From the NCBI GenBank assembly GCA_041665405.1, contig JBAYIZ010000005.1, positions 2,513 through 66,512 on the forward strand: DNA of 64,000 bases, written 5' to 3'. Below are positions 1 through 64,000 of the stretch, one piece after another (within the stretch, counting starts at the first letter, position 1; each line of letters begins with the position of its first letter). Both the position numbers and the translations under genes were made by a program. The notes under the pieces are model-generated. The model saw nothing but the letters and a program-made list of their open reading frames with translations. It had not been told where the DNA came from and searched no databases. The stretch is from Candidatus Magasanikiibacteriota bacterium. GTDB lineage: Bacteria > Patescibacteriota > Patescibacteriia > Magasanikbacterales > GWA2-37-8.

Positions 1-3
1 AAT

Positions 4-777
4 CTATTTTACTACCCACGTACTATCTGGAGAATTTGATAAAAAACTTTTTGCCAACACTCTACCATAAGGCGATGTAGCAATTTTAGTTCGGTCATCC
101 AACTTCTTTTCATCATCTTCCAAAAATATTTTATAAAGCGGCTCCAAGATATTACTTCCATTTAATAATCGCCAAATAAGAGTGTTATAAACACGATGAT
201 TATCATGAAGCCAACCCGATACTTCGTCATTGGCAAATTCACCAGTACAATCACAGTGATTTGGATCCTCCACTCCCATCATACATAGGTTGTTGGCAAT
301 TCCATTCATATCTCCAGTTTTTATTTCTTGTTCAAAATCATTGTACCATTTTTGTATTTCTAAGGGAGCTTTTTTGATATCAATTGCTTCTTCACGCGTT
401 TCCAAATCGTTATTAATAATATTCATTTTAAAACAGTTGGCACGACCAGAAAAAATTTTTTTAATATTATCAATTAAACGTTGAGCTTTTTCATTTGAGA
501 TATTTACAAAAGTTACACCACTAGCATCGTCCCATGTCTCAGTAATTGCTTGCATTGCTTCTATACTTATACCTAGCGTCACATGTCCGGACTTATTAAG
601 GTAATCAATTAAATCATCTTGCACACCAGCTTGATCCGGTGAACCAACAAAATGGATTACTAATGTTGCCCCAACTTGTTCTCTTCTCTCTGAGTTGGTT
701 GGTTCAACTAGGTGATCATGACTAATAGGAGATCTATCTGACATATAGGAATTTATTATATATAATTTTGAGTACAA
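4..777 (-). CDS. hypothetical protein; C-terminus runs off the window edge (no stop before position 1)
   Basis: 257-aa ORF on the minus strand. No motif I recognise. Leftmost cassette of the array; an extended -10 (tgttataat) lies upstream on the minus strand. Confidence 0.35.
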   Translation of the reverse strand: MYSKLYIINSYMSDRSPISHDHLVEPTNSERREQVGATLVIHFVGSPDQAGVQDDLIDYLNKSGHVTLGISIEAMQAITETWDDASGVTFVNISNEKAQRLIDNIKKIFSGRANCFKMNIINNDLETREEAIDIKKAPLEIQKWYNDFEQEIKTGDMNGIANNLCMMGVEDPNHCDCTGEFANDEVSGWLHDNHRVYNTLIWRLLNGSNILEPLYKIFLEDDEKKLDDRTKIATSPYGRVLAKSFLSNSPDSTWVVK

Positions 778-803
778 CTAGATTATAACATAATAGTCAA
801 AAT

Positions 804-860
804 AAAAAAGACGCCTTTTGATAAAAGCGTCTTATTCTGTACAGTGAAACTGGGTAGTTA
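804..860. repeat. cassette-boundary direct repeat R1: terminator-like hairpin AAAGACGCC..GGCGTCTT plus a divergent tail
   Basis: aaaaaagacgccttttgataaaagcgtctt is identical to the hairpin 3' of the tRNA at 8226. The tail tgtacagtgaaactgggtagtt is related to the tails of R2-R4. Confidence 0.6.
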
Positions 861-1286
861 TTAAGACGACCAATTCTCTCTAATGCACCATCTTTCATCT
901 TTTTGTATAACACTAATCTCAAACCAACCTGGCGGGTCAGAAGAATCAAATCGAAATACGAAAGTAGATGGATTACTACTAAATCGTACAAACTTCATCT
1001 CGAGCATCATCTTAGCTATACTATCTCGCCCGATTTCTCCAAAATCTGTATAAAAACGTTGTTCATCATCGGCGCGCTCAACATCACAGAGCACATCCGA
1101 TGGATATTTGAACGGTTCGATTTTTATTGCGTTCGCATACGATATTAACACGGAGCGCGTTTCGACTTTGTTTCGAATATATTTAATAGGATGTTTCATC
1201 CAGATCCAAATTGTCAACATTAATACACCCACCACTATTAACAGTAATAATATCAACTTTGATTTAAAAATTTTGAGATTATTCAT
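861..1286 (-). CDS. hypothetical protein with N-terminal membrane anchor
   Basis: 141-aa ORF with a hydrophobic N-terminal stretch (LILLLLIVVGVLMLTIWIW). No recognised domain. Confidence 0.4.
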   Translation of the reverse strand: MNNLKIFKSKLILLLLIVVGVLMLTIWIWMKHPIKYIRNKVETRSVLISYANAIKIEPFKYPSDVLCDVERADDEQRFYTDFGEIGRDSIAKMMLEMKFVRFSSNPSTFVFRFDSSDPPGWFEISVIQKDERWCIRENWSS

Positions 1287-1363
1287 ATTTGTTTCAGACA
1301 GGACTAATGCAAACTAATGTTTTACAATTTTGTATCAATCGGGTTTAATATAATTATTTATTT

Positions 1364-1609
1364 TTATAATTCATTTTTTATGTCCTCCCATTTTACTCCA
1401 CTAATTTTCTCAATTTCTTTTAACAAATAATACAGAACATCTTTTCTTAATTTTGATTGAATTGTAATTGATTTCTGAGTTTTAATCCATGTAGCTTTGT
1501 AATGACTACCGTCACCACCAGCTGTATCAATTATAAAACCGAGCCTTTGAAGAGCTCGGATAAATTTCCTACGCTTTATTTCTCCGGGTAAATCACTAAG
1601 CGAGGGCAT
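1364..1609 (-). CDS. hicA: HicA-like toxin of a type II toxin-antitoxin pair (mRNA interferase family)
   Basis: FIRALQRLGF...GGDGSHYKAT resembles the HicA GSH core. The track ORF extends to 1675, but the internal ATG at 1609 gives a typical 81-aa HicA and a 14-nt overlap with the upstream partner. Confidence 0.5.
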   Translation of the reverse strand: MPSLSDLPGEIKRRKFIRALQRLGFIIDTAGGDGSHYKATWIKTQKSITIQSKLRKDVLYYLLKEIEKISGVKWEDIKNEL

Positions 1610-1925
1610 ACTCTTCCTGTCTATCAGAAGTTTTGTAAATTTTGGCCTCTTTAGCGAACGAAGATGGTATATCAAAAGAAGTTAAAATTGCATCTTTAAC
1701 ATTTTCATCTAGTGTTTTCAAATCCTTACCAGAAGTTACTATTGAACCATATCTAAAATTGGTGCTAACTGCAACAATCATTCCGTCTTTCCCTTTTTCA
1801 TTTTTAAAATTAATCGGATCGTATAAACGAAAATATTGGTTTAATTCAAATAAACCCCTTGGTACAAATGATTTACCAAATAAAAATTTTATTAACTGAT
1901 CTTGGGCTTTTTTAGTTATAGACAT
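1596..1925 (-). CDS. hicB: HicB-like antitoxin (UPF0150/RNase-H-like fold), tentative
   Basis: 109-aa protein immediately upstream of and overlapping hicA. GMIVAVSTNF-RYGSIVTSGKDLKTLDENVKDAI loosely matches the HicB N-domain pattern. Confidence 0.4.
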   Translation of the reverse strand: MSITKKAQDQLIKFLFGKSFVPRGLFELNQYFRLYDPINFKNEKGKDGMIVAVSTNFRYGSIVTSGKDLKTLDENVKDAILTSFDIPSSFAKEAKIYKTSDRQEEYALA

Positions 1926-1995
1926 ATATTTATCGACTCACTAATATAACAATTTTTTACTAGTAAGTCAAGTATACCATAAACATAAATAATAC

Positions 1996-2170
1996 AAAAG
2001 ACCGCCCGTTGCCTAAATACAGAAACCAATTCTGAACTTAGGCAAGTGCGGGCGGTCGAGTGTCTGACCATATTCCCTTCCTTGTCTGACCTGGCGGTCA
2101 TAGGACGTCCTTTCGGACGGAACGACGGTCAACGTCGCTCTACCCCACCGTATTTCGGAGGATGGGGTGC
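1996..2170 (-). repeat. conserved ~175-nt GC-rich highly structured element, copy 1 (3' UTR of GC-rich ORF 2180..2509)
   Basis: About 90% identical to 7258..7430. On the minus strand it folds into: a hairpin CCCCAUC/GGUGGGG; a hairpin CGACG/CGUCG; a GAAA-tetraloop hairpin UCC-GAAA-GGA; GACC-GCCA-GGUC; GGUC..GACC; and a long terminal hairpin GACCGCCCGCACUUGCCUAA...UUAGGCAACGGGCGGUC followed by UUUU. Confidence 0.6.
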
Positions 2171-2179
2171 TTTTGATTA

Positions 2180-2509
2180 TCAGGCCTTCTTCCTTGGAGG
2201 GAAGATGTATGCGGACTCAGGCGAAAGAAGCCACCGATGATAGGACATCCGCATCGCCTCTGGATTTTGTCGAATTGACAGGGTAGTATCGAACCACTGC
2301 TGATAGGCTCGATTCAAGGCGTCCCCGTCTTTGCGCAACGTAGCGAGCGCAACTTGAGCCTCCTTTCGCCACACCGCTTCCTTCCTTTCTTGTGCTCTTC
2401 TAGGTTCATCCTTGGCGTCGTTGATGAACGGCAAAAACGCTACATACGCCAGGATCCAACAAAGCGCCAAGCCGAGAGTGATAGCACCCATTGCCTCGAG
2501 AATCTCCAC
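2180..2509 (-). CDS. GC-rich small membrane protein, hypothetical (foreign composition)
   Basis: 109-aa ORF with a GGAGG ribosome-binding site and an N-terminal transmembrane helix. Its Ala/Arg/Gly-rich, high-GC codon usage contrasts with the AT-rich flanks. Confidence 0.4.
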   Translation of the reverse strand: MEILEAMGAITLGLALCWILAYVAFLPFINDAKDEPRRAQERKEAVWRKEAQVALATLRKDGDALNRAYQQWFDTTLSIRQNPEAMRMSYHRWLLSPESAYIFPPRKKA

Positions 2510-2735
2510 GATTTCCTCCCTACTTCAGTGCAAAAACAAACAACAAGTTCTGCTGAGACAAACGCAAAGCAAAAAAGTTGTTTACAAAGCCAGTTCGTGT
2601 CTGAAGATTTAATTCTGCAAACATAAACTGGCTTTTGTTTTAGAGGGAATTATTAAAGAACTAATTAATTAGATAGTACTATCTATTATAGTGAGAAAAG
2701 ACAATCCAGTTGTGTATCTCTATTAAAATTTCTTA

Positions 2736-3311
2736 TCAAATATTCTTTAAAATAATATTCAATACATTATCCCAATCCATCCGACTGGTATCAATAGAAA
2801 ATATTGGCATTGCTGATTCACTAAATAATTTTTTAAGATATTTCTGTTGTTCTATATAATAATTAACTCTCTCTTCAAGCGTTCCTACTTTCTTGTGTTT
2901 CCAAGTTGCACCTCGTTGTTTATCTGCCAATTCAATTCGGTTTGATATATAATCATCTTGCATTCTTAATAAAATTGTAATTGGGTCAAAACAATTCAGT
3001 ACCTCATTTTCTAGACCAGAAAAAATGTTTAACTTTGAATTAGTTCTAAAAGCATGAGTGATAAATAATCGTTCGACAATAATGTAGCTGGTTGAAATCT
3101 TTTTAATGTTTTCAATAACATTTTTTAGATACTCTACTGCTTTGAGAGGATCTCTGTTTTCAAACAAGGGAACAGTGGTTTCTTCTTCAGAAACAAAAGT
3201 GATCTGATGTTTTTCTTGAAGATGTGATATCAGGTTGGATATGGTGGTTGTTTTGCCAGATGTTGCTATACCTTCAAAAATGATAAGTTTTGGTTTTGAG
3301 ACATCTTTCAT
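2736..3311 (-). CDS. P-loop NTPase / nucleotide(nucleoside) kinase-like protein
   Basis: Walker A motif IIFEGIATSGKTT near the N-terminus; 191 aa; overlaps the upstream ORF by 4 nt (operon). Confidence 0.5.
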   Translation of the reverse strand: MKDVSKPKLIIFEGIATSGKTTTISNLISHLQEKHQITFVSEEETTVPLFENRDPLKAVEYLKNVIENIKKISTSYIIVERLFITHAFRTNSKLNIFSGLENEVLNCFDPITILLRMQDDYISNRIELADKQRGATWKHKKVGTLEERVNYYIEQQKYLKKLFSESAMPIFSIDTSRMDWDNVLNIILKNI

Positions 3312-3811
3312 AATAATAACTTTTGCACCTTTTCTTCAAAACTTTTGTAATGGTAATGCATTGGAAAAGGAATGACGACACCATTATTTAAAACATTAAA
3401 ACCGTCATCACATAAACGTTTTTCTAATAACTGACAAACTGTCTTTTTGGCCAGCATCAGATTGACTTTTTTGTCACCAATAATACCTTTTAAATCATCC
3501 ACAAAATTCGAATAATTTTTTAATATCAGTTCATCAGCCTCTTTGTCTGGTAATTTGTCTACTGGAATATAAATAGGATCAACTAAAAAATATCCGCTAT
3601 TGGCGAAACAAGTAAGACCGTCGTGTTTAGTGTTAAATTTTTTCCCAAACAAACATTTCATTAATGACCGAAACAGTAATTCACTTGGCCTACCATCTGG
3701 GTTGTAAAAATAACCACCACCCGTAGGAAGAGATTCAAAAATAAAGATCGTTTTAAGCGACTTTGGTAGATATTGATTGCGTAATTTTTTATAGGATGAC
3801 TCTGAAGTCAC
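3308..3811 (-). CDS. hypothetical protein, co-transcribed with the P-loop kinase
   Basis: 167-aa ORF whose stop overlaps the downstream start by ATGA. No recognised motif. Confidence 0.4.
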   Translation of the reverse strand: MTSESSYKKLRNQYLPKSLKTIFIFESLPTGGGYFYNPDGRPSELLFRSLMKCLFGKKFNTKHDGLTCFANSGYFLVDPIYIPVDKLPDKEADELILKNYSNFVDDLKGIIGDKKVNLMLAKKTVCQLLEKRLCDDGFNVLNNGVVIPFPMHYHYKSFEEKVQKLLL

Positions 3812-3835
3812 AAAATTATTTTTAAATAAATATAA

Positions 3836-4099
3836 TTATTTTACTTCCAATTCTTGCATTCTATCATTTAAAACAGAATCTAAATCTTTTATTCCCAATT
3901 GAGAAGCAAGCACGAACGCTCCATAAAAAACATTAGCAATTCGCAGTTCAATATCTTTGTTATTTTTTGAAGCAACCCAAAGTTTAGTCAGCGACTCTTG
4001 AGATCCCAATATACATTCTTCAATATTAATCGGACTATTCTGACGAATAAAATTATCTTGTTTTTGAATGATTTGCAAGTATGAAGTAAGGGTTGTCAT
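3836..4099 (-). CDS. MazG-like nucleotide pyrophosphohydrolase (small all-alpha NTP-PPase)
   Basis: The C-terminal ELRIANVFYGAFVLASQLGIKDLDSVLNDRMQELE matches the MazG/NTP-PPase helix pair (E..ADVL.YL..LA..LGIDLE). The track ORF starts at 4192, but the first 31 codons are AT-rich low-complexity sequence, so ATG 4099 is more plausible. Confidence 0.45.
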   Translation of the reverse strand: MTTLTSYLQIIQKQDNFIRQNSPINIEECILGSQESLTKLWVASKNNKDIELRIANVFYGAFVLASQLGIKDLDSVLNDRMQELEVK

Positions 4100-4219
4100 A
4101 AAATAATCGACATGAATATAATAAATCAAAGTAATATTATCAGATAATATATAAAAACAAAAGACCGCTACCAAGTGCTGATTTACAAACACACTAACAT
4201 ATTTAATAAAAAATGCAAC

Positions 4220-4293
4220 AAAAAAGACGCCTCTTTTAAAAGCGTCCTACATTGTGCAGCCGATCGGGTAAGGTAGCAAACTATTTTTGAGAT
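4220..4293. repeat. cassette-boundary direct repeat R2
   Basis: aaaaaagacgcctcttttaaaagcgtcc hairpin variant followed by tacattgtgcagccgatcgggtaaggtagcaaactatttttgag. Confidence 0.65.
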
Positions 4294-4297
4294 TATT

Positions 4298-5962
4298 TCA
4301 TCTATTATTCTGAGATATTCTTATGAAATTTTGTTTTAATAATTCATTTTTACTCATGTCTACTAATTCAGATAATGACGGATTTCCTTGATACAGAGTC
4401 CATGCATACAATGGTGTATATCCATTCCTCCTCATCCAACCAGAATGAAACTGGCCTCTAGTACGAGTAGGTAGCGATTGCCACTTAGAAAATGCCTCCT
4501 CTAATTCTTGCAAACTGAATTCAACTGAACGTTTCTGGTGCTCTCTCTGATCCTGTTTATAAAAATTCTTCTTCAAATTTTCGTCTTTACTCAAAACCAC
4601 TATATCCTCAATAGACAAACTCTTTTTCCTAGCCCATTCAACCAATCCTTTATACCCATTATGACTAAGCCAACCACGTGAAAATCCTTTCTTGTGATCT
4701 GACGTCCATTTTTTAAAAGCATTCTCTAATTCAGTTAAGGCGGATTCCATGTTTCGAATTATTCCTGGATGATACTCCTGTTTTATAAAACTATCTTTTA
4801 ATTCTTGATTATTACTGTTAACGACCAATTCTGTTAATTTTGGATTTTCACCCCTTTTTGTCCATGCATATAAATTTTCGTAACCATTTTTCCTTAACCA
4901 GGCAATACTAAAATTACCTCTTTCAATTTCTTGACACGTTTTATAAAGTTCAAATGCCTCTTCCAATTCAATGGTAGCGGAATACAAATCACGATCTTTG
5001 CCTTCATATGTTTTAAAACTATCTTTCAATTGTTGATTTTTGCTTTTCGCCACTAATTCTTCAATTGATAGATTAATTCTTTTGCCTTTTGAATCTTTCC
5101 TATATGTCCAAGACGTTAAAGCTATATGATTGATACTTAACCAACTAATATTAAAATCTCCTCTATTCTTTATGGGCAAAGCCAACCACTCCTGAAAAGC
5201 ATTCTCTAACTCTACCAAAGCAGTTTCAGGCGTTCTATTTTTCATCTCAGATATTTCTTTCGAAGATTCTCCAGTTTCAGTCGATTTGGATATTAATAAT
5301 CTAACAATTTCTTGTTTCCACTCATCCGATGATTTATTAAAAATTACCATTGAAACTTTGTCTGAACCCAAAGATTTCAATTGATTTTTTGTATACTCAC
5401 CATACTTTCTCCAATCCTCTTTTTCAACATCATGGACTACAAATGTAGCATTTCCTTCTTCGTTATTTACTAAAACTAACTTCTTTATTCCAGGAATTAC
5501 AAAAACTTTGTAGCTTAACCTCCTCATCATATTGGGTGAATTCACACCATCGTGTACCTCATATTTCAAATCTAGGTCACTGAGAATTTCAATAAGAAAT
5601 CTTGTTCTCGGTAAAATATCTTTCTCTTCTATACCAACTCCACTTCCAGGAATGATTTCCCCTTCATCAGGAGGTAGAATTGTCTCATTTTCTATCACAA
5701 TCAAATCTGGCATTAACAATGGATTCAATTCTTTTTTTACCCTTAATTCTTTTACAAAATTATTTACATCTAAATGCAGGACTGGAGCTTTATTTCGACC
5801 AACGTCAATAATACTGAGGTAATTTATGGCTCCTAACATTTCAGCTATTGTTCTTAGGCTACTATTTGGATTAGACCTAATGAGGGTAAAAATTCTTTGA
5901 CTAATTTCAAAAGATAAAGCCTCTTGAACTATCTCTGAATTTTGTTCATCGTATTGAGACAT
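4298..5962 (-). CDS. large hypothetical protein: N-terminal domain of unknown function plus five tandem ~48-aa C-terminal repeats (helicase-associated-domain-like)
   Basis: The repeats ELENAFQEW..G.FS..WL..NGY..L..W recur five times. ELE(N/E)AF...G.F..GWL resembles the HA-domain consensus. The N-terminal domain has a possible PD-(D/E)xK-like VVHDVEK. Confidence 0.5.
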   Translation of the reverse strand: MSQYDEQNSEIVQEALSFEISQRIFTLIRSNPNSSLRTIAEMLGAINYLSIIDVGRNKAPVLHLDVNNFVKELRVKKELNPLLMPDLIVIENETILPPDEGEIIPGSGVGIEEKDILPRTRFLIEILSDLDLKYEVHDGVNSPNMMRRLSYKVFVIPGIKKLVLVNNEEGNATFVVHDVEKEDWRKYGEYTKNQLKSLGSDKVSMVIFNKSSDEWKQEIVRLLISKSTETGESSKEISEMKNRTPETALVELENAFQEWLALPIKNRGDFNISWLSINHIALTSWTYRKDSKGKRINLSIEELVAKSKNQQLKDSFKTYEGKDRDLYSATIELEEAFELYKTCQEIERGNFSIAWLRKNGYENLYAWTKRGENPKLTELVVNSNNQELKDSFIKQEYHPGIIRNMESALTELENAFKKWTSDHKKGFSRGWLSHNGYKGLVEWARKKSLSIEDIVVLSKDENLKKNFYKQDQREHQKRSVEFSLQELEEAFSKWQSLPTRTRGQFHSGWMRRNGYTPLYAWTLYQGNPSLSELVDMSKNELLKQNFIRISQNNR

Positions 5963-6088
5963 TTTGATGAGGTTAAATATAGAAATATTATATCTGTTTT
6001 ATGTTTAATTGTCTATTTATAAAATAAATTAATGCGCAAAAAAACTACAATTTGAGTGGCAAACTCCATTTCAGCAGTTAATAGAGAT

Positions 6089-6164
6089 AAAAAAGACGCC
6101 TTTTGATAAAAGCGTCTTTACATGTGCAGCCGATCGATTAAGGTGGTAAACTATTTTTGAGAAT
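6089..6164. repeat. cassette-boundary direct repeat R3
   Basis: aaaaaagacgccttttgataaaagcgtctttacatgtgcagccgatcgattaaggtggtaaactatttttgagaat. Confidence 0.65.
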
Positions 6165-6175
6165 TTAAGATAATA

Positions 6176-7108
6176 TTATTTAATATCTTTGCGTTCCAAA
6201 ATATCAAACCCGTCTTTTACCGCATCACACAAAAAATTTTCCAACTGGCTATTGTCTTTTTTAGTTTGAGCTTTATATAAAAAAGTATAATATAAACGCT
6301 TCTGTTGTTGGTGGATAATCGCCGGAGCAAAATTTTCTTTCAATAACATAGCTGTCATAAGCAGACGGCCAACACGTCCATTGCCATCGGAAAATGGATG
6401 AACTTGTTCAAACTGTCTGTGAACATCGGCGGATAACGAAATAATATCACTGGTAGATTTTGAGGCTAAGATTATAATCTCTCCAACCAGTTTTGGCACA
6501 CTCATAAAATTAGCAGTCGCCAGATTCACTCCCAAAATTCTCACGCCATGTTGACGATACAAACCGGCATCAGATTGAATACCGTTCATCAAAATACTAT
6601 GCAATTTCAATACAAAGTTTTCATCAATTTTTTCTTTCTTAAGAATATGACTAAACAAATAATTTAAAGCAGTTTGATGATTCTTTGCTTCCATTTGTTC
6701 AGCCAAACTTTTATTTGGCAACGCTACATTATCAAAAATAACAGCCGCAGTGTCTGGTTCAGTCAAGGTACTACCCTCGATGCTATTACTATGGTAGGTC
6801 AGCTTTAAGATAAGCTGGTCGCGAATATCTGGGTTATTCAAAATCTCCGCTACAATATTTTTATGTTCAGAAGATTTTTTGTTTAGAAATTGTTTTTTGG
6901 CAATCAATTGATTGGATGGAATAACTTTCTGGCCAGTCATTTCCAAAAACAATTCATCGATAGCTATCTGCATTTTTGTTCTCGGGATAGACTTTTCATT
7001 CCACCAATTATTGAAAGCCACAAAAGACACGCCGAGTTTATCGGCCAATTTGGTCTGGGAAAGGCCAGACATCTTTTGAATAGTCTCAAGTTTTTGTTTA
7101 ATTGTCAT
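6176..7108 (-). CDS. Fic-family protein (AMPylase/Fic-Doc fold) with an N-terminal XRE-type HTH
   Basis: Canonical Fic motif HPFSDGNGRVGRLL. The N-terminus MSGLSQTKLADKLGVSFVAFNNWWNEK is an HTH_XRE. Confidence 0.8.
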   Translation of the reverse strand: MTIKQKLETIQKMSGLSQTKLADKLGVSFVAFNNWWNEKSIPRTKMQIAIDELFLEMTGQKVIPSNQLIAKKQFLNKKSSEHKNIVAEILNNPDIRDQLILKLTYHSNSIEGSTLTEPDTAAVIFDNVALPNKSLAEQMEAKNHQTALNYLFSHILKKEKIDENFVLKLHSILMNGIQSDAGLYRQHGVRILGVNLATANFMSVPKLVGEIIILASKSTSDIISLSADVHRQFEQVHPFSDGNGRVGRLLMTAMLLKENFAPAIIHQQQKRLYYTFLYKAQTKKDNSQLENFLCDAVKDGFDILERKDIK

Positions 7109-7170
7109 AATAATGTCATTATATCAAACTTTATAAAGTTTGTCAAATATTGGTATACTTTATAAAGTTA
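7109..7170 (-). promoter_or_regulatory. Fic promoter with a twice-repeated 14-bp palindrome (putative autoregulatory operator)
   Basis: On the minus strand: TTGACA-N17-TATAAT, then 9 nt to the ATG (near-leaderless). The perfect palindrome AACTTTATAAAGTT overlaps the spacer (7126-7143), and a second copy, ACTTTATAAAGT, is at 7157-7168. Confidence 0.5.
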
Positions 7171-7171
7171 T

Positions 7172-7247
7172 AAAAAAGACGCCTTTTGATAAAAGCGTCT
7201 TTATATGTGCAGCCGATCGGGTAAGGTGGCAAACTATTTTAGAGAAT
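7172..7247. repeat. cassette-boundary direct repeat R4
   Basis: aaaaaagacgccttttgataaaagcgtctttatatgtgcagccgatcgggtaaggtggcaaactattttagagaat. Confidence 0.65.
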
Positions 7248-7257
7248 ATTTAAAAAC

Positions 7258-7430
7258 AAAAAACCGCCCGTTGCCTAAATACAGAATTCAATTCTGAACT
7301 TAGGCAAGTGCGGGAGGTCGAGTGTCTGACCAATTCCCTTCCTTGTCTGACCTGGCGGTCATATGACATCCTTTCGGACGGAACGACTCTCAGCGTCGCT
7401 CTTCCCCACCGTATTTCGGAGGATGGGGTG
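7258..7430 (-). repeat. conserved ~175-nt GC-rich structured element, copy 2 (3' UTR of GC-rich ORF 7440..8114)
   Basis: Same hairpin series as copy 1. The differences fall mostly in loops: UUGACC vs CUGAGA in the second hairpin loop. Confidence 0.6.
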
Positions 7431-7439
7431 ATTGGTGGT

Positions 7440-8114
7440 CTAGTCTTCGACCACCTTAAATGGCGACGGCCGGTTACCCATGACAATCGCCGAGAAAGAC
7501 TCAACCGTAACTTGCCCGTTGGGCGAGATCACGGTCAACTTCTCAATGATTCTCAGGGCATCGACCACAGTCAGCCGAAGCCGGCTTCCGTAATCGCCCT
7601 GATAGAGCTCAACCGATGGATGAGCCCGAAACGGTCCGAAGAAATCCGAGCGTGAAAACGAACCGAAGTACGCTTCCACACGCCATTTTCTTTCGAACAG
7701 CACCTGTCCGATCCAGAGCGTGGGGGCGACCGGCCCCCAACCCGAAAGACGCATGATGATGACGGGCTGGTCGCCGGGTTTGGATGTAGCGTATTCGTTT
7801 TGCCTGACACCCACGGAGTACGGAAAGATCTGGCGCACCAGTTTCCCTTCCGCGTCCAGCTCAAACTGAGCTTTGTACCCGCGCACGTTACGCCGCCACC
7901 ACTCCCTCAGCCACCGCGTCCAACCGCCTTCATAGAAGATGCCGACCGACCAGATGGCGAAGATCCACCAAGCCGCCGCCATGGCGATGCCACTCTCCAC
8001 CTTGTAGATCAGTTCAGCGCTAATCCCGATGAGGACAGCGATGAAGACGCACAGGCAGAAAGTGCCGCAGCGCACCGGGGTCTTCGGATCCTGAACCTTA
8101 CTTTCCTTTGACAT
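7440..8114 (-). CDS. GC-rich membrane protein, hypothetical (two TM helices plus ~130-aa soluble domain; possibly bPH-like)
   Basis: 224-aa ORF with a strong GAGGAG ribosome-binding site. TM segments FCLCVFIAVLIGISAELIY and AAAWWIFAIWSVGIFY. High-GC codon usage. It is the sole cargo of the tRNA-proximal cassette. Confidence 0.45.
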   Translation of the reverse strand: MSKESKVQDPKTPVRCGTFCLCVFIAVLIGISAELIYKVESGIAMAAAWWIFAIWSVGIFYEGGWTRWLREWWRRNVRGYKAQFELDAEGKLVRQIFPYSVGVRQNEYATSKPGDQPVIIMRLSGWGPVAPTLWIGQVLFERKWRVEAYFGSFSRSDFFGPFRAHPSVELYQGDYGSRLRLTVVDALRIIEKLTVISPNGQVTVESFSAIVMGNRPSPFKVVED

Positions 8115-8190
8115 GGGTTCTCTCCTCGTCAGATGATTTGACGGGTTAAAAATTATTATACATTCTAAAAAATCATTTGTCTATCAAAAT

Positions 8191-8225
8191 AAAAAAGACG
8201 CCTTTTGATAAAAGCGTCTTTATTG
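8191..8225. repeat. R5: the native copy of the repeat hairpin (tRNA terminator), abutting the tRNA 3' end
   Basis: aaaaaagacgccttttgataaaagcgtctttattgtgca runs directly into the tRNA acceptor stem. Confidence 0.65.
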
Positions 8226-8297
8226 TGCACCCATTAGGAGTCGAACCTAAATTTTCGGCTTCGCAGGCCAATGTCCTATCCATTGAACGATGGGTGC
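8226..8297 (-). tRNA. tRNA, hand-folded as tRNA-Arg (anticodon GCG); anticodon call tentative
   Basis: Reverse complement: GCACCCA-TC-GTTC-AATGGATA-GGAC-A-TTGGC-CTGCGAA-GCCGA-AAAT-TTAGG-TTCGACT-CCTAA-TGGGTGC-A. All four stems pair. U33 and A37 are present. No encoded CCA. Confidence 0.75.
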
Positions 8298-8311
8298 AGG
8301 AACTTTTTCAA

Positions 8312-8815
8312 CTAAATTTTCAATATCCGCCCCATGCGTTCGCTTAACGGCTCTTCTTCTTGGTCGAGATCTTCTTCCAAATATAGAGCCAAATATTCAC
8401 GAATTGGCATCGGATCATAATCGTACAGCGGCACTTGAATACGGTGATTCAACACATTGTCTTGTGAAAAATATAGATTCTTGGTAAACGGTGGGTTGTA
8501 TATTACCCAAAAACCTGTTAGTTCACTATAGCGGTAGTATTTTTTCCCAATCACTACTCCAGTATTGGTGACGGCAAAATAGACATCCATCGGCGCTACC
8601 ATATCTTGCATGAATAAAATTATCCCAAACAAAACTGTAATTAGCGCAAACAGATAATTGCCGGCTATCACTCCATATACGGACAGGGCAATCCCGAGTC
8701 CTCCCATTATCCAATACCATTTTTGACTGCGGTCGTGCGATTCATACTCCTTCACCGTCCACTCATATTGGACTTCTCCAATATTTACTTCCTCTTTTAA
8801 AATATTTTTTGGCAT
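8312..8815 (-). CDS. hypothetical membrane protein
   Basis: 167-aa ORF with two central hydrophobic helices (WYWIMGGLGIALSVYGVIAGNYLFALITVLFGIILF). Lies between the two tRNAs. Confidence 0.4.
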   Translation of the reverse strand: MPKNILKEEVNIGEVQYEWTVKEYESHDRSQKWYWIMGGLGIALSVYGVIAGNYLFALITVLFGIILFMQDMVAPMDVYFAVTNTGVVIGKKYYRYSELTGFWVIYNPPFTKNLYFSQDNVLNHRIQVPLYDYDPMPIREYLALYLEEDLDQEEEPLSERMGRILKI

Positions 8816-8831
8816 AAAAAATTTTTAACCC

Positions 8832-8905
8832 GTGGATGATACTGGATTCGAACCAGTGACCTTTGCAATGTGAATGCAACGCTCTAACCAGCTGAGCTAA
8901 TCATC
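8832..8905 (-). tRNA. tRNA-Val (anticodon CAC) by hand fold
   Basis: Reverse complement: GGATGAT-TA-GCTC-AGCTGGTTA-GAGC-G-TTGCA-TTCACAT-TGCAA-AGGTC-ACTGG-TTCGAAT-CCAGT-ATCATCC-A. Canonical GTTCGAATC T-loop. Confidence 0.75.
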
Positions 8906-8984
8906 CGTTGATTAGAGGCCATTATTACTTTAACACAAACCTAAAATAAAATCAACCCCGGACAGTTGCTTATTATCCGTTTTT

Positions 8985-10499
8985 GTGGTACACTTTTCCT
9001 ATTATATGTCACTGCAACAGCCAATAAATTTATTGGAACCCCAAAATTTGGAACTGGACGAACCTAAGCCAAAAAGAAGTAAACTATTTTGGCTGTTTTT
9101 TATTTTGGTCGGAATCTTGTTTATTGTTGGCTGTAATGTATATCGCAACTATTCTTTGGCAAAATGGCCCAATGAGCCAGAAAGTTATGATCTCAAGACA
9201 TTGCAACCAAAAAATACTGGCATTTTACAAACTGTGAAAAATTTTATTTTTCATTCTGACAATATCCTTGAAGGACAAAAGGATGACCGCATCAATATTT
9301 TGTTACTAGGTATTGGCGGCCCTGGTCACGATGGACCATATTTATCTGATACCAATATTATTTTGAGCATCAAACCTAGTACCAATGAAGTGGCGATGAT
9401 TTCCGTACCACGCGATCTCGGAGTGACTATTGGCGAACATGGTGTTAGAAAAATAAATTCGGCTGATTCATTTGGCGAAGCTCAGGCCCCTGGTTCGGGT
9501 GGAGAATATGCTCGCCAAATTTTTGCCAAAACTTTTGGAATCGATATCCCCTATTATGCACGTGTAGATTTTCAAGCTTTCCAAGAATTGGTGGACGAAG
9601 TTGGTGGAGTGACAGTGAATGTACCGCGCGCATTTGTAGATTACGAATTTCCTGGGCCAAATTTTTCTTATCGCACTTTGTCTTTTGATGCTGGTATGCA
9701 AGTTATGGACGGACAACGCGCGCTCGACTTTGCTCGTTCTCGCCATGGCAACAACGGCGAGGGTTCGGACTTTGCTCGTTCTCGACGTCAACAACTGATG
9801 ATCTCTGCACTCAAAGAAAAATTGTTATCTGTCGGAACTTATACCAACCCAGTACGTATTCAAAGTATTTTACAATCTTTATCTAACCACATCACTACCA
9901 ATTTGAATTTTGGTCAGATGATGTACTTGGCTAGTCTGGCCAAGGATGCTGATAAAAATTTAAAAATGTTAGTATTAGATAATTCTGAAACTGGATTTTT
10001 GAAATCATACATTGCAGACAGTGGTGCTTATATCTTGGCCCCTCGTACTGGTAATTTTGATGACATCAATCTCGCTGTGGAAAATGTGTTTGATAGTACC
10101 AAGACAAAAGTTGCACAAAATTTGTCTACTGAAAACAAATCCATTTTCCCTAGCGGCAAGATTCAAATCCTAAATGGTACTTGGCGTGCCGGACTAGCTG
10201 CCAAATATCAGCTCGGATTACAAGAAAAAGGTTTTTCTACTTTACCCGCCGCCAACAGTCCCAAACGACCGATCGATGTTACTACTATATATATAGTTAA
10301 TTCCAAAATTTCGAATGATATAGTGGTAGCATTACAAAAAGAGATCGAGGCTAAAGTGGAAAAAGGTTTGCCCGCGTGGATGCAAGAAGGCAACCTAGCT
10401 ACAAATTCTACTACCGAACAAACAAACCCAAATTTGAAATTTAATACAGAAGCCGATATACTGATTATATTAGGATCGGACTTAAGTGAAAATCAATAA
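8985..10499 (+). CDS. LCP-family (LytR-CpsA-Psr) cell-envelope phosphotransferase with N-terminal TM anchor
   Basis: TM segment LFWLFFILVGILFIVG, then INILLLGIGGPGHDGPYLSDTNIILSI...VPRDL (LCP core), plus a C-terminal LytR_C-like region. The start is probably an internal or alternative codon. Confidence 0.65.
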   Translation: MVHFSYYMSLQQPINLLEPQNLELDEPKPKRSKLFWLFFILVGILFIVGCNVYRNYSLAKWPNEPESYDLKTLQPKNTGILQTVKNFIFHSDNILEGQKDDRINILLLGIGGPGHDGPYLSDTNIILSIKPSTNEVAMISVPRDLGVTIGEHGVRKINSADSFGEAQAPGSGGEYARQIFAKTFGIDIPYYARVDFQAFQELVDEVGGVTVNVPRAFVDYEFPGPNFSYRTLSFDAGMQVMDGQRALDFARSRHGNNGEGSDFARSRRQQLMISALKEKLLSVGTYTNPVRIQSILQSLSNHITTNLNFGQMMYLASLAKDADKNLKMLVLDNSETGFLKSYIADSGAYILAPRTGNFDDINLAVENVFDSTKTKVAQNLSTENKSIFPSGKIQILNGTWRAGLAAKYQLGLQEKGFSTLPAANSPKRPIDVTTIYIVNSKISNDIVVALQKEIEAKVEKGLPAWMQEGNLATNSTTEQTNPNLKFNTEADILIILGSDLSENQ

Positions 10500-11871
10500 T
10501 ATGGCCACACTAGCAAAAATAGTGAACCTCGAACTGCCTACTATCGCCCTTGTCGGCCGTGTAAATGTAGGCAAATCTACTTTGTTCAATCGTCTCACCG
10601 AAAGTGATAAGGCGTTGGTTTCTGATATCCCTGGCACCACTCGCACTCGCAATGAAGGCAAAGCCATTTGGCGTGGCAAACATGTTCGAATTGTCGATAC
10701 TGGTGGTCTGACATTTTCTGATGACGTACCTTTGGAAAAAGAAATCATTATGCAAACCGAAGCCGCTCTCAAAGAGGCGGATGTGATAGTGTTTGTGACG
10801 GATATCAAAGACAGTCTATTGCCTCAAGAAAAAGAACTAGCCAAATTGCTTTTACAAAAAAAGAAAAATTGCCCAGTGATTTTGGTAGCCAACAAAGCAG
10901 ACAGTCCAGTAGAAAACGCCTTAAAATATGAACGTGACTGGCTCAAACTTGGACTAGGTGAACCGATCGCAATTTCTGCGCAAAACGGTTCTGGTCTAGG
11001 AGATCTAATGGAAGAAATTTTTTCACACTTAAAAAAGACTTTGAAAAAACCTCAAGTTTTGCCAGACATCGAACCTATCAAAGTTGCTCTACTTGGAAAA
11101 CCAAATGTTGGCAAATCTTCTTTGTTCAACAAACTTATCGGCGAAGACAGAGTGATAGTGAGCGATATGCCTCATACTACTCGCGAACCACATGATACGC
11201 TGGTAGAAGTAGACGGTGAACATATTTTGTTTATTGATACTGCTGGTATTCGTCGCAAAGCCAAAGTTGGTGGTTTGCTCGAACGTGTCGGCATAGGCAA
11301 AAGTATCGAAGTGATGAAACGCGCTGATATCGTTTTGTTTTTGCTAGACACTTCCTCCCCTATTACCGACCAAGATCAACAGCTAGGTGGATTGTTGCGT
11401 GAGAGTACCAAGAGTGTTATTATCGTGGTCAACAAATGGGATCTCAGTGAAGACAACACCGATTCTTTCCGCAATGATGTGAAAGAAAAAATCATGAAAT
11501 ATTTTCCACATATTGCTTATGCGCCGATTGTGTTTGTGAGTTCCAAAACTAGTTACCGCATTCACCAATTGTTCCCTTTGATAAAACAAGCGTGGGAAGA
11601 AAGACATACCGAACTTTCTGAAGAGGTTTGCGAAGAATTTATTCGCCATGTCACCAAAGATCATTTGCCATCTCGTGGCAAAGGTGTAAATCATCCAAAA
11701 ATTTTGGGCTTCCGTCAGATCAATGTTAACCCACCGATTTTTGAATTGTTTATCAAATACAAAACTTCTTTGAACATGTCTTATGTTCACTACCTAGAAA
11801 ATCGTTTGCGTGATCAGTTTAGTTTTTTTGCAGCTCCGATTGTTATTAAGTTAACTAAAACTAGAAGATAA
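10486..11871 (+). CDS. der: ribosome-biogenesis GTPase Der (EngA), two tandem G domains
   Basis: Two G domains, IALVGRVNVGKSTLFNRL and KVALLGKPNVGKSSLFNKL, plus a C-terminal KH-like domain. The likely start is ATG 10501. Confidence 0.85.
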   Translation: MKINNMATLAKIVNLELPTIALVGRVNVGKSTLFNRLTESDKALVSDIPGTTRTRNEGKAIWRGKHVRIVDTGGLTFSDDVPLEKEIIMQTEAALKEADVIVFVTDIKDSLLPQEKELAKLLLQKKKNCPVILVANKADSPVENALKYERDWLKLGLGEPIAISAQNGSGLGDLMEEIFSHLKKTLKKPQVLPDIEPIKVALLGKPNVGKSSLFNKLIGEDRVIVSDMPHTTREPHDTLVEVDGEHILFIDTAGIRRKAKVGGLLERVGIGKSIEVMKRADIVLFLLDTSSPITDQDQQLGGLLRESTKSVIIVVNKWDLSEDNTDSFRNDVKEKIMKYFPHIAYAPIVFVSSKTSYRIHQLFPLIKQAWEERHTELSEEVCEEFIRHVTKDHLPSRGKGVNHPKILGFRQINVNPPIFELFIKYKTSLNMSYVHYLENRLRDQFSFFAAPIVIKLTKTRR

Positions 11872-12030
11872 AATTTTCTCTAAAGATTGACGCCTCACAG
11901 ATATGAATTTTCTTGCGCTCAGACTAGCACCGAATTGTGGGTTTTACAGACAGCCATATTTAGTTCTCGGTGCTTCGGACAGTTCGCGCGGCGAAAATTA
12001 ATATCTGTTCGGCTTACTTTATTATATTTT

Positions 12031-12576
12031 ATGAAATTAATCATTGGACTTGGAAATCCAGGAAAAGAATTTGAATATACTCGGCATAATGCTGGGTGGT
12101 TGGCTTTGGACAAATTAATTGAATCTGAAAAATTGACTTCCAAAAAATCTTCCAAATTACAGGCGGAAATTTCGGATTTTAAAGTTGGACGCAACAAAGT
12201 AATTTTGGCCAAGCCACAAACCTTCATGAACAATTCTGGTACTGCAGTCCATACCATGATAAATTATTATCGCCTCACTGCCAAAGATATAGTGGTGGTA
12301 CATGATGATAAAGATATCCCTACAGGTGAAATTCGTGTGCAGACCAACCGTGGGCCAGCTGGACACAATGGGATCAAATCAATTATTGAACAAATCGGCA
12401 CTCAAGATTTTACTCGCATTCGCATTGGCGTCGGTCCAACCCCAGACTCAAAAGAAAAAATCGACGTCATCAGTAATTTTGTCTTAAACAAATTCTCCAA
12501 GGAGGAGATTAAAATCTTACAGACTGCATTGGACAATGCGGTGACTGAGATAAAAAGATTATCAGCCGTTGAATAA
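12031..12576 (+). CDS. pth: peptidyl-tRNA hydrolase
   Basis: MKLIIGLGNPGKEFEYTRHNAGW is the Pth N-terminal signature. The track ORF starts at 11887, but the upstream 48 codons look non-coding. Confidence 0.8.
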   Translation: MKLIIGLGNPGKEFEYTRHNAGWLALDKLIESEKLTSKKSSKLQAEISDFKVGRNKVILAKPQTFMNNSGTAVHTMINYYRLTAKDIVVVHDDKDIPTGEIRVQTNRGPAGHNGIKSIIEQIGTQDFTRIRIGVGPTPDSKEKIDVISNFVLNKFSKEEIKILQTALDNAVTEIKRLSAVE

Positions 12577-12586
12577 TTTTTAATCT

Positions 12587-13666
12587 GTGAACTACCAAGT
12601 TCTTTTGGCGCACTTCCCCAAAATTACTTATGCGCGTTATACTCGACTTAAAGCGCGTTTTTTTGATTTTAAGGATTTGTGGCAAGCGGAGTTGGACGAA
12701 ATAGTGAAAGCCGGTATCGAAGAAAATATTGCATTTGAATTTTTAACTTGGAAAGATACTAATCCGGCTGAAAAAATTTTTGAACGATTAGAAAAAGAGG
12801 ATATCAAAACTACATGTCTAGGCGAACCAGATTATCCGACATTATTATCTCAAATCTCCGATCCACCACATACTTTATTTTATCGTGGACAACTTCCTCC
12901 AGACGAACAACCAAGCTTAGCGGTGGTAGGCACGCGACGAATTACCAGTTATGGAAAAATGGTTTGTGAAGATTTGGTTGGACCGCTGGCCGCGCAAGGA
13001 ATTGTGATTGTTAGCGGATTGGCATTGGGTATTGATGGTGTCGCCCACTCAGCCACATTGAATGTACATGGTACTACCGTGGCAGTTTTGGGAACAGGTA
13101 TAAACAAACAAAATGTTTATCCTGATGCTCACAAAATTTTGGCACAAAAAATTATTGATAATGGTGGTGCGATATTGTCTGAATATCCACCCGGATTTTT
13201 GCCGACTCAATATTCTTTTCCGGCACGCAATCGGATTATCGCCGGTCTTACTTTGGGTACTCTAGTTATTGAAGCTCCAATTAAATCTGGTGCTCTGATC
13301 ACCACTCGCTGTGCTTTAGATTATAATCGTGAAGTATTGGCGGTGCCACACGCGCTCACTTCTCCCACTGGTGCAGGGCCGAATAATTTAATAAAACAAG
13401 GTGCAAAATTGGTGACGGAACCAAATGATGTTTTGGAAGCATTAAATCTACAATCAATAAAACAAACTACACCCACAAAAAAATTGGTTGGCGCCAATCC
13501 GACTGAAGAAAAAATTATTCATCTGCTGACCAAGGAACCAAAAAATATTAATCAGATAATTTTGGAAAGCCAGCTAGATAGCCCAACGGCGAGTTCCACT
13601 TTGGTGCTGATGGAAATCAAGGGATTGATAAAAAATTTAGGCGGGATGAATTATGTGAGGAAATAA
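12587..13666 (+). CDS. dprA: DNA-processing protein DprA (Smf)
   Basis: LAVVGTRRITSYGKMV...IVSGLALGIDGVAHSATL Rossmann-like DprA core, plus a C-terminal winged-helix tail. Confidence 0.8.
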   Translation: MNYQVLLAHFPKITYARYTRLKARFFDFKDLWQAELDEIVKAGIEENIAFEFLTWKDTNPAEKIFERLEKEDIKTTCLGEPDYPTLLSQISDPPHTLFYRGQLPPDEQPSLAVVGTRRITSYGKMVCEDLVGPLAAQGIVIVSGLALGIDGVAHSATLNVHGTTVAVLGTGINKQNVYPDAHKILAQKIIDNGGAILSEYPPGFLPTQYSFPARNRIIAGLTLGTLVIEAPIKSGALITTRCALDYNREVLAVPHALTSPTGAGPNNLIKQGAKLVTEPNDVLEALNLQSIKQTTPTKKLVGANPTEEKIIHLLTKEPKNINQIILESQLDSPTASSTLVLMEIKGLIKNLGGMNYVRK

Positions 13667-13692
13667 AAAACAGCCATGATGGCTGTTTTTTC
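13664..13692. terminator. bidirectional intrinsic terminator between convergent dprA and ORF 13700..14491
   Basis: AAAAACAGCCATGATGGCTGTTTTTT: a perfect stem flanked by A-run and T-run. Confidence 0.6.
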
Positions 13693-13699
13693 AATATTT

Positions 13700-14491
13700 T
13701 TATTCAGTTATTTTTACGCTTTCACATAATACTTTCACTACTTTTACTTTGTCTGGATTTTTTTTATCAGGAACAACTAATGGTGTAAATTCTACTCTAA
13801 CAACTCTTTTATCATTAGGTCTATTAGATACAGGCACCTCTATGGTTTGTTTTTCTCCTTTTTTTGCCCCTGAAAATCCAGCATATTCCATTTTTCCACC
13901 AACTTCCCCCATCATTACTAGACTACCACTACCTAAAAGCATTTCTAAGTGTTGTTGGACGCTAATGGCTTGAGCTTCTACACTATTTGAAGGAGATTTT
14001 TTGATCAAAAATCCTCTTTGGCCTGGCGCTCGATTTGGGTCGTTCTTATTAATAGTCGCCAAATAGTCTCTAACTATTTCTCTGGTCATCAATTCAACTA
14101 CAGTCGAAGACTTTTTGTCTTGAAACAATTCAATAAGTTTGTCGTTTAGAGCATCTTCAATATTTTTCCTTCTGGTTATTTCCGGCGATACAGATTCGAT
14201 TGGTTGTTCTTTTGTAGTTTGCGCAACATCTCCACTGCTAGGTACGGCCTCAGGAATAACAAATTTTTTACCTTCTGACATATAATATCTCTCTCCGTTC
14301 GGATCTTCTATAATATCGGCCACAATCATATCATCTCCATTTTCTGAAGCTAATATACTAACTCCACCATCAACTGGAGCCTTCCAATCTTTATACCCTG
14401 ATTTATCTCCTCCATTTTTAATATCTGCATTCATAATATATTCTTTAGTTGTGGTTAAAAAACTGCAAAATCTATGTTTAAATACTAACAC
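13700..14491 (-). CDS. hypothetical protein (Lys/Asp-rich; no recognised domain)
   Basis: 263-aa ORF; the likely start is the internal ATG at 14434 (MNADIK...). Confidence 0.35.
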   Translation of the reverse strand: MLVFKHRFCSFLTTTKEYIMNADIKNGGDKSGYKDWKAPVDGGVSILASENGDDMIVADIIEDPNGERYYMSEGKKFVIPEAVPSSGDVAQTTKEQPIESVSPEITRRKNIEDALNDKLIELFQDKKSSTVVELMTREIVRDYLATINKNDPNRAPGQRGFLIKKSPSNSVEAQAISVQQHLEMLLGSGSLVMMGEVGGKMEYAGFSGAKKGEKQTIEVPVSNRPNDKRVVRVEFTPLVVPDKKNPDKVKVVKVLCESVKITE

Positions 14492-14580
14492 AAAACCCCG
14501 TGTTTAATCAACCCCACAAAAACCATAAAATTGACAAAACGGTAAAAATCCTTTATCTTAAGGAGGAAAATAAAAAAATT

Positions 14581-16635
14581 ATGTCAAAACTTGTTATCGT
14601 AGAGTCACCTGCCAAAGCCAAAACCATTTCCAAATTCTTGGGCAAAAATTTTGTCGTCAAGTCTTCTTTTGGTCATGTGCGTGATCTCCCAAAGAGTAAA
14701 ATGGGTATTGATATTGAACACAATTTTGAACCACAATATATCAATAGCAGAGACAAAAGCAAAGTTATCAAAGAACTAAAAGAAGCCGCAAAGAAAAATA
14801 AAGAGATCCTATTCGCTACCGATGAGGACCGTGAAGGAGAAGCTATTTCTTGGCATTTGGCGCAAGTTTTGGGCGTAGATCCAGCTGTTGCCCAGCGTAT
14901 TGCGTTTCATGAAATTACCAAAACTGCCATCGAACATGCTATCGCCAATCCTCGTGCACTAGATCTAAAGATGGTAGACGCTCAACAAGCTCGTCGTATT
15001 TTGGATAGATTGGTAGGTTATGAACTCTCGCCATTTTTGTGGCGCAAAGTGGCCAAAGGATTGTCCGCCGGCCGTGTACAAAGTGTGGCGATGCGATTGA
15101 CCGTCGAACGTGAACGAGAAATTTTGGCTTTCAAACCAGAAGAGTATTGGTCTGTCGAAGGTGTTTTTGAAAATAAAGAAAAAATAAGTTTCAATACTAA
15201 ACTACTATCCACTCCAGAAAAAAAGTTGGACAAATTAGATATTAAAAATAAAGAAACTGCTGATAAAATTCTTGCGGATTTAGCTGGTGTTTCCTATACC
15301 GTCAACGCAGTTGAAAAGAAAAATAGCAAACGCAACCCTCCCCCACCTTTTACTACTTCTACTTTACAACAAGATGCCAACAATCGCCTTGGTTTTTCTG
15401 CCAAACAAACTATGCGCTTGGCTCAACAACTTTATGAGGGTATGGAACTTGGTTCAGAAGGTTCACATGGTTTGATTACATATATGCGTACCGATTCGGT
15501 AAATTTGTCAGAGAAATTTTTGACAGACGCTCATGCTGTGATTGGTGAAGAATTTGGTAAAAAATATAATATCGAAAAACCACGCGCCTATACCAACAAA
15601 AGTAAAAACGCTCAGGAAGCTCACGAAGCTATTCGTCCAACTGAAGCCAAAAGAACTCCAGCATTGGTGGAACCATTTTTGGAAAAAAATCAATTCAAGC
15701 TATATGAACTGATTTGGTGTCGTGCGATGGGAACACAGATGGCCGCCGCCGAAGTTGCCTCTACTGGTGCCAATATTATTTCTACCAACAACTATACTTT
15801 CCGAGCTACTGGTCAGACTATTGTCTTTGACGGTTTCTTGAAATTGTACCCAGATAAAAATAAAGACAACGCTTTACCAAATTTGATCAATGGCGAAAAT
15901 GTAAATTGCCAAGAAATCAAAACCGAGCAACACAGCACTGAACCACCAGCTCGCTATAATGATGCTTCCCTAGTTAAGGCTTTGGAAGAATACGGCATCG
16001 GTCGTCCTTCTACTTATGCCCCAACTATAGCTACTATTGAAGACCGTGGTTATGTGGAACGCGACGAAAAGAAACGTCTCAAACCACGTGAAGTGGCCTT
16101 TGTGGTAAACGATTTATTAGTAAAACATTTTCCAAACATTGTTGATTTTTCTTTCACCGCTCAAATGGAAGAAAACTTCGACAGTATCGCTCGCGGTGAA
16201 AAACAATGGCAACCAGTAATCGCCGATTTTTATCATCCTTTCAAAGAAAATTTGGTATTAATGAATAAAGAAATTCCAGATAAAGAAAAAATTCCAGATG
16301 AAACCACAGATGAGGTTTGCGAAAACTGCGGCAAACCTATGGTGATAAAAACTGGTCGCTTTGGAAAATTCATGGCCTGCACTGGATACCCAGAATGTAA
16401 AACAACCAAGAATATTGCCAACCTCACTGGCATCAAATGTCCAAAATGTCTCGAAGGAGATCTGGCGCAGCGTCGCAGTAAACGCGGTAAAGTTTTTTAT
16501 GGATGCAATCGTTATCCAAAATGCGACTTTGCGCTTTGGGACAAACCTACTGGCGACAAATGTGAGAAATGTGGTTCGATGATGACTCAAACTTTCAAAG
16601 GCGAAGTAAAATGTTCCAATAAGGAGTGCAAATAA
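14581..16635 (+). CDS. topA: DNA topoisomerase I with C-terminal zinc-ribbon repeats
   Basis: MSKLVIVESPAKAKTI (TOPRIM), followed by CENCGKPM..C..YPEC / CPKC..C..YPKC zinc fingers. The track ORF starts 27 codons earlier. Confidence 0.85.
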   Translation: MSKLVIVESPAKAKTISKFLGKNFVVKSSFGHVRDLPKSKMGIDIEHNFEPQYINSRDKSKVIKELKEAAKKNKEILFATDEDREGEAISWHLAQVLGVDPAVAQRIAFHEITKTAIEHAIANPRALDLKMVDAQQARRILDRLVGYELSPFLWRKVAKGLSAGRVQSVAMRLTVEREREILAFKPEEYWSVEGVFENKEKISFNTKLLSTPEKKLDKLDIKNKETADKILADLAGVSYTVNAVEKKNSKRNPPPPFTTSTLQQDANNRLGFSAKQTMRLAQQLYEGMELGSEGSHGLITYMRTDSVNLSEKFLTDAHAVIGEEFGKKYNIEKPRAYTNKSKNAQEAHEAIRPTEAKRTPALVEPFLEKNQFKLYELIWCRAMGTQMAAAEVASTGANIISTNNYTFRATGQTIVFDGFLKLYPDKNKDNALPNLINGENVNCQEIKTEQHSTEPPARYNDASLVKALEEYGIGRPSTYAPTIATIEDRGYVERDEKKRLKPREVAFVVNDLLVKHFPNIVDFSFTAQMEENFDSIARGEKQWQPVIADFYHPFKENLVLMNKEIPDKEKIPDETTDEVCENCGKPMVIKTGRFGKFMACTGYPECKTTKNIANLTGIKCPKCLEGDLAQRRSKRGKVFYGCNRYPKCDFALWDKPTGDKCEKCGSMMTQTFKGEVKCSNKECK

Positions 16636-16636
16636 T

Positions 16637-17122
16637 ATGTGGGCGGATTGGAAAATAAAACTTGGAGCTTCAAATAACCAACGCATTATTGGCGTGGTTA
16701 TTTTTTATTTTTTAATAACTTTTATCATTTCACGTTTGATGGTCTATTTGGTAATCGGCAAATGGTTACCAAACTTTTTTCTGACTATTCGTGGTGTACA
16801 TATTCACCATTTTACTTATGGTGTTATCATTTTGGTTTTGATTGGACTCTATCTCATCCTCCGTCGTCCAGATGCTGAATCTGAAATTTTCAAAATCTGT
16901 ACGGCGATTTATGGTATCGGTCTCGGTCTAACCTTTGATGAATTTGGTATGTGGGTAAGACTAGAAGATGAATACTGGATTCGCCAAAGCTATGATGCCA
17001 TAATTATTATATTACTTATACTTCTAAATATTGCCTATTACCGCCAGGTGTTATTCGGCGTCCGCGAAGTGGGCAAGCTCTTCAAAAAAATATTTATTCG
17101 TCTGTTCTCTATGGGTGGATAG
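16637..17122 (+). CDS. hypothetical small membrane protein (3-4 TM)
   Basis: 161-aa ORF dominated by hydrophobic helices. Confidence 0.4.
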   Translation: MWADWKIKLGASNNQRIIGVVIFYFLITFIISRLMVYLVIGKWLPNFFLTIRGVHIHHFTYGVIILVLIGLYLILRRPDAESEIFKICTAIYGIGLGLTFDEFGMWVRLEDEYWIRQSYDAIIIILLILLNIAYYRQVLFGVREVGKLFKKIFIRLFSMGG

Positions 17123-17151
17123 TTGACAAAAATCCTATTTTAAGCTATAAA
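17123..17151 (+). promoter_or_regulatory. consensus sigma70-type promoter for rplA, followed by a ~85-nt GC-richer leader
   Basis: TTGACA-17nt-TATAAA. The leader gggatctcgaccactcgagagtttgtaccactagtctcgttcgcctcggcgg is much more GC-rich than its surroundings (possible L1 autoregulatory mimic). Confidence 0.5.
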
Positions 17152-17237
17152 TAAAGTATATTAACGGTGGGATCTCGACCACTCGAGAGTTTGTACCACT
17201 AGTCTCGTTCGCCTCGGCGGATGTGATAAAAAATAGT

Positions 17238-17924
17238 ATGGCTAAGTTAACAAAAAGAATGGCTGCAAATACAGCCAAAGTAGACAAAAATAAGGTCTAC
17301 TCCCTAGATGAAGCTATCAAGCTCATCAAAGAAACTTCTGGTGTAAAATTTGACGCCAGCGTTGAAGTTCATGCTCATTTGGGTATCGACCCAAAGAAGG
17401 GCGACCAATTGATCCGCGCCACTGTGGTATTGCCACACGGTATCGGCAAAACAAAAAAAGTAGCCGTCTTCGTTTCCAGTGAAAAAGAAAAAGAAGGCAA
17501 CGAATCAGGTGCTGATGTTGTTTATACTGAGGAAGGTATTAAAAAATTAAAAGATACTGGTAAAATCGACTTCGAAGTGGCTGTGACTACTCCAGATATG
17601 ATGCCTAAAATGGCTGCAGTTGCCAAAGTGCTTGGTCCAAAAGGTTTGATGCCTAGCCCAAAAACAGAAACTGTCGGACCAAACTTGAAAAAGATGGTGG
17701 AAGAATTGAAAAAAGGTAAAGTCACTTTCAAAAATGATGATACTGCCAACATTCACCAAATCGTGGGAAAAGTTAGTTTCGATGATGCCAAATTGAAAGA
17801 AAATTTATCTGCCTTTCTAGAAGCTTTGAAAAAGGCACGACCAACCACTATCAAAGGAACTTATATCAAAAATTTAATCCTCTGCTCTACCATGGGTCCA
17901 TCAATCAGAATAAACGAGAACTAA
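17238..17924 (+). CDS. rplA: 50S ribosomal protein L1
   Basis: MAKLTKRMAANTAKVDKNKVYSLDEAIKLIKE...FDASVEVHAHLGIDPKKGDQ is classic L1. No rplK upstream. Confidence 0.85.
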   Translation: MAKLTKRMAANTAKVDKNKVYSLDEAIKLIKETSGVKFDASVEVHAHLGIDPKKGDQLIRATVVLPHGIGKTKKVAVFVSSEKEKEGNESGADVVYTEEGIKKLKDTGKIDFEVAVTTPDMMPKMAAVAKVLGPKGLMPSPKTETVGPNLKKMVEELKKGKVTFKNDDTANIHQIVGKVSFDDAKLKENLSAFLEALKKARPTTIKGTYIKNLILCSTMGPSIRINEN

Positions 17925-17962
17925 ACCTGCACCCCTCATTTTTGAGGGGTGTTTTTTAAACT

Positions 17963-18991
17963 ATGATTATAGTCGCCTCCGTTGGAGTAAACTCTCTAAC
18001 CGATGAAAAAATTAGAAAAATGATTTTGGCTGGGGCTGATATATTCCGCTTTAATTTTTCTTATCGTTCAATAGATGAAAACATAAGAAATATTGAAACT
18101 ACACAGGACGTTATATCTGATTTACACGCTGGAACCAAAATATTATTTGATTTACCGGTTAAAAAATACCGACTTGGCTATTTTGATTTGAAAGCATTCG
18201 CAGTTAGAGAAAATGAAGAATTTATTTTCAAATACGCTTCTTATTCTCCAGATTGCAATGAGTTTATACCAGTAAATATTAATCAAATTGGCAATAAGGT
18301 TGATATAAATCAAACGGTTACTATCAGCGATGGCGAAATCGCCATACAAATAACTGAGATAATCGATTCCAATACGATTAGAGCAAAAATTCTTAACAAT
18401 GGAATAATCTATTTCAACAAATCTTTTAATATCAAATATTATCGACCTGAACAAGAATTATTAACAGAATACAAACAAATAATTGAACAAACAAAGCATT
18501 TGGAACCAAATTACATTGCCGTACCATTTATAAACGCAAATTTTAACATCGAATTTAAAAATCTTATCAAACAACAAAACATCAATACTAAACTAATAAT
18601 AAAAATTGAACACCAAATTGACGAGGGAGAATTAAAATCAATCATTCAAGACACAGACTACGACATGATATTGATGGATCGTGGCGAAATGGGAGTGAAT
18701 TTGCCGTTTGAAAAAGTCGGATTGTGGCAAAAGCATATTTGTATGATTGCAAAACAATATAAAAAGAAAATCCTAATTTCAACACAGATATTAGAAAGTA
18801 CAATCAATAATTTTGTCCCCCACCGCTCAGAGATTCTTGATCTTACTAATATGATTTTAGATAGAATAGACGGCATCATATTTTGTCATGAGACAGGTTT
18901 TGGTATGCGCCCGGCATATTCTATTCATGTCGCAAAAAAAATAATAAATGAAGTAGAAAAACACATAAATAACCACAAACAAAGTGAATAA
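17963..18991 (+). CDS. pyruvate-kinase-like protein (barrel A/B domains only; no C-terminal regulatory domain)
   Basis: N-terminus IVASVG...ILAGADIFRFNFSYRS resembles the pyruvate kinase (PK) K.VCTIGP...AGMNVARLNFSHG. KLIIKIEHQIDEG matches the PK signature (IISKIENQEG). MDRGEMGVNLP and ISTQILESTINN..P.R.E..D..N...DGID..FCHETGFG match PK ARGDLGVEIP and TQMLESM...P.PTRAE..DVANAVLDG.D.VMLSGETA. Confidence 0.55.
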   Translation: MIIVASVGVNSLTDEKIRKMILAGADIFRFNFSYRSIDENIRNIETTQDVISDLHAGTKILFDLPVKKYRLGYFDLKAFAVRENEEFIFKYASYSPDCNEFIPVNINQIGNKVDINQTVTISDGEIAIQITEIIDSNTIRAKILNNGIIYFNKSFNIKYYRPEQELLTEYKQIIEQTKHLEPNYIAVPFINANFNIEFKNLIKQQNINTKLIIKIEHQIDEGELKSIIQDTDYDMILMDRGEMGVNLPFEKVGLWQKHICMIAKQYKKKILISTQILESTINNFVPHRSEILDLTNMILDRIDGIIFCHETGFGMRPAYSIHVAKKIINEVEKHINNHKQSE

Positions 18992-20045
18992 GAATAAATT
19001 GGACAAACTAATCCCCCCTCTCACTACTTGGATGAAACTGATTAAAAAGAATACAGAGGATTTGATATTTGAAGATCGTACAAAATATGATCGTCTTGAA
19101 ATTTTGTCATCTCTAACTGGCATTCAGTGTAATATTCCTATTTATAAATTAAAAACAGCTGACATTTTATCAGGCAAAATCAAAATAAATTTTAAGGGGC
19201 GTTGCGGATGGAGATTAATCCCTACAAAAAATAGTTTGCCAAAATTACGAACGCGAGGGAAAAGCATGGTAGCTAACAATAGATGGCTCAAAAAAGAAAA
19301 CATCAACCCACAATTTTATCCGTTAATAGAAATTATCCCCCATTATAACCAAATAATTAATTCTGGGATTTTCGTGATTGATGAAAATAAAATATTTGGA
19401 GAAATCGTGTCTGGAGACTTGTGGCAACTAATTTATGGAACGGCTACAACAAATTCATCCTTCCATTTTTTATATGACTTTAAAAAATGGACTTTTTCCA
19501 GAAGAAATAGCTTAGCAGAAAAAATAATCAAAAAATTAGTAAAACAATTAAAAATAGAAAGTAAAGAAGTAAAAAGAGAAATAAAAAAACAATTAAATGG
19601 ACAATTAAATAATTTTGGATTTATAAAAGGATACTACGAATTTAGAGCGTGGAAAGATAAAATTTTATTAGTAGATTACGATAGAATATTATACAAATTA
19701 TTTGATAAGCACTTGCTAGTAGATAAATTATATTTAAAAGGATCTTGTATCAGCCAAGGAAAATCTTCTGGTAAAATTAAAATTATTACTAATCCCAAAA
19801 AACAATCGGTCTCAAAAAATGACATCATTTTATGTCCGATTATAACGGTGGACTATTTACCTTTGATAAGAATGAGTGCAGGCGTAATCATCAAACAAGG
19901 TGGAATGCTTTCTCACGCAGCGATAATTTTAAGAGAAATTAAAAAACCGTGTTTGGCATTACCTAGCAATATAATAAACAAATTGAAAAATAATGACATG
20001 GTAACTTTGGATGCATACACTAATCAAATTATTATCAACAACTAA
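18984..20045 (+). CDS. protein with C-terminal PEP-utilizing-enzyme mobile (phosphohistidine swivel) domain; ~250-aa N-terminal region of unknown function
   Basis: The C-terminal VIIKQGGMLSHAAIILREIKKPCLALP matches the PEP-utilizers motif GG.TSHAAI.ARE.GIP.VVG. Overlaps the PK-like gene by 8 nt. Confidence 0.5.
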   Translation: MNKNKLDKLIPPLTTWMKLIKKNTEDLIFEDRTKYDRLEILSSLTGIQCNIPIYKLKTADILSGKIKINFKGRCGWRLIPTKNSLPKLRTRGKSMVANNRWLKKENINPQFYPLIEIIPHYNQIINSGIFVIDENKIFGEIVSGDLWQLIYGTATTNSSFHFLYDFKKWTFSRRNSLAEKIIKKLVKQLKIESKEVKREIKKQLNGQLNNFGFIKGYYEFRAWKDKILLVDYDRILYKLFDKHLLVDKLYLKGSCISQGKSSGKIKIITNPKKQSVSKNDIILCPIITVDYLPLIRMSAGVIIKQGGMLSHAAIILREIKKPCLALPSNIINKLKNNDMVTLDAYTNQIIINN

Positions 20046-20169
20046 AAATAATCCTGTAAACAGTTTTATTTACATCGTTTTTTCCTCTAAAACAAGATAA
20101 AAAATAGCTATTGGCAACAGTAGCTATTTTTGTTAAAATACCCGTGTAATTTAAACCTATTTTTGCCTT

Positions 20170-20655
20170 ATGAATGATGAAATATACATTCGCCCTACTT
20201 GGGACGAGTACTTTATGGAGGTATGCCGAGCTGTAGCCAAACGTGCCACTTGTGACCGCGGTCGCAGTGGGTGTGTGATTGCCAAAAACAAACAAATTTT
20301 AGTGACTGGTTATGTTGGCTCCCCCAAGGGATTGCCCCATTGTGACGATGTCGGACACCAGATGAAATCTACCATTCACGAAGATGGACATCAATCTCAA
20401 CATTGTGTACGCACCGCTCATGCTGAACAAAATGCCATTTGTCAGGCGGCCAAAACTGGCATCGCCATTGATGGCGCTACTATCTACTGCAAAATGACCC
20501 CTTGCACAGTTTGCGCGAAAATGATTGTAAATTCCGGAATAAAAAAGGTAATTTGCGAAAAAAAATACCACGCTGGTGACGAAGCCACTTTGTTTGGTGG
20601 CGGCGTTGAGGTTGTCTTTTTAGATGAAAACATCGAACCATACGCTAATCAATAA
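20170..20655 (+). CDS. dCMP deaminase (zinc-dependent deoxycytidylate deaminase)
   Basis: HAEQNAI...PCTVCAKMI zinc-binding H(A)E / PC..C motifs. Confidence 0.75.
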   Translation: MNDEIYIRPTWDEYFMEVCRAVAKRATCDRGRSGCVIAKNKQILVTGYVGSPKGLPHCDDVGHQMKSTIHEDGHQSQHCVRTAHAEQNAICQAAKTGIAIDGATIYCKMTPCTVCAKMIVNSGIKKVICEKKYHAGDEATLFGGGVEVVFLDENIEPYANQ

Positions 20656-20743
20656 ATATAATAAGTTTCTACGAAACTTGAAATTACGTCGAGTTTCGTA
20701 AAAAATAAAATAAATTTTCTTTTTTAACTCAACTCTAGTAATT

Positions 20744-21301
20744 ATGAAAATCATTCTAGGATTTGTCGGGGATTTGGCCTCTGGAAAAGGTACAATTTGC
20801 AGATATCTAAAAGAAAAATACGGAGTTAACGCTTATCGTTATTCGACCATGTTACGTGATGTGACCAAACGATTATACATTCCAGAAAGTCGCGAAAATT
20901 TACAATTATTATCAAAAATATTGCGAGAAAACTTCGGCCAAGACCTCATGAGCAAAGTGATTGCTCTCGATGTGGAAAATGATTCGAACGAAATTGTCGC
21001 CGTTGAAGGTATTCGCCGACCAACCGATATCACCTACCTAGAAAAGATGCCGGGATTCAATTTGATTTATATCACAGCCGATTCCAAAACACGTTGGGAA
21101 AGATTGGTAAAACGATCAGAAAATCCTGGCGACTCTGAAAAATCTTATGAACAATTTTTACAGGATGAACAAGCTGAAGCAGACATACTGATAAAAGAAT
21201 TGGGACAAAAAGCTAAATACACACTTACCAATGATGGAACGTTTGAGGAATTTTATCAGGCTATGGAAAATATTTTGGCTGAATTAAGACTTCAAAAATA
21301 A
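20744..21301 (+). CDS. P-loop nucleotide/nucleoside kinase (dNMP-kinase or dephospho-CoA-kinase-like), specificity unknown
   Basis: Walker A motif LGFVGDLASGKGT. Embedded in the dTTP-synthesis cluster. Confidence 0.45.
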   Translation: MKIILGFVGDLASGKGTICRYLKEKYGVNAYRYSTMLRDVTKRLYIPESRENLQLLSKILRENFGQDLMSKVIALDVENDSNEIVAVEGIRRPTDITYLEKMPGFNLIYITADSKTRWERLVKRSENPGDSEKSYEQFLQDEQAEADILIKELGQKAKYTLTNDGTFEEFYQAMENILAELRLQK

Positions 21302-21303
21302 TT

Positions 21304-21738
21304 ATGCAAGTTTCGATTAAACGTCTCGACAAAACTATTCCTTTGCCACGATACCACACTCCCGGTTCGGCGGCTTTTGATTTATCGGCACGTGTCGAAA
21401 CTAAAATAGAACCAAAACAAATCGCTCGTATCCCATCTGGGCTGGTCATCGGCACACCCACAGGATATGTTCTCACTCTAGCCGCTCGTTCTAGTCTAGC
21501 TTCAAAAAAAGGGCTAATGTTGGCCAATGGAATTGGTACGATTGATAGTGATTATTGTGGTCCAGCCGACGAAATTTTAATTTCTGTTTACAATTTTACT
21601 GGACAGTCCGTCACCGTAGAAAAAGGTGAACGCATCGCTCAAGGTATGTTTGTAAAAATTGAACAAGGAGAGTGGGAGGAAGTCGAGGAGGTCGCTATTC
21701 AATCCCGTGGCGGTTTTGGCAGTACGGGAGATAAATAA
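21304..21738 (+). CDS. dut: dUTP diphosphatase
   Basis: PGSAAFDL...NGIGTIDSDYCG conserved dUTPase motifs. Confidence 0.8.
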   Translation: MQVSIKRLDKTIPLPRYHTPGSAAFDLSARVETKIEPKQIARIPSGLVIGTPTGYVLTLAARSSLASKKGLMLANGIGTIDSDYCGPADEILISVYNFTGQSVTVEKGERIAQGMFVKIEQGEWEEVEEVAIQSRGGFGSTGDK

Positions 21739-21747
21739 TTTAAACAT

Positions 21748-22620
21748 ATGCAAGCATATTTGGATATTGTAAAAAAAATATTAGAACAAGGAGAGAGAAA
21801 AGCTAATCGCACTGGGGTAGATACCGTGACCATTGCTGGCGCTATGTTTGAACACGACATGAGCAAAGGTTTTCCGTTGATCACAACCAAAAAAATGCCA
21901 TTTAAAATAATCGCCTCCGAATTAGAATTTTTTATTAAAGGACTAACTGATAAAAGATGGTTGCAAGATCGCAATAATCATATTTGGGACGAATGGGCCT
22001 ATCCAAAAAAAGCACCCTATGGTCATGATGAGGCTAGCAAAAAAAGAATGGCGGAAGAAAGAGATCTTGGTCCAATTTATGGTTTTCAATGGCGCCATTT
22101 CAATGCTCCCTATTATAGTTATGAAACTGACTACACTGGACAAGGTGTAGATCAATTAAAAAGAGTGGTAGATACATTGAAAAATAATCCTGGCGACCGA
22201 CGGATGATTGTAGCCGCTTGGAATCCTCTCGCTCTACAGGATATGGCTTTGCCTCCTTGTCATTACGCCTTTCAAGTAACAGTAATTAATGGCAAATTAA
22301 ATTTATTGTGGAATCAGCGCTCAGTGGATACGATGCTTGGCTTACCATTTAACATCGCTAGTTACGCTATTTTATTACATCTGTTAGCCAAAGAAACTGG
22401 ATTACAAGAAGGAAAACTGGTAGGCTTTTTGGGTGATGTACAGATATACGTTAATCATTTGGAAGGAGCAAAAGAACAGTTGGCTCGCGATCCAAATCTT
22501 TATCCCCTACCAAAAATTGTTACTGAAAATTTCACTTCCATTTTTGATTGGCAATACACTGATACCAAAATTGAAAACTATCAAAGTCATCCCGCCATTA
22601 AATTTGATATAGCTATATAA
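21748..22620 (+). CDS. thyA: thymidylate synthase (ThyA, folate-dependent)
   Basis: RTGVDT..GAMFEHDMSKGFPLITTKK...ALPPCH(Y)AFQ...DVQIYVNH motifs. Confidence 0.9.
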   Translation: MQAYLDIVKKILEQGERKANRTGVDTVTIAGAMFEHDMSKGFPLITTKKMPFKIIASELEFFIKGLTDKRWLQDRNNHIWDEWAYPKKAPYGHDEASKKRMAEERDLGPIYGFQWRHFNAPYYSYETDYTGQGVDQLKRVVDTLKNNPGDRRMIVAAWNPLALQDMALPPCHYAFQVTVINGKLNLLWNQRSVDTMLGLPFNIASYAILLHLLAKETGLQEGKLVGFLGDVQIYVNHLEGAKEQLARDPNLYPLPKIVTENFTSIFDWQYTDTKIENYQSHPAIKFDIAI

Positions 22621-22623
22621 ATT

Positions 22624-23094
22624 ATGTTTTCTCTCATCGCCGCCGTCGCCGATAATAATTGCATAGGAAAAAATAATAAAATTCCATGGAATATCCCGGA
22701 AGATTTTCAATATTTCAAAAAGATGACTTTAGGTAAAACTTGCGTGATGGGACAAGCCACATATGAATCTATTCTCGGCTATATTGGTAAACCATTGCCA
22801 GGTCGCCAAACCGTAGTGGTAACTTTAGACAAAAATTATCAAGCCGCCGAAGGAGTAAGAGTTTTTAATTCTCTAGACGACATTTTTGAAAAATTAAAAG
22901 ACGAGGATGTCTTTATTTGCGGTGGCGCCAGTATTTACCGCCAGACTATTGATCGTGTTGATACTCTATACATTACCCTTGTCCACCAATCTCCAGATGG
23001 AGATACTTTTTTCCCAGAAATCGATAAAAATATTTGGAAAGAAACAGCGCGCGAAGACCATGGTGGTTTTTCTTTTGTGACCTATAAAAAATAA
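22624..23094 (+). CDS. folA: dihydrofolate reductase
   Basis: MFSLIAAVADNNCIGKNNKIPW...KKMTLGKTCVMGQATYESI is a typical DHFR N-terminus. Immediately follows thyA. Confidence 0.8.
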   Translation: MFSLIAAVADNNCIGKNNKIPWNIPEDFQYFKKMTLGKTCVMGQATYESILGYIGKPLPGRQTVVVTLDKNYQAAEGVRVFNSLDDIFEKLKDEDVFICGGASIYRQTIDRVDTLYITLVHQSPDGDTFFPEIDKNIWKETAREDHGGFSFVTYKK

Positions 23095-23099
23095 ATTGT

Positions 23100-23804
23100 A
23101 TGTTTATCATAATCGATGGTATTGATGGAAGTGGCAAAAGTACCGTTGTTTCTGTTTGGAAAAAATATTTATCTGATCAAGGCAACGCGATTTTTGATTT
23201 AAAGAATTATATAAAAGAAAATAATCACTACCCCGAATCACATGAATTTTCGGGATATGATTTCATTTTTTCCGCTGAGCCAACTTATACTGGAATCGGA
23301 AAAGTTTTACGCGAAGAATTAATTAGTTCCTCAAACTTCTATCCACCCAAAGCCATCGCTGAAGCGTTTTCACTTGATCGATTGGTCCTCTACACCAAAG
23401 TTATTATCCCTTTATTAAAAGACGGGAAATTAGTGATCCAAGACAGGGGCGTTTCTTCATCTTTGGCCTATCAACCACTCACCCACCCAGATGTCACTAC
23501 TGATTTTGTCGCCCACTTGCCTGGAAATAATTTGGCTTTGGAAAATAGACCAGACTATTTGATTTTTGTAGATTGCGATGCCAAAACTTCTTTTGAGAGA
23601 CTCGACCAAAGAGCGGATAAACAAGACAACGCCATCTTCGAACGATTAGAATTTTTAGAAAAACTCACCGCCCGTTATACAGACGAAAACTACCAAAAAC
23701 TCTTTACAGACAGAGGTACAAAAATTTTACATTTGAACGGAAACGAAAAAATTGATATAATGAAAGAGCAGGCTATCGATTTATTAAAAACTATTTTAAA
23801 ATAG
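23100..23804 (+). CDS. tmk: thymidylate kinase
   Basis: MFIIIDGIDGSGKST P-loop and DRGVSSSLAYQ lid region. Confidence 0.75.
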   Translation: MFIIIDGIDGSGKSTVVSVWKKYLSDQGNAIFDLKNYIKENNHYPESHEFSGYDFIFSAEPTYTGIGKVLREELISSSNFYPPKAIAEAFSLDRLVLYTKVIIPLLKDGKLVIQDRGVSSSLAYQPLTHPDVTTDFVAHLPGNNLALENRPDYLIFVDCDAKTSFERLDQRADKQDNAIFERLEFLEKLTARYTDENYQKLFTDRGTKILHLNGNEKIDIMKEQAIDLLKTILK

Positions 23805-23805
23805 T

Positions 23806-24561
23806 ATGTTAACTAACATCTCAGAACTTATTCACCAAAGCTGGAACAACTACCTAAAGACTATGCGCCACTTCGCTCCATTCTTGGGAGTTTTGCTAGT
23901 TGGTTTTATTATTCGTTATTTTCTTGGCTTTGTTGGGCTTTATCTCAATGCCTACACCAAACTATCTGCTTTATCGGTAGATTTGGCTATCGCCTCGATT
24001 ATTTTTGCTCTGTCATTTTTAGGTATTTGGACATCATTTGCCATTATAAAATCCACTCAATTTATTCAAAAGAATTTACCTCTGATGACTTTTAAAGACA
24101 GTTACACCAAAACAGCCCATTACATTATTCCAACCTTTTTAATATCTTTACTGATAGCTGCCATTATATTTGCTGGTAGTATTCTGTTTTTGATTCCCGG
24201 TCTTATTTTTGCTATTTGGTATTATTTTGTAAACTATGTTATTATTTTTGAGGATCAGAAAAATTTGGGTAGTTTGAAAACTAGTAAACAATTGGTTGTA
24301 GGCCGTTGGTTCAAAATGGCTTTTCGAATTGTCTTGCCAAAAATTGTGTTTTTGATTGGAATAATTATCGTGAATCTTTTGATTACAACTTTGATTATCA
24401 AGATCTTTGATCCATCAGCAGTGAAGATTGAATTAATTACCGCATTGGTAAATGGGATTGTCACCTCTTTGACACTACCGCTATTTATTTGGAGCGATAC
24501 GGTTTTGTACTTTAGCGCCAAGGAAAATCCGGTTGTCTCTTTGACGCCACCAACTCCATAA
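23806..24561 (+). CDS. hypothetical polytopic membrane protein
   Basis: 251 aa, about 6 TM helices, no recognised motif. Confidence 0.4.
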   Translation: MLTNISELIHQSWNNYLKTMRHFAPFLGVLLVGFIIRYFLGFVGLYLNAYTKLSALSVDLAIASIIFALSFLGIWTSFAIIKSTQFIQKNLPLMTFKDSYTKTAHYIIPTFLISLLIAAIIFAGSILFLIPGLIFAIWYYFVNYVIIFEDQKNLGSLKTSKQLVVGRWFKMAFRIVLPKIVFLIGIIIVNLLITTLIIKIFDPSAVKIELITALVNGIVTSLTLPLFIWSDTVLYFSAKENPVVSLTPPTP

Positions 24562-24610
24562 TAACAAATGACTAAAAAATCCGCCTTTTAAAGCGGATTT
24601 TTTGTTTAGT

Positions 24611-25414
24611 TTAGTAAGGTTCAGAAATATTCCACAAAGTATCAAACATCGCTTGAATGGTAGAGTAAACATCCTCTGATTGAATCAATATAGCAGACAA
24701 TTCATTCACAGAAGAAACAAATACTACTTTCCTATCAAACAAATACACTACTGAAAAAAATTTTTCATTCATTTCTGCTGGCAAGTAACGCGGGTTACGT
24801 ATTGGAATTTCTTCTTTTTTTAAAGGTCCACCTCTATATTCATTAATACCGCGTTCATAAAGCGAACGTGCGGTAATATTTCTTTTTTTTCTTATTTCGA
24901 GATAATAATCCATGTACGCCTGATCAAACTGATAGAAAAAATTATTTTTTGGCGCAATCAAGTCCCAATGTCGCGAATTACAATAATACATTTGTTCAAA
25001 CAAAGCTTTTATACCTTCTATCCCCTCATAGTGATTAACTAAAACTTTTGGGATATTTACATGTTTAATTGTAGCCAATAATGGTATGGCCTCGTTTAAG
25101 ACAATCTTTTTTCTTTCCATCATACTAATCTGCTCATCTAGGATTTTTGGCAACAATGCAGGATCAGTAAAAGAAAATAATGTACCATTTCCCTGAATTT
25201 TTTTACTAACTAAACCTTTAGCCGACAGAGTGGATAACGCGTGGTAAACTGTGGGCCTTTTTATATCAGTCTTTTGAGATAATTCATTTGCACTAATATT
25301 AAAAATTCCAAGACCAGCCAAATAGATGTCGGACTCGGTTTTAGACAGACCGACAGACTCAAGTAATTGGCTCACTTTACCATTTTCAGCTGTTGATAAA
25401 TGTTTTATTTTCAT
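24611..25414 (-). CDS. TrmB-family transcriptional regulator (wHTH plus sugar-binding-like C-domain)
   Basis: The N-terminal ESVGLSKTESDIYLAGLGIFNISANELSQKTDIKRPTVYHALSTLSAKGLV is a TrmB HTH. Divergent from the ABC transporter operon. Confidence 0.6.
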   Translation of the reverse strand: MKIKHLSTAENGKVSQLLESVGLSKTESDIYLAGLGIFNISANELSQKTDIKRPTVYHALSTLSAKGLVSKKIQGNGTLFSFTDPALLPKILDEQISMMERKKIVLNEAIPLLATIKHVNIPKVLVNHYEGIEGIKALFEQMYYCNSRHWDLIAPKNNFFYQFDQAYMDYYLEIRKKRNITARSLYERGINEYRGGPLKKEEIPIRNPRYLPAEMNEKFFSVVYLFDRKVVFVSSVNELSAILIQSEDVYSTIQAMFDTLWNISEPY

Positions 25415-25560
25415 ACTGTCAAAGTAATATTATAAAGCGTTTATGGCTAATATTAAGGTATAATTGAACAAGTCAATAATACATTATAAACACACATTAA
25501 CACAAATCTATAATTTTGTTAAGCTTTCAATAAGATTAACCTAAAATTAACTTAATTTAT

Positions 25561-26538
25561 ATGTCAAAGAAATTTTGGTGGGCGATTTCAATATTTGTCG
25601 TAATAATTGTAAGCTTAGGCATTTTCGGATTTACAAAAAGCTTTAAACCGGTAGTCTCACAAAAGACTATAAAGATAGCTCACTTCAGAGAAACTTCGGC
25701 ATTGCCATTTTATATAGCTAATGAAAAAGGATATTTTAAGGCAGAAAATTTAAATGTAGAATTAGTTGAGGTAGATTCAAAACAATTGATTGACACCCTC
25801 GTGACTGGGAAAGTGGACTTCACCAGCGCGATTGCATGGCCATCGGTAGTCGGTTTCGAAATTGAACATCCAGAAATTCTTAAACCATTTGGAATTATGG
25901 GAGAATCAAATAGTGGAGACACGATTGACGGTTTTTTAGTTAAAGAAGATTCAAAAATTAATAAATTGGAAGATTTTAAAGGTAAGACTATCGCCTTTGA
26001 TAATCCGAGAGGTATCCCTTCTGCAAAAATGGTATTCAAAAAAATTGGTTTTGATCCAGATAAGGATGTTGTTCTAATGGATATGGGTAAAGATATTATT
26101 GCTAGTGCCCTACTCTCAGGAAAAGTTGACGCGGTTTGGACAACTCAACCATCCTTAACAATAATCGCTAATAAAATTAAAACAAAAATTGTTGAACCAA
26201 ACATGAGAACCAGATATCTGACCGATCCTTACTGGATTAGCCCGATGGGTTTAACAACCAATAATTTTATTTTACAAAACAGAGAAATAGTAAATAAAGT
26301 TGAGAATGCGCTGAAAGAATCGTTGGCTTTTATACAAAACAATCCAGTGGAAACAAGAATTATTGCTACTAAATATACCCCGCTTACCTCAGACATTACA
26401 GAAAAAATGGGAGTACAAACTTACAAATCCACACCAGATAATCAAGATTATCTTAGCATGCAATCAATAGTCGATTCCCTCGTTGAAGCACAGATCCTTA
26501 AAAAGGGAACTGGACTTATCCCAATGTATGCCAAATGA
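25561..26538 (+). CDS. ABC transporter substrate-binding protein (NMT1/SsuA/TauA-like)
   Basis: N-terminal TM/signal anchor, then a periplasmic-binding fold. Operon with an ATPase and a permease. Confidence 0.55.
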   Translation: MSKKFWWAISIFVVIIVSLGIFGFTKSFKPVVSQKTIKIAHFRETSALPFYIANEKGYFKAENLNVELVEVDSKQLIDTLVTGKVDFTSAIAWPSVVGFEIEHPEILKPFGIMGESNSGDTIDGFLVKEDSKINKLEDFKGKTIAFDNPRGIPSAKMVFKKIGFDPDKDVVLMDMGKDIIASALLSGKVDAVWTTQPSLTIIANKIKTKIVEPNMRTRYLTDPYWISPMGLTTNNFILQNREIVNKVENALKESLAFIQNNPVETRIIATKYTPLTSDITEKMGVQTYKSTPDNQDYLSMQSIVDSLVEAQILKKGTGLIPMYAK

Positions 26539-27268
26539 ATTTGGTTTGGAAATAATAAATCTATCAAAATCATTCGATAATCATACAGTTTTTGATGATT
26601 TCAATTTGGCTATACCCAAAGGCGAGATCATAGGTATATATGGCCCCAACGGTTGTGGTAAATCGACATTTCTTCATCTCTTGGCCGGAATACAGGAGCC
26701 AGATAAAGGGACAATCAGAATTAATAATAAAAAACCAAAAGAAATAAAACCCGGAATTGTTTTCCAAAATTATTCTGATCATCTACTACCATGGAAAAAG
26801 ACAATGGAAAACATTTTTTTGCAAGAAAAAATTCAGAAAAATACCAGAAGTGAAGAAATGTTAGATCATTTATCCGATTCACAAAAAAATCTTTTTCAGA
26901 ATTTATATCCATACGAACTCAGCGGAGGGCAACAACAATTATCATCTATTCTGAGGTCATTGATTAATACAGACGACTTAATATTATTGGACGAACCATT
27001 TTCTAGTTTAGATCAAAACATTAAAAATCAAGCTCATGATTTGATACTAAAGAACAGACAAAATGACCGGACCATTGTTTTGGTGACTCACGATTTACTA
27101 GATTCTGTATATTTATCAGATAGAATAATTGTATTAAAAGGGACTCCCGTCCATAACAAATATTTGAATCTAAATACAAAGTATAATTTCAAAGATAAAA
27201 TAGATCTTCTCCATTCATCGTTTTTCAGCGATATTTATAAACAAACAATGGAATACATAGCGTCATAA
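26483..27268 (+). CDS. ABC transporter ATP-binding protein
   Basis: GIYGPNGCGKSTFL (Walker A), LSGGQQQ (signature), LLLDEPFSSLD (Walker B). The likely true start is ATG 26528. Confidence 0.75.
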   Translation: MKHRSLKRELDLSQCMPNEFGLEIINLSKSFDNHTVFDDFNLAIPKGEIIGIYGPNGCGKSTFLHLLAGIQEPDKGTIRINNKKPKEIKPGIVFQNYSDHLLPWKKTMENIFLQEKIQKNTRSEEMLDHLSDSQKNLFQNLYPYELSGGQQQLSSILRSLINTDDLILLDEPFSSLDQNIKNQAHDLILKNRQNDRTIVLVTHDLLDSVYLSDRIIVLKGTPVHNKYLNLNTKYNFKDKIDLLHSSFFSDIYKQTMEYIAS

Positions 27269-27270
27269 AT

Positions 27271-28017
27271 ATGAAACGCTCTAAAATATTATACGCGATC
27301 GGTCCCATAGCTATTTTAGCTGGATGGTATTTTTTTGCGTATTATCCTACAAATTTTAATATCTTAATACCGAAACCTGTTCAGGTAATGCTATCGTTCA
27401 AAAATTTCCCACAGATTTTAATGAAGTCGACCATTGCGACTCTGTATACTTGGTCAACTGGAACATTATTGGGAATAATATTAGGAATTTTGATTGGATT
27501 TATTTGCGGCTATTATCAAAATTTATTTAAAATAATCGAAATTCCGCTTGATTTTTTTCGTTCGATTCCCTCAATAACGCTTTTGCCGATTGTCGCTCTT
27601 TTTTTAGGTTCAGGATTAACGGCTAAATTTTTCATTGTCACCTTCGTGACTTTTCTTTATGTATTTATTCACACAACTTATGGAATAAAATATAGTCGCA
27701 CCAGTAAACAAAATTTGGCGTTGGCTTGGCGACTAAATCCTTGGCAAAATTTTAGAGAAATTATATTTTATTCATCTCTGCCGAGCATATTTGCCGGCAT
27801 CCGAACGGCGATTACACTTGGTTTGATAGCTACCATATCATCAGAGATGACAATCCTAGGAACAGCAGGACTGGGGAAAAAAATAATTGATAATATGGTT
27901 ATTTATAACACGACCGAGATGTATGAAATAATAATTATTATTGGACTGATTGGATACGCTACCAATAAGTTAATTGTCATTTTAGAAAATAACGTCATTC
28001 ATTGGAAAGGACATTAG
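27271..28017 (+). CDS. ABC transporter permease (BPD_transp_1, NitT/TauT type)
   Basis: 6-TM protein carrying the EAA-like loop of the sulfonate/nitrate/taurine family. Confidence 0.65.
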   Translation: MKRSKILYAIGPIAILAGWYFFAYYPTNFNILIPKPVQVMLSFKNFPQILMKSTIATLYTWSTGTLLGIILGILIGFICGYYQNLFKIIEIPLDFFRSIPSITLLPIVALFLGSGLTAKFFIVTFVTFLYVFIHTTYGIKYSRTSKQNLALAWRLNPWQNFREIIFYSSLPSIFAGIRTAITLGLIATISSEMTILGTAGLGKKIIDNMVIYNTTEMYEIIIIIGLIGYATNKLIVILENNVIHWKGH

Positions 28018-28778
28018 CCATTTGGCAATGTTTTCCACCATGCTTTCCAAATCGAACGCAGAGTTTGTGCAATGGCCGCATCTTCGATAATCACCGCCGC
28101 CCCAGGACGACGAAAACTCATCATAGTGACTTTGTTATCGTAAATATTTATCTCGGTTTCAAATTCTACATCTTTTACCAATCTAGTTTCGCGTAATTGT
28201 TCATCGTCTTTCTTTTGTACATCTCGCGCAGTATGACTATCTTTGGCAATATTAAAATATTTTATTTTCCGTTTGGCACGCTCTTCTGGAATTCGCCAAA
28301 TCGAAAGTGAGTCCATTAGATAAAACATTTTTTCATAATCCGCAAAACCATAAATACTTCCTTGTGCGGTTAGAAGATCACTATAAGCATTTTTTATTCC
28401 CTCTACTCCCTGATAAAATTTAACTTTCGGTTTGTGTGATGGCAAATTAAATATACTCATCAATTCCGGTAGTGATTGTTTAAATTCTTCACTCTGTCTT
28501 TGCAAACGCAAAGATAAATTATTTGGATCTTCAGCGACCAAGACAACTTTTTTGCCCTCTTTTATTTCAGATACCAAACCTTTATTTTTCATTTCCTCCA
28601 AAAAATTATAAATACTAGTGCGCTTTACACCAGATTTCAACGACACCTCTTGAATTGTTCCTTTTCCCAATTCCAAACAAGCCAGATAAACCTGAGCTTG
28701 TTTTTCGTCTATTCCCATTGTTTTTAGAGTGTCTATGATTGCCATATGTGTTGAAAGGTGGTGTTTATTTTTAGCCAA
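28014..28778 (-). CDS. second TrmB-family transcriptional regulator
   Basis: N-terminal HTH LKTMGIDEKQAQVYLACLELGKGTIQEVSLKSGVKRTSIYNFLEEMKNKGLV. Convergent with the ABC operon, overlapping the permease stop by 4 nt. Confidence 0.6.
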   Translation of the reverse strand: MAKNKHHLSTHMAIIDTLKTMGIDEKQAQVYLACLELGKGTIQEVSLKSGVKRTSIYNFLEEMKNKGLVSEIKEGKKVVLVAEDPNNLSLRLQRQSEEFKQSLPELMSIFNLPSHKPKVKFYQGVEGIKNAYSDLLTAQGSIYGFADYEKMFYLMDSLSIWRIPEERAKRKIKYFNIAKDSHTARDVQKKDDEQLRETRLVKDVEFETEINIYDNKVTMMSFRRPGAAVIIEDAAIAQTLRSIWKAWWKTLPNG

Positions 28779-28994
28779 AACATTATATTGTCTATATTTT
28801 AGACAATATCATATTTTGATTATATTGTCAATTGTGGCTTATTATAGCTATAATTCTTATTACAATCGAATTGTAAATTGTTTTGACTATAATATGGACA
28901 ATAATATTCAAAGCCCATATAATAGGCTGTTTATTATAATAAATTCAAAAGGTCGAAATCTTTTTAAATTAAAAAACTAATCAATAAATTAACT

Positions 28995-30134
28995 ATGAAC
29001 ACAAAAAATAAAATAATTGCTTTAATAACAGTAGTGATGGTAGTCGTGATTGGCGTGAATTTTTATAAATCCAATAACTCATCCAATTCTACCAACATCA
29101 GCGAACCAATCAAAATTGGTTTTATACTTCCACTTAGCGGAGAAATTGCCAGTTTAGGAGAAAATATTAAAGACGGAGCCGTTGTCGCAGCCAATGAAAT
29201 AAACCAAGTGGGAGGAATTAATGGTCGCAAACTAGAATTAGTTTTCGAAGATGGCAAATGTAATCTTAAAGATGGAGTAAATGCAGCCAACAAGTTAATT
29301 AACATAGATAAAGTACCAATCTTAATAAGTGGCTGTTCAGACGAAACCTTGGGTGCCGCTCCCCTAGCCGAACAAAGCCATACCATAATCCTGACTCCTG
29401 TTTCCACCAATCCAAAAATTACTACCGCTGGTGATTATATTTTTCGATTGATACCGTCAGATTCTTTTCAAGGAAAATTCGCTGCCGATTATCTATACGA
29501 TACTTTAAGTAAACGAAAAGTAGCTATTCTTTTTAATACCGACAAAGAATGGAGTGTAGGTGTAAAAACTGTATTTGAAAAACGCTTTTTAGAAAAAGGT
29601 GGCCAAATTGTCGCCAACGAAGGCGTCACCTCAGAAAGTCGAGACTTGCGTACGACTTTAGAAAAAATAAAAGTTTCCCAACCAGATGTAGTATATGCTC
29701 CAACTTTTATTGATTCCGGAATAGTCTTATTAAAACAATCAACCGAAATCGGTCTAGACACACAAATTTTTGGAGGTGATGTCTGGGATGATGCTAAATT
29801 TGGCAAAGAAGCTGGTATTAGTGGTAATGGTGCCCGTTTTTCAGTTGTATCCAACCGACAAAATCCACAATTTTTTATTGATGCGATGAGTGCTCTACCA
29901 GGTGGTAAGGATATCAATGCATACGCCCCGCGCGCTTATGATGCCGTAAAAATTGTCTCTAATATTTTTGCTCGTGTTGGTACTGATACTGAAAAAATAA
30001 AAAACGAACTATACAAAATAAATAATTACATCGGCATTGCTGATACCTACAGTATTGACAACAACGGTGATCTATCCAACGCCCAATATTCAATCAAAGA
30101 ATTCCAAAACGGACAAATCATCGATGTGAAATAA
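28995..30134 (+). CDS. livJ: branched-chain amino-acid-type ABC substrate-binding protein (LivJ/Peripla_BP_6)
   Basis: Signal anchor, then IKIGFILPLSGEIASLGENIKDGAVVAANEINQVGGINGRKLELVFED, typical of the Leu/Ile/Val-binding family. Confidence 0.7.
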   Translation: MNTKNKIIALITVVMVVVIGVNFYKSNNSSNSTNISEPIKIGFILPLSGEIASLGENIKDGAVVAANEINQVGGINGRKLELVFEDGKCNLKDGVNAANKLINIDKVPILISGCSDETLGAAPLAEQSHTIILTPVSTNPKITTAGDYIFRLIPSDSFQGKFAADYLYDTLSKRKVAILFNTDKEWSVGVKTVFEKRFLEKGGQIVANEGVTSESRDLRTTLEKIKVSQPDVVYAPTFIDSGIVLLKQSTEIGLDTQIFGGDVWDDAKFGKEAGISGNGARFSVVSNRQNPQFFIDAMSALPGGKDINAYAPRAYDAVKIVSNIFARVGTDTEKIKNELYKINNYIGIADTYSIDNNGDLSNAQYSIKEFQNGQIIDVK

Positions 30135-30169
30135 ATAATAATAAAGGGCATTGGCAACCCAGTGCCCTT

Positions 30170-31039
30170 TTGATTTATATGCCTATCTTTCAAATTACTT
30201 TAAATGGAATTTTAACTGGATGTATCTACTGTTTGATAGCTGTTAGTTTTGGTTTGTCCTATAAAACCGTAAAATTTTATAACTTGGCGCACGTCAGTTT
30301 AATTTTAATTGGAGGTTATACCATGTTGTTGTTTTATAAAATATGGAGTCTTCCTTTCATTCCATCATTGATTATTTCTATTTTATTGACGGCAGTTATT
30401 GCCTATTTAATTCAAAAATATATTTACACGCCATTACGCAACCGCGGAGCCACTGACATGGCTATGCTAATCGCCTCTTTAGGAATTAACGCGATTATTA
30501 GTGGTCTGATTGCCATAATTTTTTCTAACCAATTTCAGTCAATCGCCAACGCTAATCTTCCGACAATTATTTATACTTTTTTTAATTTAAGTATTACAAA
30601 AATTCAATTATTCAATTTTATTACTACCACCTTTGTATTAATTTTTGTCTTTTCAATTAATAAATATTCCAACTTGGGTAGGGCAATATCTGCTATCGGT
30701 GACAACGAGGAAACGGCAAAAATTTTCGGCATCGATACAAAAAAAATTATTGGTCGAACGGCTTTTTTATCGGGCGCGATAGCTGGTCTCTCAGGCATAA
30801 TTATTGGCTTTGATACGGGATTAAAACCAACCTTTGGAACAATGATTGTATATAAAGGTATCGCCGCCAACATAATTGGTGGCATTGGCAACCTTCCTTT
30901 ATCCGCCCTGACTTCGATTATTTTGGGAATTACTGAAAACTTTGGTACCTATATTTTAAACAGTCAATGGCGGGACTTAATTGTATTTTTATTAATGATT
31001 ATTTTTATGTATTGCCGATCATTAAAAAACGCCCGATAA
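30170..31039 (+). CDS. livH: branched-chain amino acid ABC permease LivH-type
   Basis: BPD_transp_2 polytopic protein; first permease of the operon. Confidence 0.7.
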   Translation: MIYMPIFQITLNGILTGCIYCLIAVSFGLSYKTVKFYNLAHVSLILIGGYTMLLFYKIWSLPFIPSLIISILLTAVIAYLIQKYIYTPLRNRGATDMAMLIASLGINAIISGLIAIIFSNQFQSIANANLPTIIYTFFNLSITKIQLFNFITTTFVLIFVFSINKYSNLGRAISAIGDNEETAKIFGIDTKKIIGRTAFLSGAIAGLSGIIIGFDTGLKPTFGTMIVYKGIAANIIGGIGNLPLSALTSIILGITENFGTYILNSQWRDLIVFLLMIIFMYCRSLKNAR

Positions 31040-31040
31040 T

Positions 31041-31907
31041 ATGTTTTACCTAACCCACATTTTAATTTTATTATCGATTTATATTATTTTATGTTTGGGA
31101 TTAAATCTGTTAGCAGGTAATACTGGCCTAATGAACCTATCCCAAGCGGCATTTTATGGTTTAGGTTCCTATTTATCCGCCATTTTTTTAACTAATTTTC
31201 ATCTAAATTTTTTTATAATAATATTGTTGACCATTATTATTATGATGGCAATTAGCTGGCCAATTGGTTATATTTTAAACCGTATTAAAGGTGATGATTT
31301 TGCTTTAGCTACACTAGGCATTAATATCATTATGTACGAATTGGTCATGAATTTGACTTCCATCACCAACGGGCCAGTGGGAATAGTTGGAGTCCCTAGG
31401 CCAACCATCGGAAATTTTACATTGAACAATAATTATTCTTTTCTATTTTTGTGTGTTGTGGCCCTAGTTATAATTTATATTCTGACTCTCATAATTTCTC
31501 GTTCATCGTTTGGTAGAGTTTTAAAATTTATTCGTGATGATGAAGATACTGCAAAAAGTTTTGGATACAAAACTGGACAATACAAATTGACTGTTTTTAT
31601 TTTTAATGCTTCCATCACCGCCGTGGCTGGAACTTTATTCGCTTCTTTCGCTAGAATGATTGAACCCACTGCCCTTTATACCAGTGAATCTATTTTAATA
31701 CTATCTGCTGTGATTTTAGGCGGATTGAGTAATCATATCGGATCAATATTTGGCGCAGTAATCATAGTCACCCTGCCAGAAATTTTACGCTTTATTGGCT
31801 TACCCAGTGCGATAGAAACTCAAGCTCGACAAATATTATATGGTTTAATGTTAGTGTCATTTATGTTTTATCGTCCACAGGGAATTTTTGGTCGATATAA
31901 ATTATAA
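31041..31907 (+). CDS. livM: branched-chain amino acid ABC permease LivM-type
   Basis: Second BPD_transp_2 permease. Confidence 0.7.
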   Translation: MFYLTHILILLSIYIILCLGLNLLAGNTGLMNLSQAAFYGLGSYLSAIFLTNFHLNFFIIILLTIIIMMAISWPIGYILNRIKGDDFALATLGINIIMYELVMNLTSITNGPVGIVGVPRPTIGNFTLNNNYSFLFLCVVALVIIYILTLIISRSSFGRVLKFIRDDEDTAKSFGYKTGQYKLTVFIFNASITAVAGTLFASFARMIEPTALYTSESILILSAVILGGLSNHIGSIFGAVIIVTLPEILRFIGLPSAIETQARQILYGLMLVSFMFYRPQGIFGRYKL

Positions 31908-32616
31908 TATGAATATTTTAGAATTAAAAAATATTACCAAAAAATATGGTGCTACTACCGCTCTAGATAATTTATCTATCGCTTTTAGGGCAGGTAGAAT
32001 TTCGGGCGTAACTGGACCAAACGGCTCAGGAAAAAGTACTATGTTCAACATTATCAGCGGAAGACAAAACACCGATGAGGGAGAAATTTTTTTGAACAGA
32101 AAAAAAATACCCTATTTGAATATTGAAAGCGCCAATATATGCGGCATAATTTATGTTTTTCAGGAGCCAAAACTGTTTGATCAAATTTCAGTTTTAGATA
32201 ATATATTAGCACCGAAAATGATCAAACCGATTTTTGCTGCCATGAGAGAAATGAACTACGACCGACATATTCAATCAATTTGCCCAATACTCAAAAAAAT
32301 GGGTTTATGGGATAAACGAAACGAACTTGCATCTAATCTTTCTTATGGACAGAGAAAACTATTACAATTGTCGCGAGCGGTAGCGAGCAACGCCTCAATA
32401 ATTTTGTTGGATGAACCATTTGCCGGATTATTTTCTGAAACTAAACAAATTATCAAACAAATTATAATTGAACTAAAAAAACAAAATAAAACCATTATCT
32501 TAATTGAACATAACCAAAAGATACTACAGGATTTATGCGACAAAATATTTTTATTAAATAACGGCCATTTGGTTAATTGCGAGAAACCAGAAAAAATATG
32601 GGGCAAATTATTATAA
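31888..32616 (+). CDS. livG: ABC ATP-binding protein LivG-type
   Basis: GVTGPNGSGKST, LSYGQRK, ILLDEPFAGL. Confidence 0.75.
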   Translation: MVDINYNMNILELKNITKKYGATTALDNLSIAFRAGRISGVTGPNGSGKSTMFNIISGRQNTDEGEIFLNRKKIPYLNIESANICGIIYVFQEPKLFDQISVLDNILAPKMIKPIFAAMREMNYDRHIQSICPILKKMGLWDKRNELASNLSYGQRKLLQLSRAVASNASIILLDEPFAGLFSETKQIIKQIIIELKKQNKTIILIEHNQKILQDLCDKIFLLNNGHLVNCEKPEKIWGKLL

Positions 32617-33242
32617 AAAATATAACGGTAAAATTTGGAGATACACCAATTTTGGATAATATCTCATTGACTGTGAATCGTGGACAAATAATTGGCATTG
32701 TGGGAGAAAACGGTTCTGGAAAAACCACTTTACTGAAAACAATCTTTGGTATAATAAAACCAAAAGAAGGTACTATTATTATTGAAAAAGATTCCGGTCC
32801 GTTTGAATCCAATAGAGATATTATGTACTTGCCTCAAGAGGAAAAAATCTTTTCCAATTTGACCGTAGAAGAAAATTTAAAAATGAATATTTTTTATTTA
32901 AATAATAAAAAAGAATTAAACATGAAAATAGCCAAGGCTTTAATTTATTTTCCAATCTTAAAAAGCCGACTAAAAAACAAAGCTGGTTATTTATCTGGCG
33001 GAGAGCAACAAATGCTCGCCCTGTCACGCATTATCATTATAAAGCCAAAAATTGTACTACTGGACGAACCAACCCTGGGACTTTCGGAAAAATTGATTGC
33101 CGAGATATTCCAAAGAATTAAGGAAATTAATCAACAATATCAAACTACTGTGCTAATAGCGGAACATAACGTCGAAGCTTTGAAAGTAATTTCTGACCAT
33201 ATTTTGACCATAGATAACAACAAAATTAAAACCATTACTTAA
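32577..33242 (+). CDS. livF: ABC ATP-binding protein LivF-type
   Basis: GIVGENGSGKTT, LSGGEQQ, VLLDEPTLGL. Confidence 0.75.
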   Translation: MRETRKNMGQIIIKNITVKFGDTPILDNISLTVNRGQIIGIVGENGSGKTTLLKTIFGIIKPKEGTIIIEKDSGPFESNRDIMYLPQEEKIFSNLTVEENLKMNIFYLNNKKELNMKIAKALIYFPILKSRLKNKAGYLSGGEQQMLALSRIIIIKPKIVLLDEPTLGLSEKLIAEIFQRIKEINQQYQTTVLIAEHNVEALKVISDHILTIDNNKIKTIT

Positions 33243-33320
33243 TCCTTGCCCAAACCTAGCAAAAATGATAATATTGACATTGAAAGATCCCCGCGTTTGC
33301 GAGGATAACAATGTCTAAAT

Positions 33321-34883
33321 ATGCCAAAATACATCCCTATTATCGGTCTAGAAATCCATGTGGAACTCAAAACCAAGAGCAAAATGTTTTGTGCCTGTGC
33401 GAACAATCCAGACCGCGATGCTCCCAACACCAATATCTGTGAAATTTGTCTCGCCCACCCTGGCACTATTCCTGTACCAAATAAAACCGCGATTGAATGG
33501 ACGGTAAAAATCGCCTCCGCTTTGGGATGTAAAATAAATGAATATTCCAAATTTGATCGCAAACATTATTTTTATCCAGATTTACCAAAAGGTTATCAGA
33601 TTTCTCAGTATGACCAACCAGTTGGTGAACATGGCGCGGTGGAATTAAATTTTGTAAATACCAAAAATCATCGTGACTCTGCTCGTATCGGTATCACCCG
33701 CGTTCACCTCGAAGAAGATACTGCCAAACTCACTCACGGCACCGATGGTAGTTCACTAGTAGATTTCAATCGTGCTGGTGTACCATTGGTGGAAATTGTT
33801 TCTGATCCAGACATACAAAGTAGCACCGAAGCCAAAGCGTATTGCCAAGAATTGCAAACCATTTTGCGCTATCTAGATGTGAGTGATGCTGATATGGAAA
33901 AAGGCCACATGCGTTGTGAGGCCAATATTTCGATTCAAGAAGAAGGAAAATTTCAGATTATCAATGGTGTTGTAAAACCAGTTGGTAGTTATACATTAAA
34001 TAATAAAGTAGAAGTAAAAAATATCAATTCATTCAAGGCAATGGAAAAAGCGATTGATTTTGAAATCAAACGCCAAACTGCTCTCGCAGAAAAAGGCGAA
34101 AGTTGGGGTCCAGAAACTCGCGGGCTTGACGATGCCAAAGGCGAAACCGTACTGCAACGCGTGAAAGAATCCGCCGCTGATTATCGTTATTTCCCTGAGC
34201 CAGATATTCCTCCATTTCACCCATTACAAATTGCTGGCGAATTACATCTACCAGAATTACCTTCCACTCGTCGCAATCGTTTTCATTCTGAATATGGCTT
34301 TTCTTACGCTGATGCCCAAATTCTCACTACCGATAAATATTGGGCCGAATTTGCGGAAAATGTTTTCAGTGAATTAAAAAATTGGTTGAGTGATTTAAAA
34401 AATAATTTACTGATTGAAGAAACTATTAAAAATAAAAAAGAAGGAACACCTTCCCAACAGTTGGCTCGCCTTACTGGTGGTTGGCTTACTACCAAATTAG
34501 CGGGCGCGATGGCTGAAAGAAAAATCGATATTAAAGTTTTAAAAATTAAGCCAGAAAATTTTGCCGAATTGATCGCTCTAATTTTTACCAACCGTTTAAA
34601 TTCTACCAATGCTCAAAAAGTACTAAACGAAATGTTGGACTCTGGAGTAGATATGGATCCTACCCATATTATGGAAGAAAAAGGCTACGGACAAGTAACA
34701 GATGAAGGAAAACTAACCGAGATTGTAGCCGAAGTGATAAAAAATAATCCTAAACAAGTAGAACAATTTAAGGCTGGCAAAGAGCCAATTCTTCAATTCC
34801 TAAAAGGGATGGCGATGAAAGCGACCGAAGGTAGCGCAGATCCAGTGGTGGCAGAAAAATTATTGAGAGACCAATTAAAATAA
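33321..34883 (+). CDS. gatB: Asp/Glu-tRNA(Asn/Gln) amidotransferase subunit B
   Basis: MPKYIPIIGLEIHVELKTKSKMFCAC N-terminus and GatB/YqeY C-domain. 520 aa, with insertions relative to typical GatB. Confidence 0.8.
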   Translation: MPKYIPIIGLEIHVELKTKSKMFCACANNPDRDAPNTNICEICLAHPGTIPVPNKTAIEWTVKIASALGCKINEYSKFDRKHYFYPDLPKGYQISQYDQPVGEHGAVELNFVNTKNHRDSARIGITRVHLEEDTAKLTHGTDGSSLVDFNRAGVPLVEIVSDPDIQSSTEAKAYCQELQTILRYLDVSDADMEKGHMRCEANISIQEEGKFQIINGVVKPVGSYTLNNKVEVKNINSFKAMEKAIDFEIKRQTALAEKGESWGPETRGLDDAKGETVLQRVKESAADYRYFPEPDIPPFHPLQIAGELHLPELPSTRRNRFHSEYGFSYADAQILTTDKYWAEFAENVFSELKNWLSDLKNNLLIEETIKNKKEGTPSQQLARLTGGWLTTKLAGAMAERKIDIKVLKIKPENFAELIALIFTNRLNSTNAQKVLNEMLDSGVDMDPTHIMEEKGYGQVTDEGKLTEIVAEVIKNNPKQVEQFKAGKEPILQFLKGMAMKATEGSADPVVAEKLLRDQLK

Positions 34884-34887
34884 AAAT

Positions 34888-36108
34888 ATGGCGATTGTAC
34901 TAGGAAAAGAAACAAAAAAAGCCAAGGATAACTTCAACTTCAGCGGACAACCTTTTTCTACAAAATTGGCAAAGAATATTGCTTTGATCAAATCGGTGTC
35001 GGCAGAAGCTAATGCCGATTTAAAAGTATTGGATAAAACAATTGCTCAGGCGATTGTTTTGGTGTGCAATGAAATATTGAACGACAAACATTTGGAACAA
35101 TTTGTAGTCGACCAATATCAAGGTGGTGCCGGGACCTCGATGAATATGAACGCCAACGAAGTGATTACTGGACTAGCGCAAAAATTATTAAAAAATAAAA
35201 TCGCTGTGCATCCTTTGGACCATGTAAACCGTTCACAATCCACCAACGATGTTGTCCCTAGCGCAGCTAAAATTACTGTCCTACAATTATTAGATGACCT
35301 AGATCAAGAATTGGATAGTTATATAAAAATAACCAAAGAAAAAGCGCAACAATTTAAAAATATTAAAAAAAGTGGCCGTACTCACTTACAAGATGCCGTA
35401 CCGATGACGTTGGGACAAGAATTTTCCGCGCACGCTTGCGCAATAGAAAAAGATATTGCGCGATTAAACAAAACTCGTGCCAATCTTTATGAATTAAACT
35501 TAGGCGGGACTGCCATTGGTACAGAAATAAATTGTCCAAAAGGTTTTCGTCAATCGGTAATAAAAAAACTGGCCATTGCTACACACTATCCCCTGCGTTC
35601 CGCTTCAAATTTAATTTATTCTACTCAATATTGCGATCAATTTTTAGAAGTTGGATCAACTCTGACGATTCTGTCTTCAAATTTAATTAAATTTTTAAAT
35701 GATTTGCGCTTATTGGCATCCGGACCAAATACTGGACTAAACGAAATTAATTTTGCTCCTGTACAAAACGGTTCTACCATCATGCCAGGAAAAGTAAATC
35801 CTGTGATGGCCGAAGCTCTCACTCAAATTTGTTTTCAAGTAATTGGTAACTACCAAACAATGTTATTATCCGCTCAAGCGGGACAACTGGAATTAAATGT
35901 AATGGCACCAGTGCTGTATAAAAATCTATTTGAATCGTTGGAACTGATGACCAACGGTGTACACCAATTTTCTAAATTAGGCATGAATACTATTACCGCT
36001 AGTCCAGAAAAATGTAAAAAATGGTTGCAAGATAACACGACCGCTCAAAAAACTAAATTTGCGAATGAAATTGGTTATGATCAGGCCGAAAAAAAGAAAG
36101 GTGGATAA
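34888..36108 (+). CDS. class II fumarate hydratase / aspartate ammonia-lyase family lyase
   Basis: GTSMNMNANEVI and GSTIMPGKVNPVMAEAL (the GSSxMPxKxN signature). 406 aa, about 25 aa shorter at the N-terminus than FumC/AspA. Confidence 0.7.
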   Translation: MAIVLGKETKKAKDNFNFSGQPFSTKLAKNIALIKSVSAEANADLKVLDKTIAQAIVLVCNEILNDKHLEQFVVDQYQGGAGTSMNMNANEVITGLAQKLLKNKIAVHPLDHVNRSQSTNDVVPSAAKITVLQLLDDLDQELDSYIKITKEKAQQFKNIKKSGRTHLQDAVPMTLGQEFSAHACAIEKDIARLNKTRANLYELNLGGTAIGTEINCPKGFRQSVIKKLAIATHYPLRSASNLIYSTQYCDQFLEVGSTLTILSSNLIKFLNDLRLLASGPNTGLNEINFAPVQNGSTIMPGKVNPVMAEALTQICFQVIGNYQTMLLSAQAGQLELNVMAPVLYKNLFESLELMTNGVHQFSKLGMNTITASPEKCKKWLQDNTTAQKTKFANEIGYDQAEKKKGG

Positions 36109-36329
36109 GTATTTTTATATCGAATCTTAGCCAATAACCGGCCATTGACAGCACATCGAAAAAATGGGAGAATATCTTAGATAAAAATATGAATACTCCC
36201 CTAAATTATCACAAAAAGCAACACGAAAAAACCGCAGGGGGAGCATTTTTCATTTTTACAAGTATTTCACAAAACCACCGTTAATCGGTGGTTTTTTATA
36301 GTTCTTTTACAATTTGTTGTTCATTGAAA

Positions 36330-36394
36330 AAGCGAAGTTTGTTCGCACTCTTTAGAATCTTCCTGGATTTTGAAGAGTGCGCACAGCTTCGTTT
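36330..36394 (+). promoter_or_regulatory. 65-nt imperfect hairpin in the leader of the GC-rich UPRT-like gene
   Basis: AAGCGAAGTTTGTTCGCACTCTT...AAGAGTGCGCACAGCTTCGTTT; GGAG ribosome-binding site 11 nt before the ATG. The GC content rises here, so the hairpin probably belongs to the insert. Confidence 0.4.
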
Positions 36395-36445
36395 GATTTC
36401 ACCAACCCACACCGTCGCTGAAGTAGCGATTGGAGATTAGAAGCC

Positions 36446-37267
36446 ATGGCCGAAAAGACTTACATGTCCCTGACTGCAGCCCCCGGAGAGATCCACCACA
36501 TGTACGGCGACAACGTGCACCTGATGCACGACCCGCTGGCCCTGACGTGGCTCGCCCGGCTGTGTCATCCGTCCTGCGTGCAGCCCGAGATCAATCGGCT
36601 CATCACCCTGCTGTACCAAAACCTCGTTCGCGAGGTGATCAACCGCGAGCTCCCGCGGCGGATCGTGCGCTCCGAGACCCGCATGCGCGAGTACACCGAG
36701 CACGGCTACTACGACGGCATCGTCATCGACCCCGACTTCGAGGTGACGACCGTCGACATCATCCGGGCGGGCATGTTGCCTTCGATGGTGTGCTACGACA
36801 GACTCAACGAGATCCTCGACCCCAGCCGCGTCCGCCAAGACCACATCATGATGAGCCGACTGGTCAACGTCGACCAACAGGTCACGGGCGCCGGTCTCTT
36901 CGGCAACAAGATCGCTGGTCCGGTCGCCGGTCGGTTGATCTTGTGCCCGGATCCGATGGGGGCTACTGGTGGTTCCATGGTCGAGGCCGTGCACTTCTAC
37001 ATGAACGAACTGGACGGACCGCCGGAGCGTTTCTGCACGCTGAACCTGATCATCACCCCGGAGTACCTGAAGAAGATCCAGAGCGAGTTCCCCGACGGCC
37101 TCGTGACCGTCTACGCGTACCGCCTGGACCGTGGCTTGTCCGACCCCGACGTGCTGGCCGACATCCCCGGCGCTCAGTGGGACCGCGAACGCGGCCTGAA
37201 CGATCGCCAGTACATCGTGCCGGGCGCCGGCGGCATGGGTGAGATCATGAACAACGCGCTGTCGTGA
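36446..37267 (+). CDS. divergent uracil phosphoribosyltransferase-family protein, GC-rich foreign gene (273 aa, insertions and extended N-terminus)
   Basis: IIRAGML.SMV resembles Upp ILRAGLGM. LILCPDPMGATGGSMVEAV resembles Upp ALIVDPMLATGGS. RQYIVPGAGGMGE resembles Upp GYIIPGLGDAGD. Three long overlapping ORFs on both strands are typical of high-GC coding DNA. Confidence 0.55.
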   Translation: MAEKTYMSLTAAPGEIHHMYGDNVHLMHDPLALTWLARLCHPSCVQPEINRLITLLYQNLVREVINRELPRRIVRSETRMREYTEHGYYDGIVIDPDFEVTTVDIIRAGMLPSMVCYDRLNEILDPSRVRQDHIMMSRLVNVDQQVTGAGLFGNKIAGPVAGRLILCPDPMGATGGSMVEAVHFYMNELDGPPERFCTLNLIITPEYLKKIQSEFPDGLVTVYAYRLDRGLSDPDVLADIPGAQWDRERGLNDRQYIVPGAGGMGEIMNNALS

Positions 37268-37292
37268 TAGACAGCGAAGGAGGACAACGTGT

Positions 37293-37330
37293 CGCCCCTT
37301 CTCCTCCCTTGTCGGGACGGAGAAGGGGCG
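37293..37330 (+). terminator. GC-rich hairpin 3' of the UPRT-like gene (actinomycete-style; no U-tract)
   Basis: CGCCCCTTCTCC...GGAGAAGGGGCG. Confidence 0.35.
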
Positions 37331-37379
37331 GCGCATTCACTTAAATCAAAAAAAAATTAATTGTTTTTTTAATTTATAC

Positions 37380-37964
37380 CTATTTTATTTTCCGTAACGC
37401 CTCCTTGAACAATTGCTCTGTCTTCTTCCCTTTCACCTCAATTTTCTTTATCACCTCCCGCGCCTGCAAAGCAGTATATCCCAAAGTAATCAACCCTTCC
37501 ACCACATCATTCACAATCGCATTATCACTTTCCACATAATCCTTACCAGAATTTTTTTGTTCCTTCGCCAATTTTTCTCGCAACTCCACGATTATTCTCT
37601 CTGCAGTTTTTTTACCAATACCACTCACCTTGGTCAGATACTCCAAATCCCCTCGCCCAATCGCCAAAGCAGTTTCTTCTACACTTCCTAGAGACAACAA
37701 ATGCAACGCTGTCTTTGGACCAACACCCGAAACTGATACAAAATTTTTAAATAATTTTTTCTCCAAATCATTGGCAAACCCAAACAAATCTAGCACATCT
37801 TCACGCACCACCAAATAAGTATCCAAACTAACTTCATTGCCAACCTGGCACACCTTGGACGCCTCTGGACTTACCATCACGCGATAACCAACACCACCAG
37901 CGGTCATAATTACCACTTCCAATCCACTATTAATAACCACTTTCCCATTAATTAGAGCAATCAT
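37380..37964 (-). CDS. ruvA: Holliday-junction branch-migration protein RuvA
   Basis: MIALINGKVV...GGVGYRVMVS N-terminus; HhH motifs GVGPKTALHLL and VSGIGKKTAERI. Confidence 0.8.
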   Translation of the reverse strand: MIALINGKVVINSGLEVVIMTAGGVGYRVMVSPEASKVCQVGNEVSLDTYLVVREDVLDLFGFANDLEKKLFKNFVSVSGVGPKTALHLLSLGSVEETALAIGRGDLEYLTKVSGIGKKTAERIIVELREKLAKEQKNSGKDYVESDNAIVNDVVEGLITLGYTALQAREVIKKIEVKGKKTEQLFKEALRKIK

Positions 37965-38031
37965 ACAAAATATTATAACAACCTTATTTTAACATAAAAA
38001 AACCGCCCCGCAAAGGGCGATTTTAAATATT

Positions 38032-39003
38032 TTATTTTTTGCCTTTTTTCACCCGACTAACACGGATCAGGCCACTGCATGGTACAATTTCGATTCCTTT
38101 CTTTTCCAATTCATCCAAGAACAAATTCATACCAAGCGAGTCTGAAGAGATATGGCCGGCAATTACGATATTCATACTGTGTTCATTGGCCTTATTCATA
38201 GAATCATCACGCATATGCATACCAATAATAGTACTTACACCCGCTCGCGAGAGTGATTCGTAAACCTTACTGGACGGGTTGGTGCCACCAGTCATCTCAA
38301 TCAAAAATTTACCAACACGATTTCGTGGACTGCCACTGATAATTTTTGGGCCAACGCCACGATGTTTGGCTTCTTGATATTCCGGTATCTCCATTAAAGC
38401 TTCAACTACCTCTCCCAAAGTATCGGGATGTTTTTCTTCCAAATATGATTGAACAAATTTTAAAACTAAATTATCAGTAATAGTGTGAGTGTTAATTAAA
38501 TTTACTTTTAATATTTTGGCTAAATCGATCAGCTGATAATTATTTATTGGATGAGTACTACGTCCCACTTCTTTTATTCTTTCTTCCATTACTTTTTCTG
38601 CGATATGAATGGGCATACCCAACGACTCATATATATCTACAGTCATATCCATCACATCATGAAGGCCGGCCAGCGCTTTGCCTATTGGGTGGTGTCCGAT
38701 AACCAAATCAATAGTTTTACCTCGTTCATTTAGTTGTGATGCTAGCAATACTTCTCCACTGCCAATATCAATACCGGCCAAAACTCTTTTGACCTGAGTT
38801 TTTTCGTCTATGTTATGAATTAAACTGTCGGAATAAGGATTCTCTAACAAGGATTTGTCAAAATATTTTTTATCCTCTACTTTCAATTCTTCATAATCTC
38901 TTTTAATTCGATCCAAATACTTCTTTAAGATTTTTGGTCCACGGGGATCAGCCGCCATACCCAACTTTACGCCTGTTTCAAATACTTGTCTTACAGTCAA
39001 CAT
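38032..39003 (-). CDS. Nif3-family (YqfO/YbgI-like) dinuclear-metal protein, tentative
   Basis: DLVIGHHPIGKA resembles the Nif3 LIISHHPLIF. The C-terminal NIVIAGHISSDSLGMNLFLDEL resembles the Nif3 AGHYATE..GV.AL.E.L. Confidence 0.45.
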   Translation of the reverse strand: MLTVRQVFETGVKLGMAADPRGPKILKKYLDRIKRDYEELKVEDKKYFDKSLLENPYSDSLIHNIDEKTQVKRVLAGIDIGSGEVLLASQLNERGKTIDLVIGHHPIGKALAGLHDVMDMTVDIYESLGMPIHIAEKVMEERIKEVGRSTHPINNYQLIDLAKILKVNLINTHTITDNLVLKFVQSYLEEKHPDTLGEVVEALMEIPEYQEAKHRGVGPKIISGSPRNRVGKFLIEMTGGTNPSSKVYESLSRAGVSTIIGMHMRDDSMNKANEHSMNIVIAGHISSDSLGMNLFLDELEKKGIEIVPCSGLIRVSRVKKGKK

Positions 39004-39121
39004 ATATTAAAAAATTAATTGTAATATGGCTATCTTAACGAAAAACAACTGGATTGTCAACTAACCTATCATACTCAAATAGTATAAATTTCACATAACA
39101 CCAAAAGAGAGAAGATAAAAA

Positions 39122-40075
39122 TTAATTTAATCCTATGCTGTATATTTTATCAGCAGTAATATTCAAATTTTTATCAACGTACATATACTGATATTCACTA
39201 GAGAAATGCCACGACTCTTTCCAGCCATAGTCTCCTGTACCTATATCAAATATGCCTGATTCAATCTGTTTGGATTTCTCTATATTCTTTATTATTATAT
39301 ATTTCCATAGATTGGAAACACCGTCAGATGAAACCCCGAACAATCGACGTGAAAAATATTTTTTATAATTTAACGCTAAAGACACCCCTTGCTTCTTACC
39401 GTCTACCAAAAAAGTAAGAAATTCAACATTAACTTCATTCAAATGTACTAAATCTCTATATATTTCTTTTCTATATGGTTTAATAAACGTAGACTCGGAA
39501 CCATATTTCTTTAAATTAAAATCGAACAATAGGTCTAAATCTATCAAATTTGCTTCTACCACTTCCAAATTATTAGTTAAAATTTTTCTAAACTGACTCT
39601 TTAGATTATTTTTAGATTTCCTAGAAAAATATTTATCATAATATTCTTCTATATTGACAAACGAACTCAGATCTAAAAAAAACCTTTTATCCTGCTCAAT
39701 AAAATTCTGTTCCTTAAATCTGCTTAAATTTTTCGAACTTATGTTCGTCAAACAAAAATTTTTATCTAAATGTTGATAAAACAAATCCTCAAATTCGAGA
39801 TAATTTTCATCAATAAAAACGTGATTGCATTCCATGTTAATACCCCCGAAAAATTGCAGCATCTTCTTGTCTTTATCAAATTGGAGCGGCAACAAACCAA
39901 TTGGCTTTTTGTCCAAAAAACCAACCAAGAAACGCAACTCTGTATTAAAATATTTAAAATGAATATACCTAAAATCCCAAAAATCATAGATTGTTTGCGC
40001 GGGAGAAAAAATATTCCACCATTTTTTTGCCTCTTCCAAATCATTCACTTCCAGAATTTCAAAACCATTATTCAT
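39122..40075 (-). CDS. FemAB/CelD-like GNAT-fold protein (putative aminoacyl/peptidyl transferase), low confidence
   Basis: 317-aa ORF whose size and bipartite layout fit FemAB/Acetyltransf_6. Lies 8 nt downstream of the double ATP-grasp gene on the same strand. Confidence 0.3.
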   Translation of the reverse strand: MNNGFEILEVNDLEEAKKWWNIFSPAQTIYDFWDFRYIHFKYFNTELRFLVGFLDKKPIGLLPLQFDKDKKMLQFFGGINMECNHVFIDENYLEFEDLFYQHLDKNFCLTNISSKNLSRFKEQNFIEQDKRFFLDLSSFVNIEEYYDKYFSRKSKNNLKSQFRKILTNNLEVVEANLIDLDLLFDFNLKKYGSESTFIKPYRKEIYRDLVHLNEVNVEFLTFLVDGKKQGVSLALNYKKYFSRRLFGVSSDGVSNLWKYIIIKNIEKSKQIESGIFDIGTGDYGWKESWHFSSEYQYMYVDKNLNITADKIYSIGLN

Positions 40076-40083
40076 AATTTATA

Positions 40084-42483
40084 TTAATACAGCGGATTCT
40101 TTTTTGATTTATATCTTTTTATTGATAGACTTAATATTTCTTCCAACAAATCCCCAAAACTCAAACCTGTTAATTTGGCCGCCTTTACAAAATCTGAATT
40201 CATATTCAAAGGTGGGTTGGTGTCTATCTCCAATATATATGGATTGCCGTCCTTGTCTACTCTAAAACCTACCCGTCCGTAATCACGACACTTCATAATT
40301 TGGTAAACATCAAGTGCAATTTCCGTAAGTAATGACTCTAGTTTGGGGTTGATATTTTTGGCAGGGCTTTGTAAAACAATTTTTTTGTAAGCAGAATTAC
40401 CATATTGTTTGGCCTCGTGAGCATAGATATGCCAGTAACCTTTAGGCATTTTTTTGAAAACCGAACGAGAGATTGGCAGTACTCGTAAATCATCACCACT
40501 ATTACCAATAATAGAAACATCATATTCATCTCCTTCAACATATTCTTCTACTATTACCGGTCTTCCCAAATCATCGATAATTCTTTTCATTTGTTTATCC
40601 AATTCTTTTTTGTTTGTCACCACTGAACTATTGGTGATACCAAAAGAATTATCAGAATTTCCTGGCTTGACCACGAGTGGATATACAAGATCTTTATTAA
40701 TAACATCACTAGTATTAAAGGCATAGTCCCAGGCTGACATCGGGATATTATGAAAATTCAGTAATTTTTTAGTTTTTATTTTATCCTGACAAAAGGCCGC
40801 AGTGAATGAGCTTGACCCAGTAAAAGGAATTTGCAACGACTCCAGTATAGCCGCCGCTTGTGATTTCAGTTGTTCATTATTATTAATTCCCTCAGCTACA
40901 TTAAACACCAAATTGACGTCGCTATCCTTGAGATACATGAAAGCGCGTTCAAAATTGTTGAAATTGAATGTGGTTGTCAAATAACCACGTTTTTTTAATT
41001 CATCTTCTATAAATTTTACGGTTTCTATTGTATCGTCAGAATCATGATTAAAATGAGTTTTGTTTCCCACAATTCCGATATGCAATCTACGTTGATCAGA
41101 AATAGATATCCGACGGACTTTTTCAATCTTCGCGGCCTGAATAATAAAATCTTTTTTAACTGTCGCGGCAGATAACCGACTCTGACGTGAAGTTTTGCCC
41201 AGCACTGAATCCTGATCAAAATGAACTACTTTATAATTTATCAATCTCAAAACTTCCTGCAAATTATCCTGAGCATCAATACCGTTATCTCCCGTTACTG
41301 TCACCCAACCTAAACTATCATATCCTTCTGGTGGACGCAAAATAGCATCACCAATTTCTTTGGATAAATACATTTCTTCAAAAAATTTCAGCGATTTTAA
41401 TTTGGGAGATACTTCCAATTCTACCAAAATACCAGATGATTCTGGTTGCATATCCCAGCCAATAATATATTTGTATGGTCGGTCTGGTTTTTCTATTTTT
41501 ATAAAATTTCCCAGCGAAATATTCACCGACTGCTCTACCAAATCTACATGCCAGGCAGTTTTGAGATAAGAATAAACATAATCTCCACCCATGCGCATAT
41601 TTACCTCAATCGGACAGGGCCCTTTTGGAGATGATTTGGCTTCAAAGTGAATACAAGCATTTTGGATGCCCAGTTTTTCCAAAGTTTCTTCAGCCATTTT
41701 TATCAGATCATCTTGTTCTTTGTTTGGTAAATTAGACGGAATGGCTTGCCCACTATCCACAAAGAAACGACTGTGGCTCTTATTAAAATTATCAGAAACG
41801 GAATAAAATTTTATCTTTCCATTTTGTACCAAAATATCCATATCTACTTCTTCTCCATCAATATATTCTTCCACCAACAAATCAAAATTCTCCCATTCCG
41901 AAGCCAACCAAAATGATTTTATATTATTTTTAATATAATCATATGTTTCCATCAACTCAGCGCGATTATTGACGCGCACCACATAAGCACTACAGGCGCC
42001 ATATATTGGTTTCACTACCAGTGGATATTTCAATTCTTTTTCCAGAGCGTGTATTTCATTTTTACTGCGTAACAATTTGTGTTTTGGCGCCAAAATTCCA
42101 TTGACTGAACAAAAATCACGAAAGGTATATTTGTTTTTTACTTTCTTGGCGATGTCATAAGGAATACCAATCAGATTCAAAGATTCTGCTACATGAGCAG
42201 TCAATAATACCGCCTCATCCCAAAAAGTAACCGCGCCTTGTACTGACATATCAGGATGTTCACGATTATATTTTTTTACGGCCTCAATACATTCCTTATG
42301 ATTTTGCAAATCAGCCAAAACCCATTTGTCGACATATGGTATTGCCCAATCAGCTTTCTCTTTACTCAAACACACCAGATGAAGTCCCATTTTTTTTATT
42401 TTTTGTAAAACAAATTTCTTTGATGGGCTCATTGCATGTACTAACAATATTGTCTGTTGATGTTTATTTTTTCTCAACCGCAT
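40084..42483 (-). CDS. fused double ATP-grasp ligase: N-terminal carboxylate-amine-ligase-type plus C-terminal D-Ala-D-Ala-ligase-like domain
   Basis: 799 aa. First half: PLVVKPIYGACSAYVVRVNNRAEL...EEYIDGEEVDMD. Second half: YPLVVKPGNSDNSFGITNSSVV...EEYVEGDEYDVSIIGN...LEIDTNPPL, the Ddl/ATP-grasp signatures. Confidence 0.6.
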   Translation of the reverse strand: MRLRKNKHQQTILLVHAMSPSKKFVLQKIKKMGLHLVCLSKEKADWAIPYVDKWVLADLQNHKECIEAVKKYNREHPDMSVQGAVTFWDEAVLLTAHVAESLNLIGIPYDIAKKVKNKYTFRDFCSVNGILAPKHKLLRSKNEIHALEKELKYPLVVKPIYGACSAYVVRVNNRAELMETYDYIKNNIKSFWLASEWENFDLLVEEYIDGEEVDMDILVQNGKIKFYSVSDNFNKSHSRFFVDSGQAIPSNLPNKEQDDLIKMAEETLEKLGIQNACIHFEAKSSPKGPCPIEVNMRMGGDYVYSYLKTAWHVDLVEQSVNISLGNFIKIEKPDRPYKYIIGWDMQPESSGILVELEVSPKLKSLKFFEEMYLSKEIGDAILRPPEGYDSLGWVTVTGDNGIDAQDNLQEVLRLINYKVVHFDQDSVLGKTSRQSRLSAATVKKDFIIQAAKIEKVRRISISDQRRLHIGIVGNKTHFNHDSDDTIETVKFIEDELKKRGYLTTTFNFNNFERAFMYLKDSDVNLVFNVAEGINNNEQLKSQAAAILESLQIPFTGSSSFTAAFCQDKIKTKKLLNFHNIPMSAWDYAFNTSDVINKDLVYPLVVKPGNSDNSFGITNSSVVTNKKELDKQMKRIIDDLGRPVIVEEYVEGDEYDVSIIGNSGDDLRVLPISRSVFKKMPKGYWHIYAHEAKQYGNSAYKKIVLQSPAKNINPKLESLLTEIALDVYQIMKCRDYGRVGFRVDKDGNPYILEIDTNPPLNMNSDFVKAAKLTGLSFGDLLEEILSLSIKRYKSKKNPLY

Positions 42484-42638
42484 ATTTTATAATTGAATAT
42501 AAAAATAACACAAAAATTAGGTCTTTGTGTTATTGATAAAAATTAAAGTTTTTATAGTTGGATACGGATCTTCAATAGAAGAACAGACCATATTTATTTA
42601 TTTGAACTCCAATAGTATACCCAACTATGAGCCAAATG

Positions 42639-45581
42639 TCAATTGGCCTTTACTATGGCCAAACCACATTTTTTTCCATCTACTTCAATCAATACTTCAA
42701 TATTGGCTGTTTTTTCTATCGAATCAGCCAAAACCGATACCTTGATTTGAGCTTTATACTCCTCAAAAATACCACCCAAAACTGCGTCTTCGGTGTCATA
42801 TTTTACCGCTATTTTGTCATTGATGGTTAGCCCTTGTTCCTTACGCATCTGATTGATAGTGCGCACGATTTCACGAACCAAACCTTCTTTTTTTAGTTCA
42901 TCATCTATTTTAATATTCAACCACACTTTCAATTTGCCCTCTTCTTTACTTACCCATTCTGGACTGTCTGAAACAAATTCGCTATACGCTATTTTTTTTA
43001 CATTCAATTCATCCGCCAAAATTCCCAACAAACCATGCGACAAATGTTCGCTGTTCATCATCAATTCGGCCAACGGCTGACGCACTTTTATTTTATTTTC
43101 CGCGCGCAAAGATAACCCCAACTCAACCATCTCGCGAATCTCAACCATTTCTTCTAATATTTTTCTCTCATGCACATTTTCTTCTGGCGCTACTGGCCAT
43201 TCTTCAAGATGCACACTCATGCCTAGAGTTTTTTCTGTATTAACTTCCAAAAATATTCTCTCGGCAATAAATGGAGTAAATGGCGCCATTACTTTGGACA
43301 AAGTTAATAATATTTCTCGTAAAGTGGCAACGGCATATTGTTTATCTTCCTCATCATCACCTTTAAAACGGTCACGACTACGACGGACATACCATGTAGA
43401 TAGATCGTCAATAAAATCCTTGATAGGACGACCAGCTTGGACAGTGTCGTAATTATCCATATTCTCAGTAACTTCTTTTATCAACATATTCATGCGCACA
43501 ATAATCCATTTATCCAAAATATTTTCACTCTCCTCTTCACTTGAAATACCACTGTTGGCATACATCTTATAAAATTCAACAACATTCCACAAAATATTTA
43601 TTACCTTATTATAATTTTCTTTTACTTCGCGCTCATTGAACAACAAATCATCAGCTTGCATCACCGCACTGGTCATCAAATAATAACGCATGGCATCCAC
43701 ACCATACTTTTCAATCATAATCCATGGATCTGGGTAATTTTGTTTTGATTTGGATAATTTTTCGCCTTTTTCATTCAAAATATTTCCAGTGGTTACACAA
43801 TTCTTAAAACTGACATCATCAAACAATAACACCGACATCGCATGCATATAATAAAACCAAGCACGAGTTTGAGCAATATATTCAGCAATATATTGTCCTG
43901 GGAAACGCGCTTTAAACACCTCTTTATTTTCAAACGGATAATGAAATTCGGCAAACGGCATGGAGGCGGATTCTACCCAACAATCTATCACCTCAGGAAT
44001 ACGAGTCATTTCACTTTTACATTTTTCACAATGCAGTTTTATTTTATCCATTTTATCTTTGTGTAAATCTATGTCTTCTACTTTATCTGTTTTGTATACC
44101 TCACCAAAATTAGAAGCTTTGGTTTTTAATTCAGATACACTCCCAATACATTCTATATGGGTGCACTCCAAATTATTACATTTCCAAAATGGCAAAGGTG
44201 TCGCCCAATAACGATTGCGTGAGATATTCCAGTCCGGCGCAGTTTCCAAAATATTTAAAAATCGGCCGTGTTTAAGATGTTCTGGATACCAGTTTATTTT
44301 TTCATTCAATTCAATTAAACGCGGTTTTATTTTTTGAATATCTATAAACCATGCCGAAATGGCATTGTAAAATAATTGTGTCTCACAGCGCCAACAATGT
44401 GGATATGAATGTGTGTGATTTTTCTTTTCAAAAATCAAATCGCGATTGTCCAAATCTTCTTTGATCGCTTTTTCCGCCTTTTTAAAATATTGACCGCGAA
44501 TTAATTCTGGCGCGTCATTATTGAAATGACCTTTTTCATCCAATAGTGGCACCATTGGTAAATCAATTTTTACACCGAGATTATAATCGTCTTCACCATA
44601 AATTACAGCGGTGTGCACAATACCGGTTCCCTCTTCGGTGGTCACAAAATCCGCGGCGGTGACATACCACGCTTTTTTACCTGAATCTTTTACAGCTGGG
44701 ATATCAAAAAGTGGTTCATATTCTATATCAACCAAATCTGCACCATTAATTTCTTTCTCTATTTTATACTCTTTATCTTTAAAAACCTCTCCAATTCTAT
44801 CCTTAGCTAAAATATATTTTTGATTTTCAAATCCAACTACCACATATTCAATTTTCTCCCCCACCGCCAACGCTACATTCCCCGGCAATGTCCATGGTGT
44901 AGTTGTCCAGGCTAAAATATATATGTTTTCCGGTAGTTTGTATTTTTTTGAATTTTTTATTTTAAATTTAACAATCGCAGTTTCTTCTGTAATGTCTTTA
45001 TAACTATTATCCATTGCAATTTCCGCCTTGGATACTGGCGTCTCACAACGCGGACAATACATCAAAACCTTACGACCTTCATAAATCAAACCTTTGTCCC
45101 AAATAGTTTTCAAAGACCACCAAACAGATTCCATATAAGTAGAGTCCATGGTCTTATAAGAATTATCAAACTCCACCCAACGACCAATTCTGTCCACCAT
45201 CTTTTTCCATTCTTGCACATACATCAAAACCTTGGAACGGCAAGTTTCGTTGAACTTGGCCACACCCATTTTTTCTTCAATATCTTTTTTACCAGACACT
45301 TTTAATTCTTTTTCCACAATATTTTCAATCGGCATACCATGACAATCCCAACCCCAACGACGACGCACACGATAACCCTTCATCGTCCAATATCTTGGTA
45401 CTACATCTTTGATAACCGAACTCAAAATATGCCCATAATGAGGCAAACCGGTGGCAAAAGGCGGACCATCATAAAAAACATACGGCTTGCTCTCTGGCCT
45501 TTGTTCGACTGATTTTTCAAAAGATTTATTATTCTCCCAATACTTTAATATTTCTTGCTCGTTTTGTTCTGAATTGTACAT
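42639..45581 (-). CDS. ileS: isoleucyl-tRNA synthetase
   Basis: GLPHYGHIL (HIGH variant), KLSKSK (KMSKS), CP1 editing domain. 980 aa. Confidence 0.9.
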   Translation of the reverse strand: MYNSEQNEQEILKYWENNKSFEKSVEQRPESKPYVFYDGPPFATGLPHYGHILSSVIKDVVPRYWTMKGYRVRRRWGWDCHGMPIENIVEKELKVSGKKDIEEKMGVAKFNETCRSKVLMYVQEWKKMVDRIGRWVEFDNSYKTMDSTYMESVWWSLKTIWDKGLIYEGRKVLMYCPRCETPVSKAEIAMDNSYKDITEETAIVKFKIKNSKKYKLPENIYILAWTTTPWTLPGNVALAVGEKIEYVVVGFENQKYILAKDRIGEVFKDKEYKIEKEINGADLVDIEYEPLFDIPAVKDSGKKAWYVTAADFVTTEEGTGIVHTAVIYGEDDYNLGVKIDLPMVPLLDEKGHFNNDAPELIRGQYFKKAEKAIKEDLDNRDLIFEKKNHTHSYPHCWRCETQLFYNAISAWFIDIQKIKPRLIELNEKINWYPEHLKHGRFLNILETAPDWNISRNRYWATPLPFWKCNNLECTHIECIGSVSELKTKASNFGEVYKTDKVEDIDLHKDKMDKIKLHCEKCKSEMTRIPEVIDCWVESASMPFAEFHYPFENKEVFKARFPGQYIAEYIAQTRAWFYYMHAMSVLLFDDVSFKNCVTTGNILNEKGEKLSKSKQNYPDPWIMIEKYGVDAMRYYLMTSAVMQADDLLFNEREVKENYNKVINILWNVVEFYKMYANSGISSEEESENILDKWIIVRMNMLIKEVTENMDNYDTVQAGRPIKDFIDDLSTWYVRRSRDRFKGDDEEDKQYAVATLREILLTLSKVMAPFTPFIAERIFLEVNTEKTLGMSVHLEEWPVAPEENVHERKILEEMVEIREMVELGLSLRAENKIKVRQPLAELMMNSEHLSHGLLGILADELNVKKIAYSEFVSDSPEWVSKEEGKLKVWLNIKIDDELKKEGLVREIVRTINQMRKEQGLTINDKIAVKYDTEDAVLGGIFEEYKAQIKVSVLADSIEKTANIEVLIEVDGKKCGLAIVKAN

Positions 45582-45589
45582 AGTAAAAA

Positions 45590-45770
45590 ATTAATAAAAA
45601 AAACACGATCATTTCGTGCCAAGAGCCACCGACTGAGTCGGGGCGGTACCATCTTGAGCTTTTACTTAATTGGGCTATAACGGGCCACCCGGAAAGATCT
45701 ACTTTTTGCTAAAATAAGCAAATTTCTACTTTCAGCTCCCCGGTGATAGCCGGGTTGAATGCTTTTATTT
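45590..45770 (-). ncRNA. possible T-box-type leader of ileS (tentative)
   Basis: The minus-strand RNA contains UGGUACCGC (matching the T-box core GGUGGUACCGCG), GC-rich stems in an otherwise AT-rich gap, an AUC triplet in a candidate specifier region (AGUAGAUCUUUC), and a terminator CACGAAAUGAUCGUG+U8 about 22 nt before the ATG. Confidence 0.3.
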
Positions 45771-45930
45771 ACAGAATAATTATATAAAAATAAACGAAAA
45801 AAGTCAAATAAACTAAAAGAACATCAACTAGTGATGTTCTTTTAGAGACGGGCGACTAATTCAAGTCGCCCTTCCCCCCTTTGGTGGGCCGCGTCCAACC
45901 TTGTGGTTCGAACGTGGCCACGTTGACTAT

Positions 45931-46680
45931 CTACGCCCGCATCTCCTGCAGGCGCTTCTCGATCTCGGCCAGACGGACGCGAATCGTCTGGTAATGAGAA
46001 CGCAACTTCTCCATGGTGATGTCGAGCTCTCGAATGACCCCTCGCTCGATCTCAACTTCGGCAGGCGTGATGATCGGGGTCTTCCTCCGCCGCCATTCGC
46101 CATCTTCCAACAACCTGTCGTTCAAGGCAAGCTGGAGACGATAGGCGGCGGCCTCGGTTCGGACATATCGTGGCTCTAGGGCATGCATCTCGTCGACGAG
46201 ATTGCACGCCTCAGCGATCAGTTCGTCCTCTTCGACCGACACGACGTCAGCTTCGTCGGCTACGCGTTCGACTTCGACGTCTGGTGAGTGCTCCGACTTC
46301 TGTTCGACAGTCTCTTCTGCCTTCTTCAGTTGCTGGAAAAACTCCTCCGCCCTCAGCCCTGGTGGAACTATCAGGTGGAACGATGCCCGAGAGTTCCGGT
46401 CAGTGGAAGCCTGAACCCAAACCAAGACAGCTGTGGGTCCTTCTGCCATTCTGATGCTGATGCCAGGCGAAGGTGCCGGTCTGATCTTGGTGACAAACCG
46501 AGCCCTGAACACACCCTCAAACCCGGCGCGTTCAAGAAGACTCGCCATCGCCTTGGCCGATTCAGCAATCCATTGGCCGTTGCCTGCTGGCCTCTTGATT
46601 TCCACTCGAACCTTGCACATGTTGCCTCCTGCAACGTTGCGTACAGACACCCCAAACGACGACCTCCGCCGAAGGGACAT
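45931..46680 (-). CDS. GC-rich hypothetical protein (N-terminal ~100-aa domain, acidic linker, C-terminal coiled coil); foreign composition
   Basis: 249-aa ORF with multiple shadow ORFs. The likely start is an internal Met (MCKVRVEIKRPAGNG). No recognised domain. Confidence 0.4.
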   Translation of the reverse strand: MSLRRRSSFGVSVRNVAGGNMCKVRVEIKRPAGNGQWIAESAKAMASLLERAGFEGVFRARFVTKIRPAPSPGISIRMAEGPTAVLVWVQASTDRNSRASFHLIVPPGLRAEEFFQQLKKAEETVEQKSEHSPDVEVERVADEADVVSVEEDELIAEACNLVDEMHALEPRYVRTEAAAYRLQLALNDRLLEDGEWRRRKTPIITPAEVEIERGVIRELDITMEKLRSHYQTIRVRLAEIEKRLQEMRA

Positions 46681-46720
46681 TAGAACCTACATTAAAAATG
46701 GGGTTTTGTCAATACTCAGT

Positions 46721-46749
46721 TTGCCTATCTAAGCCAAAAAAGGTATAAT
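46721..46749 (+). promoter_or_regulatory. rpiB promoter
   Basis: TTGCCT-17nt-TATAAT, 26 nt upstream of the rpiB ATG. Confidence 0.5.
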
Positions 46750-46774
46750 AATATTGCTTAAAATTTATTACTTT

Positions 46775-47218
46775 ATGTTATACATTGCTAGTGATCATCG
46801 CGGTTTTCAGTTAAAAAAACATCTTCTCACTTTTATCAAAACCCAACTCGGTAAAAAAATTACTGATCTTGGCCCAAAAAAATATGACAAGGAAGATGAC
46901 TACACAAAATTTTCTATTTTGTTAACTCAAAAAGTAGTTTCAAAAAAAGACAACCTCGGAATTTTGATTTGTGGTACTGCCCACGGTGTTTGTATGGTAG
47001 CAAATAAAATAAAAGGTGGACGTGCTATCGTCGGCTATAGTATCGAGGGCGCCGAAAGAGGTCGCCAACACGAAGACGCCAACATACTTTGTTTAGCTGC
47101 CGATTATCTCTCCAACGAACATGCCAATGCAATAGTAAAAAAATTTTTAGAAACAAAATTTGATGGGCTAGAACGACGTATCCGTCGCAATAAAATCATG
47201 GCTGATTTAGAAAAATAA
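46775..47218 (+). CDS. rpiB: ribose-5-phosphate isomerase B
   Basis: MLYIASDHRGFQLKKHL resembles the RpiB MKIAIGSDHAGF. The track ORF starts at the TTG at 46754. Confidence 0.8.
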   Translation: MLYIASDHRGFQLKKHLLTFIKTQLGKKITDLGPKKYDKEDDYTKFSILLTQKVVSKKDNLGILICGTAHGVCMVANKIKGGRAIVGYSIEGAERGRQHEDANILCLAADYLSNEHANAIVKKFLETKFDGLERRIRRNKIMADLEK

Positions 47219-47222
47219 TATT

Positions 47223-47861
47223 ATGATTATTCCTGCTATACTCGAAAAAAACTTTATCAATTTTGAAGACAAGGCCAAAAAATTATCCTTTGCTCCACTA
47301 ATTCAAATTGACGTGATGGATGGAGAATTTGTTCCAGCCAAATCTTTTTCTGAAATTGAAAAAATTAATAATTTAAATTTACCCAATGAATGGGAAATTC
47401 ATTTGATGGTCAGTCACCCGTTAAATGAATTAAAAAAATGGCAAGAGGTAAAAAATTTGAAGCGCATTCTATTTCATATTGAGTCAGAAGATAATCCACA
47501 AACTGTGATCCATGCTATAAAAAATGCAGGATACGAAGTTGGTATAGTCATTAATCCAGAAACAAAAATCACAGAAATATTACCATTCTTAAATCAAATT
47601 AATGTGGTAATGTTTATGACCGTTCATCCTGGAGGCCAAAACGCACCCTTTGTTCCAGAGGTACAAGAAAAAATCATTAGTTTTAAAAACCTTGTCGATA
47701 GCAAAGAAATCGATCTGACAATCGCGGTTGATGGCGCAATAAACAAAGACAATATCCAAGAAATTAAAAAATGGGGCGTAAATAATTTTTGTGTTGGTGG
47801 GGCTATATTAAGGGCGCCTGACCTCCAAAAAGCTTACGAGGAATTAACCAATTTAATATAA
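47223..47861 (+). CDS. rpe: ribulose-phosphate 3-epimerase
   Basis: IIPAILEKNF...IQIDVMDGEFVP...HLMV...H.E TIM-barrel Rpe motifs. Confidence 0.8.
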   Translation: MIIPAILEKNFINFEDKAKKLSFAPLIQIDVMDGEFVPAKSFSEIEKINNLNLPNEWEIHLMVSHPLNELKKWQEVKNLKRILFHIESEDNPQTVIHAIKNAGYEVGIVINPETKITEILPFLNQINVVMFMTVHPGGQNAPFVPEVQEKIISFKNLVDSKEIDLTIAVDGAINKDNIQEIKKWGVNNFCVGGAILRAPDLQKAYEELTNLI

Positions 47862-47862
47862 T

Positions 47863-48807
47863 ATGTTTGATCTTATCATCATCGGAGCGGCTGCGGCAGG
47901 TAGTAGCGCGGCTATATATAGTGCTAGAAGAAAATTAAATTTCAAAATTGTCACCGATGATTTGGGTGGTGAAGTGGCATTGTCCGGAGTGGTAAACAAT
48001 TGGCCAGGTACTATTGATATTCAAGGATATGAGTTGGCACAAAAATTTGCTGAACATGTAAAATCTTATGGCGTAGAAATCGACCAAGGGTTTAGAGTAG
48101 AAAAAATTGTTTCGAAAAATAATCATCACGTAATATTTGCAAAAAGTGCTAGTGACGAAGAAAAACAATACCAAACCAAAACTGTAATTATTGCTACTGG
48201 TATTCACCCCCGCCAACTGGGTGTGAAGGGCGAAGCGGAATACAATCGCAAGGGTGTCACCTATTGTACTGTTTGTGATGGCCCATTATTCAAAAATAAA
48301 ATTACCACCACTATTGGATCTGGAAACTCCGCTCTCGAATCTGCCCTCATGATGGCTGGTATCGCCAAAAAGGTATATCTGATCAGCAAGTATACAAACA
48401 CAGCTGAAAACAACTTTGGCTTTCCAAAAGGTGAAAATATTTTGATTGATAAAATCAAAGCTTTGTCAAATGTGGAAATAATTTATGGAGCAGTGACCAC
48501 CGAGATTATTGGTGATAAAAATGTAACGGGTGTAAAATATACTGATAGTACTGGTACAGAAAAAAATATAGAAACACAGGGTGTGATGGTCCATATTGGC
48601 CAAACACCTAATTCGCAATTTGTTGAAGTAGAAAAAAATGGCATGAAAGAAATAAAAGTTGATGCCAAATGTCGCACTAGTGTAAAGGGAATTTTTGCCG
48701 CCGGAGATGTGACTGACGTCGCCTACAAACAAATCGGCATTTCGGCTGGACAAGGTATTATCGCCGCCCTAGCCGCGATTGAATATACTAATAGATGGAG
48801 TGAATAA
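47863..48807 (+). CDS. trxB: thioredoxin-disulfide reductase
   Basis: FDLIIIGAAAAGSSAAIY (FAD), CTVCDGP (redox-active CxxC), GSGNSALE (NADPH). Confidence 0.85.
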   Translation: MFDLIIIGAAAAGSSAAIYSARRKLNFKIVTDDLGGEVALSGVVNNWPGTIDIQGYELAQKFAEHVKSYGVEIDQGFRVEKIVSKNNHHVIFAKSASDEEKQYQTKTVIIATGIHPRQLGVKGEAEYNRKGVTYCTVCDGPLFKNKITTTIGSGNSALESALMMAGIAKKVYLISKYTNTAENNFGFPKGENILIDKIKALSNVEIIYGAVTTEIIGDKNVTGVKYTDSTGTEKNIETQGVMVHIGQTPNSQFVEVEKNGMKEIKVDAKCRTSVKGIFAAGDVTDVAYKQIGISAGQGIIAALAAIEYTNRWSE

Positions 48808-48822
48808 TTAATTATAATTTTT

Positions 48823-49299
48823 ATGAAAGATACAGAAAACGGAGGATTATCAAAAGAAGAGATGGACAGATATTTTCCCTCTTCGGACAGGCCGACCGAC
48901 CGAGAGGGTGTCCTTATTGATACTGGAAACAGACCAAGGAGGACAGATAGTGTTACTCCAAAACAAGATGATGAAGCTAGGTCAAGAGAAAACCGAGAAA
49001 AAAATAATTTTAGTGTACTATCTGGTGATCTAGATACCATCAACACTAAAATCAAAAATTTTTTGACAGCCAGACGGGGCGGATCCAAAGATACTATATC
49101 TACTGTAATTATTAGAGATATGGCTGAGGCTATCATCGACAAGATGAATAATATTAGAAGAAATAAACCTGGCGAAGAGTTTACAGATATTCAAGCTAAA
49201 CTTGATCAACTGACAGATGGGCTGGATCAAATGGGTATGAGAACCTTCGCTGATAATTATTTCAAAAGCCAAAAGCCGCCTATGCGTAAAGCTGCTTAA
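48823..49299 (+). CDS. hypothetical charged protein
   Basis: 158 aa, Asp/Arg/Lys-rich, no motif. Confidence 0.35.
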   Translation: MKDTENGGLSKEEMDRYFPSSDRPTDREGVLIDTGNRPRRTDSVTPKQDDEARSRENREKNNFSVLSGDLDTINTKIKNFLTARRGGSKDTISTVIIRDMAEAIIDKMNNIRRNKPGEEFTDIQAKLDQLTDGLDQMGMRTFADNYFKSQKPPMRKAA

Positions 49300-49326
49300 T
49301 TTTATCTATTATTAAAATACAAGCCT

Positions 49327-49641
49327 ATGAACTTTTTCTTTAATTTATTTCCTCATCTTCCATGGGGTATGACGGAAATAATCGTTAATGTGGTGGCCAT
49401 GATTGGTGTCATCTTACATATCTATGGTGTATTTTTAGAAAAAGAAAAACGTCGTGATTTGGTGTTTGTTATCGGTGGCACTTGTCTATTTGTTTATTCT
49501 CTTTGGATACAAAACAAAATTTTCTCTTTTGCTATGGCCGGTTTTACCCTGGCCAGTCTAGTAGAATATATAGAAATTTTGACTGGGCATCATTTACATA
49601 ATACAAAATTAGTAGAAGATTATAAACATCCAAATCAATAA
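49327..49641 (+). CDS. hypothetical small membrane protein
   Basis: 104 aa, 3 TM helices. Confidence 0.35.
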   Translation: MNFFFNLFPHLPWGMTEIIVNVVAMIGVILHIYGVFLEKEKRRDLVFVIGGTCLFVYSLWIQNKIFSFAMAGFTLASLVEYIEILTGHHLHNTKLVEDYKHPNQ

Positions 49642-49644
49642 TCT

Positions 49645-50628
49645 ATGTACAAAATTATTGCCATTGGTGACGTTATTTTAGACACTCATATCAAAATAGA
49701 TGACGCCTCGGTAGAATGCGATTTGGACGGACGCAGATGTAAGTTGTGTCTAGATTATGCCACCAAAATACCAGTCACAGACAGTTTTCAAACCATAGGA
49801 GGTAATTCCGCCAATTTGGCGTTTAGCACAACAAAGTTAGGCCTCAGCACCGCTATTTTGAGTACTGTGGGCTATGATTCCAATGGCCAAATAATTGTTG
49901 ACGCTTTAAAAAAGTCAAAAATAAATACTGAATTTATTTTTTCAGACAAAAAAGCCAAAACCAGATATTCTACAATTTTGAACTTCCAAGGTGAAAGAAC
50001 AATTTTATCTTATCACCAAAAAAGAAACTACATCTGGCCAAAAGATTTCCCCGCTACCGATTGGATATATTACACCAGTCTAAGTGAAGGGTTCGATTTG
50101 TTGCAAACAAAACTACTAAAATTTTTAGAAAAACATTCTTCTGTTCGTTTGGCTTTTAATCCTGGATCGTTTCAATTGAAGAACGATTTGGAACTAACTA
50201 AAACAATTATCGCCAAAAGTGATTTGTTGATTGTTAATTTGGAAGAAGCTGAAAAGTTGGCTGGTGCAAATTTAAATAAATCAAAATCCGTCCAAAGTAT
50301 AATACATAAATTATTGGAACTTGGAGCACATGAAGTGGTTATCACGGACGGGGCAAACGGGGCGTGGGCGGGAAATGTGGATAGCGTCTGGTACAGTGAA
50401 TCATACCCAGTGAAAATAGTATCCAAAACTGGGGCCGGCGATGCTTTCTCCGCAGGATATTTGTCTGCCAAACTATATGGCCACGACCTCCCTACTTGTC
50501 TAACCTGGGGTATCGCCAACAGCTGTTCAGTGTTGGGACATTTTGGAGTGCAGGATGGGTTATTGGATAGAAACGGACTCAAAAAAATGATAGAAAAATA
50601 TTCTAAAATAAAACCCCAAGAAAAATAA
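49645..50628 (+). CDS. PfkB-family carbohydrate/ribokinase-like kinase
   Basis: GGNSAN (N-terminal), GAGDAFSAGY (ATP-binding signature 2). Confidence 0.7.
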   Translation: MYKIIAIGDVILDTHIKIDDASVECDLDGRRCKLCLDYATKIPVTDSFQTIGGNSANLAFSTTKLGLSTAILSTVGYDSNGQIIVDALKKSKINTEFIFSDKKAKTRYSTILNFQGERTILSYHQKRNYIWPKDFPATDWIYYTSLSEGFDLLQTKLLKFLEKHSSVRLAFNPGSFQLKNDLELTKTIIAKSDLLIVNLEEAEKLAGANLNKSKSVQSIIHKLLELGAHEVVITDGANGAWAGNVDSVWYSESYPVKIVSKTGAGDAFSAGYLSAKLYGHDLPTCLTWGIANSCSVLGHFGVQDGLLDRNGLKKMIEKYSKIKPQEK

Positions 50629-50679
50629 AACAAAAATCCTCCAACTAACGGAGAATTTTTTTATTGGTTAATTTGCGAT

Positions 50680-51402
50680 TTATTCTTGTGAATAAAAATC
50701 GATTTCAATTGTTTCGTGAATACCACGCATTCTGTTTAATTCTTGCTTGCGGCCAACAAAAAATTCGTGAGATTTTTCAACATCTTCATGCGCAAATTCT
50801 GGCGCCAACAAACATAGCCCATGCTCAAATGCATCCACGCGAGCGCGAATTTCATCGGCCAAGGTAGCGTGATTTTCTTCTTTGTCGGCCAACTCATTCA
50901 AGCGACCCAAATGATGTTTTATCTCATCTAATATTTCTTTGAACTCTTGAACTTTTTTCAAATAAAATTCTTTCTTCATTCCGACTGCTTCTCTGGTGGC
51001 GAAATCACGTATTTGAATTTGCATATTTATTAGAGCCTCACTCAAAATCATTCTTTGTTCTTCATCGAAATAGTTGGCCATTTTCCCAGAAAAAAAATCT
51101 CTCAAACTTAAACCAAGTTGTCTATATTCCAAATATTTTTCTTGCAATTCCGTTGGCAAACTTGCCAACAAAAATTGTTCACCAACTTTTTCTTCAGCGG
51201 AAGTTAATAGCTCTCTAAATGCACGGCTCCAAGGCCAAACTTCATAACCATGTTGTACCATCAATTTTTCTAGATCTTTTATATCTATCTCGTTTTCTTG
51301 AACATTTTTCAAATCTTTTCTCATCTGGTATTTCAAATCCTCTGGAAAAAGTGGCGGGATACTATCCACCAATTGTTTAAATAAGGCTATTGTAGATTGC
51401 AT
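50680..51402 (-). CDS. hypothetical helical protein
   Basis: 240 aa, predicted all-alpha, no motif. Confidence 0.35.
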   Translation of the reverse strand: MQSTIALFKQLVDSIPPLFPEDLKYQMRKDLKNVQENEIDIKDLEKLMVQHGYEVWPWSRAFRELLTSAEEKVGEQFLLASLPTELQEKYLEYRQLGLSLRDFFSGKMANYFDEEQRMILSEALINMQIQIRDFATREAVGMKKEFYLKKVQEFKEILDEIKHHLGRLNELADKEENHATLADEIRARVDAFEHGLCLLAPEFAHEDVEKSHEFFVGRKQELNRMRGIHETIEIDFYSQE

Positions 51403-51408
51403 ATTATT

Positions 51409-51870
51409 TTATTTACTTTTGGAAGAAATGTAATACATAGTAATACCGGCGGCCACGCTCACATTCAAACTCTTTTTCTTGCCTTTCATGTCCAACTCGA
51501 TATCCTTGTCACAATATTTCAATAAACTCTTGGTGACACCGGTTTTTTCATTACCGACAATCAAAGCCAGCGGAAATTTTGGCTCCCACTCATATATATT
51601 AACACTTTTTGGCGTCTGTTCCAAGGCGACAATATTATATCCATCCTCTTTCAGTTTTTTTAATAAACGTCCAGTTTGTTTGGTGTACTCCCATGGCACC
51701 CATTTTTCTGCACCTAAAGATACTTTATCTAGACGAGGATGTGGAGGACACGGGGTGTAGCCGGTGAGATATATTTTATCTACCCCTGCCCCATCGGCAG
51801 TACGAAACATAGCACCGACATTGTGGGCACTGCGGATATTGGGTAAAATGATAACAAATTTTGGCAACAT
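51409..51870 (-). CDS. SpoU/TrmH-family RNA 2'-O-methyltransferase (SPOUT)
   Basis: MLPKFVIILPNIRSAHNVGAMFRTADGAG plus the C-terminal LNVSVAAGI knot motif. The track start is 5 codons earlier. Confidence 0.7.
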   Translation of the reverse strand: MLPKFVIILPNIRSAHNVGAMFRTADGAGVDKIYLTGYTPCPPHPRLDKVSLGAEKWVPWEYTKQTGRLLKKLKEDGYNIVALEQTPKSVNIYEWEPKFPLALIVGNEKTGVTKSLLKYCDKDIELDMKGKKKSLNVSVAAGITMYYISSKSK

Positions 51871-51973
51871 ATATTTTCTTGTCACTCTGTATCTTATGGT
51901 ATATAATCAATTTATACTGATGTGAGCTTTTACAACAAAATTATAGCTTATTTATCACAAAAAATCAACGAAT

Positions 51974-52387
51974 ATGGACAACAGACCATCGGTAGGAATC
52001 GGAGTAATTGTCATCAAGGATAATATGGTTCTTTTGGGTAAAAGAAAAAACGCCCACGGTGAAGGAGCGTGGAGCTTTGGTGGTGGTCATCTAGAATTGA
52101 AAGAATCATGGGAAGAATGTGCCGCACGAGAAGTTATGGAGGAAGTCGGGATTACAATAAAAAATATTCGTTTTGGAACTGCGACCAATGATATTTTTGA
52201 TAAGGAAGAAAAACATTACATTACCATATTTATGATCGGAGATTATGATTCTGGTGAAGTCAAAACCATGGAACCAGAAAAATGTGAAGGATGGGAGTGG
52301 TTTGAATGGGATCAATTACCAAGACCACTTTTTTTACCAATCGAAAATTTATTAAAGCAAAGTTTTGACCCCTTCAAAGCCAGCTAG
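51974..52387 (+). CDS. NUDIX hydrolase
   Basis: Nudix box GGGHLELKESWEECAAREVMEEVGI. Confidence 0.75.
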   Translation: MDNRPSVGIGVIVIKDNMVLLGKRKNAHGEGAWSFGGGHLELKESWEECAAREVMEEVGITIKNIRFGTATNDIFDKEEKHYITIFMIGDYDSGEVKTMEPEKCEGWEWFEWDQLPRPLFLPIENLLKQSFDPFKAS

Positions 52388-52391
52388 AAAA

Positions 52392-53117
52392 TTATTTTCC
52401 AATATAACTAATTTCGTCCTCATGCAAACGACGCAAACCAGCGTCGTTTGTCATTTCTTCATAAATATGAGCTACCAACCCAGGTACGCGAGCGGTGATA
52501 AAAATCCCTTTCATCATGTCTGGATCAAAACCCATATCCGCCAATATTGCTCCCATAGCACCGTCAATATTTAATGGTAATTGTTTTGAAGAAATTTTAT
52601 TTAATTCTTTTTGACTATCAACAGCCACTTGGCAGGCTTGTTTAAAAAACCCAGTCTTTTTGGCAATTTTTAGAAGCTCTTCCGCGCGTTCATCTCTCTC
52701 CAATACTGCATGTCCAAATCCAGCCAAACGCACTTTTTTGTCCTTTAGCTCTCCAATGGTCTGAACCAAATTTTTATTTTTTATATTTTTCAAAAAGAAT
52801 TTAGCGGCATTTTCGATTGCGCTACCATGCCTTTCTCCCATCGCTAGAATACCAGCAGTAAGAGCAGTATGCATACTATTTTTGGCTGAGGCCACAATAC
52901 GCGCAGTCATGGCTGAAGCGGTACCAATACCATGATCAATGGCCGCGGTAAGCAGAGCATCCAACATTTTAGTTTCTTTCGCTTTAGGCATTCTCCCCTG
53001 CCAAATTAAAAAAATAGTTTCTGTAAAAGTATTATTTTTAATCAAACCAGACAATTTTTTGCCACGAATAGTTTCTTTACCACTATTAACATTAGTAATT
53101 TTTGTTTCCCATTTCAT
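52392..53117 (-). CDS. citrate-synthase-fold small protein (citryl-CoA-lyase-like / ACL C-terminal-domain-like)
   Basis: LAGFGHAVLERDERA matches the CS-family catalytic GFGH.VY...DPR. 241 aa covers only the C-terminal CS region. Confidence 0.55.
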   Translation of the reverse strand: MKWETKITNVNSGKETIRGKKLSGLIKNNTFTETIFLIWQGRMPKAKETKMLDALLTAAIDHGIGTASAMTARIVASAKNSMHTALTAGILAMGERHGSAIENAAKFFLKNIKNKNLVQTIGELKDKKVRLAGFGHAVLERDERAEELLKIAKKTGFFKQACQVAVDSQKELNKISSKQLPLNIDGAMGAILADMGFDPDMMKGIFITARVPGLVAHIYEEMTNDAGLRRLHEDEISYIGK

Positions 53118-53267
53118 AATATTTTAAAAAAGTATTAAAGCCGATTAAATATTAATTTTCGCAGTGCGAATTGTTTGAAGTGGCGAGAATCAAACAAGGC
53201 TGTCTGCAATAAGATAAATTCGCCACAAGTCTGAGCACAAGAAAATTCATATTTATGAGGCGTCAAA

Positions 53268-54164
53268 TCATGCGAAAGGCTTAATCTTAGTTACTAAATC
53301 CTCATAAGTATCCGCAATCAATACCCCCACAGACTTCAAAGCCGCTTTCTTTTCCTCCGCACTTTGCCCCTTACCAACAATCGCCCCCGCATGTCCAATG
53401 TTCATTCCCTCTGGAAATAGATTAGCAAATTTACCTCCAATATACACCGCCAATGGTTTGGTCCATTCTTTATTTTTGATCATATCTACTATTTCGAATT
53501 CATATCCTCCACCATGTTCACCGAAAATAACCACCGCTTTGGTTTGTTCGTCTTTTTCAAACAATTTTAACAAGTCAGCATAAGTGGTACCCATTAAAAG
53601 GTCGCCGCCCACATGTACCGCTGTACTTTGTCCTAGACCAGCTTTGCGAATTTGCCATGATAATTCGTTGGTCATACCACCAGATCTAGAAATCACTCCA
53701 ATGCTACCAGGCTGAAAAACTTCATTAGCCAAACTTAATGGACCGCCCACTACCCCAATCCTCCCCTCTCCTGGACTAATATAGCCAAGTGAACTAGGAC
53801 CAATCAGGCGAATATTTTTTTCTTTGGCGGCCGCTAAACAATAGGCAGTATCTTGAATGGGAATTCTTTCAACGATGGTATTTATAATTGCGATATTATT
53901 TTCAATCGCTTCCAATATCGCCTCCTTGGCGGCAAATGGTGGCACATAAATTGTAGTGGTAGAAATATCGGGATGCGCCGACATTGCTTCTTTTACCGAA
54001 TTGTAAACTGGCACTCCTTCTACAATTTCTCCACCTTTGCCGGGACGCACACCGGCTATCACTTGAGTACCATATTCACGCATGGCCGCCGCCGCTTTTT
54101 GCCCCTCTTTGCCAGTAATCCCCTGTACCAAAACTTTAGTATTTTTATTTATTAAAATCGACAT
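53268..54164 (-). CDS. sucD: succinyl-CoA-synthetase alpha-type subunit (CoA-binding plus phosphohistidine)
   Basis: MSILINKNTKVLVQGITGKEG, SRSGGMT, NIGHAGAIV (catalytic His loop). Confidence 0.8.
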   Translation of the reverse strand: MSILINKNTKVLVQGITGKEGQKAAAAMREYGTQVIAGVRPGKGGEIVEGVPVYNSVKEAMSAHPDISTTTIYVPPFAAKEAILEAIENNIAIINTIVERIPIQDTAYCLAAAKEKNIRLIGPSSLGYISPGEGRIGVVGGPLSLANEVFQPGSIGVISRSGGMTNELSWQIRKAGLGQSTAVHVGGDLLMGTTYADLLKLFEKDEQTKAVVIFGEHGGGYEFEIVDMIKNKEWTKPLAVYIGGKFANLFPEGMNIGHAGAIVGKGQSAEEKKAALKSVGVLIADTYEDLVTKIKPFA

Positions 54165-54167
54165 ATA

Positions 54168-55310
54168 TTATTTGTTTATCATATCAACTAAAACGGCGGC
54201 AGTCTCGCCCATGGCTATTTCTTTACCAAAAATTTTTAAATTTAAATTATTTCTTTTCGCACATTCTTCCATCAGTCGTTTACCTTCAACTTCATTGGGT
54301 CCAGCCCTACGAATTACGATAGGATAGCTCGGTTTAACTTCATCTAGCGCGTCAATAATTCCACTAAAGGTAGCGGCTATATCTGTAAAGTTGGCCGTTC
54401 CGCCAGCAATCCATAAACCACGTAATCCTGGTTTTGACAGTACTATTTTAGCTAATTGATAAACTTTTTCTCGAGGAGGATTACCAGAATATTCGGTGTA
54501 ATTGTCCGGTTTTAAACCGACTTGAATGAGTGCGTCCATATTGGCAATACTAGCACCGCCTCCAGAAAATAATACGGCCACATCTCCATCCATTTCAATA
54601 TATTTACCAGCTGTACCACGATAATAATTTTCACCTTCATCGATTTTTTTCACTTCTATTTCTCTTTCAGTCGGCAAACGACCAAGCATAGTGCGTGGTT
54701 CAAAATTCCAATCTTTATGACGATAAAAAGCATCCTCATCTAAAGCTATTTTGGCATCAGCCGCCACAAAATTTCCTTCAACAGTTTTTACCAATGGATT
54801 GATCTCCACCACTCGAGCATCGCTTTGCAAAAAGCAACGCCACAACTCATTGGCAAAAGGAATATCTGAATTTATTTCAGATTGTCTGATATCCAAATAT
54901 TGTTTTTTGATTTTTTCTTCTGACACATCTTCAATATCCATACCACCATCTTGAGAATATACTAGCACCGGCTGTTTTTTATTAGTGTCATAGGTAATAG
55001 ACAAATAATGCTCAGCTTCAATATTTAATTTTTCTTCCATCAATACTGCCGATACATATTGTCCACGGATATTACTAGCAAAAATTTTCTCGGCTGCCTG
55101 TTTGGCCTCAGCTGGTGAAACGGCAAATAGAATTCCATTATTTTTACCGCGCTTACCAGATAAAACCTGGGCTTTCAATACTACTCCCGCTATACCTAAC
55201 TGATTATATTTTTCTATAACATTATCTTCACGGCGTAACAAAACAGACTTTGGCACCGTAATACCAAACTTGGAAAAAATATTTTTTCCTTCAAATTCGT
55301 AAAGATTCAT
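54168..55310 (-). CDS. sucC: succinyl-CoA-synthetase beta-type subunit (ATP-grasp); C-terminal half divergent
   Basis: MNLYEFEGKNIFSKFGI resembles the SucC MNLHEYQAK. The track ORF starts 32 codons earlier and overlaps the upstream gene; ATG 55310 leaves a 1-nt gap. The GIIDALDEV...IVIRRAGPNE region is SucC-like, but the central segment (NYYRGTAGKYIEMDGD) is atypical. Confidence 0.7.
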   Translation of the reverse strand: MNLYEFEGKNIFSKFGITVPKSVLLRREDNVIEKYNQLGIAGVVLKAQVLSGKRGKNNGILFAVSPAEAKQAAEKIFASNIRGQYVSAVLMEEKLNIEAEHYLSITYDTNKKQPVLVYSQDGGMDIEDVSEEKIKKQYLDIRQSEINSDIPFANELWRCFLQSDARVVEINPLVKTVEGNFVAADAKIALDEDAFYRHKDWNFEPRTMLGRLPTEREIEVKKIDEGENYYRGTAGKYIEMDGDVAVLFSGGGASIANMDALIQVGLKPDNYTEYSGNPPREKVYQLAKIVLSKPGLRGLWIAGGTANFTDIAATFSGIIDALDEVKPSYPIVIRRAGPNEVEGKRLMEECAKRNNLNLKIFGKEIAMGETAAVLVDMINK

Positions 55311-55311
55311 A

Positions 55312-56196
55312 TTAGTTGCTATTCCACCTAGAAAAAATACCACAAGGTAACAAACGTTCACTATTACTTTCAGCGATAGCCAATTCTCCTTTCTCCAACT
55401 TACCACCGTACTTTGTAACTAACGATAACAAATTATTTTCATAGGCAATGGCTGAATAGCCGCTGGCGTAGCCATTAACTAAAAAGAATAGTGGATCGTC
55501 TGATAAAATTTGAGAACACAGATCTATTAAGCCAACAAAGTCTTTTTCTACCTTCCACATCTCCCCTTTTGGTCCATGACCAAAAGCTGGCGGGTCCATT
55601 AGGATACCATCATATTTTTTGCCACGCTTTACTTCACGTCGGACAAATTCTACTGCATCATCTAGTATCCAACGAATTGGTTTTTCTCGAAGCCCAGACA
55701 GCTCAGCATTATCTCTTGCCCAACCAATAGCTACCTTCGAACCGTCCACATGACAAACCTGTGCTCCAGCTTGAGCGCAAGCCAGACTAGCACCGCCAGT
55801 ATAACCAAATAGGTTCAGCACATTAATTTCTGGCTGATTGGGTAAACGTTTATTAATCATTTTGCGCATCCAGTGCCAATTACCTTCTTGTTCTGGAAAA
55901 AGTCCCGTGTGTTTAAAGGCAGTCGGACGAATATGAAATTTTAAACCACCAAAATTTATTGTCCACTTTTCTGGAGTACCTGGTTTTATTTTCCAATCGG
56001 CGTTGCGACCGTCGCGCACAAAAACCGCGTCAGCATCATTCCATGTTTTTACTGGTAAATTTTTCTTCCATAACGCTTGGGGATCAGGACGTCGAAAAAC
56101 TACTTTCCCGTAGCGTTCGAGTTTTTCACCATCACCACTGTCTAAAAGTTCATAATCTGGACTTGATGGGGTCGATAAAATAGATAGGTTTGACAT
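55312..56196 (-). CDS. class I SAM-dependent rRNA methyltransferase (RlmI/YccW-like)
   Basis: NLFGYTGGASLACAQAGA (motif I), ILMDPPAF (motif IV). N-terminal PUA-like region. Confidence 0.65.
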   Translation of the reverse strand: MSNLSILSTPSSPDYELLDSGDGEKLERYGKVVFRRPDPQALWKKNLPVKTWNDADAVFVRDGRNADWKIKPGTPEKWTINFGGLKFHIRPTAFKHTGLFPEQEGNWHWMRKMINKRLPNQPEINVLNLFGYTGGASLACAQAGAQVCHVDGSKVAIGWARDNAELSGLREKPIRWILDDAVEFVRREVKRGKKYDGILMDPPAFGHGPKGEMWKVEKDFVGLIDLCSQILSDDPLFFLVNGYASGYSAIAYENNLLSLVTKYGGKLEKGELAIAESNSERLLPCGIFSRWNSN

Positions 56197-56208
56197 AAGA
56201 TATAATTA

Positions 56209-56541
56209 TTATTTAAAATCCATTCTAAATTCTAAACCATGTTCTTTAAATCCTTTACGTTTATACCACTCATGCACTTCAGTTCGAACTTTTCTGCTAG
56301 TACTAATTAATTTATAACACTTTCTTGCTTGTGCTTCTGTAATAATAGTTTGTAATAATTCATTTCCAATCCCCTTTTTTCGACTATTTTCTTCTACAAA
56401 TACATCTTCCAACAAACCATACGGTTCTTGGTGTAAATCATTATAAATTAAATACAACCATGCCCGTCCCAGCTCTTGTCCATTTTCTTCTATAGAAATT
56501 TTTATTCCAACAGTAGATTTTTCAATTTTTTTTATATTCAT
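56209..56541 (-). CDS. GNAT-family N-acetyltransferase
   Basis: RKKGIGNELLQTIITEAQARKCYKL acetyl-CoA-binding motif A. Confidence 0.65.
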   Translation of the reverse strand: MNIKKIEKSTVGIKISIEENGQELGRAWLYLIYNDLHQEPYGLLEDVFVEENSRKKGIGNELLQTIITEAQARKCYKLISTSRKVRTEVHEWYKRKGFKEHGLEFRMDFK

Positions 56542-56542
56542 A

Positions 56543-57499
56543 TTACGATTTCAAGATTTCTTTTAACTTTTTTCCTAATTTTATCGAACAAAGACCACCA
56601 CCTGTGCGTGAAAAATCAAAAGCAACAATACTGCGTTTTGGTAAATTTTTTGGATCATATTTTATTGTCCCCCAATTTCTAGTTTTATAAAATGCCAATT
56701 CTTTATTAGTCAATTTATGAATATTATACAAAATCCAATCAGCTGGTCTAGGTAAATACATCTCCAGCTCTTTGACGGTCTCGCTCAGATACTCCGGACC
56801 AGTTTCTCCATCGGTGTGATAGGCGTTCCCCACCACAAATACCATTTTAGCATTAGATTTTTTTATTGCTTCTTTGATACCATTAGGTAATAATGTCGCT
56901 ACCACACTGGTATACAAACTACCAGGACTCAACACAATATAATCGGCTGATAAGATCGCGGAGATAGCTTCTTTATTGGCTTTTACTTGTGGATCCAACC
57001 ATACTTTTTTAATTCTTAAGTCACGACTATAATTTGGTTTATCTATCGCCGCTTCGGTTCGGATTATTTTTTTATTATTTAATTCTGCAACCAAATCACA
57101 ATTGGCTAAAGTAACTGGGTAAACCCGCCCCATAGCTTCGACACTTTCCTCTAGCGCTCTTATTGCCATATTAAAATCTCCGGCATATTGCTCGGTCAAG
57201 GTTAAAAATATATTGCCAAGATTATGACCAGATAACTTGTTGTTAGCAGAAAAACGGTTACCGTTAAATATTTTTTTTAATAATAAATAATCATACCTAG
57301 ATAGCGCCAAAATTGCTCGTAATACATCTCCTGGTGGCAAAGTACCAAATTCTTTTCTCAATTTACCGGAGGAACCACCAGAATCACTCATGGCAATCAC
57401 CGCCGAAATATCAAAAAGATCCACATTTTGTTTCAATGCCACCAACGAAATAGCACTGCCATTGCCTCCACCGATTACTACCACATTCTTTTTTTTCAT
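56543..57499 (-). CDS. YvcK/CofD-family (UPF0052, gluconeogenesis-factor-like) protein
   Basis: VVVIGGGNGSAISL N-terminus and the fold-wide pattern of YvcK. Confidence 0.65.
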   Translation of the reverse strand: MKKKNVVVIGGGNGSAISLVALKQNVDLFDISAVIAMSDSGGSSGKLRKEFGTLPPGDVLRAILALSRYDYLLLKKIFNGNRFSANNKLSGHNLGNIFLTLTEQYAGDFNMAIRALEESVEAMGRVYPVTLANCDLVAELNNKKIIRTEAAIDKPNYSRDLRIKKVWLDPQVKANKEAISAILSADYIVLSPGSLYTSVVATLLPNGIKEAIKKSNAKMVFVVGNAYHTDGETGPEYLSETVKELEMYLPRPADWILYNIHKLTNKELAFYKTRNWGTIKYDPKNLPKRSIVAFDFSRTGGGLCSIKLGKKLKEILKS

Positions 57500-57500
57500 A

Positions 57501-59324
57501 TTATTCTACAGTTACACTCTTTGCTAAATTACGCGGACGATCGACATCTTTTCCCAAAATTACGGCCATATGATAAGCAAACAACTGCAATACGATAGTA
57601 TTCAACAATGGTTCAAGTAATTCCATTGTTGTTGGTACATAAATAACATCTTCCGATAATTCTTTTGCTTCCTCATCTCCTTGCGTCGCGATCAAAATCA
57701 CTGGCGCTTTTCGCGCTAAAATTTCTTCTACGTTACTGCGCATTTTTTCATATAATTGATTTTTTGTCATAATCGCTAACACTGGAAAATCTGGCGCAAG
57801 CAATGCTATCGGACCATGTTTCATTTCACCACCTGGATATGCTTCACAATGTATATAAGAAATTTCTTTTAATTTTAATGCCCCCTCTAAAGCTACGGGG
57901 CAATTTATTCCTCTACCTAAATATATACAATTCTTATAATTTTTATATTTCTCCGCTAATGCTTTTATTTTTTCATTTTGTTCCAAAACTATTTTCATTT
58001 TATCAGGTATCTCCAATAAAGCATTTAGTAATCTTCCACCGGTAGCCACACTCACTCGATTGAGACGTCCAAATTGTAAAGCATACAAAATCAAAACAGC
58101 CACCATGTTGGTATAAGCTTTGGAAGAAGCTACCGCCAATTCTGGACCAGCATGGATATACGTACCGCCATCAGTTTCACGAGCGATAGTTGATCCGACC
58201 ACATTCACTATACCACGCACAAACGCTCCTTTGCGTTTTGCTTCGCGCAAAGCCGCCAAAGTATCGGCGGTCTCACCAGATTGGGAAATCGCAAACACCA
58301 ATGTGTGTTTATCAATAATCGGGTCGCGATAACGAAACTCACTAGCCACGTCTGCTTCTGTAGGCAAACCAGCCAAACGTTCAAAAGCATATTTTCCAAC
58401 CATACCAGCGTAATATGCCGTACCACAAGCCAGCATTACCACTCGTTTTACTTGATGCATCTGTTCATCAGTCATATTCAAACCGCCCAAATGAGCAGTG
58501 CCTTCTTCAAGACTATAACGTCCACGAATTGCATCTTTGATAACTGTCGGCTGATCAAAAATTTCTTTCAACATAAAATGATCAAACCCTTGCTTCTCTG
58601 CCTGAGCTTCATCCCATTCTATTTTTTCAATACTTTTATCTATTACTTTATGTTCAACATTATAAATTTTTAATGCATCTGGTGTTATTTCTGCCACTTC
58701 ACCATCATCCAAAAATACAACATTTTTTGTATGTGCCAACATTGGTGATGTATCCGAGGCAATATAATATTCATTTTCTCCCACCCCAATAACCAAAGGG
58801 CTACCCAAACGAGCGGCAATAATTTTGTGTGGTTCACCTGCATGCATCGCCACCAAACCATAAGTACCGCGCACTTCACCGAGAGCTTTTTGTACCGCCT
58901 TTAACAAATCACCTTCATAAAAAACTTCAATTAGATGCGCCATCACTTCGGTATCTGTTTGAGATCGCAAAGTATGCCCCTTCAAAAATTTTTCTTTCAA
59001 CTCACGATAATTTTCAATAATACCATTGTGACAAATCACCAAATCATCATTGCAAGCGGTATGTGGATGAGCATTTTCTTCAGTCACACCTCCGTGCGTA
59101 GCCCAGCGAGTATGGGCTATTCCGATCTGTCCGATTAAATCAGCTGTTTTCACTTTTTCGGCCAATGAATCTATTTTACCTACTGCCCGAATTTTTTTCA
59201 TTTTTCCTGCACTAATAATCGCTACTCCAGCGCTATCATACCCGCGATATTCCAAACGTCTCAAACCACTAATCAAAATCGGTAGTGCTTGTTTTTGTCC
59301 AATATATCCAACAATTCCGCACAT
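57501..59324 (-). CDS. glmS: glutamine--fructose-6-phosphate aminotransferase
   Basis: MCGIVGYIG (N-terminal nucleophile Cys1), two SIS domains, 607 aa. Confidence 0.9.
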   Translation of the reverse strand: MCGIVGYIGQKQALPILISGLRRLEYRGYDSAGVAIISAGKMKKIRAVGKIDSLAEKVKTADLIGQIGIAHTRWATHGGVTEENAHPHTACNDDLVICHNGIIENYRELKEKFLKGHTLRSQTDTEVMAHLIEVFYEGDLLKAVQKALGEVRGTYGLVAMHAGEPHKIIAARLGSPLVIGVGENEYYIASDTSPMLAHTKNVVFLDDGEVAEITPDALKIYNVEHKVIDKSIEKIEWDEAQAEKQGFDHFMLKEIFDQPTVIKDAIRGRYSLEEGTAHLGGLNMTDEQMHQVKRVVMLACGTAYYAGMVGKYAFERLAGLPTEADVASEFRYRDPIIDKHTLVFAISQSGETADTLAALREAKRKGAFVRGIVNVVGSTIARETDGGTYIHAGPELAVASSKAYTNMVAVLILYALQFGRLNRVSVATGGRLLNALLEIPDKMKIVLEQNEKIKALAEKYKNYKNCIYLGRGINCPVALEGALKLKEISYIHCEAYPGGEMKHGPIALLAPDFPVLAIMTKNQLYEKMRSNVEEILARKAPVILIATQGDEEAKELSEDVIYVPTTMELLEPLLNTIVLQLFAYHMAVILGKDVDRPRNLAKSVTVE

Positions 59325-59325
59325 A

Positions 59326-60108
59326 TTATTTTTTTGTTATTCTTAAAGTGGTATAAAAAGAATTTTCAAGTTTTATTCGTTTTATTTCACAAACTTCCGA
59401 TAACTGCTCAATTATTTTTTTTAAACCTTCAGGCTGATAAATAGATTCTTTAATTTTGTCACCAAGATTTATGGCATAATTCCCAAATGGAAATATTGTA
59501 GCCACACCACCAGGCTTTAATTTCGCAACTATAGTATATAAATATTTTTCCAATTTACCTATATCGCCATCCAACCCATAATGCTGTTCTCCATATGTAT
59601 CTGTAATAAGATCAAACTCTTCTTTTGGTTTACCCTCTTCATCAGTCTTATTTAATTGAAAAACAGAATGCATTTTACTATCATCGGGATGAAGTTCTGT
59701 TTTTATTAGTCCAGCATGCGGTATAGCATATTGTTTTTTTACCATATTACCCCTCATCTTCTCTGCGACATTATGTGATAGGCCAGTTGAAATAACTTTT
59801 ACCTTTGAACCAAATTCGGCCCGGAGTTGATCGCTAAACAAATGCATACCACCGCCCAAATCCAAAACCATTGCAGGGTTTTTTCTAGTAGAATTTTTTC
59901 TTTCAATCACATCACCTACAAAAGAAACCAAATCCATACCATGAATTACATTCAGATCGTAAAAACCAATTGAGTCAGCAAATCTTTCCATGACATAGGC
60001 GGGCCGTCCAATTCGTCTAATATTATCTTCTTCCAATTTTACTCCTTCTCTCCAACCTTCTATCTGCTGTGCATACTCTGGTGGCGTTAAAAATGGTGAC
60101 TCTGACAT
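59326..60108 (-). CDS. probable class I SAM-dependent methyltransferase, substrate unknown
   Basis: VLDLGGGMH glycine-rich motif I; 260 aa. Confidence 0.4.
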   Translation of the reverse strand: MSESPFLTPPEYAQQIEGWREGVKLEEDNIRRIGRPAYVMERFADSIGFYDLNVIHGMDLVSFVGDVIERKNSTRKNPAMVLDLGGGMHLFSDQLRAEFGSKVKVISTGLSHNVAEKMRGNMVKKQYAIPHAGLIKTELHPDDSKMHSVFQLNKTDEEGKPKEEFDLITDTYGEQHYGLDGDIGKLEKYLYTIVAKLKPGGVATIFPFGNYAINLGDKIKESIYQPEGLKKIIEQLSEVCEIKRIKLENSFYTTLRITKK

Positions 60109-60113
60109 ATTTG

Positions 60114-60581
60114 TTATTTTAAAATATTTTTTATTTCTTCCCAGTTGGATTTTTTACCCAATTTGTCTTCTAATGTTGTATACAAATCTTTGGTCGATAC
60201 AATATTTTTTTCTTCCAAAATTTTAGCCAACAATGTTAAGAAAAAAATATTTAAATTTTGTGGATTTATTTTTTTATTTTCAATTTCACTTTTAAAATCA
60301 CTGACATCCAACAATATACCACTACCTAAATACTGTTTAGCGCGCTCACGGGCTTGATCAGACATAACTACCAGAACATCTGGAGTAGAAAATTTGGGAT
60401 AACCAATTTTTTCATCCGAAATTTGAATAAAAGCCAAAGACACCCCACCACGTTGTTCCAAACCATAATTGGGAATATGTGAAACCTGATAATCTTTTTT
60501 GAAGGCAGTTTTACAAATGAGATCAGCAATGGTCTGAACCCCCTGGCCACCATCACCAGCGATTAAAATTTTTAAAATCAT
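60114..60581 (-). CDS. 2-oxoacid:ferredoxin oxidoreductase gamma subunit
   Basis: MILKILIAGDGGQGVQTIADLI N-terminus, typical of POR/KOR gamma. Confidence 0.7.
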   Translation of the reverse strand: MILKILIAGDGGQGVQTIADLICKTAFKKDYQVSHIPNYGLEQRGGVSLAFIQISDEKIGYPKFSTPDVLVVMSDQARERAKQYLGSGILLDVSDFKSEIENKKINPQNLNIFFLTLLAKILEEKNIVSTKDLYTTLEDKLGKKSNWEEIKNILK

Positions 60582-61252
60582 ATAATACCAAGTTTAAAAG
60601 TTTCTTTTAATTCATTTAGATGCGCAATGGTGTCTGCTCCTTTGGTTTTCCAATGAGTGGGACAAAAAGACATTATTTCTACCATAGAGAAATGTCCCGC
60701 CTGTTGAGTCTCGAATGCTTTTCTAAAATATTCTTGTATTTGTTTTGGTTCATTCACAGCACTACGAGCAAAAAAGGCATCTTTATGAGCTAAAGGACGG
60801 AAAAATTCTGGCCCAGAAATCGGATTGTCGATATTACCTTCCAAACTGGTGTCGGTTTTTTGTCCGTGCAATGTAGTGGGAGCGGTCTGTCCGCCAGTCA
60901 TACCATATACAGTATTGTTGACCACTATCACGGTAATAGGCTCATCTCTTTTGATGGCATGTGCCAAACTTTGCATACCGATAGCATAGGCGCCACCATC
61001 ACCGGTCATACCAATACAAATGGAATTAGGTCGAGCCCGTTTGAAACCGAGCATCGTGGGCGTGACTCGACCATGGTGTGTCTGAAAAGTATTGATTGGT
61101 AAAAAATTCCAAGCCAATAATGAACAGCCGATATCCAAACCCAAAACAGCACGAGTATTCAAATTCAACTCTTTCAAAATATTATGCATCATCATGAGCA
61201 CGATAGGATAACCACACCCTGGGCAAAATTTTGCGGGAATAAAATCGGTCAT
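60578..61252 (-). CDS. 2-oxoacid:ferredoxin oxidoreductase beta subunit (TPP-binding)
   Basis: FCPGCGY (Cys cluster region) and GDGGAYAIGMQSL (TPP GDG motif). Confidence 0.75.
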   Translation of the reverse strand: MTDFIPAKFCPGCGYPIVLMMMHNILKELNLNTRAVLGLDIGCSLLAWNFLPINTFQTHHGRVTPTMLGFKRARPNSICIGMTGDGGAYAIGMQSLAHAIKRDEPITVIVVNNTVYGMTGGQTAPTTLHGQKTDTSLEGNIDNPISGPEFFRPLAHKDAFFARSAVNEPKQIQEYFRKAFETQQAGHFSMVEIMSFCPTHWKTKGADTIAHLNELKETFKLGII

Positions 61253-62286
61253 AGAGTTATTTTTTCAATTTGATTAATAATTTCCTGTGTCTCTACACCC
61301 AAACCGGCATAATGTAAACTAACCAGTGATTTATCTATTTCTGGAGCTAATTCGTCGCGTACTATTCGAGCCAGTTGTCCCATACTAGATTCGATAACTA
61401 CTACCTTTTTCACCTGGCTGGCGCCAATCACTTTGTCCAACTGTTTCTTGGCAAATGGACGTAAGGTAATTGGTCTAAACATTCCAACCTTAAAACCATC
61501 AATGCGTAATTGTTTAATCGCTTCTTTGGTACTACTACCGACGATGCCGTGGGCGACAATGATAATTTCAGCATCTTCTACTTCAATAGTTTCCGCAGAA
61601 GCTACCTCATCGGCAATATTTTCAAAATCCGCTTTGGCACTATTTAATTCTTCAAAAAGTTCTTCTTCAAAAGTATAAATATTTGGCCAATGAATAATTT
61701 TATCTTCTGGCACCAAAGCATGCGGAGGAATATTTTCAATTTTTTGAAGATTTTCTAAATCTACCACTGCAGTGGTTTTTAAAGTATATCCATCGGTCAA
61801 AACAATGGCTGGAAAACGATACTTCCATGATTCATTGAAAGCCCGTCTAGTCAGTTCATAAAGTTCTTCTAATCCGCAAGGTGAATATACCAACCGCAAG
61901 CCTTCGCCATTTCCACCATAACAAGCCAAAGTAACTTCCTGTTGCGAATAAATGACGGTTCCCGAACTCGGCCCACCACGTTGTGCAGCAATCAGAACAA
62001 ACGGCAGGCGCATCGCCTCGGCCATAGACAAACCATCCTGCATCAATACGTGTCCAGGACCAGAGGTGGCTGTAAAGGCCTTCTGACCAGCCAATACCGC
62101 ACCACAAATAGCAAAACCAGCCGCGATTTCATCTTCCGTCTGTAGATATGGTTGCTTATTTTTTATCCAACCAGTAAACACTTCCGTCGCTGGTGTAATA
62201 GGATAACCATACATCATTTGTGCACCCGCATCTATTGCCGCCTGCACGGCGACTTGTGATCCGCTGATGAATTTTTTTTCAGACAT
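61249..62286 (-). CDS. 2-oxoacid:ferredoxin oxidoreductase alpha subunit
   Basis: Pyr-binding domain GSQVAVQAAIDAGAQMMYGYPITPATEV; translationally coupled to the beta subunit. Confidence 0.75.
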   Translation of the reverse strand: MSEKKFISGSQVAVQAAIDAGAQMMYGYPITPATEVFTGWIKNKQPYLQTEDEIAAGFAICGAVLAGQKAFTATSGPGHVLMQDGLSMAEAMRLPFVLIAAQRGGPSSGTVIYSQQEVTLACYGGNGEGLRLVYSPCGLEELYELTRRAFNESWKYRFPAIVLTDGYTLKTTAVVDLENLQKIENIPPHALVPEDKIIHWPNIYTFEEELFEELNSAKADFENIADEVASAETIEVEDAEIIIVAHGIVGSSTKEAIKQLRIDGFKVGMFRPITLRPFAKKQLDKVIGASQVKKVVVIESSMGQLARIVRDELAPEIDKSLVSLHYAGLGVETQEIINQIEKITL

Positions 62287-62290
62287 ATTA

Positions 62291-63037
62291 TTATTTTGAT
62301 TTTAATTTATCTGCCAAATTTAATTCTTCTAAAGTATTTACTCCGTGCCACTCGTTGGCATCGGACAATTTTATTACTTGAAACTTTTGTTTTTCATCGC
62401 GTGCTATAGCTAGTGCTGTCGGAAGTCCATACTCACCCAATTTTCTCAGTTGCGGCATCCGCGGAAAAATGTCTTCAAACCATTGTCGATCAAATACAAA
62501 TGTGCCTGTGCTAATTTCTTTAATTAATTTTTGTTCATCGGTCAAATATTCTTTTTCAATAATTTCAATTTTGTCGTTCTGTCTTACCACTCTTCCTAGT
62601 TGATACGGATTTTCAACTTCGGCACTTAATAGCGACAAAACACAATTATTATTTTCATGTTGCTCTATCACACTTAATAATGTTTCTGGTTTATAAAACG
62701 CGCTATCATCTCCGCCCAATACCAATACCTGTTCAATGTTTTTTGGTAAACTTTTCATACCCAAATAAGTGGCATGGGCGGTACCCAACAATTCATCCTG
62801 CACCACATAAGAAACCTGATCATTAAAATATTTTTGAATTACTTCTTTTTTAAACCCAACCACTAAACAAATTTGATCATTTTTAAAACCAGCATTTTTT
62901 AAGGTTTCTACAACATATGACACAATTGGACGCCCACCAATTTCAAGCATTACTTTTGGTTTGTCCAAACAGTTCAGCCGAGTGCCTTTGCCGGCCGCTA
63001 ATATCACGGTCGCTACATTATTTATGCTCTTCAACAT
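62291..63037 (-). CDS. sugar-phosphate nucleotidyltransferase (NTP_transferase fold)
   Basis: ATVILAAGKGTRL (the G.G.R nucleotide-binding loop). Confidence 0.7.
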   Translation of the reverse strand: MLKSINNVATVILAAGKGTRLNCLDKPKVMLEIGGRPIVSYVVETLKNAGFKNDQICLVVGFKKEVIQKYFNDQVSYVVQDELLGTAHATYLGMKSLPKNIEQVLVLGGDDSAFYKPETLLSVIEQHENNNCVLSLLSAEVENPYQLGRVVRQNDKIEIIEKEYLTDEQKLIKEISTGTFVFDRQWFEDIFPRMPQLRKLGEYGLPTALAIARDEKQKFQVIKLSDANEWHGVNTLEELNLADKLKSK

Positions 63038-63650
63038 ATTTATAAATACCTAATAAATCATTAAAAAAATTAAAACCAGATTTTATATATTCATCTTGCC
63101 CAAATCGTGAGGATTTTTTTAATACAATTTTTAATATCGGAAATTGCTTGTGCAGATCGATAGATTCTTGCGGCTTGTCGTTTATCAGCCAAACATTTTT
63201 GTCTTTTGTCATAGCCAATAACTGCTCTATAATTTCTGCTTTTGATTTATCAACCATAAAAACCTGATCAAAAAAATCCATTATACCTGCCCCTTCCACC
63301 TTTATTTGCTGAAATGACGGATCTCCCAAACTCAATAACACAACTTGTTCGTTTGATGATTTTATTTTATTTAGGAATGATATTGTGCCACTGAATCTAA
63401 ATTGATCTAGTTTTGAAATAATATTTTGTAATTTTTCTTTAATTTTATTTTTATCAAAACCCATCTCCCCCAAAACTTCTGCATGCCTGTCGGTATGATA
63501 TGCAAACCGTCCATCTGGCAAATGATAAGCCTGCTTATATGATTGCCAAAATACTTCTTCGGAAACACCACATTCACTAGCCGCTTTTAGAAGAGCGCGT
63601 TTGAGAGCTTGCGAATCAAATAGAGTATCATCAAAATCAACTAAAAACAT
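63018..63650 (-). CDS. HAD-superfamily hydrolase/phosphatase
   Basis: MFLVDFDDTLFDS (the DxDxT motif I). Confidence 0.65.
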   Translation of the reverse strand: MFLVDFDDTLFDSQALKRALLKAASECGVSEEVFWQSYKQAYHLPDGRFAYHTDRHAEVLGEMGFDKNKIKEKLQNIISKLDQFRFSGTISFLNKIKSSNEQVVLLSLGDPSFQQIKVEGAGIMDFFDQVFMVDKSKAEIIEQLLAMTKDKNVWLINDKPQESIDLHKQFPILKIVLKKSSRFGQDEYIKSGFNFFNDLLGIYKYVEEHK

Positions 63651-63651
63651 A

Positions 63652-64000
63652 TTATTTTAATTTCTCCCACAAGGCATCAAAAATACCTTTCTGCGTTTGA
63701 TAAACACCACTGTTTTCTATTACCACTCCCACCAAATCTCCATGCGTGTCCAGCGAAATATAAGCGGTACAACCAGGATAAATAATAATATAAGTTGGTG
63801 AATCTTTTTTTATTTCCAGCCACTTACGTTCATCCAATCCGCGCAATTCGCCACCGCCACCAATGGCAATCGCTTTTACTTTTATGCCTTTGGCGATGCG
63901 TGCATCCGAAAAAGATTCAAACCCTTCATAAAGATAATCGCGGATAGAAAGATCCGAATACACTCGATATTCCAATTCACCAGTTTCTACACAACGTTCC
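63652..64000 (-). CDS. hypothetical protein, N-terminus beyond the window edge
   Basis: The ORF is open to the window end in frame; the track start is a TTG. No motif recognised. Confidence 0.3.
   Translation of the reverse strand, partial: ERCVETGELEYRVYSDLSIRDYLYEGFESFSDARIAKGIKVKAIAIGGGGELRGLDERKWLEIKKDSPTYIIIYPGCTAYISLDTHGDLVGVVIENSGVYQTQKGIFDALWEKLK

What the first reader, a model, noticed from the sequence alone, without database searches (positions are those of the whole stretch)
17963..20045. Split, permuted PEP-utilising system: a pyruvate-kinase-like barrel gene translationally coupled to a gene with a C-terminal phosphohistidine swivel domain
ORF 17963 has the PK active-site signature (KLIIKIEHQ, MDRGEMGV, ETGFG) but ends after the barrel. 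The next gene overlaps it by 8 nt and ends in a PEP-utilizers mobile domain (GGMLSHAAIILRE), preceded by ~250 aa of unknown (possibly nucleotide-binding) sequence. Some Bacillus pyruvate kinases carry a C-terminal PEP-utilizer domain. PEP synthase and PPDK combine ATP-grasp, swivel His and a PK-like barrel in a different order. A two-gene split version would be an unusual variant of pyruvate/PEP interconversion.
Basis: partly seen in the sequence, partly recalled or inferred. Interest (0 to 1): 0.55.

Follow-up and report, generated by a model that had tools for sequence, protein, structure and literature searches.

The report
Pyruvate-kinase barrel paired with phosphohistidine-swivel protein
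A candidate-phyla (Magasanikbacteria-type) bacterium encodes a stripped-down pyruvate kinase overlapping a gene for a phosphate-carrying "swivel histidine" protein; that protein's relatives normally pair with an ATP-binding domain, so this may be a PEP-driven version of a two-component dikinase, but no biochemistry exists yet.

Summary
geneA (17963-18991) is a pyruvate-kinase A+B barrel with no C-domain. geneB (18984-20045) overlaps it by 8 nt and ends in a PEP-utilizers swivel domain with the catalytic His311.

This is not a fragmented Bacillus-type PK. The first 248 aa of geneB ("BN") match no Pfam, NCBIfam or PDB sequence. Confident AlphaFold models of BN hit only ATP-grasp folds.

The partner evidence changes the interpretation. 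BN+swivel is a small Patescibacteria family (239 cluster representatives among 1.84 billion). Its usual partner is a canonical PPDK_N ATP-grasp, either as the gene directly upstream or fused as PPDK_N-BN-swivel. In one monophyletic clade, a barrel-only PK takes that position. That holds in 28 of 68 PK loci, and one natural PK-BN-swivel fusion exists.

So geneB resembles the "second-site + swivel" component of two-component dikinases such as HpeHI and PpsAB. The PK barrel sits where the ATP-grasp component normally does.

My best reading is a phosphohistidine relay from PEP at the PK barrel, via His311, to the BN site, possibly onto a nucleotide. An autonomous minimal PK plus a regulatory or independent geneB remains a serious rival. 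I rate it a new variant of a known kind and moderately interesting.

The parts
17929..17952 (+). Terminator-like hairpin (10-bp stem, 6 G-C pairs, T tail). It lies just after the rplA stop and 10 nt before the geneA ATG, marking the upstream boundary of the geneA-geneB unit.
   Evidence: This is a consensus scan only; function was not shown.
17963..18991 (+). geneA: a barrel-only pyruvate kinase (A barrel plus B lid domain, 342 aa) with no C-terminal allosteric/tetramerisation domain.
   Evidence: PF00224 at E 2.6e-46 covering profile 6-327/328. It matches PK equivalogs only over their first ~345 positions and scores below their cut-offs. PDB PKs align over residues 3-340. Residues conserved in the family (PKM numbering in brackets): R29 (R73), N31 (N75), D63 (D113), R70 (R120), K153 (K207), K214 (K270), E216 (E272), T274 (T328), E278 and E310. 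D296 is replaced by E242 and H78 by Y34.
18984..18991 (+). 8-nt overlap (GTGAATAA) between the geneA stop and the geneB GTG start, implying translational coupling.
   Evidence: Orthologous pairs overlap by 11 nt (L001) and 4 nt (L004).
18984..19727 (+). geneB 'BN' domain (aa 1-248). By sequence it is an uncharacterised domain, and it is predicted to have an ATP-grasp-like fold. Invariant or near-invariant residues are E30, D31, K34, R37, K87, R89, E140, E219 and D231 (plus N/D233 and R234).
   Evidence: No Pfam, NCBIfam or PDB sequence match. AlphaFold2 pLDDT is 86-88 and pTM 0.83-0.84. All top 50 Foldseek hits are ATP-grasp proteins (RPH ATP-binding domain, Ddl, MdnC, LysX, ACLY, SCS-beta), with E 5e-5 to 3e-3 and TM 0.29-0.45.
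19731..20045 (+). geneB phosphohistidine swivel domain (aa ~250-353) plus the stop codon. The motif is GGMLSHAAIILRE, and the catalytic His311 codon is at 19914-19916.
   Evidence: PF00391 at E 5.7e-15. It aligns with the swivel domains of PEP synthases 8a8e, 9dae and 2ols, including the His. H311 is invariant in all homologues aligned. The linker at aa 242-249 has low pLDDT, which suggests it is flexible.

Best explanation
geneA and geneB form a two-protein phosphohistidine relay with three sites.

Site 1 is the PK barrel of geneA, which binds PEP or pyruvate.

Site 2 is His311 on the mobile swivel domain of geneB, which carries the phosphoryl group.

Site 3 is the ATP-grasp-like BN domain of geneB. 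There the phosphoryl group is passed to a second ligand that is still unknown. I consider a nucleotide most likely, as in the His~P + NDP -> NTP step at the ATP-grasp of succinyl-CoA synthetase.

The likely direction in a fermentative CPR cell is PEP -> His311 -> acceptor.

In evolutionary terms this is a Patescibacteria-specific two-component dikinase: a PPDK_N ATP-grasp subunit plus a BN-swivel subunit. In the Magasanikbacteria lineage, the ATP-using PPDK_N subunit was replaced once by a PEP-using barrel-only pyruvate kinase.

Shown here: the domain identities, the fold of BN, the conserved His, the gene coupling, the alternative partners and fusions, and the monophyly of PK-linked geneB relatives.

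Inferred: physical interaction, PEP-to-His transfer by a PK barrel, the role of BN as acceptor site, and the nature of the acceptor.

For: (1) Coupling. The genes overlap by 8 nt. The pair is kept in orthologous loci with 11-nt and 4-nt overlaps.

(2) Frequency. 28 of 68 barrel-only PK loci with enough downstream sequence have a BN-swivel gene directly downstream. Three more have one ~0.5 kb further on, about 7 have two tandem copies, and none has a PPDK_N nearby.

(3) Rosetta-stone fusion. P0182 (729 aa) is PK barrel-BN-swivel in one chain.

(4) Same slot, different donor. In L009, L011, L012, L013, L016, L018 and L023, the gene immediately upstream of the BN-swivel gene is a complete stand-alone PPDK_N (E 1e-58 to 1e-107) ending at RPITTL. 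At least 8 fused PPDK_N-BN-swivel proteins exist, and multi-swivel chains also exist.

(5) Conservation. The conserved BN residues are the same in PK-linked and PPDK_N-linked members, which argues for one BN function in both contexts.

(6) Single origin. All PK-linked BN domains form one clade in an NJ tree. That fits one swap followed by vertical inheritance down to ~31-40% identity.

(7) Fold. BN is ATP-grasp-like in a confident model, and the swivel His is invariant.

(8) Compositional signature. geneA and geneB share low GC relative to their flanks in three genomes.

(9) Precedents. Two-component dikinases HpeHI, CreHI and PpsAB split the ATP-grasp from a [substrate domain + swivel] subunit (PMC12167813). 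Enzyme I charges the same kind of swivel His from PEP (PMC9009071 background section; PMC13099321). The PEP-binding domains of PPDK and PEPS do the same in the reverse reaction, and they belong to the same structural superfamily as the PK barrel (this last point is my own knowledge).

(10) Weak contextual hints of nucleotide metabolism. The pair is embedded in a dCMP-deaminase/dUTPase/ThyA/DHFR/Tmk cluster. A BN-swivel protein is fused to an NTPase_I-T domain (P0145). A Ham1 ITPase and a NUDIX gene lie beside PPDK_N+B pairs.
Against: No PK barrel is known to phosphorylate a swivel histidine.

geneA keeps its lid domain and the residues that bind the ADP phosphates, R70 (R120) and K153 (K207). 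These are conserved in 28/29 and 26/29 PK-linked members, so geneA may simply be an ordinary ADP-dependent PK.

More than half of the barrel-only PK loci lack geneB, including L005 with otherwise identical synteny. The barrel therefore does not need geneB.

The flanking synteny is itself conserved, so adjacency alone is weaker evidence than usual.

BN has no sequence-level link to any characterised domain. Its structural matches are only moderate (TM 0.29-0.45).

If BN is a nucleotide site, PPDK_N-BN-swivel proteins would have two nucleotide sites, which is odd.

Only one PK-BN-swivel fusion cluster was found, and I could not rule out an assembly or read-through artefact.

I could not check whether genomes with the PK-geneB pair also encode a PPDK_N elsewhere.
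Confidence: 0.45

Rival explanations
1. The two proteins are functionally separate or only regulatory. geneA is a minimal, non-allosteric glycolytic pyruvate kinase that works alone with ADP or other NDPs. geneB is either (a) a VadK-like or PEPut-like autophosphorylating histidine protein that tunes PK or another enzyme, or (b) the swivel subunit of a dikinase whose ATP-grasp partner is encoded elsewhere. In that case it merely sits in a conserved syntenic slot.
For: The barrel-only PK family (>112 clusters) occurs without geneB in 37-40 of 68 loci, and in L005 and L006. geneA keeps the PK catalytic and ADP-phosphate-binding residues. The surrounding synteny (rplA ... dCMP deaminase, dUTPase, thyA, folA, tmk) is conserved irrespective of geneB. 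The PEPut domain of B. subtilis PykA regulates PK activity up to 16-fold (PMC9009071). M. tuberculosis VadK is an ATP-grasp + swivel protein that autophosphorylates and regulates other enzymes (PMC13400623). BN-swivel genes also occur with unrelated neighbours (L014, L015, L017, L019, L022, L024).
Against: Start/stop overlaps are conserved in divergent lineages. The PK-BN-swivel fusion P0182 exists. All PK-linked BN domains form a single clade that has stayed beside PK down to ~31% identity and has duplicated in place. No PPDK_N was found within 2.5 kb of 80 PK loci or in the 64-kb window. geneB lacks the regulatory Thr of the TSH motif (it has LSH).
Confidence: 0.35
2. This is the first reader's model in its strict form: a split, permuted PEP synthase or PPDK. 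The BN ATP-grasp binds ATP/AMP and (pyro)phosphorylates His311, and the PK barrel replaces the PEP-utilizers_C barrel to interconvert pyruvate and PEP. It could run in the gluconeogenic direction, or in the ATP-yielding direction PEP + AMP + PPi/Pi -> pyruvate + ATP.
For: All three functional module types of PEPS/PPDK are present: an ATP-grasp-like domain, a swivel His and a PEP/pyruvate barrel. Full-length geneB aligns structurally with PPDK 1kbl over 328 columns at E 1.9e-9, and with PEPS 2ols. BN keeps acidic and basic residues where ATP-grasp enzymes bind Mg-ATP: K87/R89, E219 and D231-x-N/D-R. This rests on motif inspection only. PK is patchy in CPR genomes, and PEPS has been proposed to run glycolytically there (PMC7304191).
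Against: In most family members BN follows a complete canonical PPDK_N, either in the same protein or in the adjacent gene. BN is therefore unlikely to be the ATP-to-His charging site. There is no sequence homology between BN and PPDK_N (hhalign probability 0.2%). geneA retains its own nucleotide-binding lid and residues. CPR fermenters have little obvious need for gluconeogenic PEP synthesis (general knowledge).
Confidence: 0.12
3. The pair is a fragmented or decaying ordinary (Bacillus-type) pyruvate kinase, PK-PK_C-PEPut, split by a frameshift or stop codon.
For: The domain order, barrel followed eventually by a PEPut-like swivel, superficially resembles Firmicutes PK. NCBIfam PRK06354 (590-aa PK) matches the barrel of geneA and the swivel of geneB.
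Against: There is no PK_C (PF02887) in either protein. BN is 248 aa with an ATP-grasp-like fold. PK structures 3t05 and 2e28 align only over the 113-144 residues around the swivel. More than 100 barrel-only PK clusters of 335-355 aa end at the same point. BN-swivel is an independent family with other partners.
Confidence: 0.01

Closest known systems
Two-component small-molecule dikinases (HpeHI, CreHI, phenylphosphate synthase PpsAB) and their single-chain relative, rifampin phosphotransferase RPH
   Same: One subunit carries a second-substrate domain followed by a C-terminal phosphohistidine swivel domain (GGxxSHAAI...RE). The partner subunit, encoded immediately upstream, supplies the phosphoryl group. 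Relatives of geneB have exactly this arrangement, with a PPDK_N subunit either separate or fused (PMC12167813; PMC4844700).
   Different: In the window the partner is a pyruvate-kinase barrel and not a PPDK_N ATP-grasp. The second-site domain (BN) is about 250 aa and ATP-grasp-like, and it is not the RIF-binding-type domain. RPH structures align with geneB only over the swivel, or via their ATP-grasp domain. The substrate is unknown.
PEP synthase / pyruvate phosphate dikinase (PPDK_N - swivel - PEP-utilizers_C)
   Same: It combines an ATP-grasp-type domain, a swivel His and a PEP/pyruvate-binding beta/alpha barrel. Whole geneB aligns structurally with the first two domains of PPDK.
   Different: The system is split into two genes and the order is permuted, with the barrel first. 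The barrel is PK-type (PF00224, with a lid domain) and not PF02896. BN is not PPDK_N by sequence. The family normally carries an additional genuine PPDK_N.
Firmicutes/Geobacillus-type pyruvate kinase with an extra C-terminal PEPut domain (B. subtilis PykA, 2e28, 3t05)
   Same: A PK catalytic barrel is associated with a PEP-utilizers swivel domain. That domain regulates PK activity in B. subtilis (PMC9009071).
   Different: There is no PK C-domain. An ATP-grasp-like domain sits in between. The system uses two polypeptides. The motif is LSH rather than TSH, so the regulatory Thr is absent.
Enzyme I of the PTS
   Same: It carries out PEP-dependent autophosphorylation of a homologous swivel His, followed by delivery to a second site or protein. 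This is the chemistry proposed here.
   Different: EI uses a PEP-utilizers_C barrel and an HPr-binding helical domain. Neither is present here.
M. tuberculosis VadK (Rv1127c), a PPDK-derived ATP-grasp + swivel histidine kinase lacking the PEP barrel
   Same: It is an ATP-grasp-type domain plus a swivel His in a ~350-490 aa protein without its own barrel. It autophosphorylates and acts on partner enzymes (PMC13400623).
   Different: VadK has a canonical PPDK_N and BN does not. VadK is not coupled to a PK gene.

Membership tests
Pyruvate kinase (EC 2.7.1.40) | PK barrel domain (PF00224) including the B lid domain | tested here: met
   PF00224 at E 2.6e-46 over profile 6-327/328. PDB PKs align over residues 3-340, including the B domain.
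Pyruvate kinase (EC 2.7.1.40) | Catalytic and metal/nucleotide-binding residues (PKM numbering R73, N75, D113, R120, K207, K270, E272, D296, T328, E364) | tested here: met
   R29, N31, D63, R70, K153, K214, E216, T274 and E310 are present. D296 is conservatively replaced by E242, H78 by Y34 and S362 by C308. Activity was not assayed.
Pyruvate kinase (EC 2.7.1.40) | C-terminal alpha/beta domain (PF02887) and full-length equivalog score | tested here: not met
   There is no PF02887 hit in geneA or geneB. TIGR01064 scores 184 bits against a cut-off of 306. All PK models match only over positions ~5-345.
PEP synthase / PPDK | N-terminal PPDK_N nucleotide-binding domain (PF01326) | tested here: not met
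   There is no PF01326 hit. hhalign of BN against the PPDK_N alignment gives probability 0.2%. Only the fold is ATP-grasp-like.
PEP synthase / PPDK | Central swivel domain with catalytic His (PF00391) | tested here: met
   PF00391 at E 5.7e-15. His311 aligns with the catalytic His of PEPS structures and is invariant.
PEP synthase / PPDK | C-terminal PEP-utilizers_C TIM barrel (PF02896), with the order ATP-grasp - swivel - barrel in one chain | tested here: not met
   There is no PF02896 hit. The only barrel is PK-type, encoded by a separate upstream gene.
Two-component small-molecule dikinases (HpeHI/CreHI/PpsAB type) | A subunit made of a second-substrate domain followed by a C-terminal swivel His domain | tested here: met
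   geneB is BN (aa 1-248) plus swivel (aa 250-353) with GGMLSHAAIILRE about 40 residues from the C-terminus.
Two-component small-molecule dikinases (HpeHI/CreHI/PpsAB type) | A separate ATP-grasp (PPDK_N) subunit encoded alongside | tested here: not met
   There is no PPDK_N in the 64-kb window or within 2.5 kb of 80 PK loci. The feature is met in non-Magasanikbacteria relatives L009, L011-L013, L016, L018 and L023. The rest of this genome could not be searched.
Two-component small-molecule dikinases (HpeHI/CreHI/PpsAB type) | Substrate domain homologous to the RIF-binding domain of RPH | tested here: not met
   Full-length RPH structures align with whole geneB over only 113-131 columns, the swivel. 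[quoted passage not shown]
Two-component small-molecule dikinases (HpeHI/CreHI/PpsAB type) | ATP + substrate + H2O -> AMP + Pi + phospho-substrate via a pyrophospho-/phospho-His intermediate | not testable with these tools
   This needs biochemistry.
Firmicutes-type PK with PEPut extension | PK - PK_C - PEPut in one polypeptide, with a TSH motif | tested here: not met
   There are two genes, PK_C is absent, and the motif is LSH.
ATP-grasp superfamily (for the BN domain) | ATP-grasp fold | tested here: met
   All 50 top Foldseek PDB hits of the BN-only model (pLDDT 86) are ATP-grasp proteins, with probability 0.92-1.00 and TM 0.29-0.45. This rests on a predicted structure.
ATP-grasp superfamily (for the BN domain) | Mg-ATP binding residues in the canonical positions, and nucleotide binding | tested here: inconclusive

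The most novel reading that the evidence does not exclude
Magasanikbacteria run a previously unrecognised PEP-dependent phosphotransferase. A pyruvate-kinase barrel, rather than an Enzyme-I-type barrel or an ATP-grasp, charges a swivel histidine from PEP. A new ATP-grasp-like domain then passes the phosphate to a nucleotide or other metabolite. This would show that the donor module of dikinase-type enzymes is interchangeable between ATP and PEP. It would also give these reduced-genome bacteria a PEP-driven route to (d)NTPs or another phosphorylated product.
Probability: 0.3. Interest if true: 0.8.

Novelty: new variant of a known kind. Interest (0 to 1): 0.6.

Why it matters
If the relay is real, three things follow. 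It would be the first case of a pyruvate-kinase-type barrel feeding a phosphohistidine swivel domain. It would be a natural example of swapping the energy-donor module (ATP-grasp versus PEP barrel) in the dikinase/PTS enzyme superfamily. It would also define a new ATP-grasp-like domain (BN) that no current domain library recognises.

It bears on how CPR/Patescibacteria, with patchy glycolysis and no nucleotide biosynthesis, harvest the PEP phosphoryl group.

It also has a practical annotation consequence. 'PEP synthase' calls in CPR genomes that rest on PPDK_N plus swivel hits may in fact be PPDK_N-BN-swivel proteins lacking any PEP-binding barrel. These would not be PEP synthases.

Tried and rejected
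1. Fragmented ordinary PK. Rejected: there is no PK_C, BN has an ATP-grasp-like fold, and both gene families are independent and widespread.

2. BN as a diverged PPDK_N by sequence. My by-eye motif matches (GE..G, E-F, D-x-x-R) were not supported. hhalign gave probability 0.2%, an HMM search of neighbouring ORFs found no cross-hits, Pfam at E<=10 found nothing relevant, and a PDB profile search returned 0 hits.

3. Recent horizontal transfer as the cause of the low GC (0.30 versus 0.39). Rejected: the same pair sits in the same syntenic slot and shows the same relative GC dip in L001 and L004.

4. Another PPDK_N or swivel gene in the window. None was found.

6. Differences in PK active-site residues between geneB-linked and geneB-less PKs as a test of lost ADP binding. 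geneB-linked PKs turned out to be the more canonical ones, so this does not support a PK barrel specialised away from ADP.

7. Literature searches for a PK + swivel two-gene system in CPR. None was found in the held library.

8. Neighbour annotation of PPDK_N+B loci, to look for a conserved third gene or a substrate clue. Only scattered nucleotide-hygiene genes appeared (Ham1, NUDIX, a weak deoxyribosyltransferase hit), which is not decisive.
Full report
**1. What is there**

The window carries two same-strand ORFs at exactly the reported coordinates. geneA is 17963-18991 (ATG, 342 aa) and geneB is 18984-20045 (GTG, 353 aa). The geneA stop and the geneB start overlap by 8 nt, GTGAATAA.

A strong terminator-like hairpin (17929-17952) follows rplA and ends 10 nt before the geneA ATG. 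A 124-nt spacer with a promoter-like site separates geneB from the next gene, a dCMP deaminase. geneA-geneB therefore looks like a bicistronic unit.

The neighbourhood is typical of a Patescibacteria/CPR genome: dprA, topA, rplA, geneA, geneB, dCMP deaminase, an AAA kinase, dut, thyA, folA, tmk. Public copies of both proteins are labelled Candidatus Magasanikbacteria.

**2. geneA is a barrel-only pyruvate kinase**

- Pfam PF00224 covers essentially the whole protein (E 2.6e-46, profile 6-327/328), and there is no PK_C.
- NCBIfam PK equivalogs match only over their first ~345 positions and score below their cut-offs.
- Solved PKs align over residues 3-340, including the B lid domain.
- The catalytic and phosphate-binding residues are present: R29, N31, D63, R70, K153, K214, E216, T274, E278 and E310. 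In PKM numbering these include R73, N75, D113, R120, K207, K270, E272, T328 and E364. The metal ligand D296 is replaced by Glu (E242) and H78 by Tyr (Y34).
- This is a large, length-homogeneous family: more than 112 clusters of 335-355 aa, and every source-named member is labelled Magasanikbacteria or simply 'bacterium'. The truncation is a stable family trait and not decay.

**3. geneB is an unrecognised ATP-grasp-like domain plus a swivel histidine domain**

- Residues ~250-353 are a PEP-utilizers mobile domain (PF00391, E 5.7e-15). His311 aligns with the catalytic His of PEP synthases and is invariant in all homologues.
- Residues 1-248 ('BN') match nothing by sequence. Pfam finds nothing even at E<=10 on nine members. 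NCBIfam finds nothing. A PDB profile search finds nothing. hhalign against canonical PPDK_N gives probability 0.2%.
- AlphaFold2 models are confident: whole protein pLDDT 88 and pTM 0.84; BN alone pLDDT 86 and pTM 0.83.
- For whole geneB, Foldseek puts PPDK first (1kbl, E 1.9e-9, 328 aligned columns). RPH, PEPS and D-Ala-D-Ala ligases follow.
- For BN alone, all 50 listed hits are ATP-grasp proteins. The RPH ATP-binding domain is on top, followed by Ddl, MdnC, LysX, ATP-citrate lyase, succinyl-CoA synthetase beta and others (E 5e-5 to 3e-3, TM 0.29-0.45).
- PK structures align only around the swivel.

Their 'possibly nucleotide-binding' guess is right at the fold level.

**4. The partner evidence**

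A profile of BN searched against 1.84 billion cluster representatives found only 239 proteins at E<=1e-3, so this is a small family. Every source-named relative and nearly every full-length genomic locus comes from a Patescibacteria MAG, apart from a few MAG titles that look mis-assigned.

Typical members are ~365-aa BN-swivel proteins like geneB. The longer ones are informative:

| Architecture | Examples |
|---|---|
| PPDK_N-BN-swivel (590-700 aa) | at least eight proteins, e.g. P0160, where BN starts right after the RPITTL end of PPDK_N |
| PPDK_N-X-swivel-BN-swivel, and three-swivel chains | P0149, P0183, P0168, P0150, P0153 |
| BN-BN-swivel | P0142 |
| NTPase_I-T + methyltransferase + BN-swivel | P0145 |
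| PK barrel-BN-swivel | P0182 (729 aa) |

Among 19 species-representative genomic loci with full-length BN-swivel genes:

- Seven have a complete stand-alone PPDK_N gene immediately upstream (L009, L011, L012, L013, L016, L018, L023; E 1e-58 to 1e-107).
- Four have further [X+swivel] paralogues beside them (L008, L010, L013, L020); L013 also belongs to the PPDK_N group above.
- One follows a PPDK_N...swivel protein (L021).
- One follows a PK barrel (L007).

Conversely, I examined 68 metagenomic loci of the barrel-only PK with at least 600 nt of downstream sequence:

- 28 have a BN-swivel gene directly downstream.
- 3 have one ~0.5 kb further on.
- About 7 carry two tandem copies.
- 37 have none.
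- None of the 80 loci has a PPDK_N.

In a neighbour-joining tree of BN domains, all PK-linked copies form one clade. It has two paralogue subclades. The window's geneB and the P0182 fusion are of the PK-proximal type. The conserved BN residues are shared by PK-linked and PPDK_N-linked members: E30, D31, K34, R37, K87, R89, E140, E219 and D231, plus N/D233-R234.

**5. Interpretation**

The PPDK_N + [second-site domain + swivel] arrangement is that of the two-component small-molecule dikinases HpeHI, CreHI and PpsAB, and of single-chain RPH. In those enzymes the ATP-grasp pyrophosphorylates the swivel His, which then carries a phosphate to the second substrate site (PMC12167813; PMC4844700).

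geneB corresponds to the [second-site + swivel] subunit, but its second-site domain is different and ATP-grasp-like. In the Magasanikbacteria clade, a barrel-only PK occupies the gene position, and in P0182 the fused position, that PPDK_N holds elsewhere.

The most economical reading keeps BN's role constant and swaps the donor. PEP at the PK barrel charges His311, as PEP does in Enzyme I and in the reverse reaction of PPDK/PEPS. The swivel then delivers the phosphate to whatever binds in BN.

An ATP-grasp that accepts phosphate from a mobile phosphohistidine onto an NDP has a precedent in succinyl-CoA synthetase (my own knowledge). SCS-beta and ACLY are also among the BN fold hits.

Contextual hints point weakly to nucleotides:

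- the thymidylate-synthesis gene cluster around the pair;
- the NTPase_I-T fusion (P0145);
- Ham1 and NUDIX neighbours.

I rate it lower because most family members already carry a genuine PPDK_N.

**6. Why I am not more confident**

- geneA keeps the lid and the ADP-phosphate ligands. The geneB-linked PKs are in fact the most canonical ones.
- More than half of the PK loci lack geneB, including L005 with otherwise identical synteny. The PK is surely able to work alone.
- The conserved synteny weakens adjacency as an argument.
- No PK barrel is known to phosphorylate a histidine.
- The fusion is a single cluster.
- I could not search the rest of these genomes for a PPDK_N.

A regulatory role therefore remains a serious rival. 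It would resemble B. subtilis PEPut, which modulates PykA up to 16-fold (PMC9009071), or M. tuberculosis VadK (PMC13400623). An independent role for geneB is also possible. I put this rival at about 0.35.

**7. Novelty and verdict**

I found no description of a PK-barrel/swivel two-gene system, or of the BN domain, in the held literature or in the Pfam, NCBIfam and PDB libraries.

The components belong to known kinds: PK, the swivel phosphohistidine domain, the ATP-grasp fold and two-component dikinases. The combination, and the apparent ATP-grasp-to-PK partner swap, are new.

- Novelty: a new variant of a known kind.
- Interest: about 0.6.

The decisive experiment is PEP- and geneA-dependent, H311-dependent phosphorylation of geneB, followed by an acceptor screen.

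Noticed in passing
window 17963-20045; L001 4977-7107; L004 5001-7108: geneA and geneB have distinctly lower GC than the flanking housekeeping genes in three different genomes: window 0.31/0.29 versus 0.36-0.45, L001 0.39/0.42 versus 0.45-0.47, L004 0.34/0.32 versus 0.40-0.48. This is a persistent compositional signature shared by the pair, not recent transfer.
   Followed up: partly
window 17929-17952 (+): A strong terminator-like hairpin (10-bp stem, T tail) lies between the rplA stop and the geneA ATG, only 10 nt upstream of the start. No room is left for a promoter, so geneA-geneB expression may depend on read-through or on a promoter inside rplA.
   Followed up: no
L130-L132, L137-L141, L144, L146, L156 (PK matches, metagenome loci): A geneB-less subclade of barrel-only PK-like proteins carries a co-varying, non-canonical active site: N75S, D113N, K207L, K270R, D296K and T328S (PKM numbering), plus K68Q (window geneA numbering; aligned to PKM E118). 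It is probably not a standard pyruvate kinase. Some geneB-linked PKs (L149-L154) have D296->N, and L151/L152 also have E272->G.
   Followed up: partly
P0145, P0142, P0150, P0153 (proteins): Unusual BN-domain architectures exist. P0145 is NTPase_I-T (DUF84) + SAM methyltransferase + BN + swivel. P0142 is BN-BN-swivel. P0150 and P0153 (1390 and 1494 aa) are chains of PPDK_N followed by three swivel modules. This suggests one donor domain serving several swivel modules.
   Followed up: partly
L007 773-4065; L087, L098, L100, L107, L110, L113: Several loci have PK followed by two tandem BN-swivel paralogues. In the NJ tree the two copies fall into separate subclades, proximal B-I and distal B-II. 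Some loci, such as L001, keep only the B-II type.
   Followed up: partly
L008 827-4433; L010 727-4071; L013 2003-5167; L020 2281-4459: Other Patescibacteria carry tandem arrays of two or three different [unknown N-domain + swivel] genes next to the BN-swivel gene. The N-domains of these paralogues are not detected by the BN HMM.
   Followed up: no
L012 1072-2203; L011 4478-5212; L018 4095-4625: Nucleotide-hygiene or salvage genes sit beside PPDK_N + BN-swivel pairs: Ham1 ITPase, a histidine phosphatase, NUDIX, and a weak nucleoside deoxyribosyltransferase hit. This could be chance in small genomes.
   Followed up: no
window 18984-19031: One public gene call (P0001, 337 aa) starts geneB at Met17, which would remove the overlap with geneA. 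Residues 1-16 (NKxKLDxLIPPLT) are conserved across homologues, which favours the GTG start at 18984.
   Followed up: yes
window 36430-37336: This is a GC-rich island (0.49 versus 0.37 for the window). It holds a 273-aa + strand ORF that looks phosphoribosyltransferase-like by eye (PMGATGGS, PGAGGMGE), and long ORFs overlap it in another frame and on the opposite strand. It could be an acquired gene. Not tested.
   Followed up: no
L007, L009, L014, L030 (record titles): Several MAG records carrying this Patescibacteria-type gene family are titled Gammaproteobacteria, Methanosarcinales or Woesearchaeota. These are probably binning or taxonomy mis-assignments.
   Followed up: no

Follow-up and report, generated by a model that had tools for sequence, protein, structure and literature searches.

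A myxobacterial-type uracil phosphoribosyltransferase-like gene within conserved, structured mRNA flanks of a Candidatus Magasanikbacteria genome

We analysed a 64,000-nt stretch (the window) of contig JBAYIZ010000005.1 from a Candidatus Magasanikbacteria (CPR) MAG (GCA_041665405.1). The window averages 37% GC and contains, at ~36368–37371, a block above 52% GC with a core of 63%, which lies between a Lyase_1 family gene upstream and ruvA downstream; matches of other ORFs checked beside the block were weak (one NIF3-like, one to an acetyltransferase). An earlier note made from the sequence had described a strikingly GC-rich block of ~1 kb between a lyase-family gene and ruvA, with three long overlapping ORFs on both strands, and this description held in each part: two of the ORFs are on the + strand (36430–37242 and 36446–37267) and one is on the − strand (36437–37336). 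The true ORF is the one at 36446–37267, which encodes a 273-aa protein of the UPRTase family; in the ENA and Logan assemblies, gene calling picked the 299-aa antisense ORF over it. ENA contig L113 equals window positions 35931–56680 at 99.995%, and Logan contig L115 equals positions 35680–37991 at 100%, so that both junctions are identical in three assemblies from different pipelines, of which the two extra assemblies may derive from the same or related read sets. The GC-rich block is therefore real. The features of the locus are listed in the table.

Features of the UPRTase-like locus (positions count from the first nucleotide of the window)
Feature	Position	Strand	Basis or remark
Promoter-like site TTGACA-17 nt-GAGAAT with TG, directly 3′ of the Lyase_1 gene	36145–36173	+	10/12 matches
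Candidate 31-aa leader ORF; TAA stop in terminator loop; U-runs GCAUUUUUCAUUUUUAC before terminator	36189–36284	+	Read from sequence
Intrinsic-terminator-like hairpin AAAACCACCG-TTAAT-CGGTGGTTTT, then T-run	36271–36295	+	Conserved in L002/L050
Conserved 23-nt block TTCTTTTACAATTTGTTGTTCAT	36302–36324	+	Alignments of leaders
Long 5′-leader hairpin, 65 nt; apical AGAAUCU..GGAUUUUG nearly invariant, basal stem covaries	36330–36394	+	Folds and covariation
Small GC hairpin just 5′ of the ribosome-binding site	36414–36430	+	6 pairs, one compensatory; in all five lineages
Shine–Dalgarno-like GGAGA, 9 nt before ATG	36432–36436	+	Read from sequence
CDS, long-form UPRTase-family phosphoribosyltransferase, 273 aa, MFA6424083.1	36446–37267	+	GC 0.63, GC3 0.88
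Antisense ORF, 299 aa	36437–37336	−	Spurious, by-product of high GC content
Stop-codon hairpin CGCUGUC-GUGAUA-GACAGCG, TGA (37265–37267) in loop	37257–37276	+	−12.8 kcal/mol, z = −3.7
Shine–Dalgarno-like AAGGAGG, without a conserved ORF after it	37277–37283	+	AAGGAG in all five CPR trailers
GC-rich 3′ hairpin (possible transcript end or stabiliser)	37289–37334	+	z = −5 to −8 in window, L050, L110 and L112

Elsewhere in the window lie an array-like region and further GC-rich modules of single genes. Comparison of flanks found no element common to the UPRTase block and these modules, in agreement with the earlier note. Trinucleotide profiles of four GC-rich blocks were heterogeneous, and that of the UPRTase block came closest to Myxococcota (r = 0.84); the GC-rich ORF at 45931–46680 proved to be an ORFan in a homolog search. 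PADLOC gave no match for any of the four GC-rich ORFs, and the ORFs tested near the array-like region included no recombinase. Rfam did not support a T-box upstream of the ileS-like gene, and tblastn with pyr genes and E. coli Upp as queries found neither pyr genes nor a second upp in the window.

The 273-aa protein scored 50.8 bits with the Pfam UPRTase profile (PF14681; gathering cut-off 27; E = 1.9e-13), with residues 29–235 aligned to profile positions 4–190 of 206, and this was the sole domain reported. An AlphaFold (AF2) model (pLDDT 89.1, pTM 0.87) was compared with the PDB using Foldseek; the top 27 matches were all UPRTases, with TM values for the top 26 of 0.76–0.87 on the target and 0.61–0.68 on the query, and PyrR structures scored far below these (0.37–0.41 on the query). 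The protein thus belongs by profile and by fold to the family to which the earlier note had assigned it, and it has the Upp motifs named there: R107-A-G, DPMGATGGS at 169–177, and YIVPGAGGMGE. Like canonical Upp/UPRTases (Thermotoga maritima 1o5o, Bacillus caldolyticus 1i5e, Toxoplasma gondii 1bd3), with which it shares the fold (TM up to 0.87 on the target), it retains the arginine of RAG in the flexible loop, DPM.ATGGS as PRPP loop, and YIVPG where the base-binding loop starts. Unlike them, it is ~65 residues longer, has GAGGMGE rather than GLGDAGD and a His aligned to a T. gondii Lys, shares just 19–24% identity, and misses the cut-offs of both NCBIfam upp equivalog models (TIGR01091 / NF001097; scores of 53.2 vs 208.35 bits and 61.4 vs 114 bits). 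The earlier note had ascribed the excess length to internal insertions, which are present, and to an unmatched N-terminus of ~60 aa, which proved too long an estimate: because the HMM alignments begin at residue 23–29 and the canonical UPRTase helices begin at residue ~30 in the model, the N-terminal extension is ~22–28 aa. An ~18-aa insertion before YIVPG, beside the base-binding loop, contributes to the remainder.

This long form defines a ~272-aa subfamily with thousands of members in housekeeping contexts, for which a literature search found no experimentally characterised member. An alignment of 62 subfamily sequences, with the window protein as its first row, has 46 invariant columns, including RAG, DPMGAT..S, and YIVPG.GG.GE, and the window protein keeps all 46. 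RAG and DPMGATGGS, invariant throughout the 62 sequences, line up with the T. gondii motifs; among the other subfamily-invariant residues are H18, Y20, Q131-D-H, R138, G263, E266, and N269-N270 of the window protein. Relative to its nearest relative, L004, the window CDS has a dN/dS of 0.13/0.66, or ~0.2. GAGGMGE replaces the canonical G-[LI]-G-D-x-G-D motif across the whole subfamily, as does the invariant His the aligned Lys of T. gondii UPRT, and because both changes are subfamily-wide, the base specificity could, judging from these residues, differ from uracil. We consider it most likely that the protein converts uracil and PRPP to UMP. That it is instead a PRPP-dependent phosphoribosyltransferase of UPRTase fold acting on a non-uracil base (another pyrimidine or a modified base), or has a mainly regulatory role, would accord with these substitutions, the missed equivalog cut-offs, and the extra insertion by the base-binding loop, but is in our view rather unlikely. 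In UPRTase structures, uracil is held largely via backbone atoms, and the change in GLGDAGD need not abolish binding; CPR relatives carry the gene together with pyrimidine genes (below); and the much weaker PyrR fold matches speak against regulation as its main task.

GC-rich copies of the gene lie behind homologous flanks at five loci in four other CPR lineages (L002, L050, L111, L110, and L112). Their host contigs are 36–43% GC around the GC-rich coding sequences and have homologous leaders and trailers, and all six CPR loci hold the same cargo, a UPRTase-like CDS. Among the five other loci, ruvA is downstream in three, with the UPRTase-like gene convergent with ruvA in L002/L050 as in the window, and pyrF is upstream in three (directly so in L002, L110, and L112). 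The L110 gene follows pyrD-pyrK-pyrE-pyrF, and the upstream ORFs of L112 and L002 end in the same C-terminal peptide as the L110 pyrF. A metagenome scan with a 19-base leader pattern returned 80 loci, one of them genuine (L050), and FYMINK/GARP amino-acid composition was no help in picking further CPR copies among the matches. The block had been called an isolated insertion, unusual in this genome type. A GC-rich block is indeed there, but it is not a unique event, as the slot is filled at these five loci; nor is the gene out of place, since four related CPR lineages hold a copy behind the same flanks and CPR bacteria depend on salvage. To our knowledge, CPR bacteria as a group have been described as lacking known nucleotide-biosynthesis pathways.

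The flanks of the CPR genes comprise the 23-nt block, the long 5′ hairpin, the hairpin before the ribosome-binding site, the stop-codon-loop hairpin, and the GC-rich 3′ hairpin, none of which occurs in the 28 Myxococcota loci compared. In L002/L050 and L110/L112, too, a TTGACA follows the upstream gene at the corresponding position. The layout of the candidate leader ORF, before which no Shine–Dalgarno sequence was found, recurs in L002/L050, conserved there in its U-run and terminator, and is absent from L110/L112. The 23-nt block is the best-conserved non-coding stretch over the five CPR lineages (window included) and contains a possible −10 box, TACAAT in the window and TATAAT in L110/L112. 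Pairing of this block with the region of the ribosome-binding site was considered and dropped, as it holds in some lineages and not in the window.

Both hairpins of the earlier note, a 65-nt imperfect hairpin before the ribosome-binding site and a GC-clamp hairpin 3′ of the stop codon, were recovered, as was the structured leader as such. The 65-nt hairpin folds at −38.4 kcal/mol (z = −6.7), with 0 of 200 shuffles as good, and folds in all five CPR lineages (z = −4 to −8). In a covariation analysis by RNAalifold and pair counts, using five leader sequences from three deep lineages and a structure derived from the same alignment, 95% of cells pair compared to 34–50% in slid controls, and six pairs are compensatory. 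This structure includes 17 G·U cells and therefore fits the sense strand only, as expected for RNA. A single copy of the apical motif lies in the window, and elsewhere the motif was seen in CPR loci only. Searches of the leader with Rfam 15 gave nothing at the gathering score, and a focused scan (E ≤ 10) gave mixed, implausible matches, all scoring far short of their gathering thresholds; for the whole window (gathering score; E ≤ 1), Rfam returned tRNAs and noise.

Hairpins equivalent to that at the stop codon, with other stems, were present in L050/L111 (CCCUC/GAGGG), L112 (GCCCU/AGGGC), and L110 (GUUGAC/GUCAAC). The Shine–Dalgarno-like AAGGAGG that follows may be left over from the ribosome-binding site of the hpt-like gene that lies downstream in the donor; in several Myxococcota loci, ..AAGGAG.. 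and then an ATG lie 3′ of the stop codon. The stems of the 3′ hairpin differ in sequence among the window, L050, L110, and L112. In the window, AT-rich host DNA lies between this hairpin and the ruvA stop at 37380, and the 84-nt stretch that holds the hairpin (37262–37345) folds at −44.8 kcal/mol (z = −6.0). Trailers were folded singly, as stem lengths are unequal and RNAalifold on a MAFFT alignment gave a poor consensus.

These hairpins may have a regulatory or stabilising role, and the 31-aa leader ORF with its terminator may act as an attenuator. E. coli pyrBI and pyrE have UTP-sensitive attenuators composed of a leader peptide and a terminator, and the short ORF of the window likewise ends inside a terminator hairpin preceded by U-runs. 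This is a resemblance only: unlike those attenuators, the window leader has neither sequence similarity to them nor a Shine–Dalgarno sequence, and the arrangement is confined to two of the three deep CPR lineages. With the PyrR-binding leader hairpins of Gram-positive pyr/upp operons, the window leader has in common a conserved stem-loop with a conserved apical sequence. It differs from them in having no Rfam match and a protein that is not PyrR-like, and the PyrR box is unrelated to the apical sequence AGAAUCU..GGAUUUU.

The best match to the window protein was P0002 from the Myxococcota MAG GCA_049317445.1, with 78% identity over 100% of the length. The 27 closest genome loci are all from MAGs, have 57–72% GC, and in each case have a gene GC in line with that of the flanks; 23 bear the names Myxococcota, Myxococcales, or Deltaproteobacteria, two are named 'Proteobacteria' only, and two have implausible enterobacterial names. 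Most Myxococcota loci have a PF00156 phosphoribosyltransferase gene, which we take to be hpt-like, 3′ of the UPRTase-like gene. The ~272-aa subfamily is native to GC-rich Myxococcota. The window protein has the length, base composition, and all invariant residues of the Myxococcota long form (e.g. P0002); unlike the Myxococcota genes, which have native composition and usually the PF00156 gene 3′ of them, the window gene stands alone in an AT-rich genome between CPR-specific structured UTRs.

In an NJ tree (272 columns, 500 bootstraps), the window protein and P0002 were sisters with 98.6% support, monophyly of all CPR copies received 0%, and the union of the L110 and L050 groups received 27%. 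Nucleotide identity of the window CDS was 80% to L004, the nearest sampled donor, versus 64% to L050, evenly along the gene, and a sliding-window search detected no mosaic structure or breakpoint inside the CDS. The L050 protein was 66–70% identical to many Myxococcota proteins compared to 60% for the window protein; a homolog search with P0056 found no donor closer than 66–70% identity. The switch to CPR-type sequence falls at the stop codon at one end and within a few nucleotides of the ATG at the other. GC3 was 0.88 for the window CDS, 0.85–0.89 for donors, 0.79 for L110, 0.67–0.70 for the L050 group, and 0.30–0.41 for host genes. L050 and L111 have flanks that are 88–100% identical and a CDS dS of 0.71, and their polarised third-position changes were 26 GC-to-AT versus 0 AT-to-GC. 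The window CDS is therefore sister to a freshwater Myxococcota protein and unameliorated, and the remaining CPR copies, placed elsewhere in the tree, are decaying towards AT. Horizontal acquisition, one of the options in the earlier note, is supported by a composition equal to that of the donors and by the nesting of the gene inside Myxococcota in the family tree. Phage and plasmid collections (tblastn) and IMG/VR (profile scan) held nothing related, and no vector was identified.

We favour as the probable explanation that a myxobacterial xenolog displaced, in situ, the CDS of a pyrimidine-salvage phosphoribosyltransferase, and that the structured mRNA scaffold around it is older and CPR-specific. 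The slot would have been founded by an old transfer from Myxococcota, and the CPR lineage would have evolved its own mRNA scaffold around it, with a host-type promoter, the 23-nt block, hairpins at the 5′ and 3′ ends, and, in the window's lineage, a short leader ORF that ends in a terminator. Later, a xenolog from freshwater Myxococcota would have taken the place of the CDS in the window, approximately between its start and stop codons, so recently that donor composition persists; this probably happened through foreign-DNA uptake followed by recombination anchored in the highly conserved CDS ends. A functional enzyme would most likely supply the CPR cell with UMP. On balance, then, the flanks appear to be an old conserved CPR scaffold and the CDS alone a recent arrival, in a slot refilled at least once. 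Displacement of a gene in situ by a xenolog is a concept for which Omelchenko et al. reportedly provided an example in 2003, and the window resembles it in having conserved flanks and neighbours around a CDS of different phylogenetic origin. It differs from the usual case in that the displaced gene was itself foreign, the swap covers exactly the CDS inside a structured mRNA scaffold, and the new copy is unameliorated in its CPR genome.

One ancient acquisition followed by vertical descent within the CPR, with GC content held by selection or slow decay and a slow-evolving window CDS that merely looks myxobacterial, appears unlikely to us. The homologous flanks of all CPR copies do point to one founding event, and the window and L050 differ to a similar degree in CDS (64%) and flanks (65–76%). 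Against this reading, CPR monophyly was recovered in 0 of 500 bootstraps while the window protein paired with P0002, and the L050 protein is nearer to many Myxococcota proteins than to the window protein, a pattern that unequal rates cannot give under additive distances. GC content is not being maintained, because substitutions in L050/L111 run strongly towards AT, and the window GC3 is still donor-like.

Strong hairpins at both ends of the GC-rich unit, an exchange of content precise to the CDS, and the presence of other GC-rich single-gene modules and an array-like region in the same window would also suit a mobile cassette of leader hairpin, CDS, and trailer hairpin, in which the hairpins are DNA recombination sites, like attC or IS200/IS605 ends, and the unit moves among CPR genomes. 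We regard this as very unlikely. ruvA adjoins the unit in the window and in L002/L050, the loci with a visible downstream gene; the G·U cells tie the 5′ structure to the sense strand; the window has just one copy of the apical motif, and the unit has no flank in common with the other modules; and neither a recombinase among the ORFs tested nor anything related in the phage, plasmid, and IMG/VR collections was found. Nor does the unit look like an integron cassette: there is no common attC-like flank (attC core consensus checked by eye) and no recombinase among the ORFs tested, and the cargo is the same in six loci.

A divergent PRTase in a foreign-looking island had suggested to the earlier note a PRTase-type effector or a regulatory pseudo-enzyme, and both an anti-phage defence effector and a decaying pseudo-enzyme are now highly improbable. 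At E ≤ 1 PADLOC matched no family, the CDS has neither a reverse transcriptase nor an ncRNA or other partner gene beside it, Rfam gave no retron-like RNA, and subfamily members number in the thousands in housekeeping contexts, with pyrimidine genes beside the CPR relatives and the PF00156 gene after most Myxococcota ones; retention of 46/46 invariant residues and the dN/dS of ~0.2 argue against decay. Finally, an assembly chimera or contamination, by which co-occurring Myxococcota reads were spliced into a CPR contig, would fit the extreme composition contrast, with the conserved C-terminal coding stretch in principle a source of shared k-mers, but is practically negligible: the junctions are the same in three assemblies from different pipelines, both CDS ends are joined to a CPR-specific leader and trailer without similarity to Myxococcota loci, and the same architecture recurs at five loci in four other CPR lineages from other samples, and the protein is a Myxococcota-type long form rather than the ordinary actinobacterial Upp contaminant that the earlier note had also envisaged.

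In-place replacement of the CDS within a CPR scaffold, the reading we prefer, involves nothing categorically new, as HGT into Patescibacteria and in-situ displacement are already known kinds of event. It is not known for most CPR lineages which hosts they have and with which organisms they exchange DNA, and the window gene points to a donor phylum, freshwater Myxococcota, and thus to a concrete, testable link between Magasanikbacteria and Myxococcota. A recent unameliorated copy and older decaying copies behind the same flanks form a natural time series of amelioration. A reduced genome would, on this reading, keep a needed function by replacing a gene in place and not by invention. The hairpin scaffold is a candidate for a new regulatory RNA motif in CPR pyrimidine metabolism, and the ~272-aa subfamily, with its thousands of members and altered base-binding motif, merits enzymology. 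More speculatively, and only as a tentative idea, Magasanikbacteria might maintain an mRNA 'socket' for a borrowed salvage gene, the CDS being repeatedly overwritten from the Myxococcota on or beside which they live, with the 5′ hairpin (and here the leader ORF and terminator) as an undescribed pyrimidine-responsive riboregulator. If that were true, the donor clade and degree of amelioration of this gene would be a running record of host association.

The window is 37% GC as a whole and contains a block that exceeds 52% GC across ~36368–37371, with a peak of 63% (150-nt windows). Three long ORFs overlap within it, two on the forward strand and one on the reverse strand, confirming the high-GC block and two-stranded ORF overlap described in an earlier note. 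Only the 273-aa ORF had a Pfam match (UPRTase PF14681, 50.8 bits compared to a gathering score of 27). This ORF contains the previously listed Upp motifs RAG, DPMGATGGS, and YIVPGAGGMGE, and its database counterpart, encoded on a 68,186-bp contig, bears the annotation 'MAG: uracil phosphoribosyltransferase [Candidatus Magasanikbacteria bacterium]'. The gene therefore resides in an AT-rich bacterium of the Candidate Phyla Radiation (CPR; Patescibacteria). The 65-nt hairpin before the ribosome-binding site and the GC hairpin after the stop codon were also found as reported (see table).

Coordinates of features in and around the UPRTase block and elsewhere in the window
Feature	Position	Strand	Details
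Promoter-like site, then 31-codon ORF	36145–36295		ORF at 36189..36284
Leader block GTTGTTCAT	36316–36324		
5' long hairpin, 65 nt	36330–36394		−38.4 kcal/mol, z = −6.7; 0/200 shuffles equally stable
UPRTase-like CDS	36446..37267	+	273 aa; product 100% identical to MFA6424083.1
Spurious antisense ORF	36437–37336	−	299 aa; L113 19345–20244, L115 656–1555
CDS codons ATGAACAAC	37247–37255		MNN of EIMNNAL
3' GC hairpin	37289–37334		
AAAAAAGACGCCTTTTGATAAAAGCGTCTT hairpins, five copies (window 800–8300)	802, 4217, 6087, 7170, 8184		
tRNA-Arg(GCG)	8225–8297		
Fic ORF	6179..7108		Pfam match
GC-rich modules	1991–2517, 7261–8150	−	unrelated ORFs, 109 aa and 224 aa
~180-nt element	1991–2172, 7253–7433		93–94% identical; long hairpin at end
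Fourth GC-rich block	45809–46706		
ORF of fourth block	45931..46680	−	GC3 0.66; ORFan
Structured intergenic region	45590–45800	−	
129-nt inverted repeat	11887–12015, 53138–53266		78% complementary; arms 41 kb apart

An ENA MEGAHIT contig (L113; 73,868 bp) matched window 35931–56680 with 1 mismatch in 20,750 bases, and a Logan contig from run SRR6484324 (L115; 2,312 bp) matched window 35680–37991 exactly. Each covers both block junctions, effectively excluding an assembly artefact and, with it, the chimera envisaged earlier. An exact look-up of the true 273-aa protein gave no match because the ENA and Logan gene callers had picked the antisense ORF instead, a miscall that is typical of GC-rich genes within AT-rich genomes and conceals the gene from protein-based look-ups.

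A confident AlphaFold model derived from 62 relatives (pLDDT 89.1, pTM 0.87) had uracil phosphoribosyltransferases as all of its top 27 PDB matches (TM on target 0.76–0.87 and 19–24% identity for the top 26), with other PRTases and PyrR ranking far below. Across the subfamily alignment, 46 columns are invariant, among them R107-A-G, Q131-D-H, R138, D169-P-M-G-A-T, S177, and Y256-I-V-P-G-x-G-G-x-G-E. HMM alignments start at residues 23–29 and modelled UPRTase helices at ~30, reducing a supposedly unmatched N-terminus of ~60 aa to an extension of ~22–28 aa; the remaining added length consists of internal insertions and an ~18-aa insertion immediately preceding YIVPG. The PRPP loop and RAG arginine align with those of T. 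gondii UPRT, whereas its canonical G-I-G-D-F-G-D is replaced by G-A-G-G-M-G-E and a Lys by a His that is invariant in the subfamily. The protein scored far under the cut-offs of both NCBIfam upp equivalog models, and the subfamily is a large one, numbering 3,459 clusters at E ≤ 1e-60 (query P0056). We assign the protein to a separate ~272-aa subfamily of the UPRTase family, its status as an Upp equivalog being unproven. A dN/dS of ~0.2 relative to the nearest relative indicates a working rather than a decaying protein and effectively excludes the regulatory pseudo-enzyme of the earlier note; its PRTase-type defence effector is likewise effectively excluded, as PADLOC returned no match for this protein.

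The UPRTase-fold model, intact PRPP site, and pyrimidine-gene linkage in relatives suggest that the enzyme would salvage uracil or a close analogue, converting it with PRPP to UMP; another base may instead be the substrate. No pyr genes or second upp occur in the 64 kb window, and CPR bacteria are generally without known nucleotide-biosynthesis pathways (introduction of PMC12455944).

Contrary to the earlier note, the insertion is not isolated: a GC-rich copy occurs in five more loci on low-GC contigs, representing four lineages. These are L050 and its close relative L002 (Magasanikbacteria RIFOXYD2_FULL_36, GCA_001784455.1), L111 (82% amino-acid identity to L050), and L110 and L112 (88% mutual identity). 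Host-side GC is ~41% for L110 and 0.27–0.45 in gene-flanking windows of L002. The gene is convergent with ruvA in the window, L002, and L050, and the RuvA proteins of the window and L002 are 77% identical. In L110, the gene follows pyrD-pyrK-pyrE-pyrF, and the upstream ORFs of L112 and L002 end in a C-terminal peptide identical to that of L110 pyrF.

Leader and trailer elements are common to every CPR lineage (the short L111 contig begins within the first). The leader comprises a conserved block, TTCTTTTA(C/T)AAT.GTTGTTCA; the long 5' hairpin, with a near-invariant apical AGAAUCU..GGAUUUU and a basal stem that varies in sequence while pairing is kept; and a small second GC hairpin followed by the ribosome-binding site. 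After the CDS come a short hairpin whose loop includes the stop codon (stems CGCUGUC/GACAGCG, CCCUC/GAGGG, GCCCU/AGGGC, and GUUGAC/GUCAAC across lineages), an AAGGAG motif, and a long GC hairpin of differing stem sequence. In the leader alignment, 95.4% of cells were paired compared to 34–50% with slid partners, and six pairs had compensatory changes with a covariation score reached by 0/500 shuffles, in a test limited to five sequences, with the structure itself taken from that alignment. G.U pairs occupy 17 cells and would be A.C mismatches on the opposite strand, and thus the structure belongs to the sense strand, i.e. the mRNA. L050 and L111 flanks are 88–100% identical despite a CDS dS of 0.71, and are therefore strongly constrained. 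These flanks were absent from 28 Myxococcota loci and from the rest of the window, and no Rfam family matched the leader. The CDS codons ATGAACAAC are reverse-complementary, base for base, to the invariant leader block GTTGTTCAT in four of five CPR lineages, L112 having one mismatch (AAT); the rough chance expectation for such matches is 0.04–0.4, and this one may reflect coincidence or long-range 5'–3' pairing.

Since the flanks are homologous, the locus has a single origin. Judged from sequence comparisons, the CPR coding sequences have a different history. The closest match of the window protein is P0002, from a Myxococcota MAG (78% identical), and the two were sisters in 98.6% of 500 neighbour-joining bootstraps, whereas an all-CPR clade appeared in 0/500 and the L110 and L050 groups were united at 27%. 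L050-type proteins are 66–70% identical to many Myxococcota proteins compared to 60% to the window protein, a pattern that rate differences alone cannot yield. The window CDS is 80% identical in DNA to Myxococcota locus L004 and 64% to L050, uniformly along the gene, with no mosaic structure found in these comparisons; donor-like sequence switches to CPR-like sequence at the stop codon and a few bases from the ATG. GC3 is 0.88 for the window copy, 0.85–0.89 for donors, 0.79 for L110, 0.67–0.70 for the L050 group, and 0.30–0.41 for host genes. When third-position changes in L050 and L111 were polarised, 26 ran GC-to-AT and 0 AT-to-GC, a count biased by the outgroup criterion but nonetheless clear in direction. 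These copies are ameliorating; the window's copy has hardly started. Both the tree and this AT-directed flux speak against purely vertical descent in which GC content was maintained.

In a scan limited to a single genome for each species, 27 loci were found, every one in MAGs of 57–72% GC and with gene GC equal to that of its surroundings. Twenty-three are named as Myxococcota, Myxococcales, or Deltaproteobacteria, two as 'Proteobacteria' only, and two implausibly as enterobacterial; many isolate or title names indicate lake or groundwater metagenomes. The last two, 59–67% GC contigs deposited as 'uncultured Enterobacteriaceae' (L005) and 'Klebsiella pneumoniae' (L012) MAGs, are probably mislabelled; L005 has flanking sequence in common with Myxococcota loci L003 and L004. 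In most of these genomes a second ORF begins ~10–90 nt past the stop codon, called in L001 as a PF00156 phosphoribosyltransferase that reads as hpt-like. The direction of transfer is from Myxococcota to CPR. Donor-like GC3 and the sister pairing bear out the horizontal acquisition proposed in the earlier note; its actinobacterial Upp alternative fails against a Myxococcota nearest relative in a subfamily below the upp cut-offs.

In the simplest account, a founding transfer long ago would have brought the gene into the CPR locus. Its 3' break may have fallen directly behind the ribosome-binding site of the gene that comes next in the donor; the orphan AAGGAG would then be accounted for. Later, on at least one occasion, a fresh myxobacterial allele would have taken the place of the CDS. 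Foreign DNA was probably taken up and recombined, with the near-invariant coding stretch for YIVPGAGGMGEIMNNAL at the 3' end as anchor and a less defined 5' joint. Natural transformability is reported for at least some Patescibacteria, in work on Saccharibacteria. A mobile cassette bounded by hairpins conflicts with the constant cargo, a ruvA neighbour constant wherever visible, the sense-strand G.U pairs, and searches that found no recombinase among the ORFs tested and no carrier in phage, plasmid, or IMG/VR collections.

Repeat searches and blastn-short upheld the view that the block's flanks have no link to the window's other GC-rich modules. Two of these carry the ~180-nt element 3' of their ORFs, and so have the same flank with different cargo, unlike the UPRTase block. 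The fourth block, reproduced by independent assemblies L113 and L114, encodes a protein whose sole match among 5.8 billion clustered proteins was itself, with no Pfam or PADLOC match. The structured region beside it, upstream of a 980-aa tRNA-synt_1 (ileS-like) gene, has a T-box-reminiscent GGUACCGC stretch, then a terminator-like hairpin; no Rfam T-box matched even at E ≤ 10. Three to four of the five terminator-like AAAAAAGACGCCTTTTGATAAAAGCGTCTT hairpins have a ~45-nt tail (60–94% identical) that looks like a tRNA 3' fragment, and the copy at 8184 abuts the tRNA-Arg gene; the repeats look like serial insertions beside a tRNA gene. Among the ORFs between them, only the Fic protein had a Pfam match and no integrase was seen. 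One inverted-repeat arm lies close to where ORF 11887..12576 starts and the other immediately upstream of ORF 52392..53117; the repeat may stem from paralogous gene starts.

Transcription of the UPRTase-like gene would start from a TTGACA-17-GAGAAT promoter or from TACAAT within the conserved block. The 31-codon ORF has its stop codon in the loop of an intrinsic-terminator hairpin, and U-runs precede that hairpin, a layout also present in L002 and L050 and absent from L110 and L112. This geometry resembles that of the E. coli pyrBI and pyrE attenuators, which are UTP-sensitive; by analogy, the ORF and terminator could form such an attenuator in the window's lineage, which we consider unlikely, and the unit may instead be a small RNA. 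The long 5' hairpin could be a protein-binding, processing, or stabilising mRNA element, and the 3' hairpins would protect the transcript and close it off.

Xenologous displacement in situ is an already recognised type of event. For Patescibacteria as recipients, horizontal transfer has been documented (PMC12455944). New here are the particular Myxococcota–CPR donor–recipient pair, a UPRTase subfamily that is uncharacterised and has its base-binding motif altered, and CDS-precise replacement within a conserved, covarying mRNA scaffold that five CPR lineages, including that of the window, have in common.
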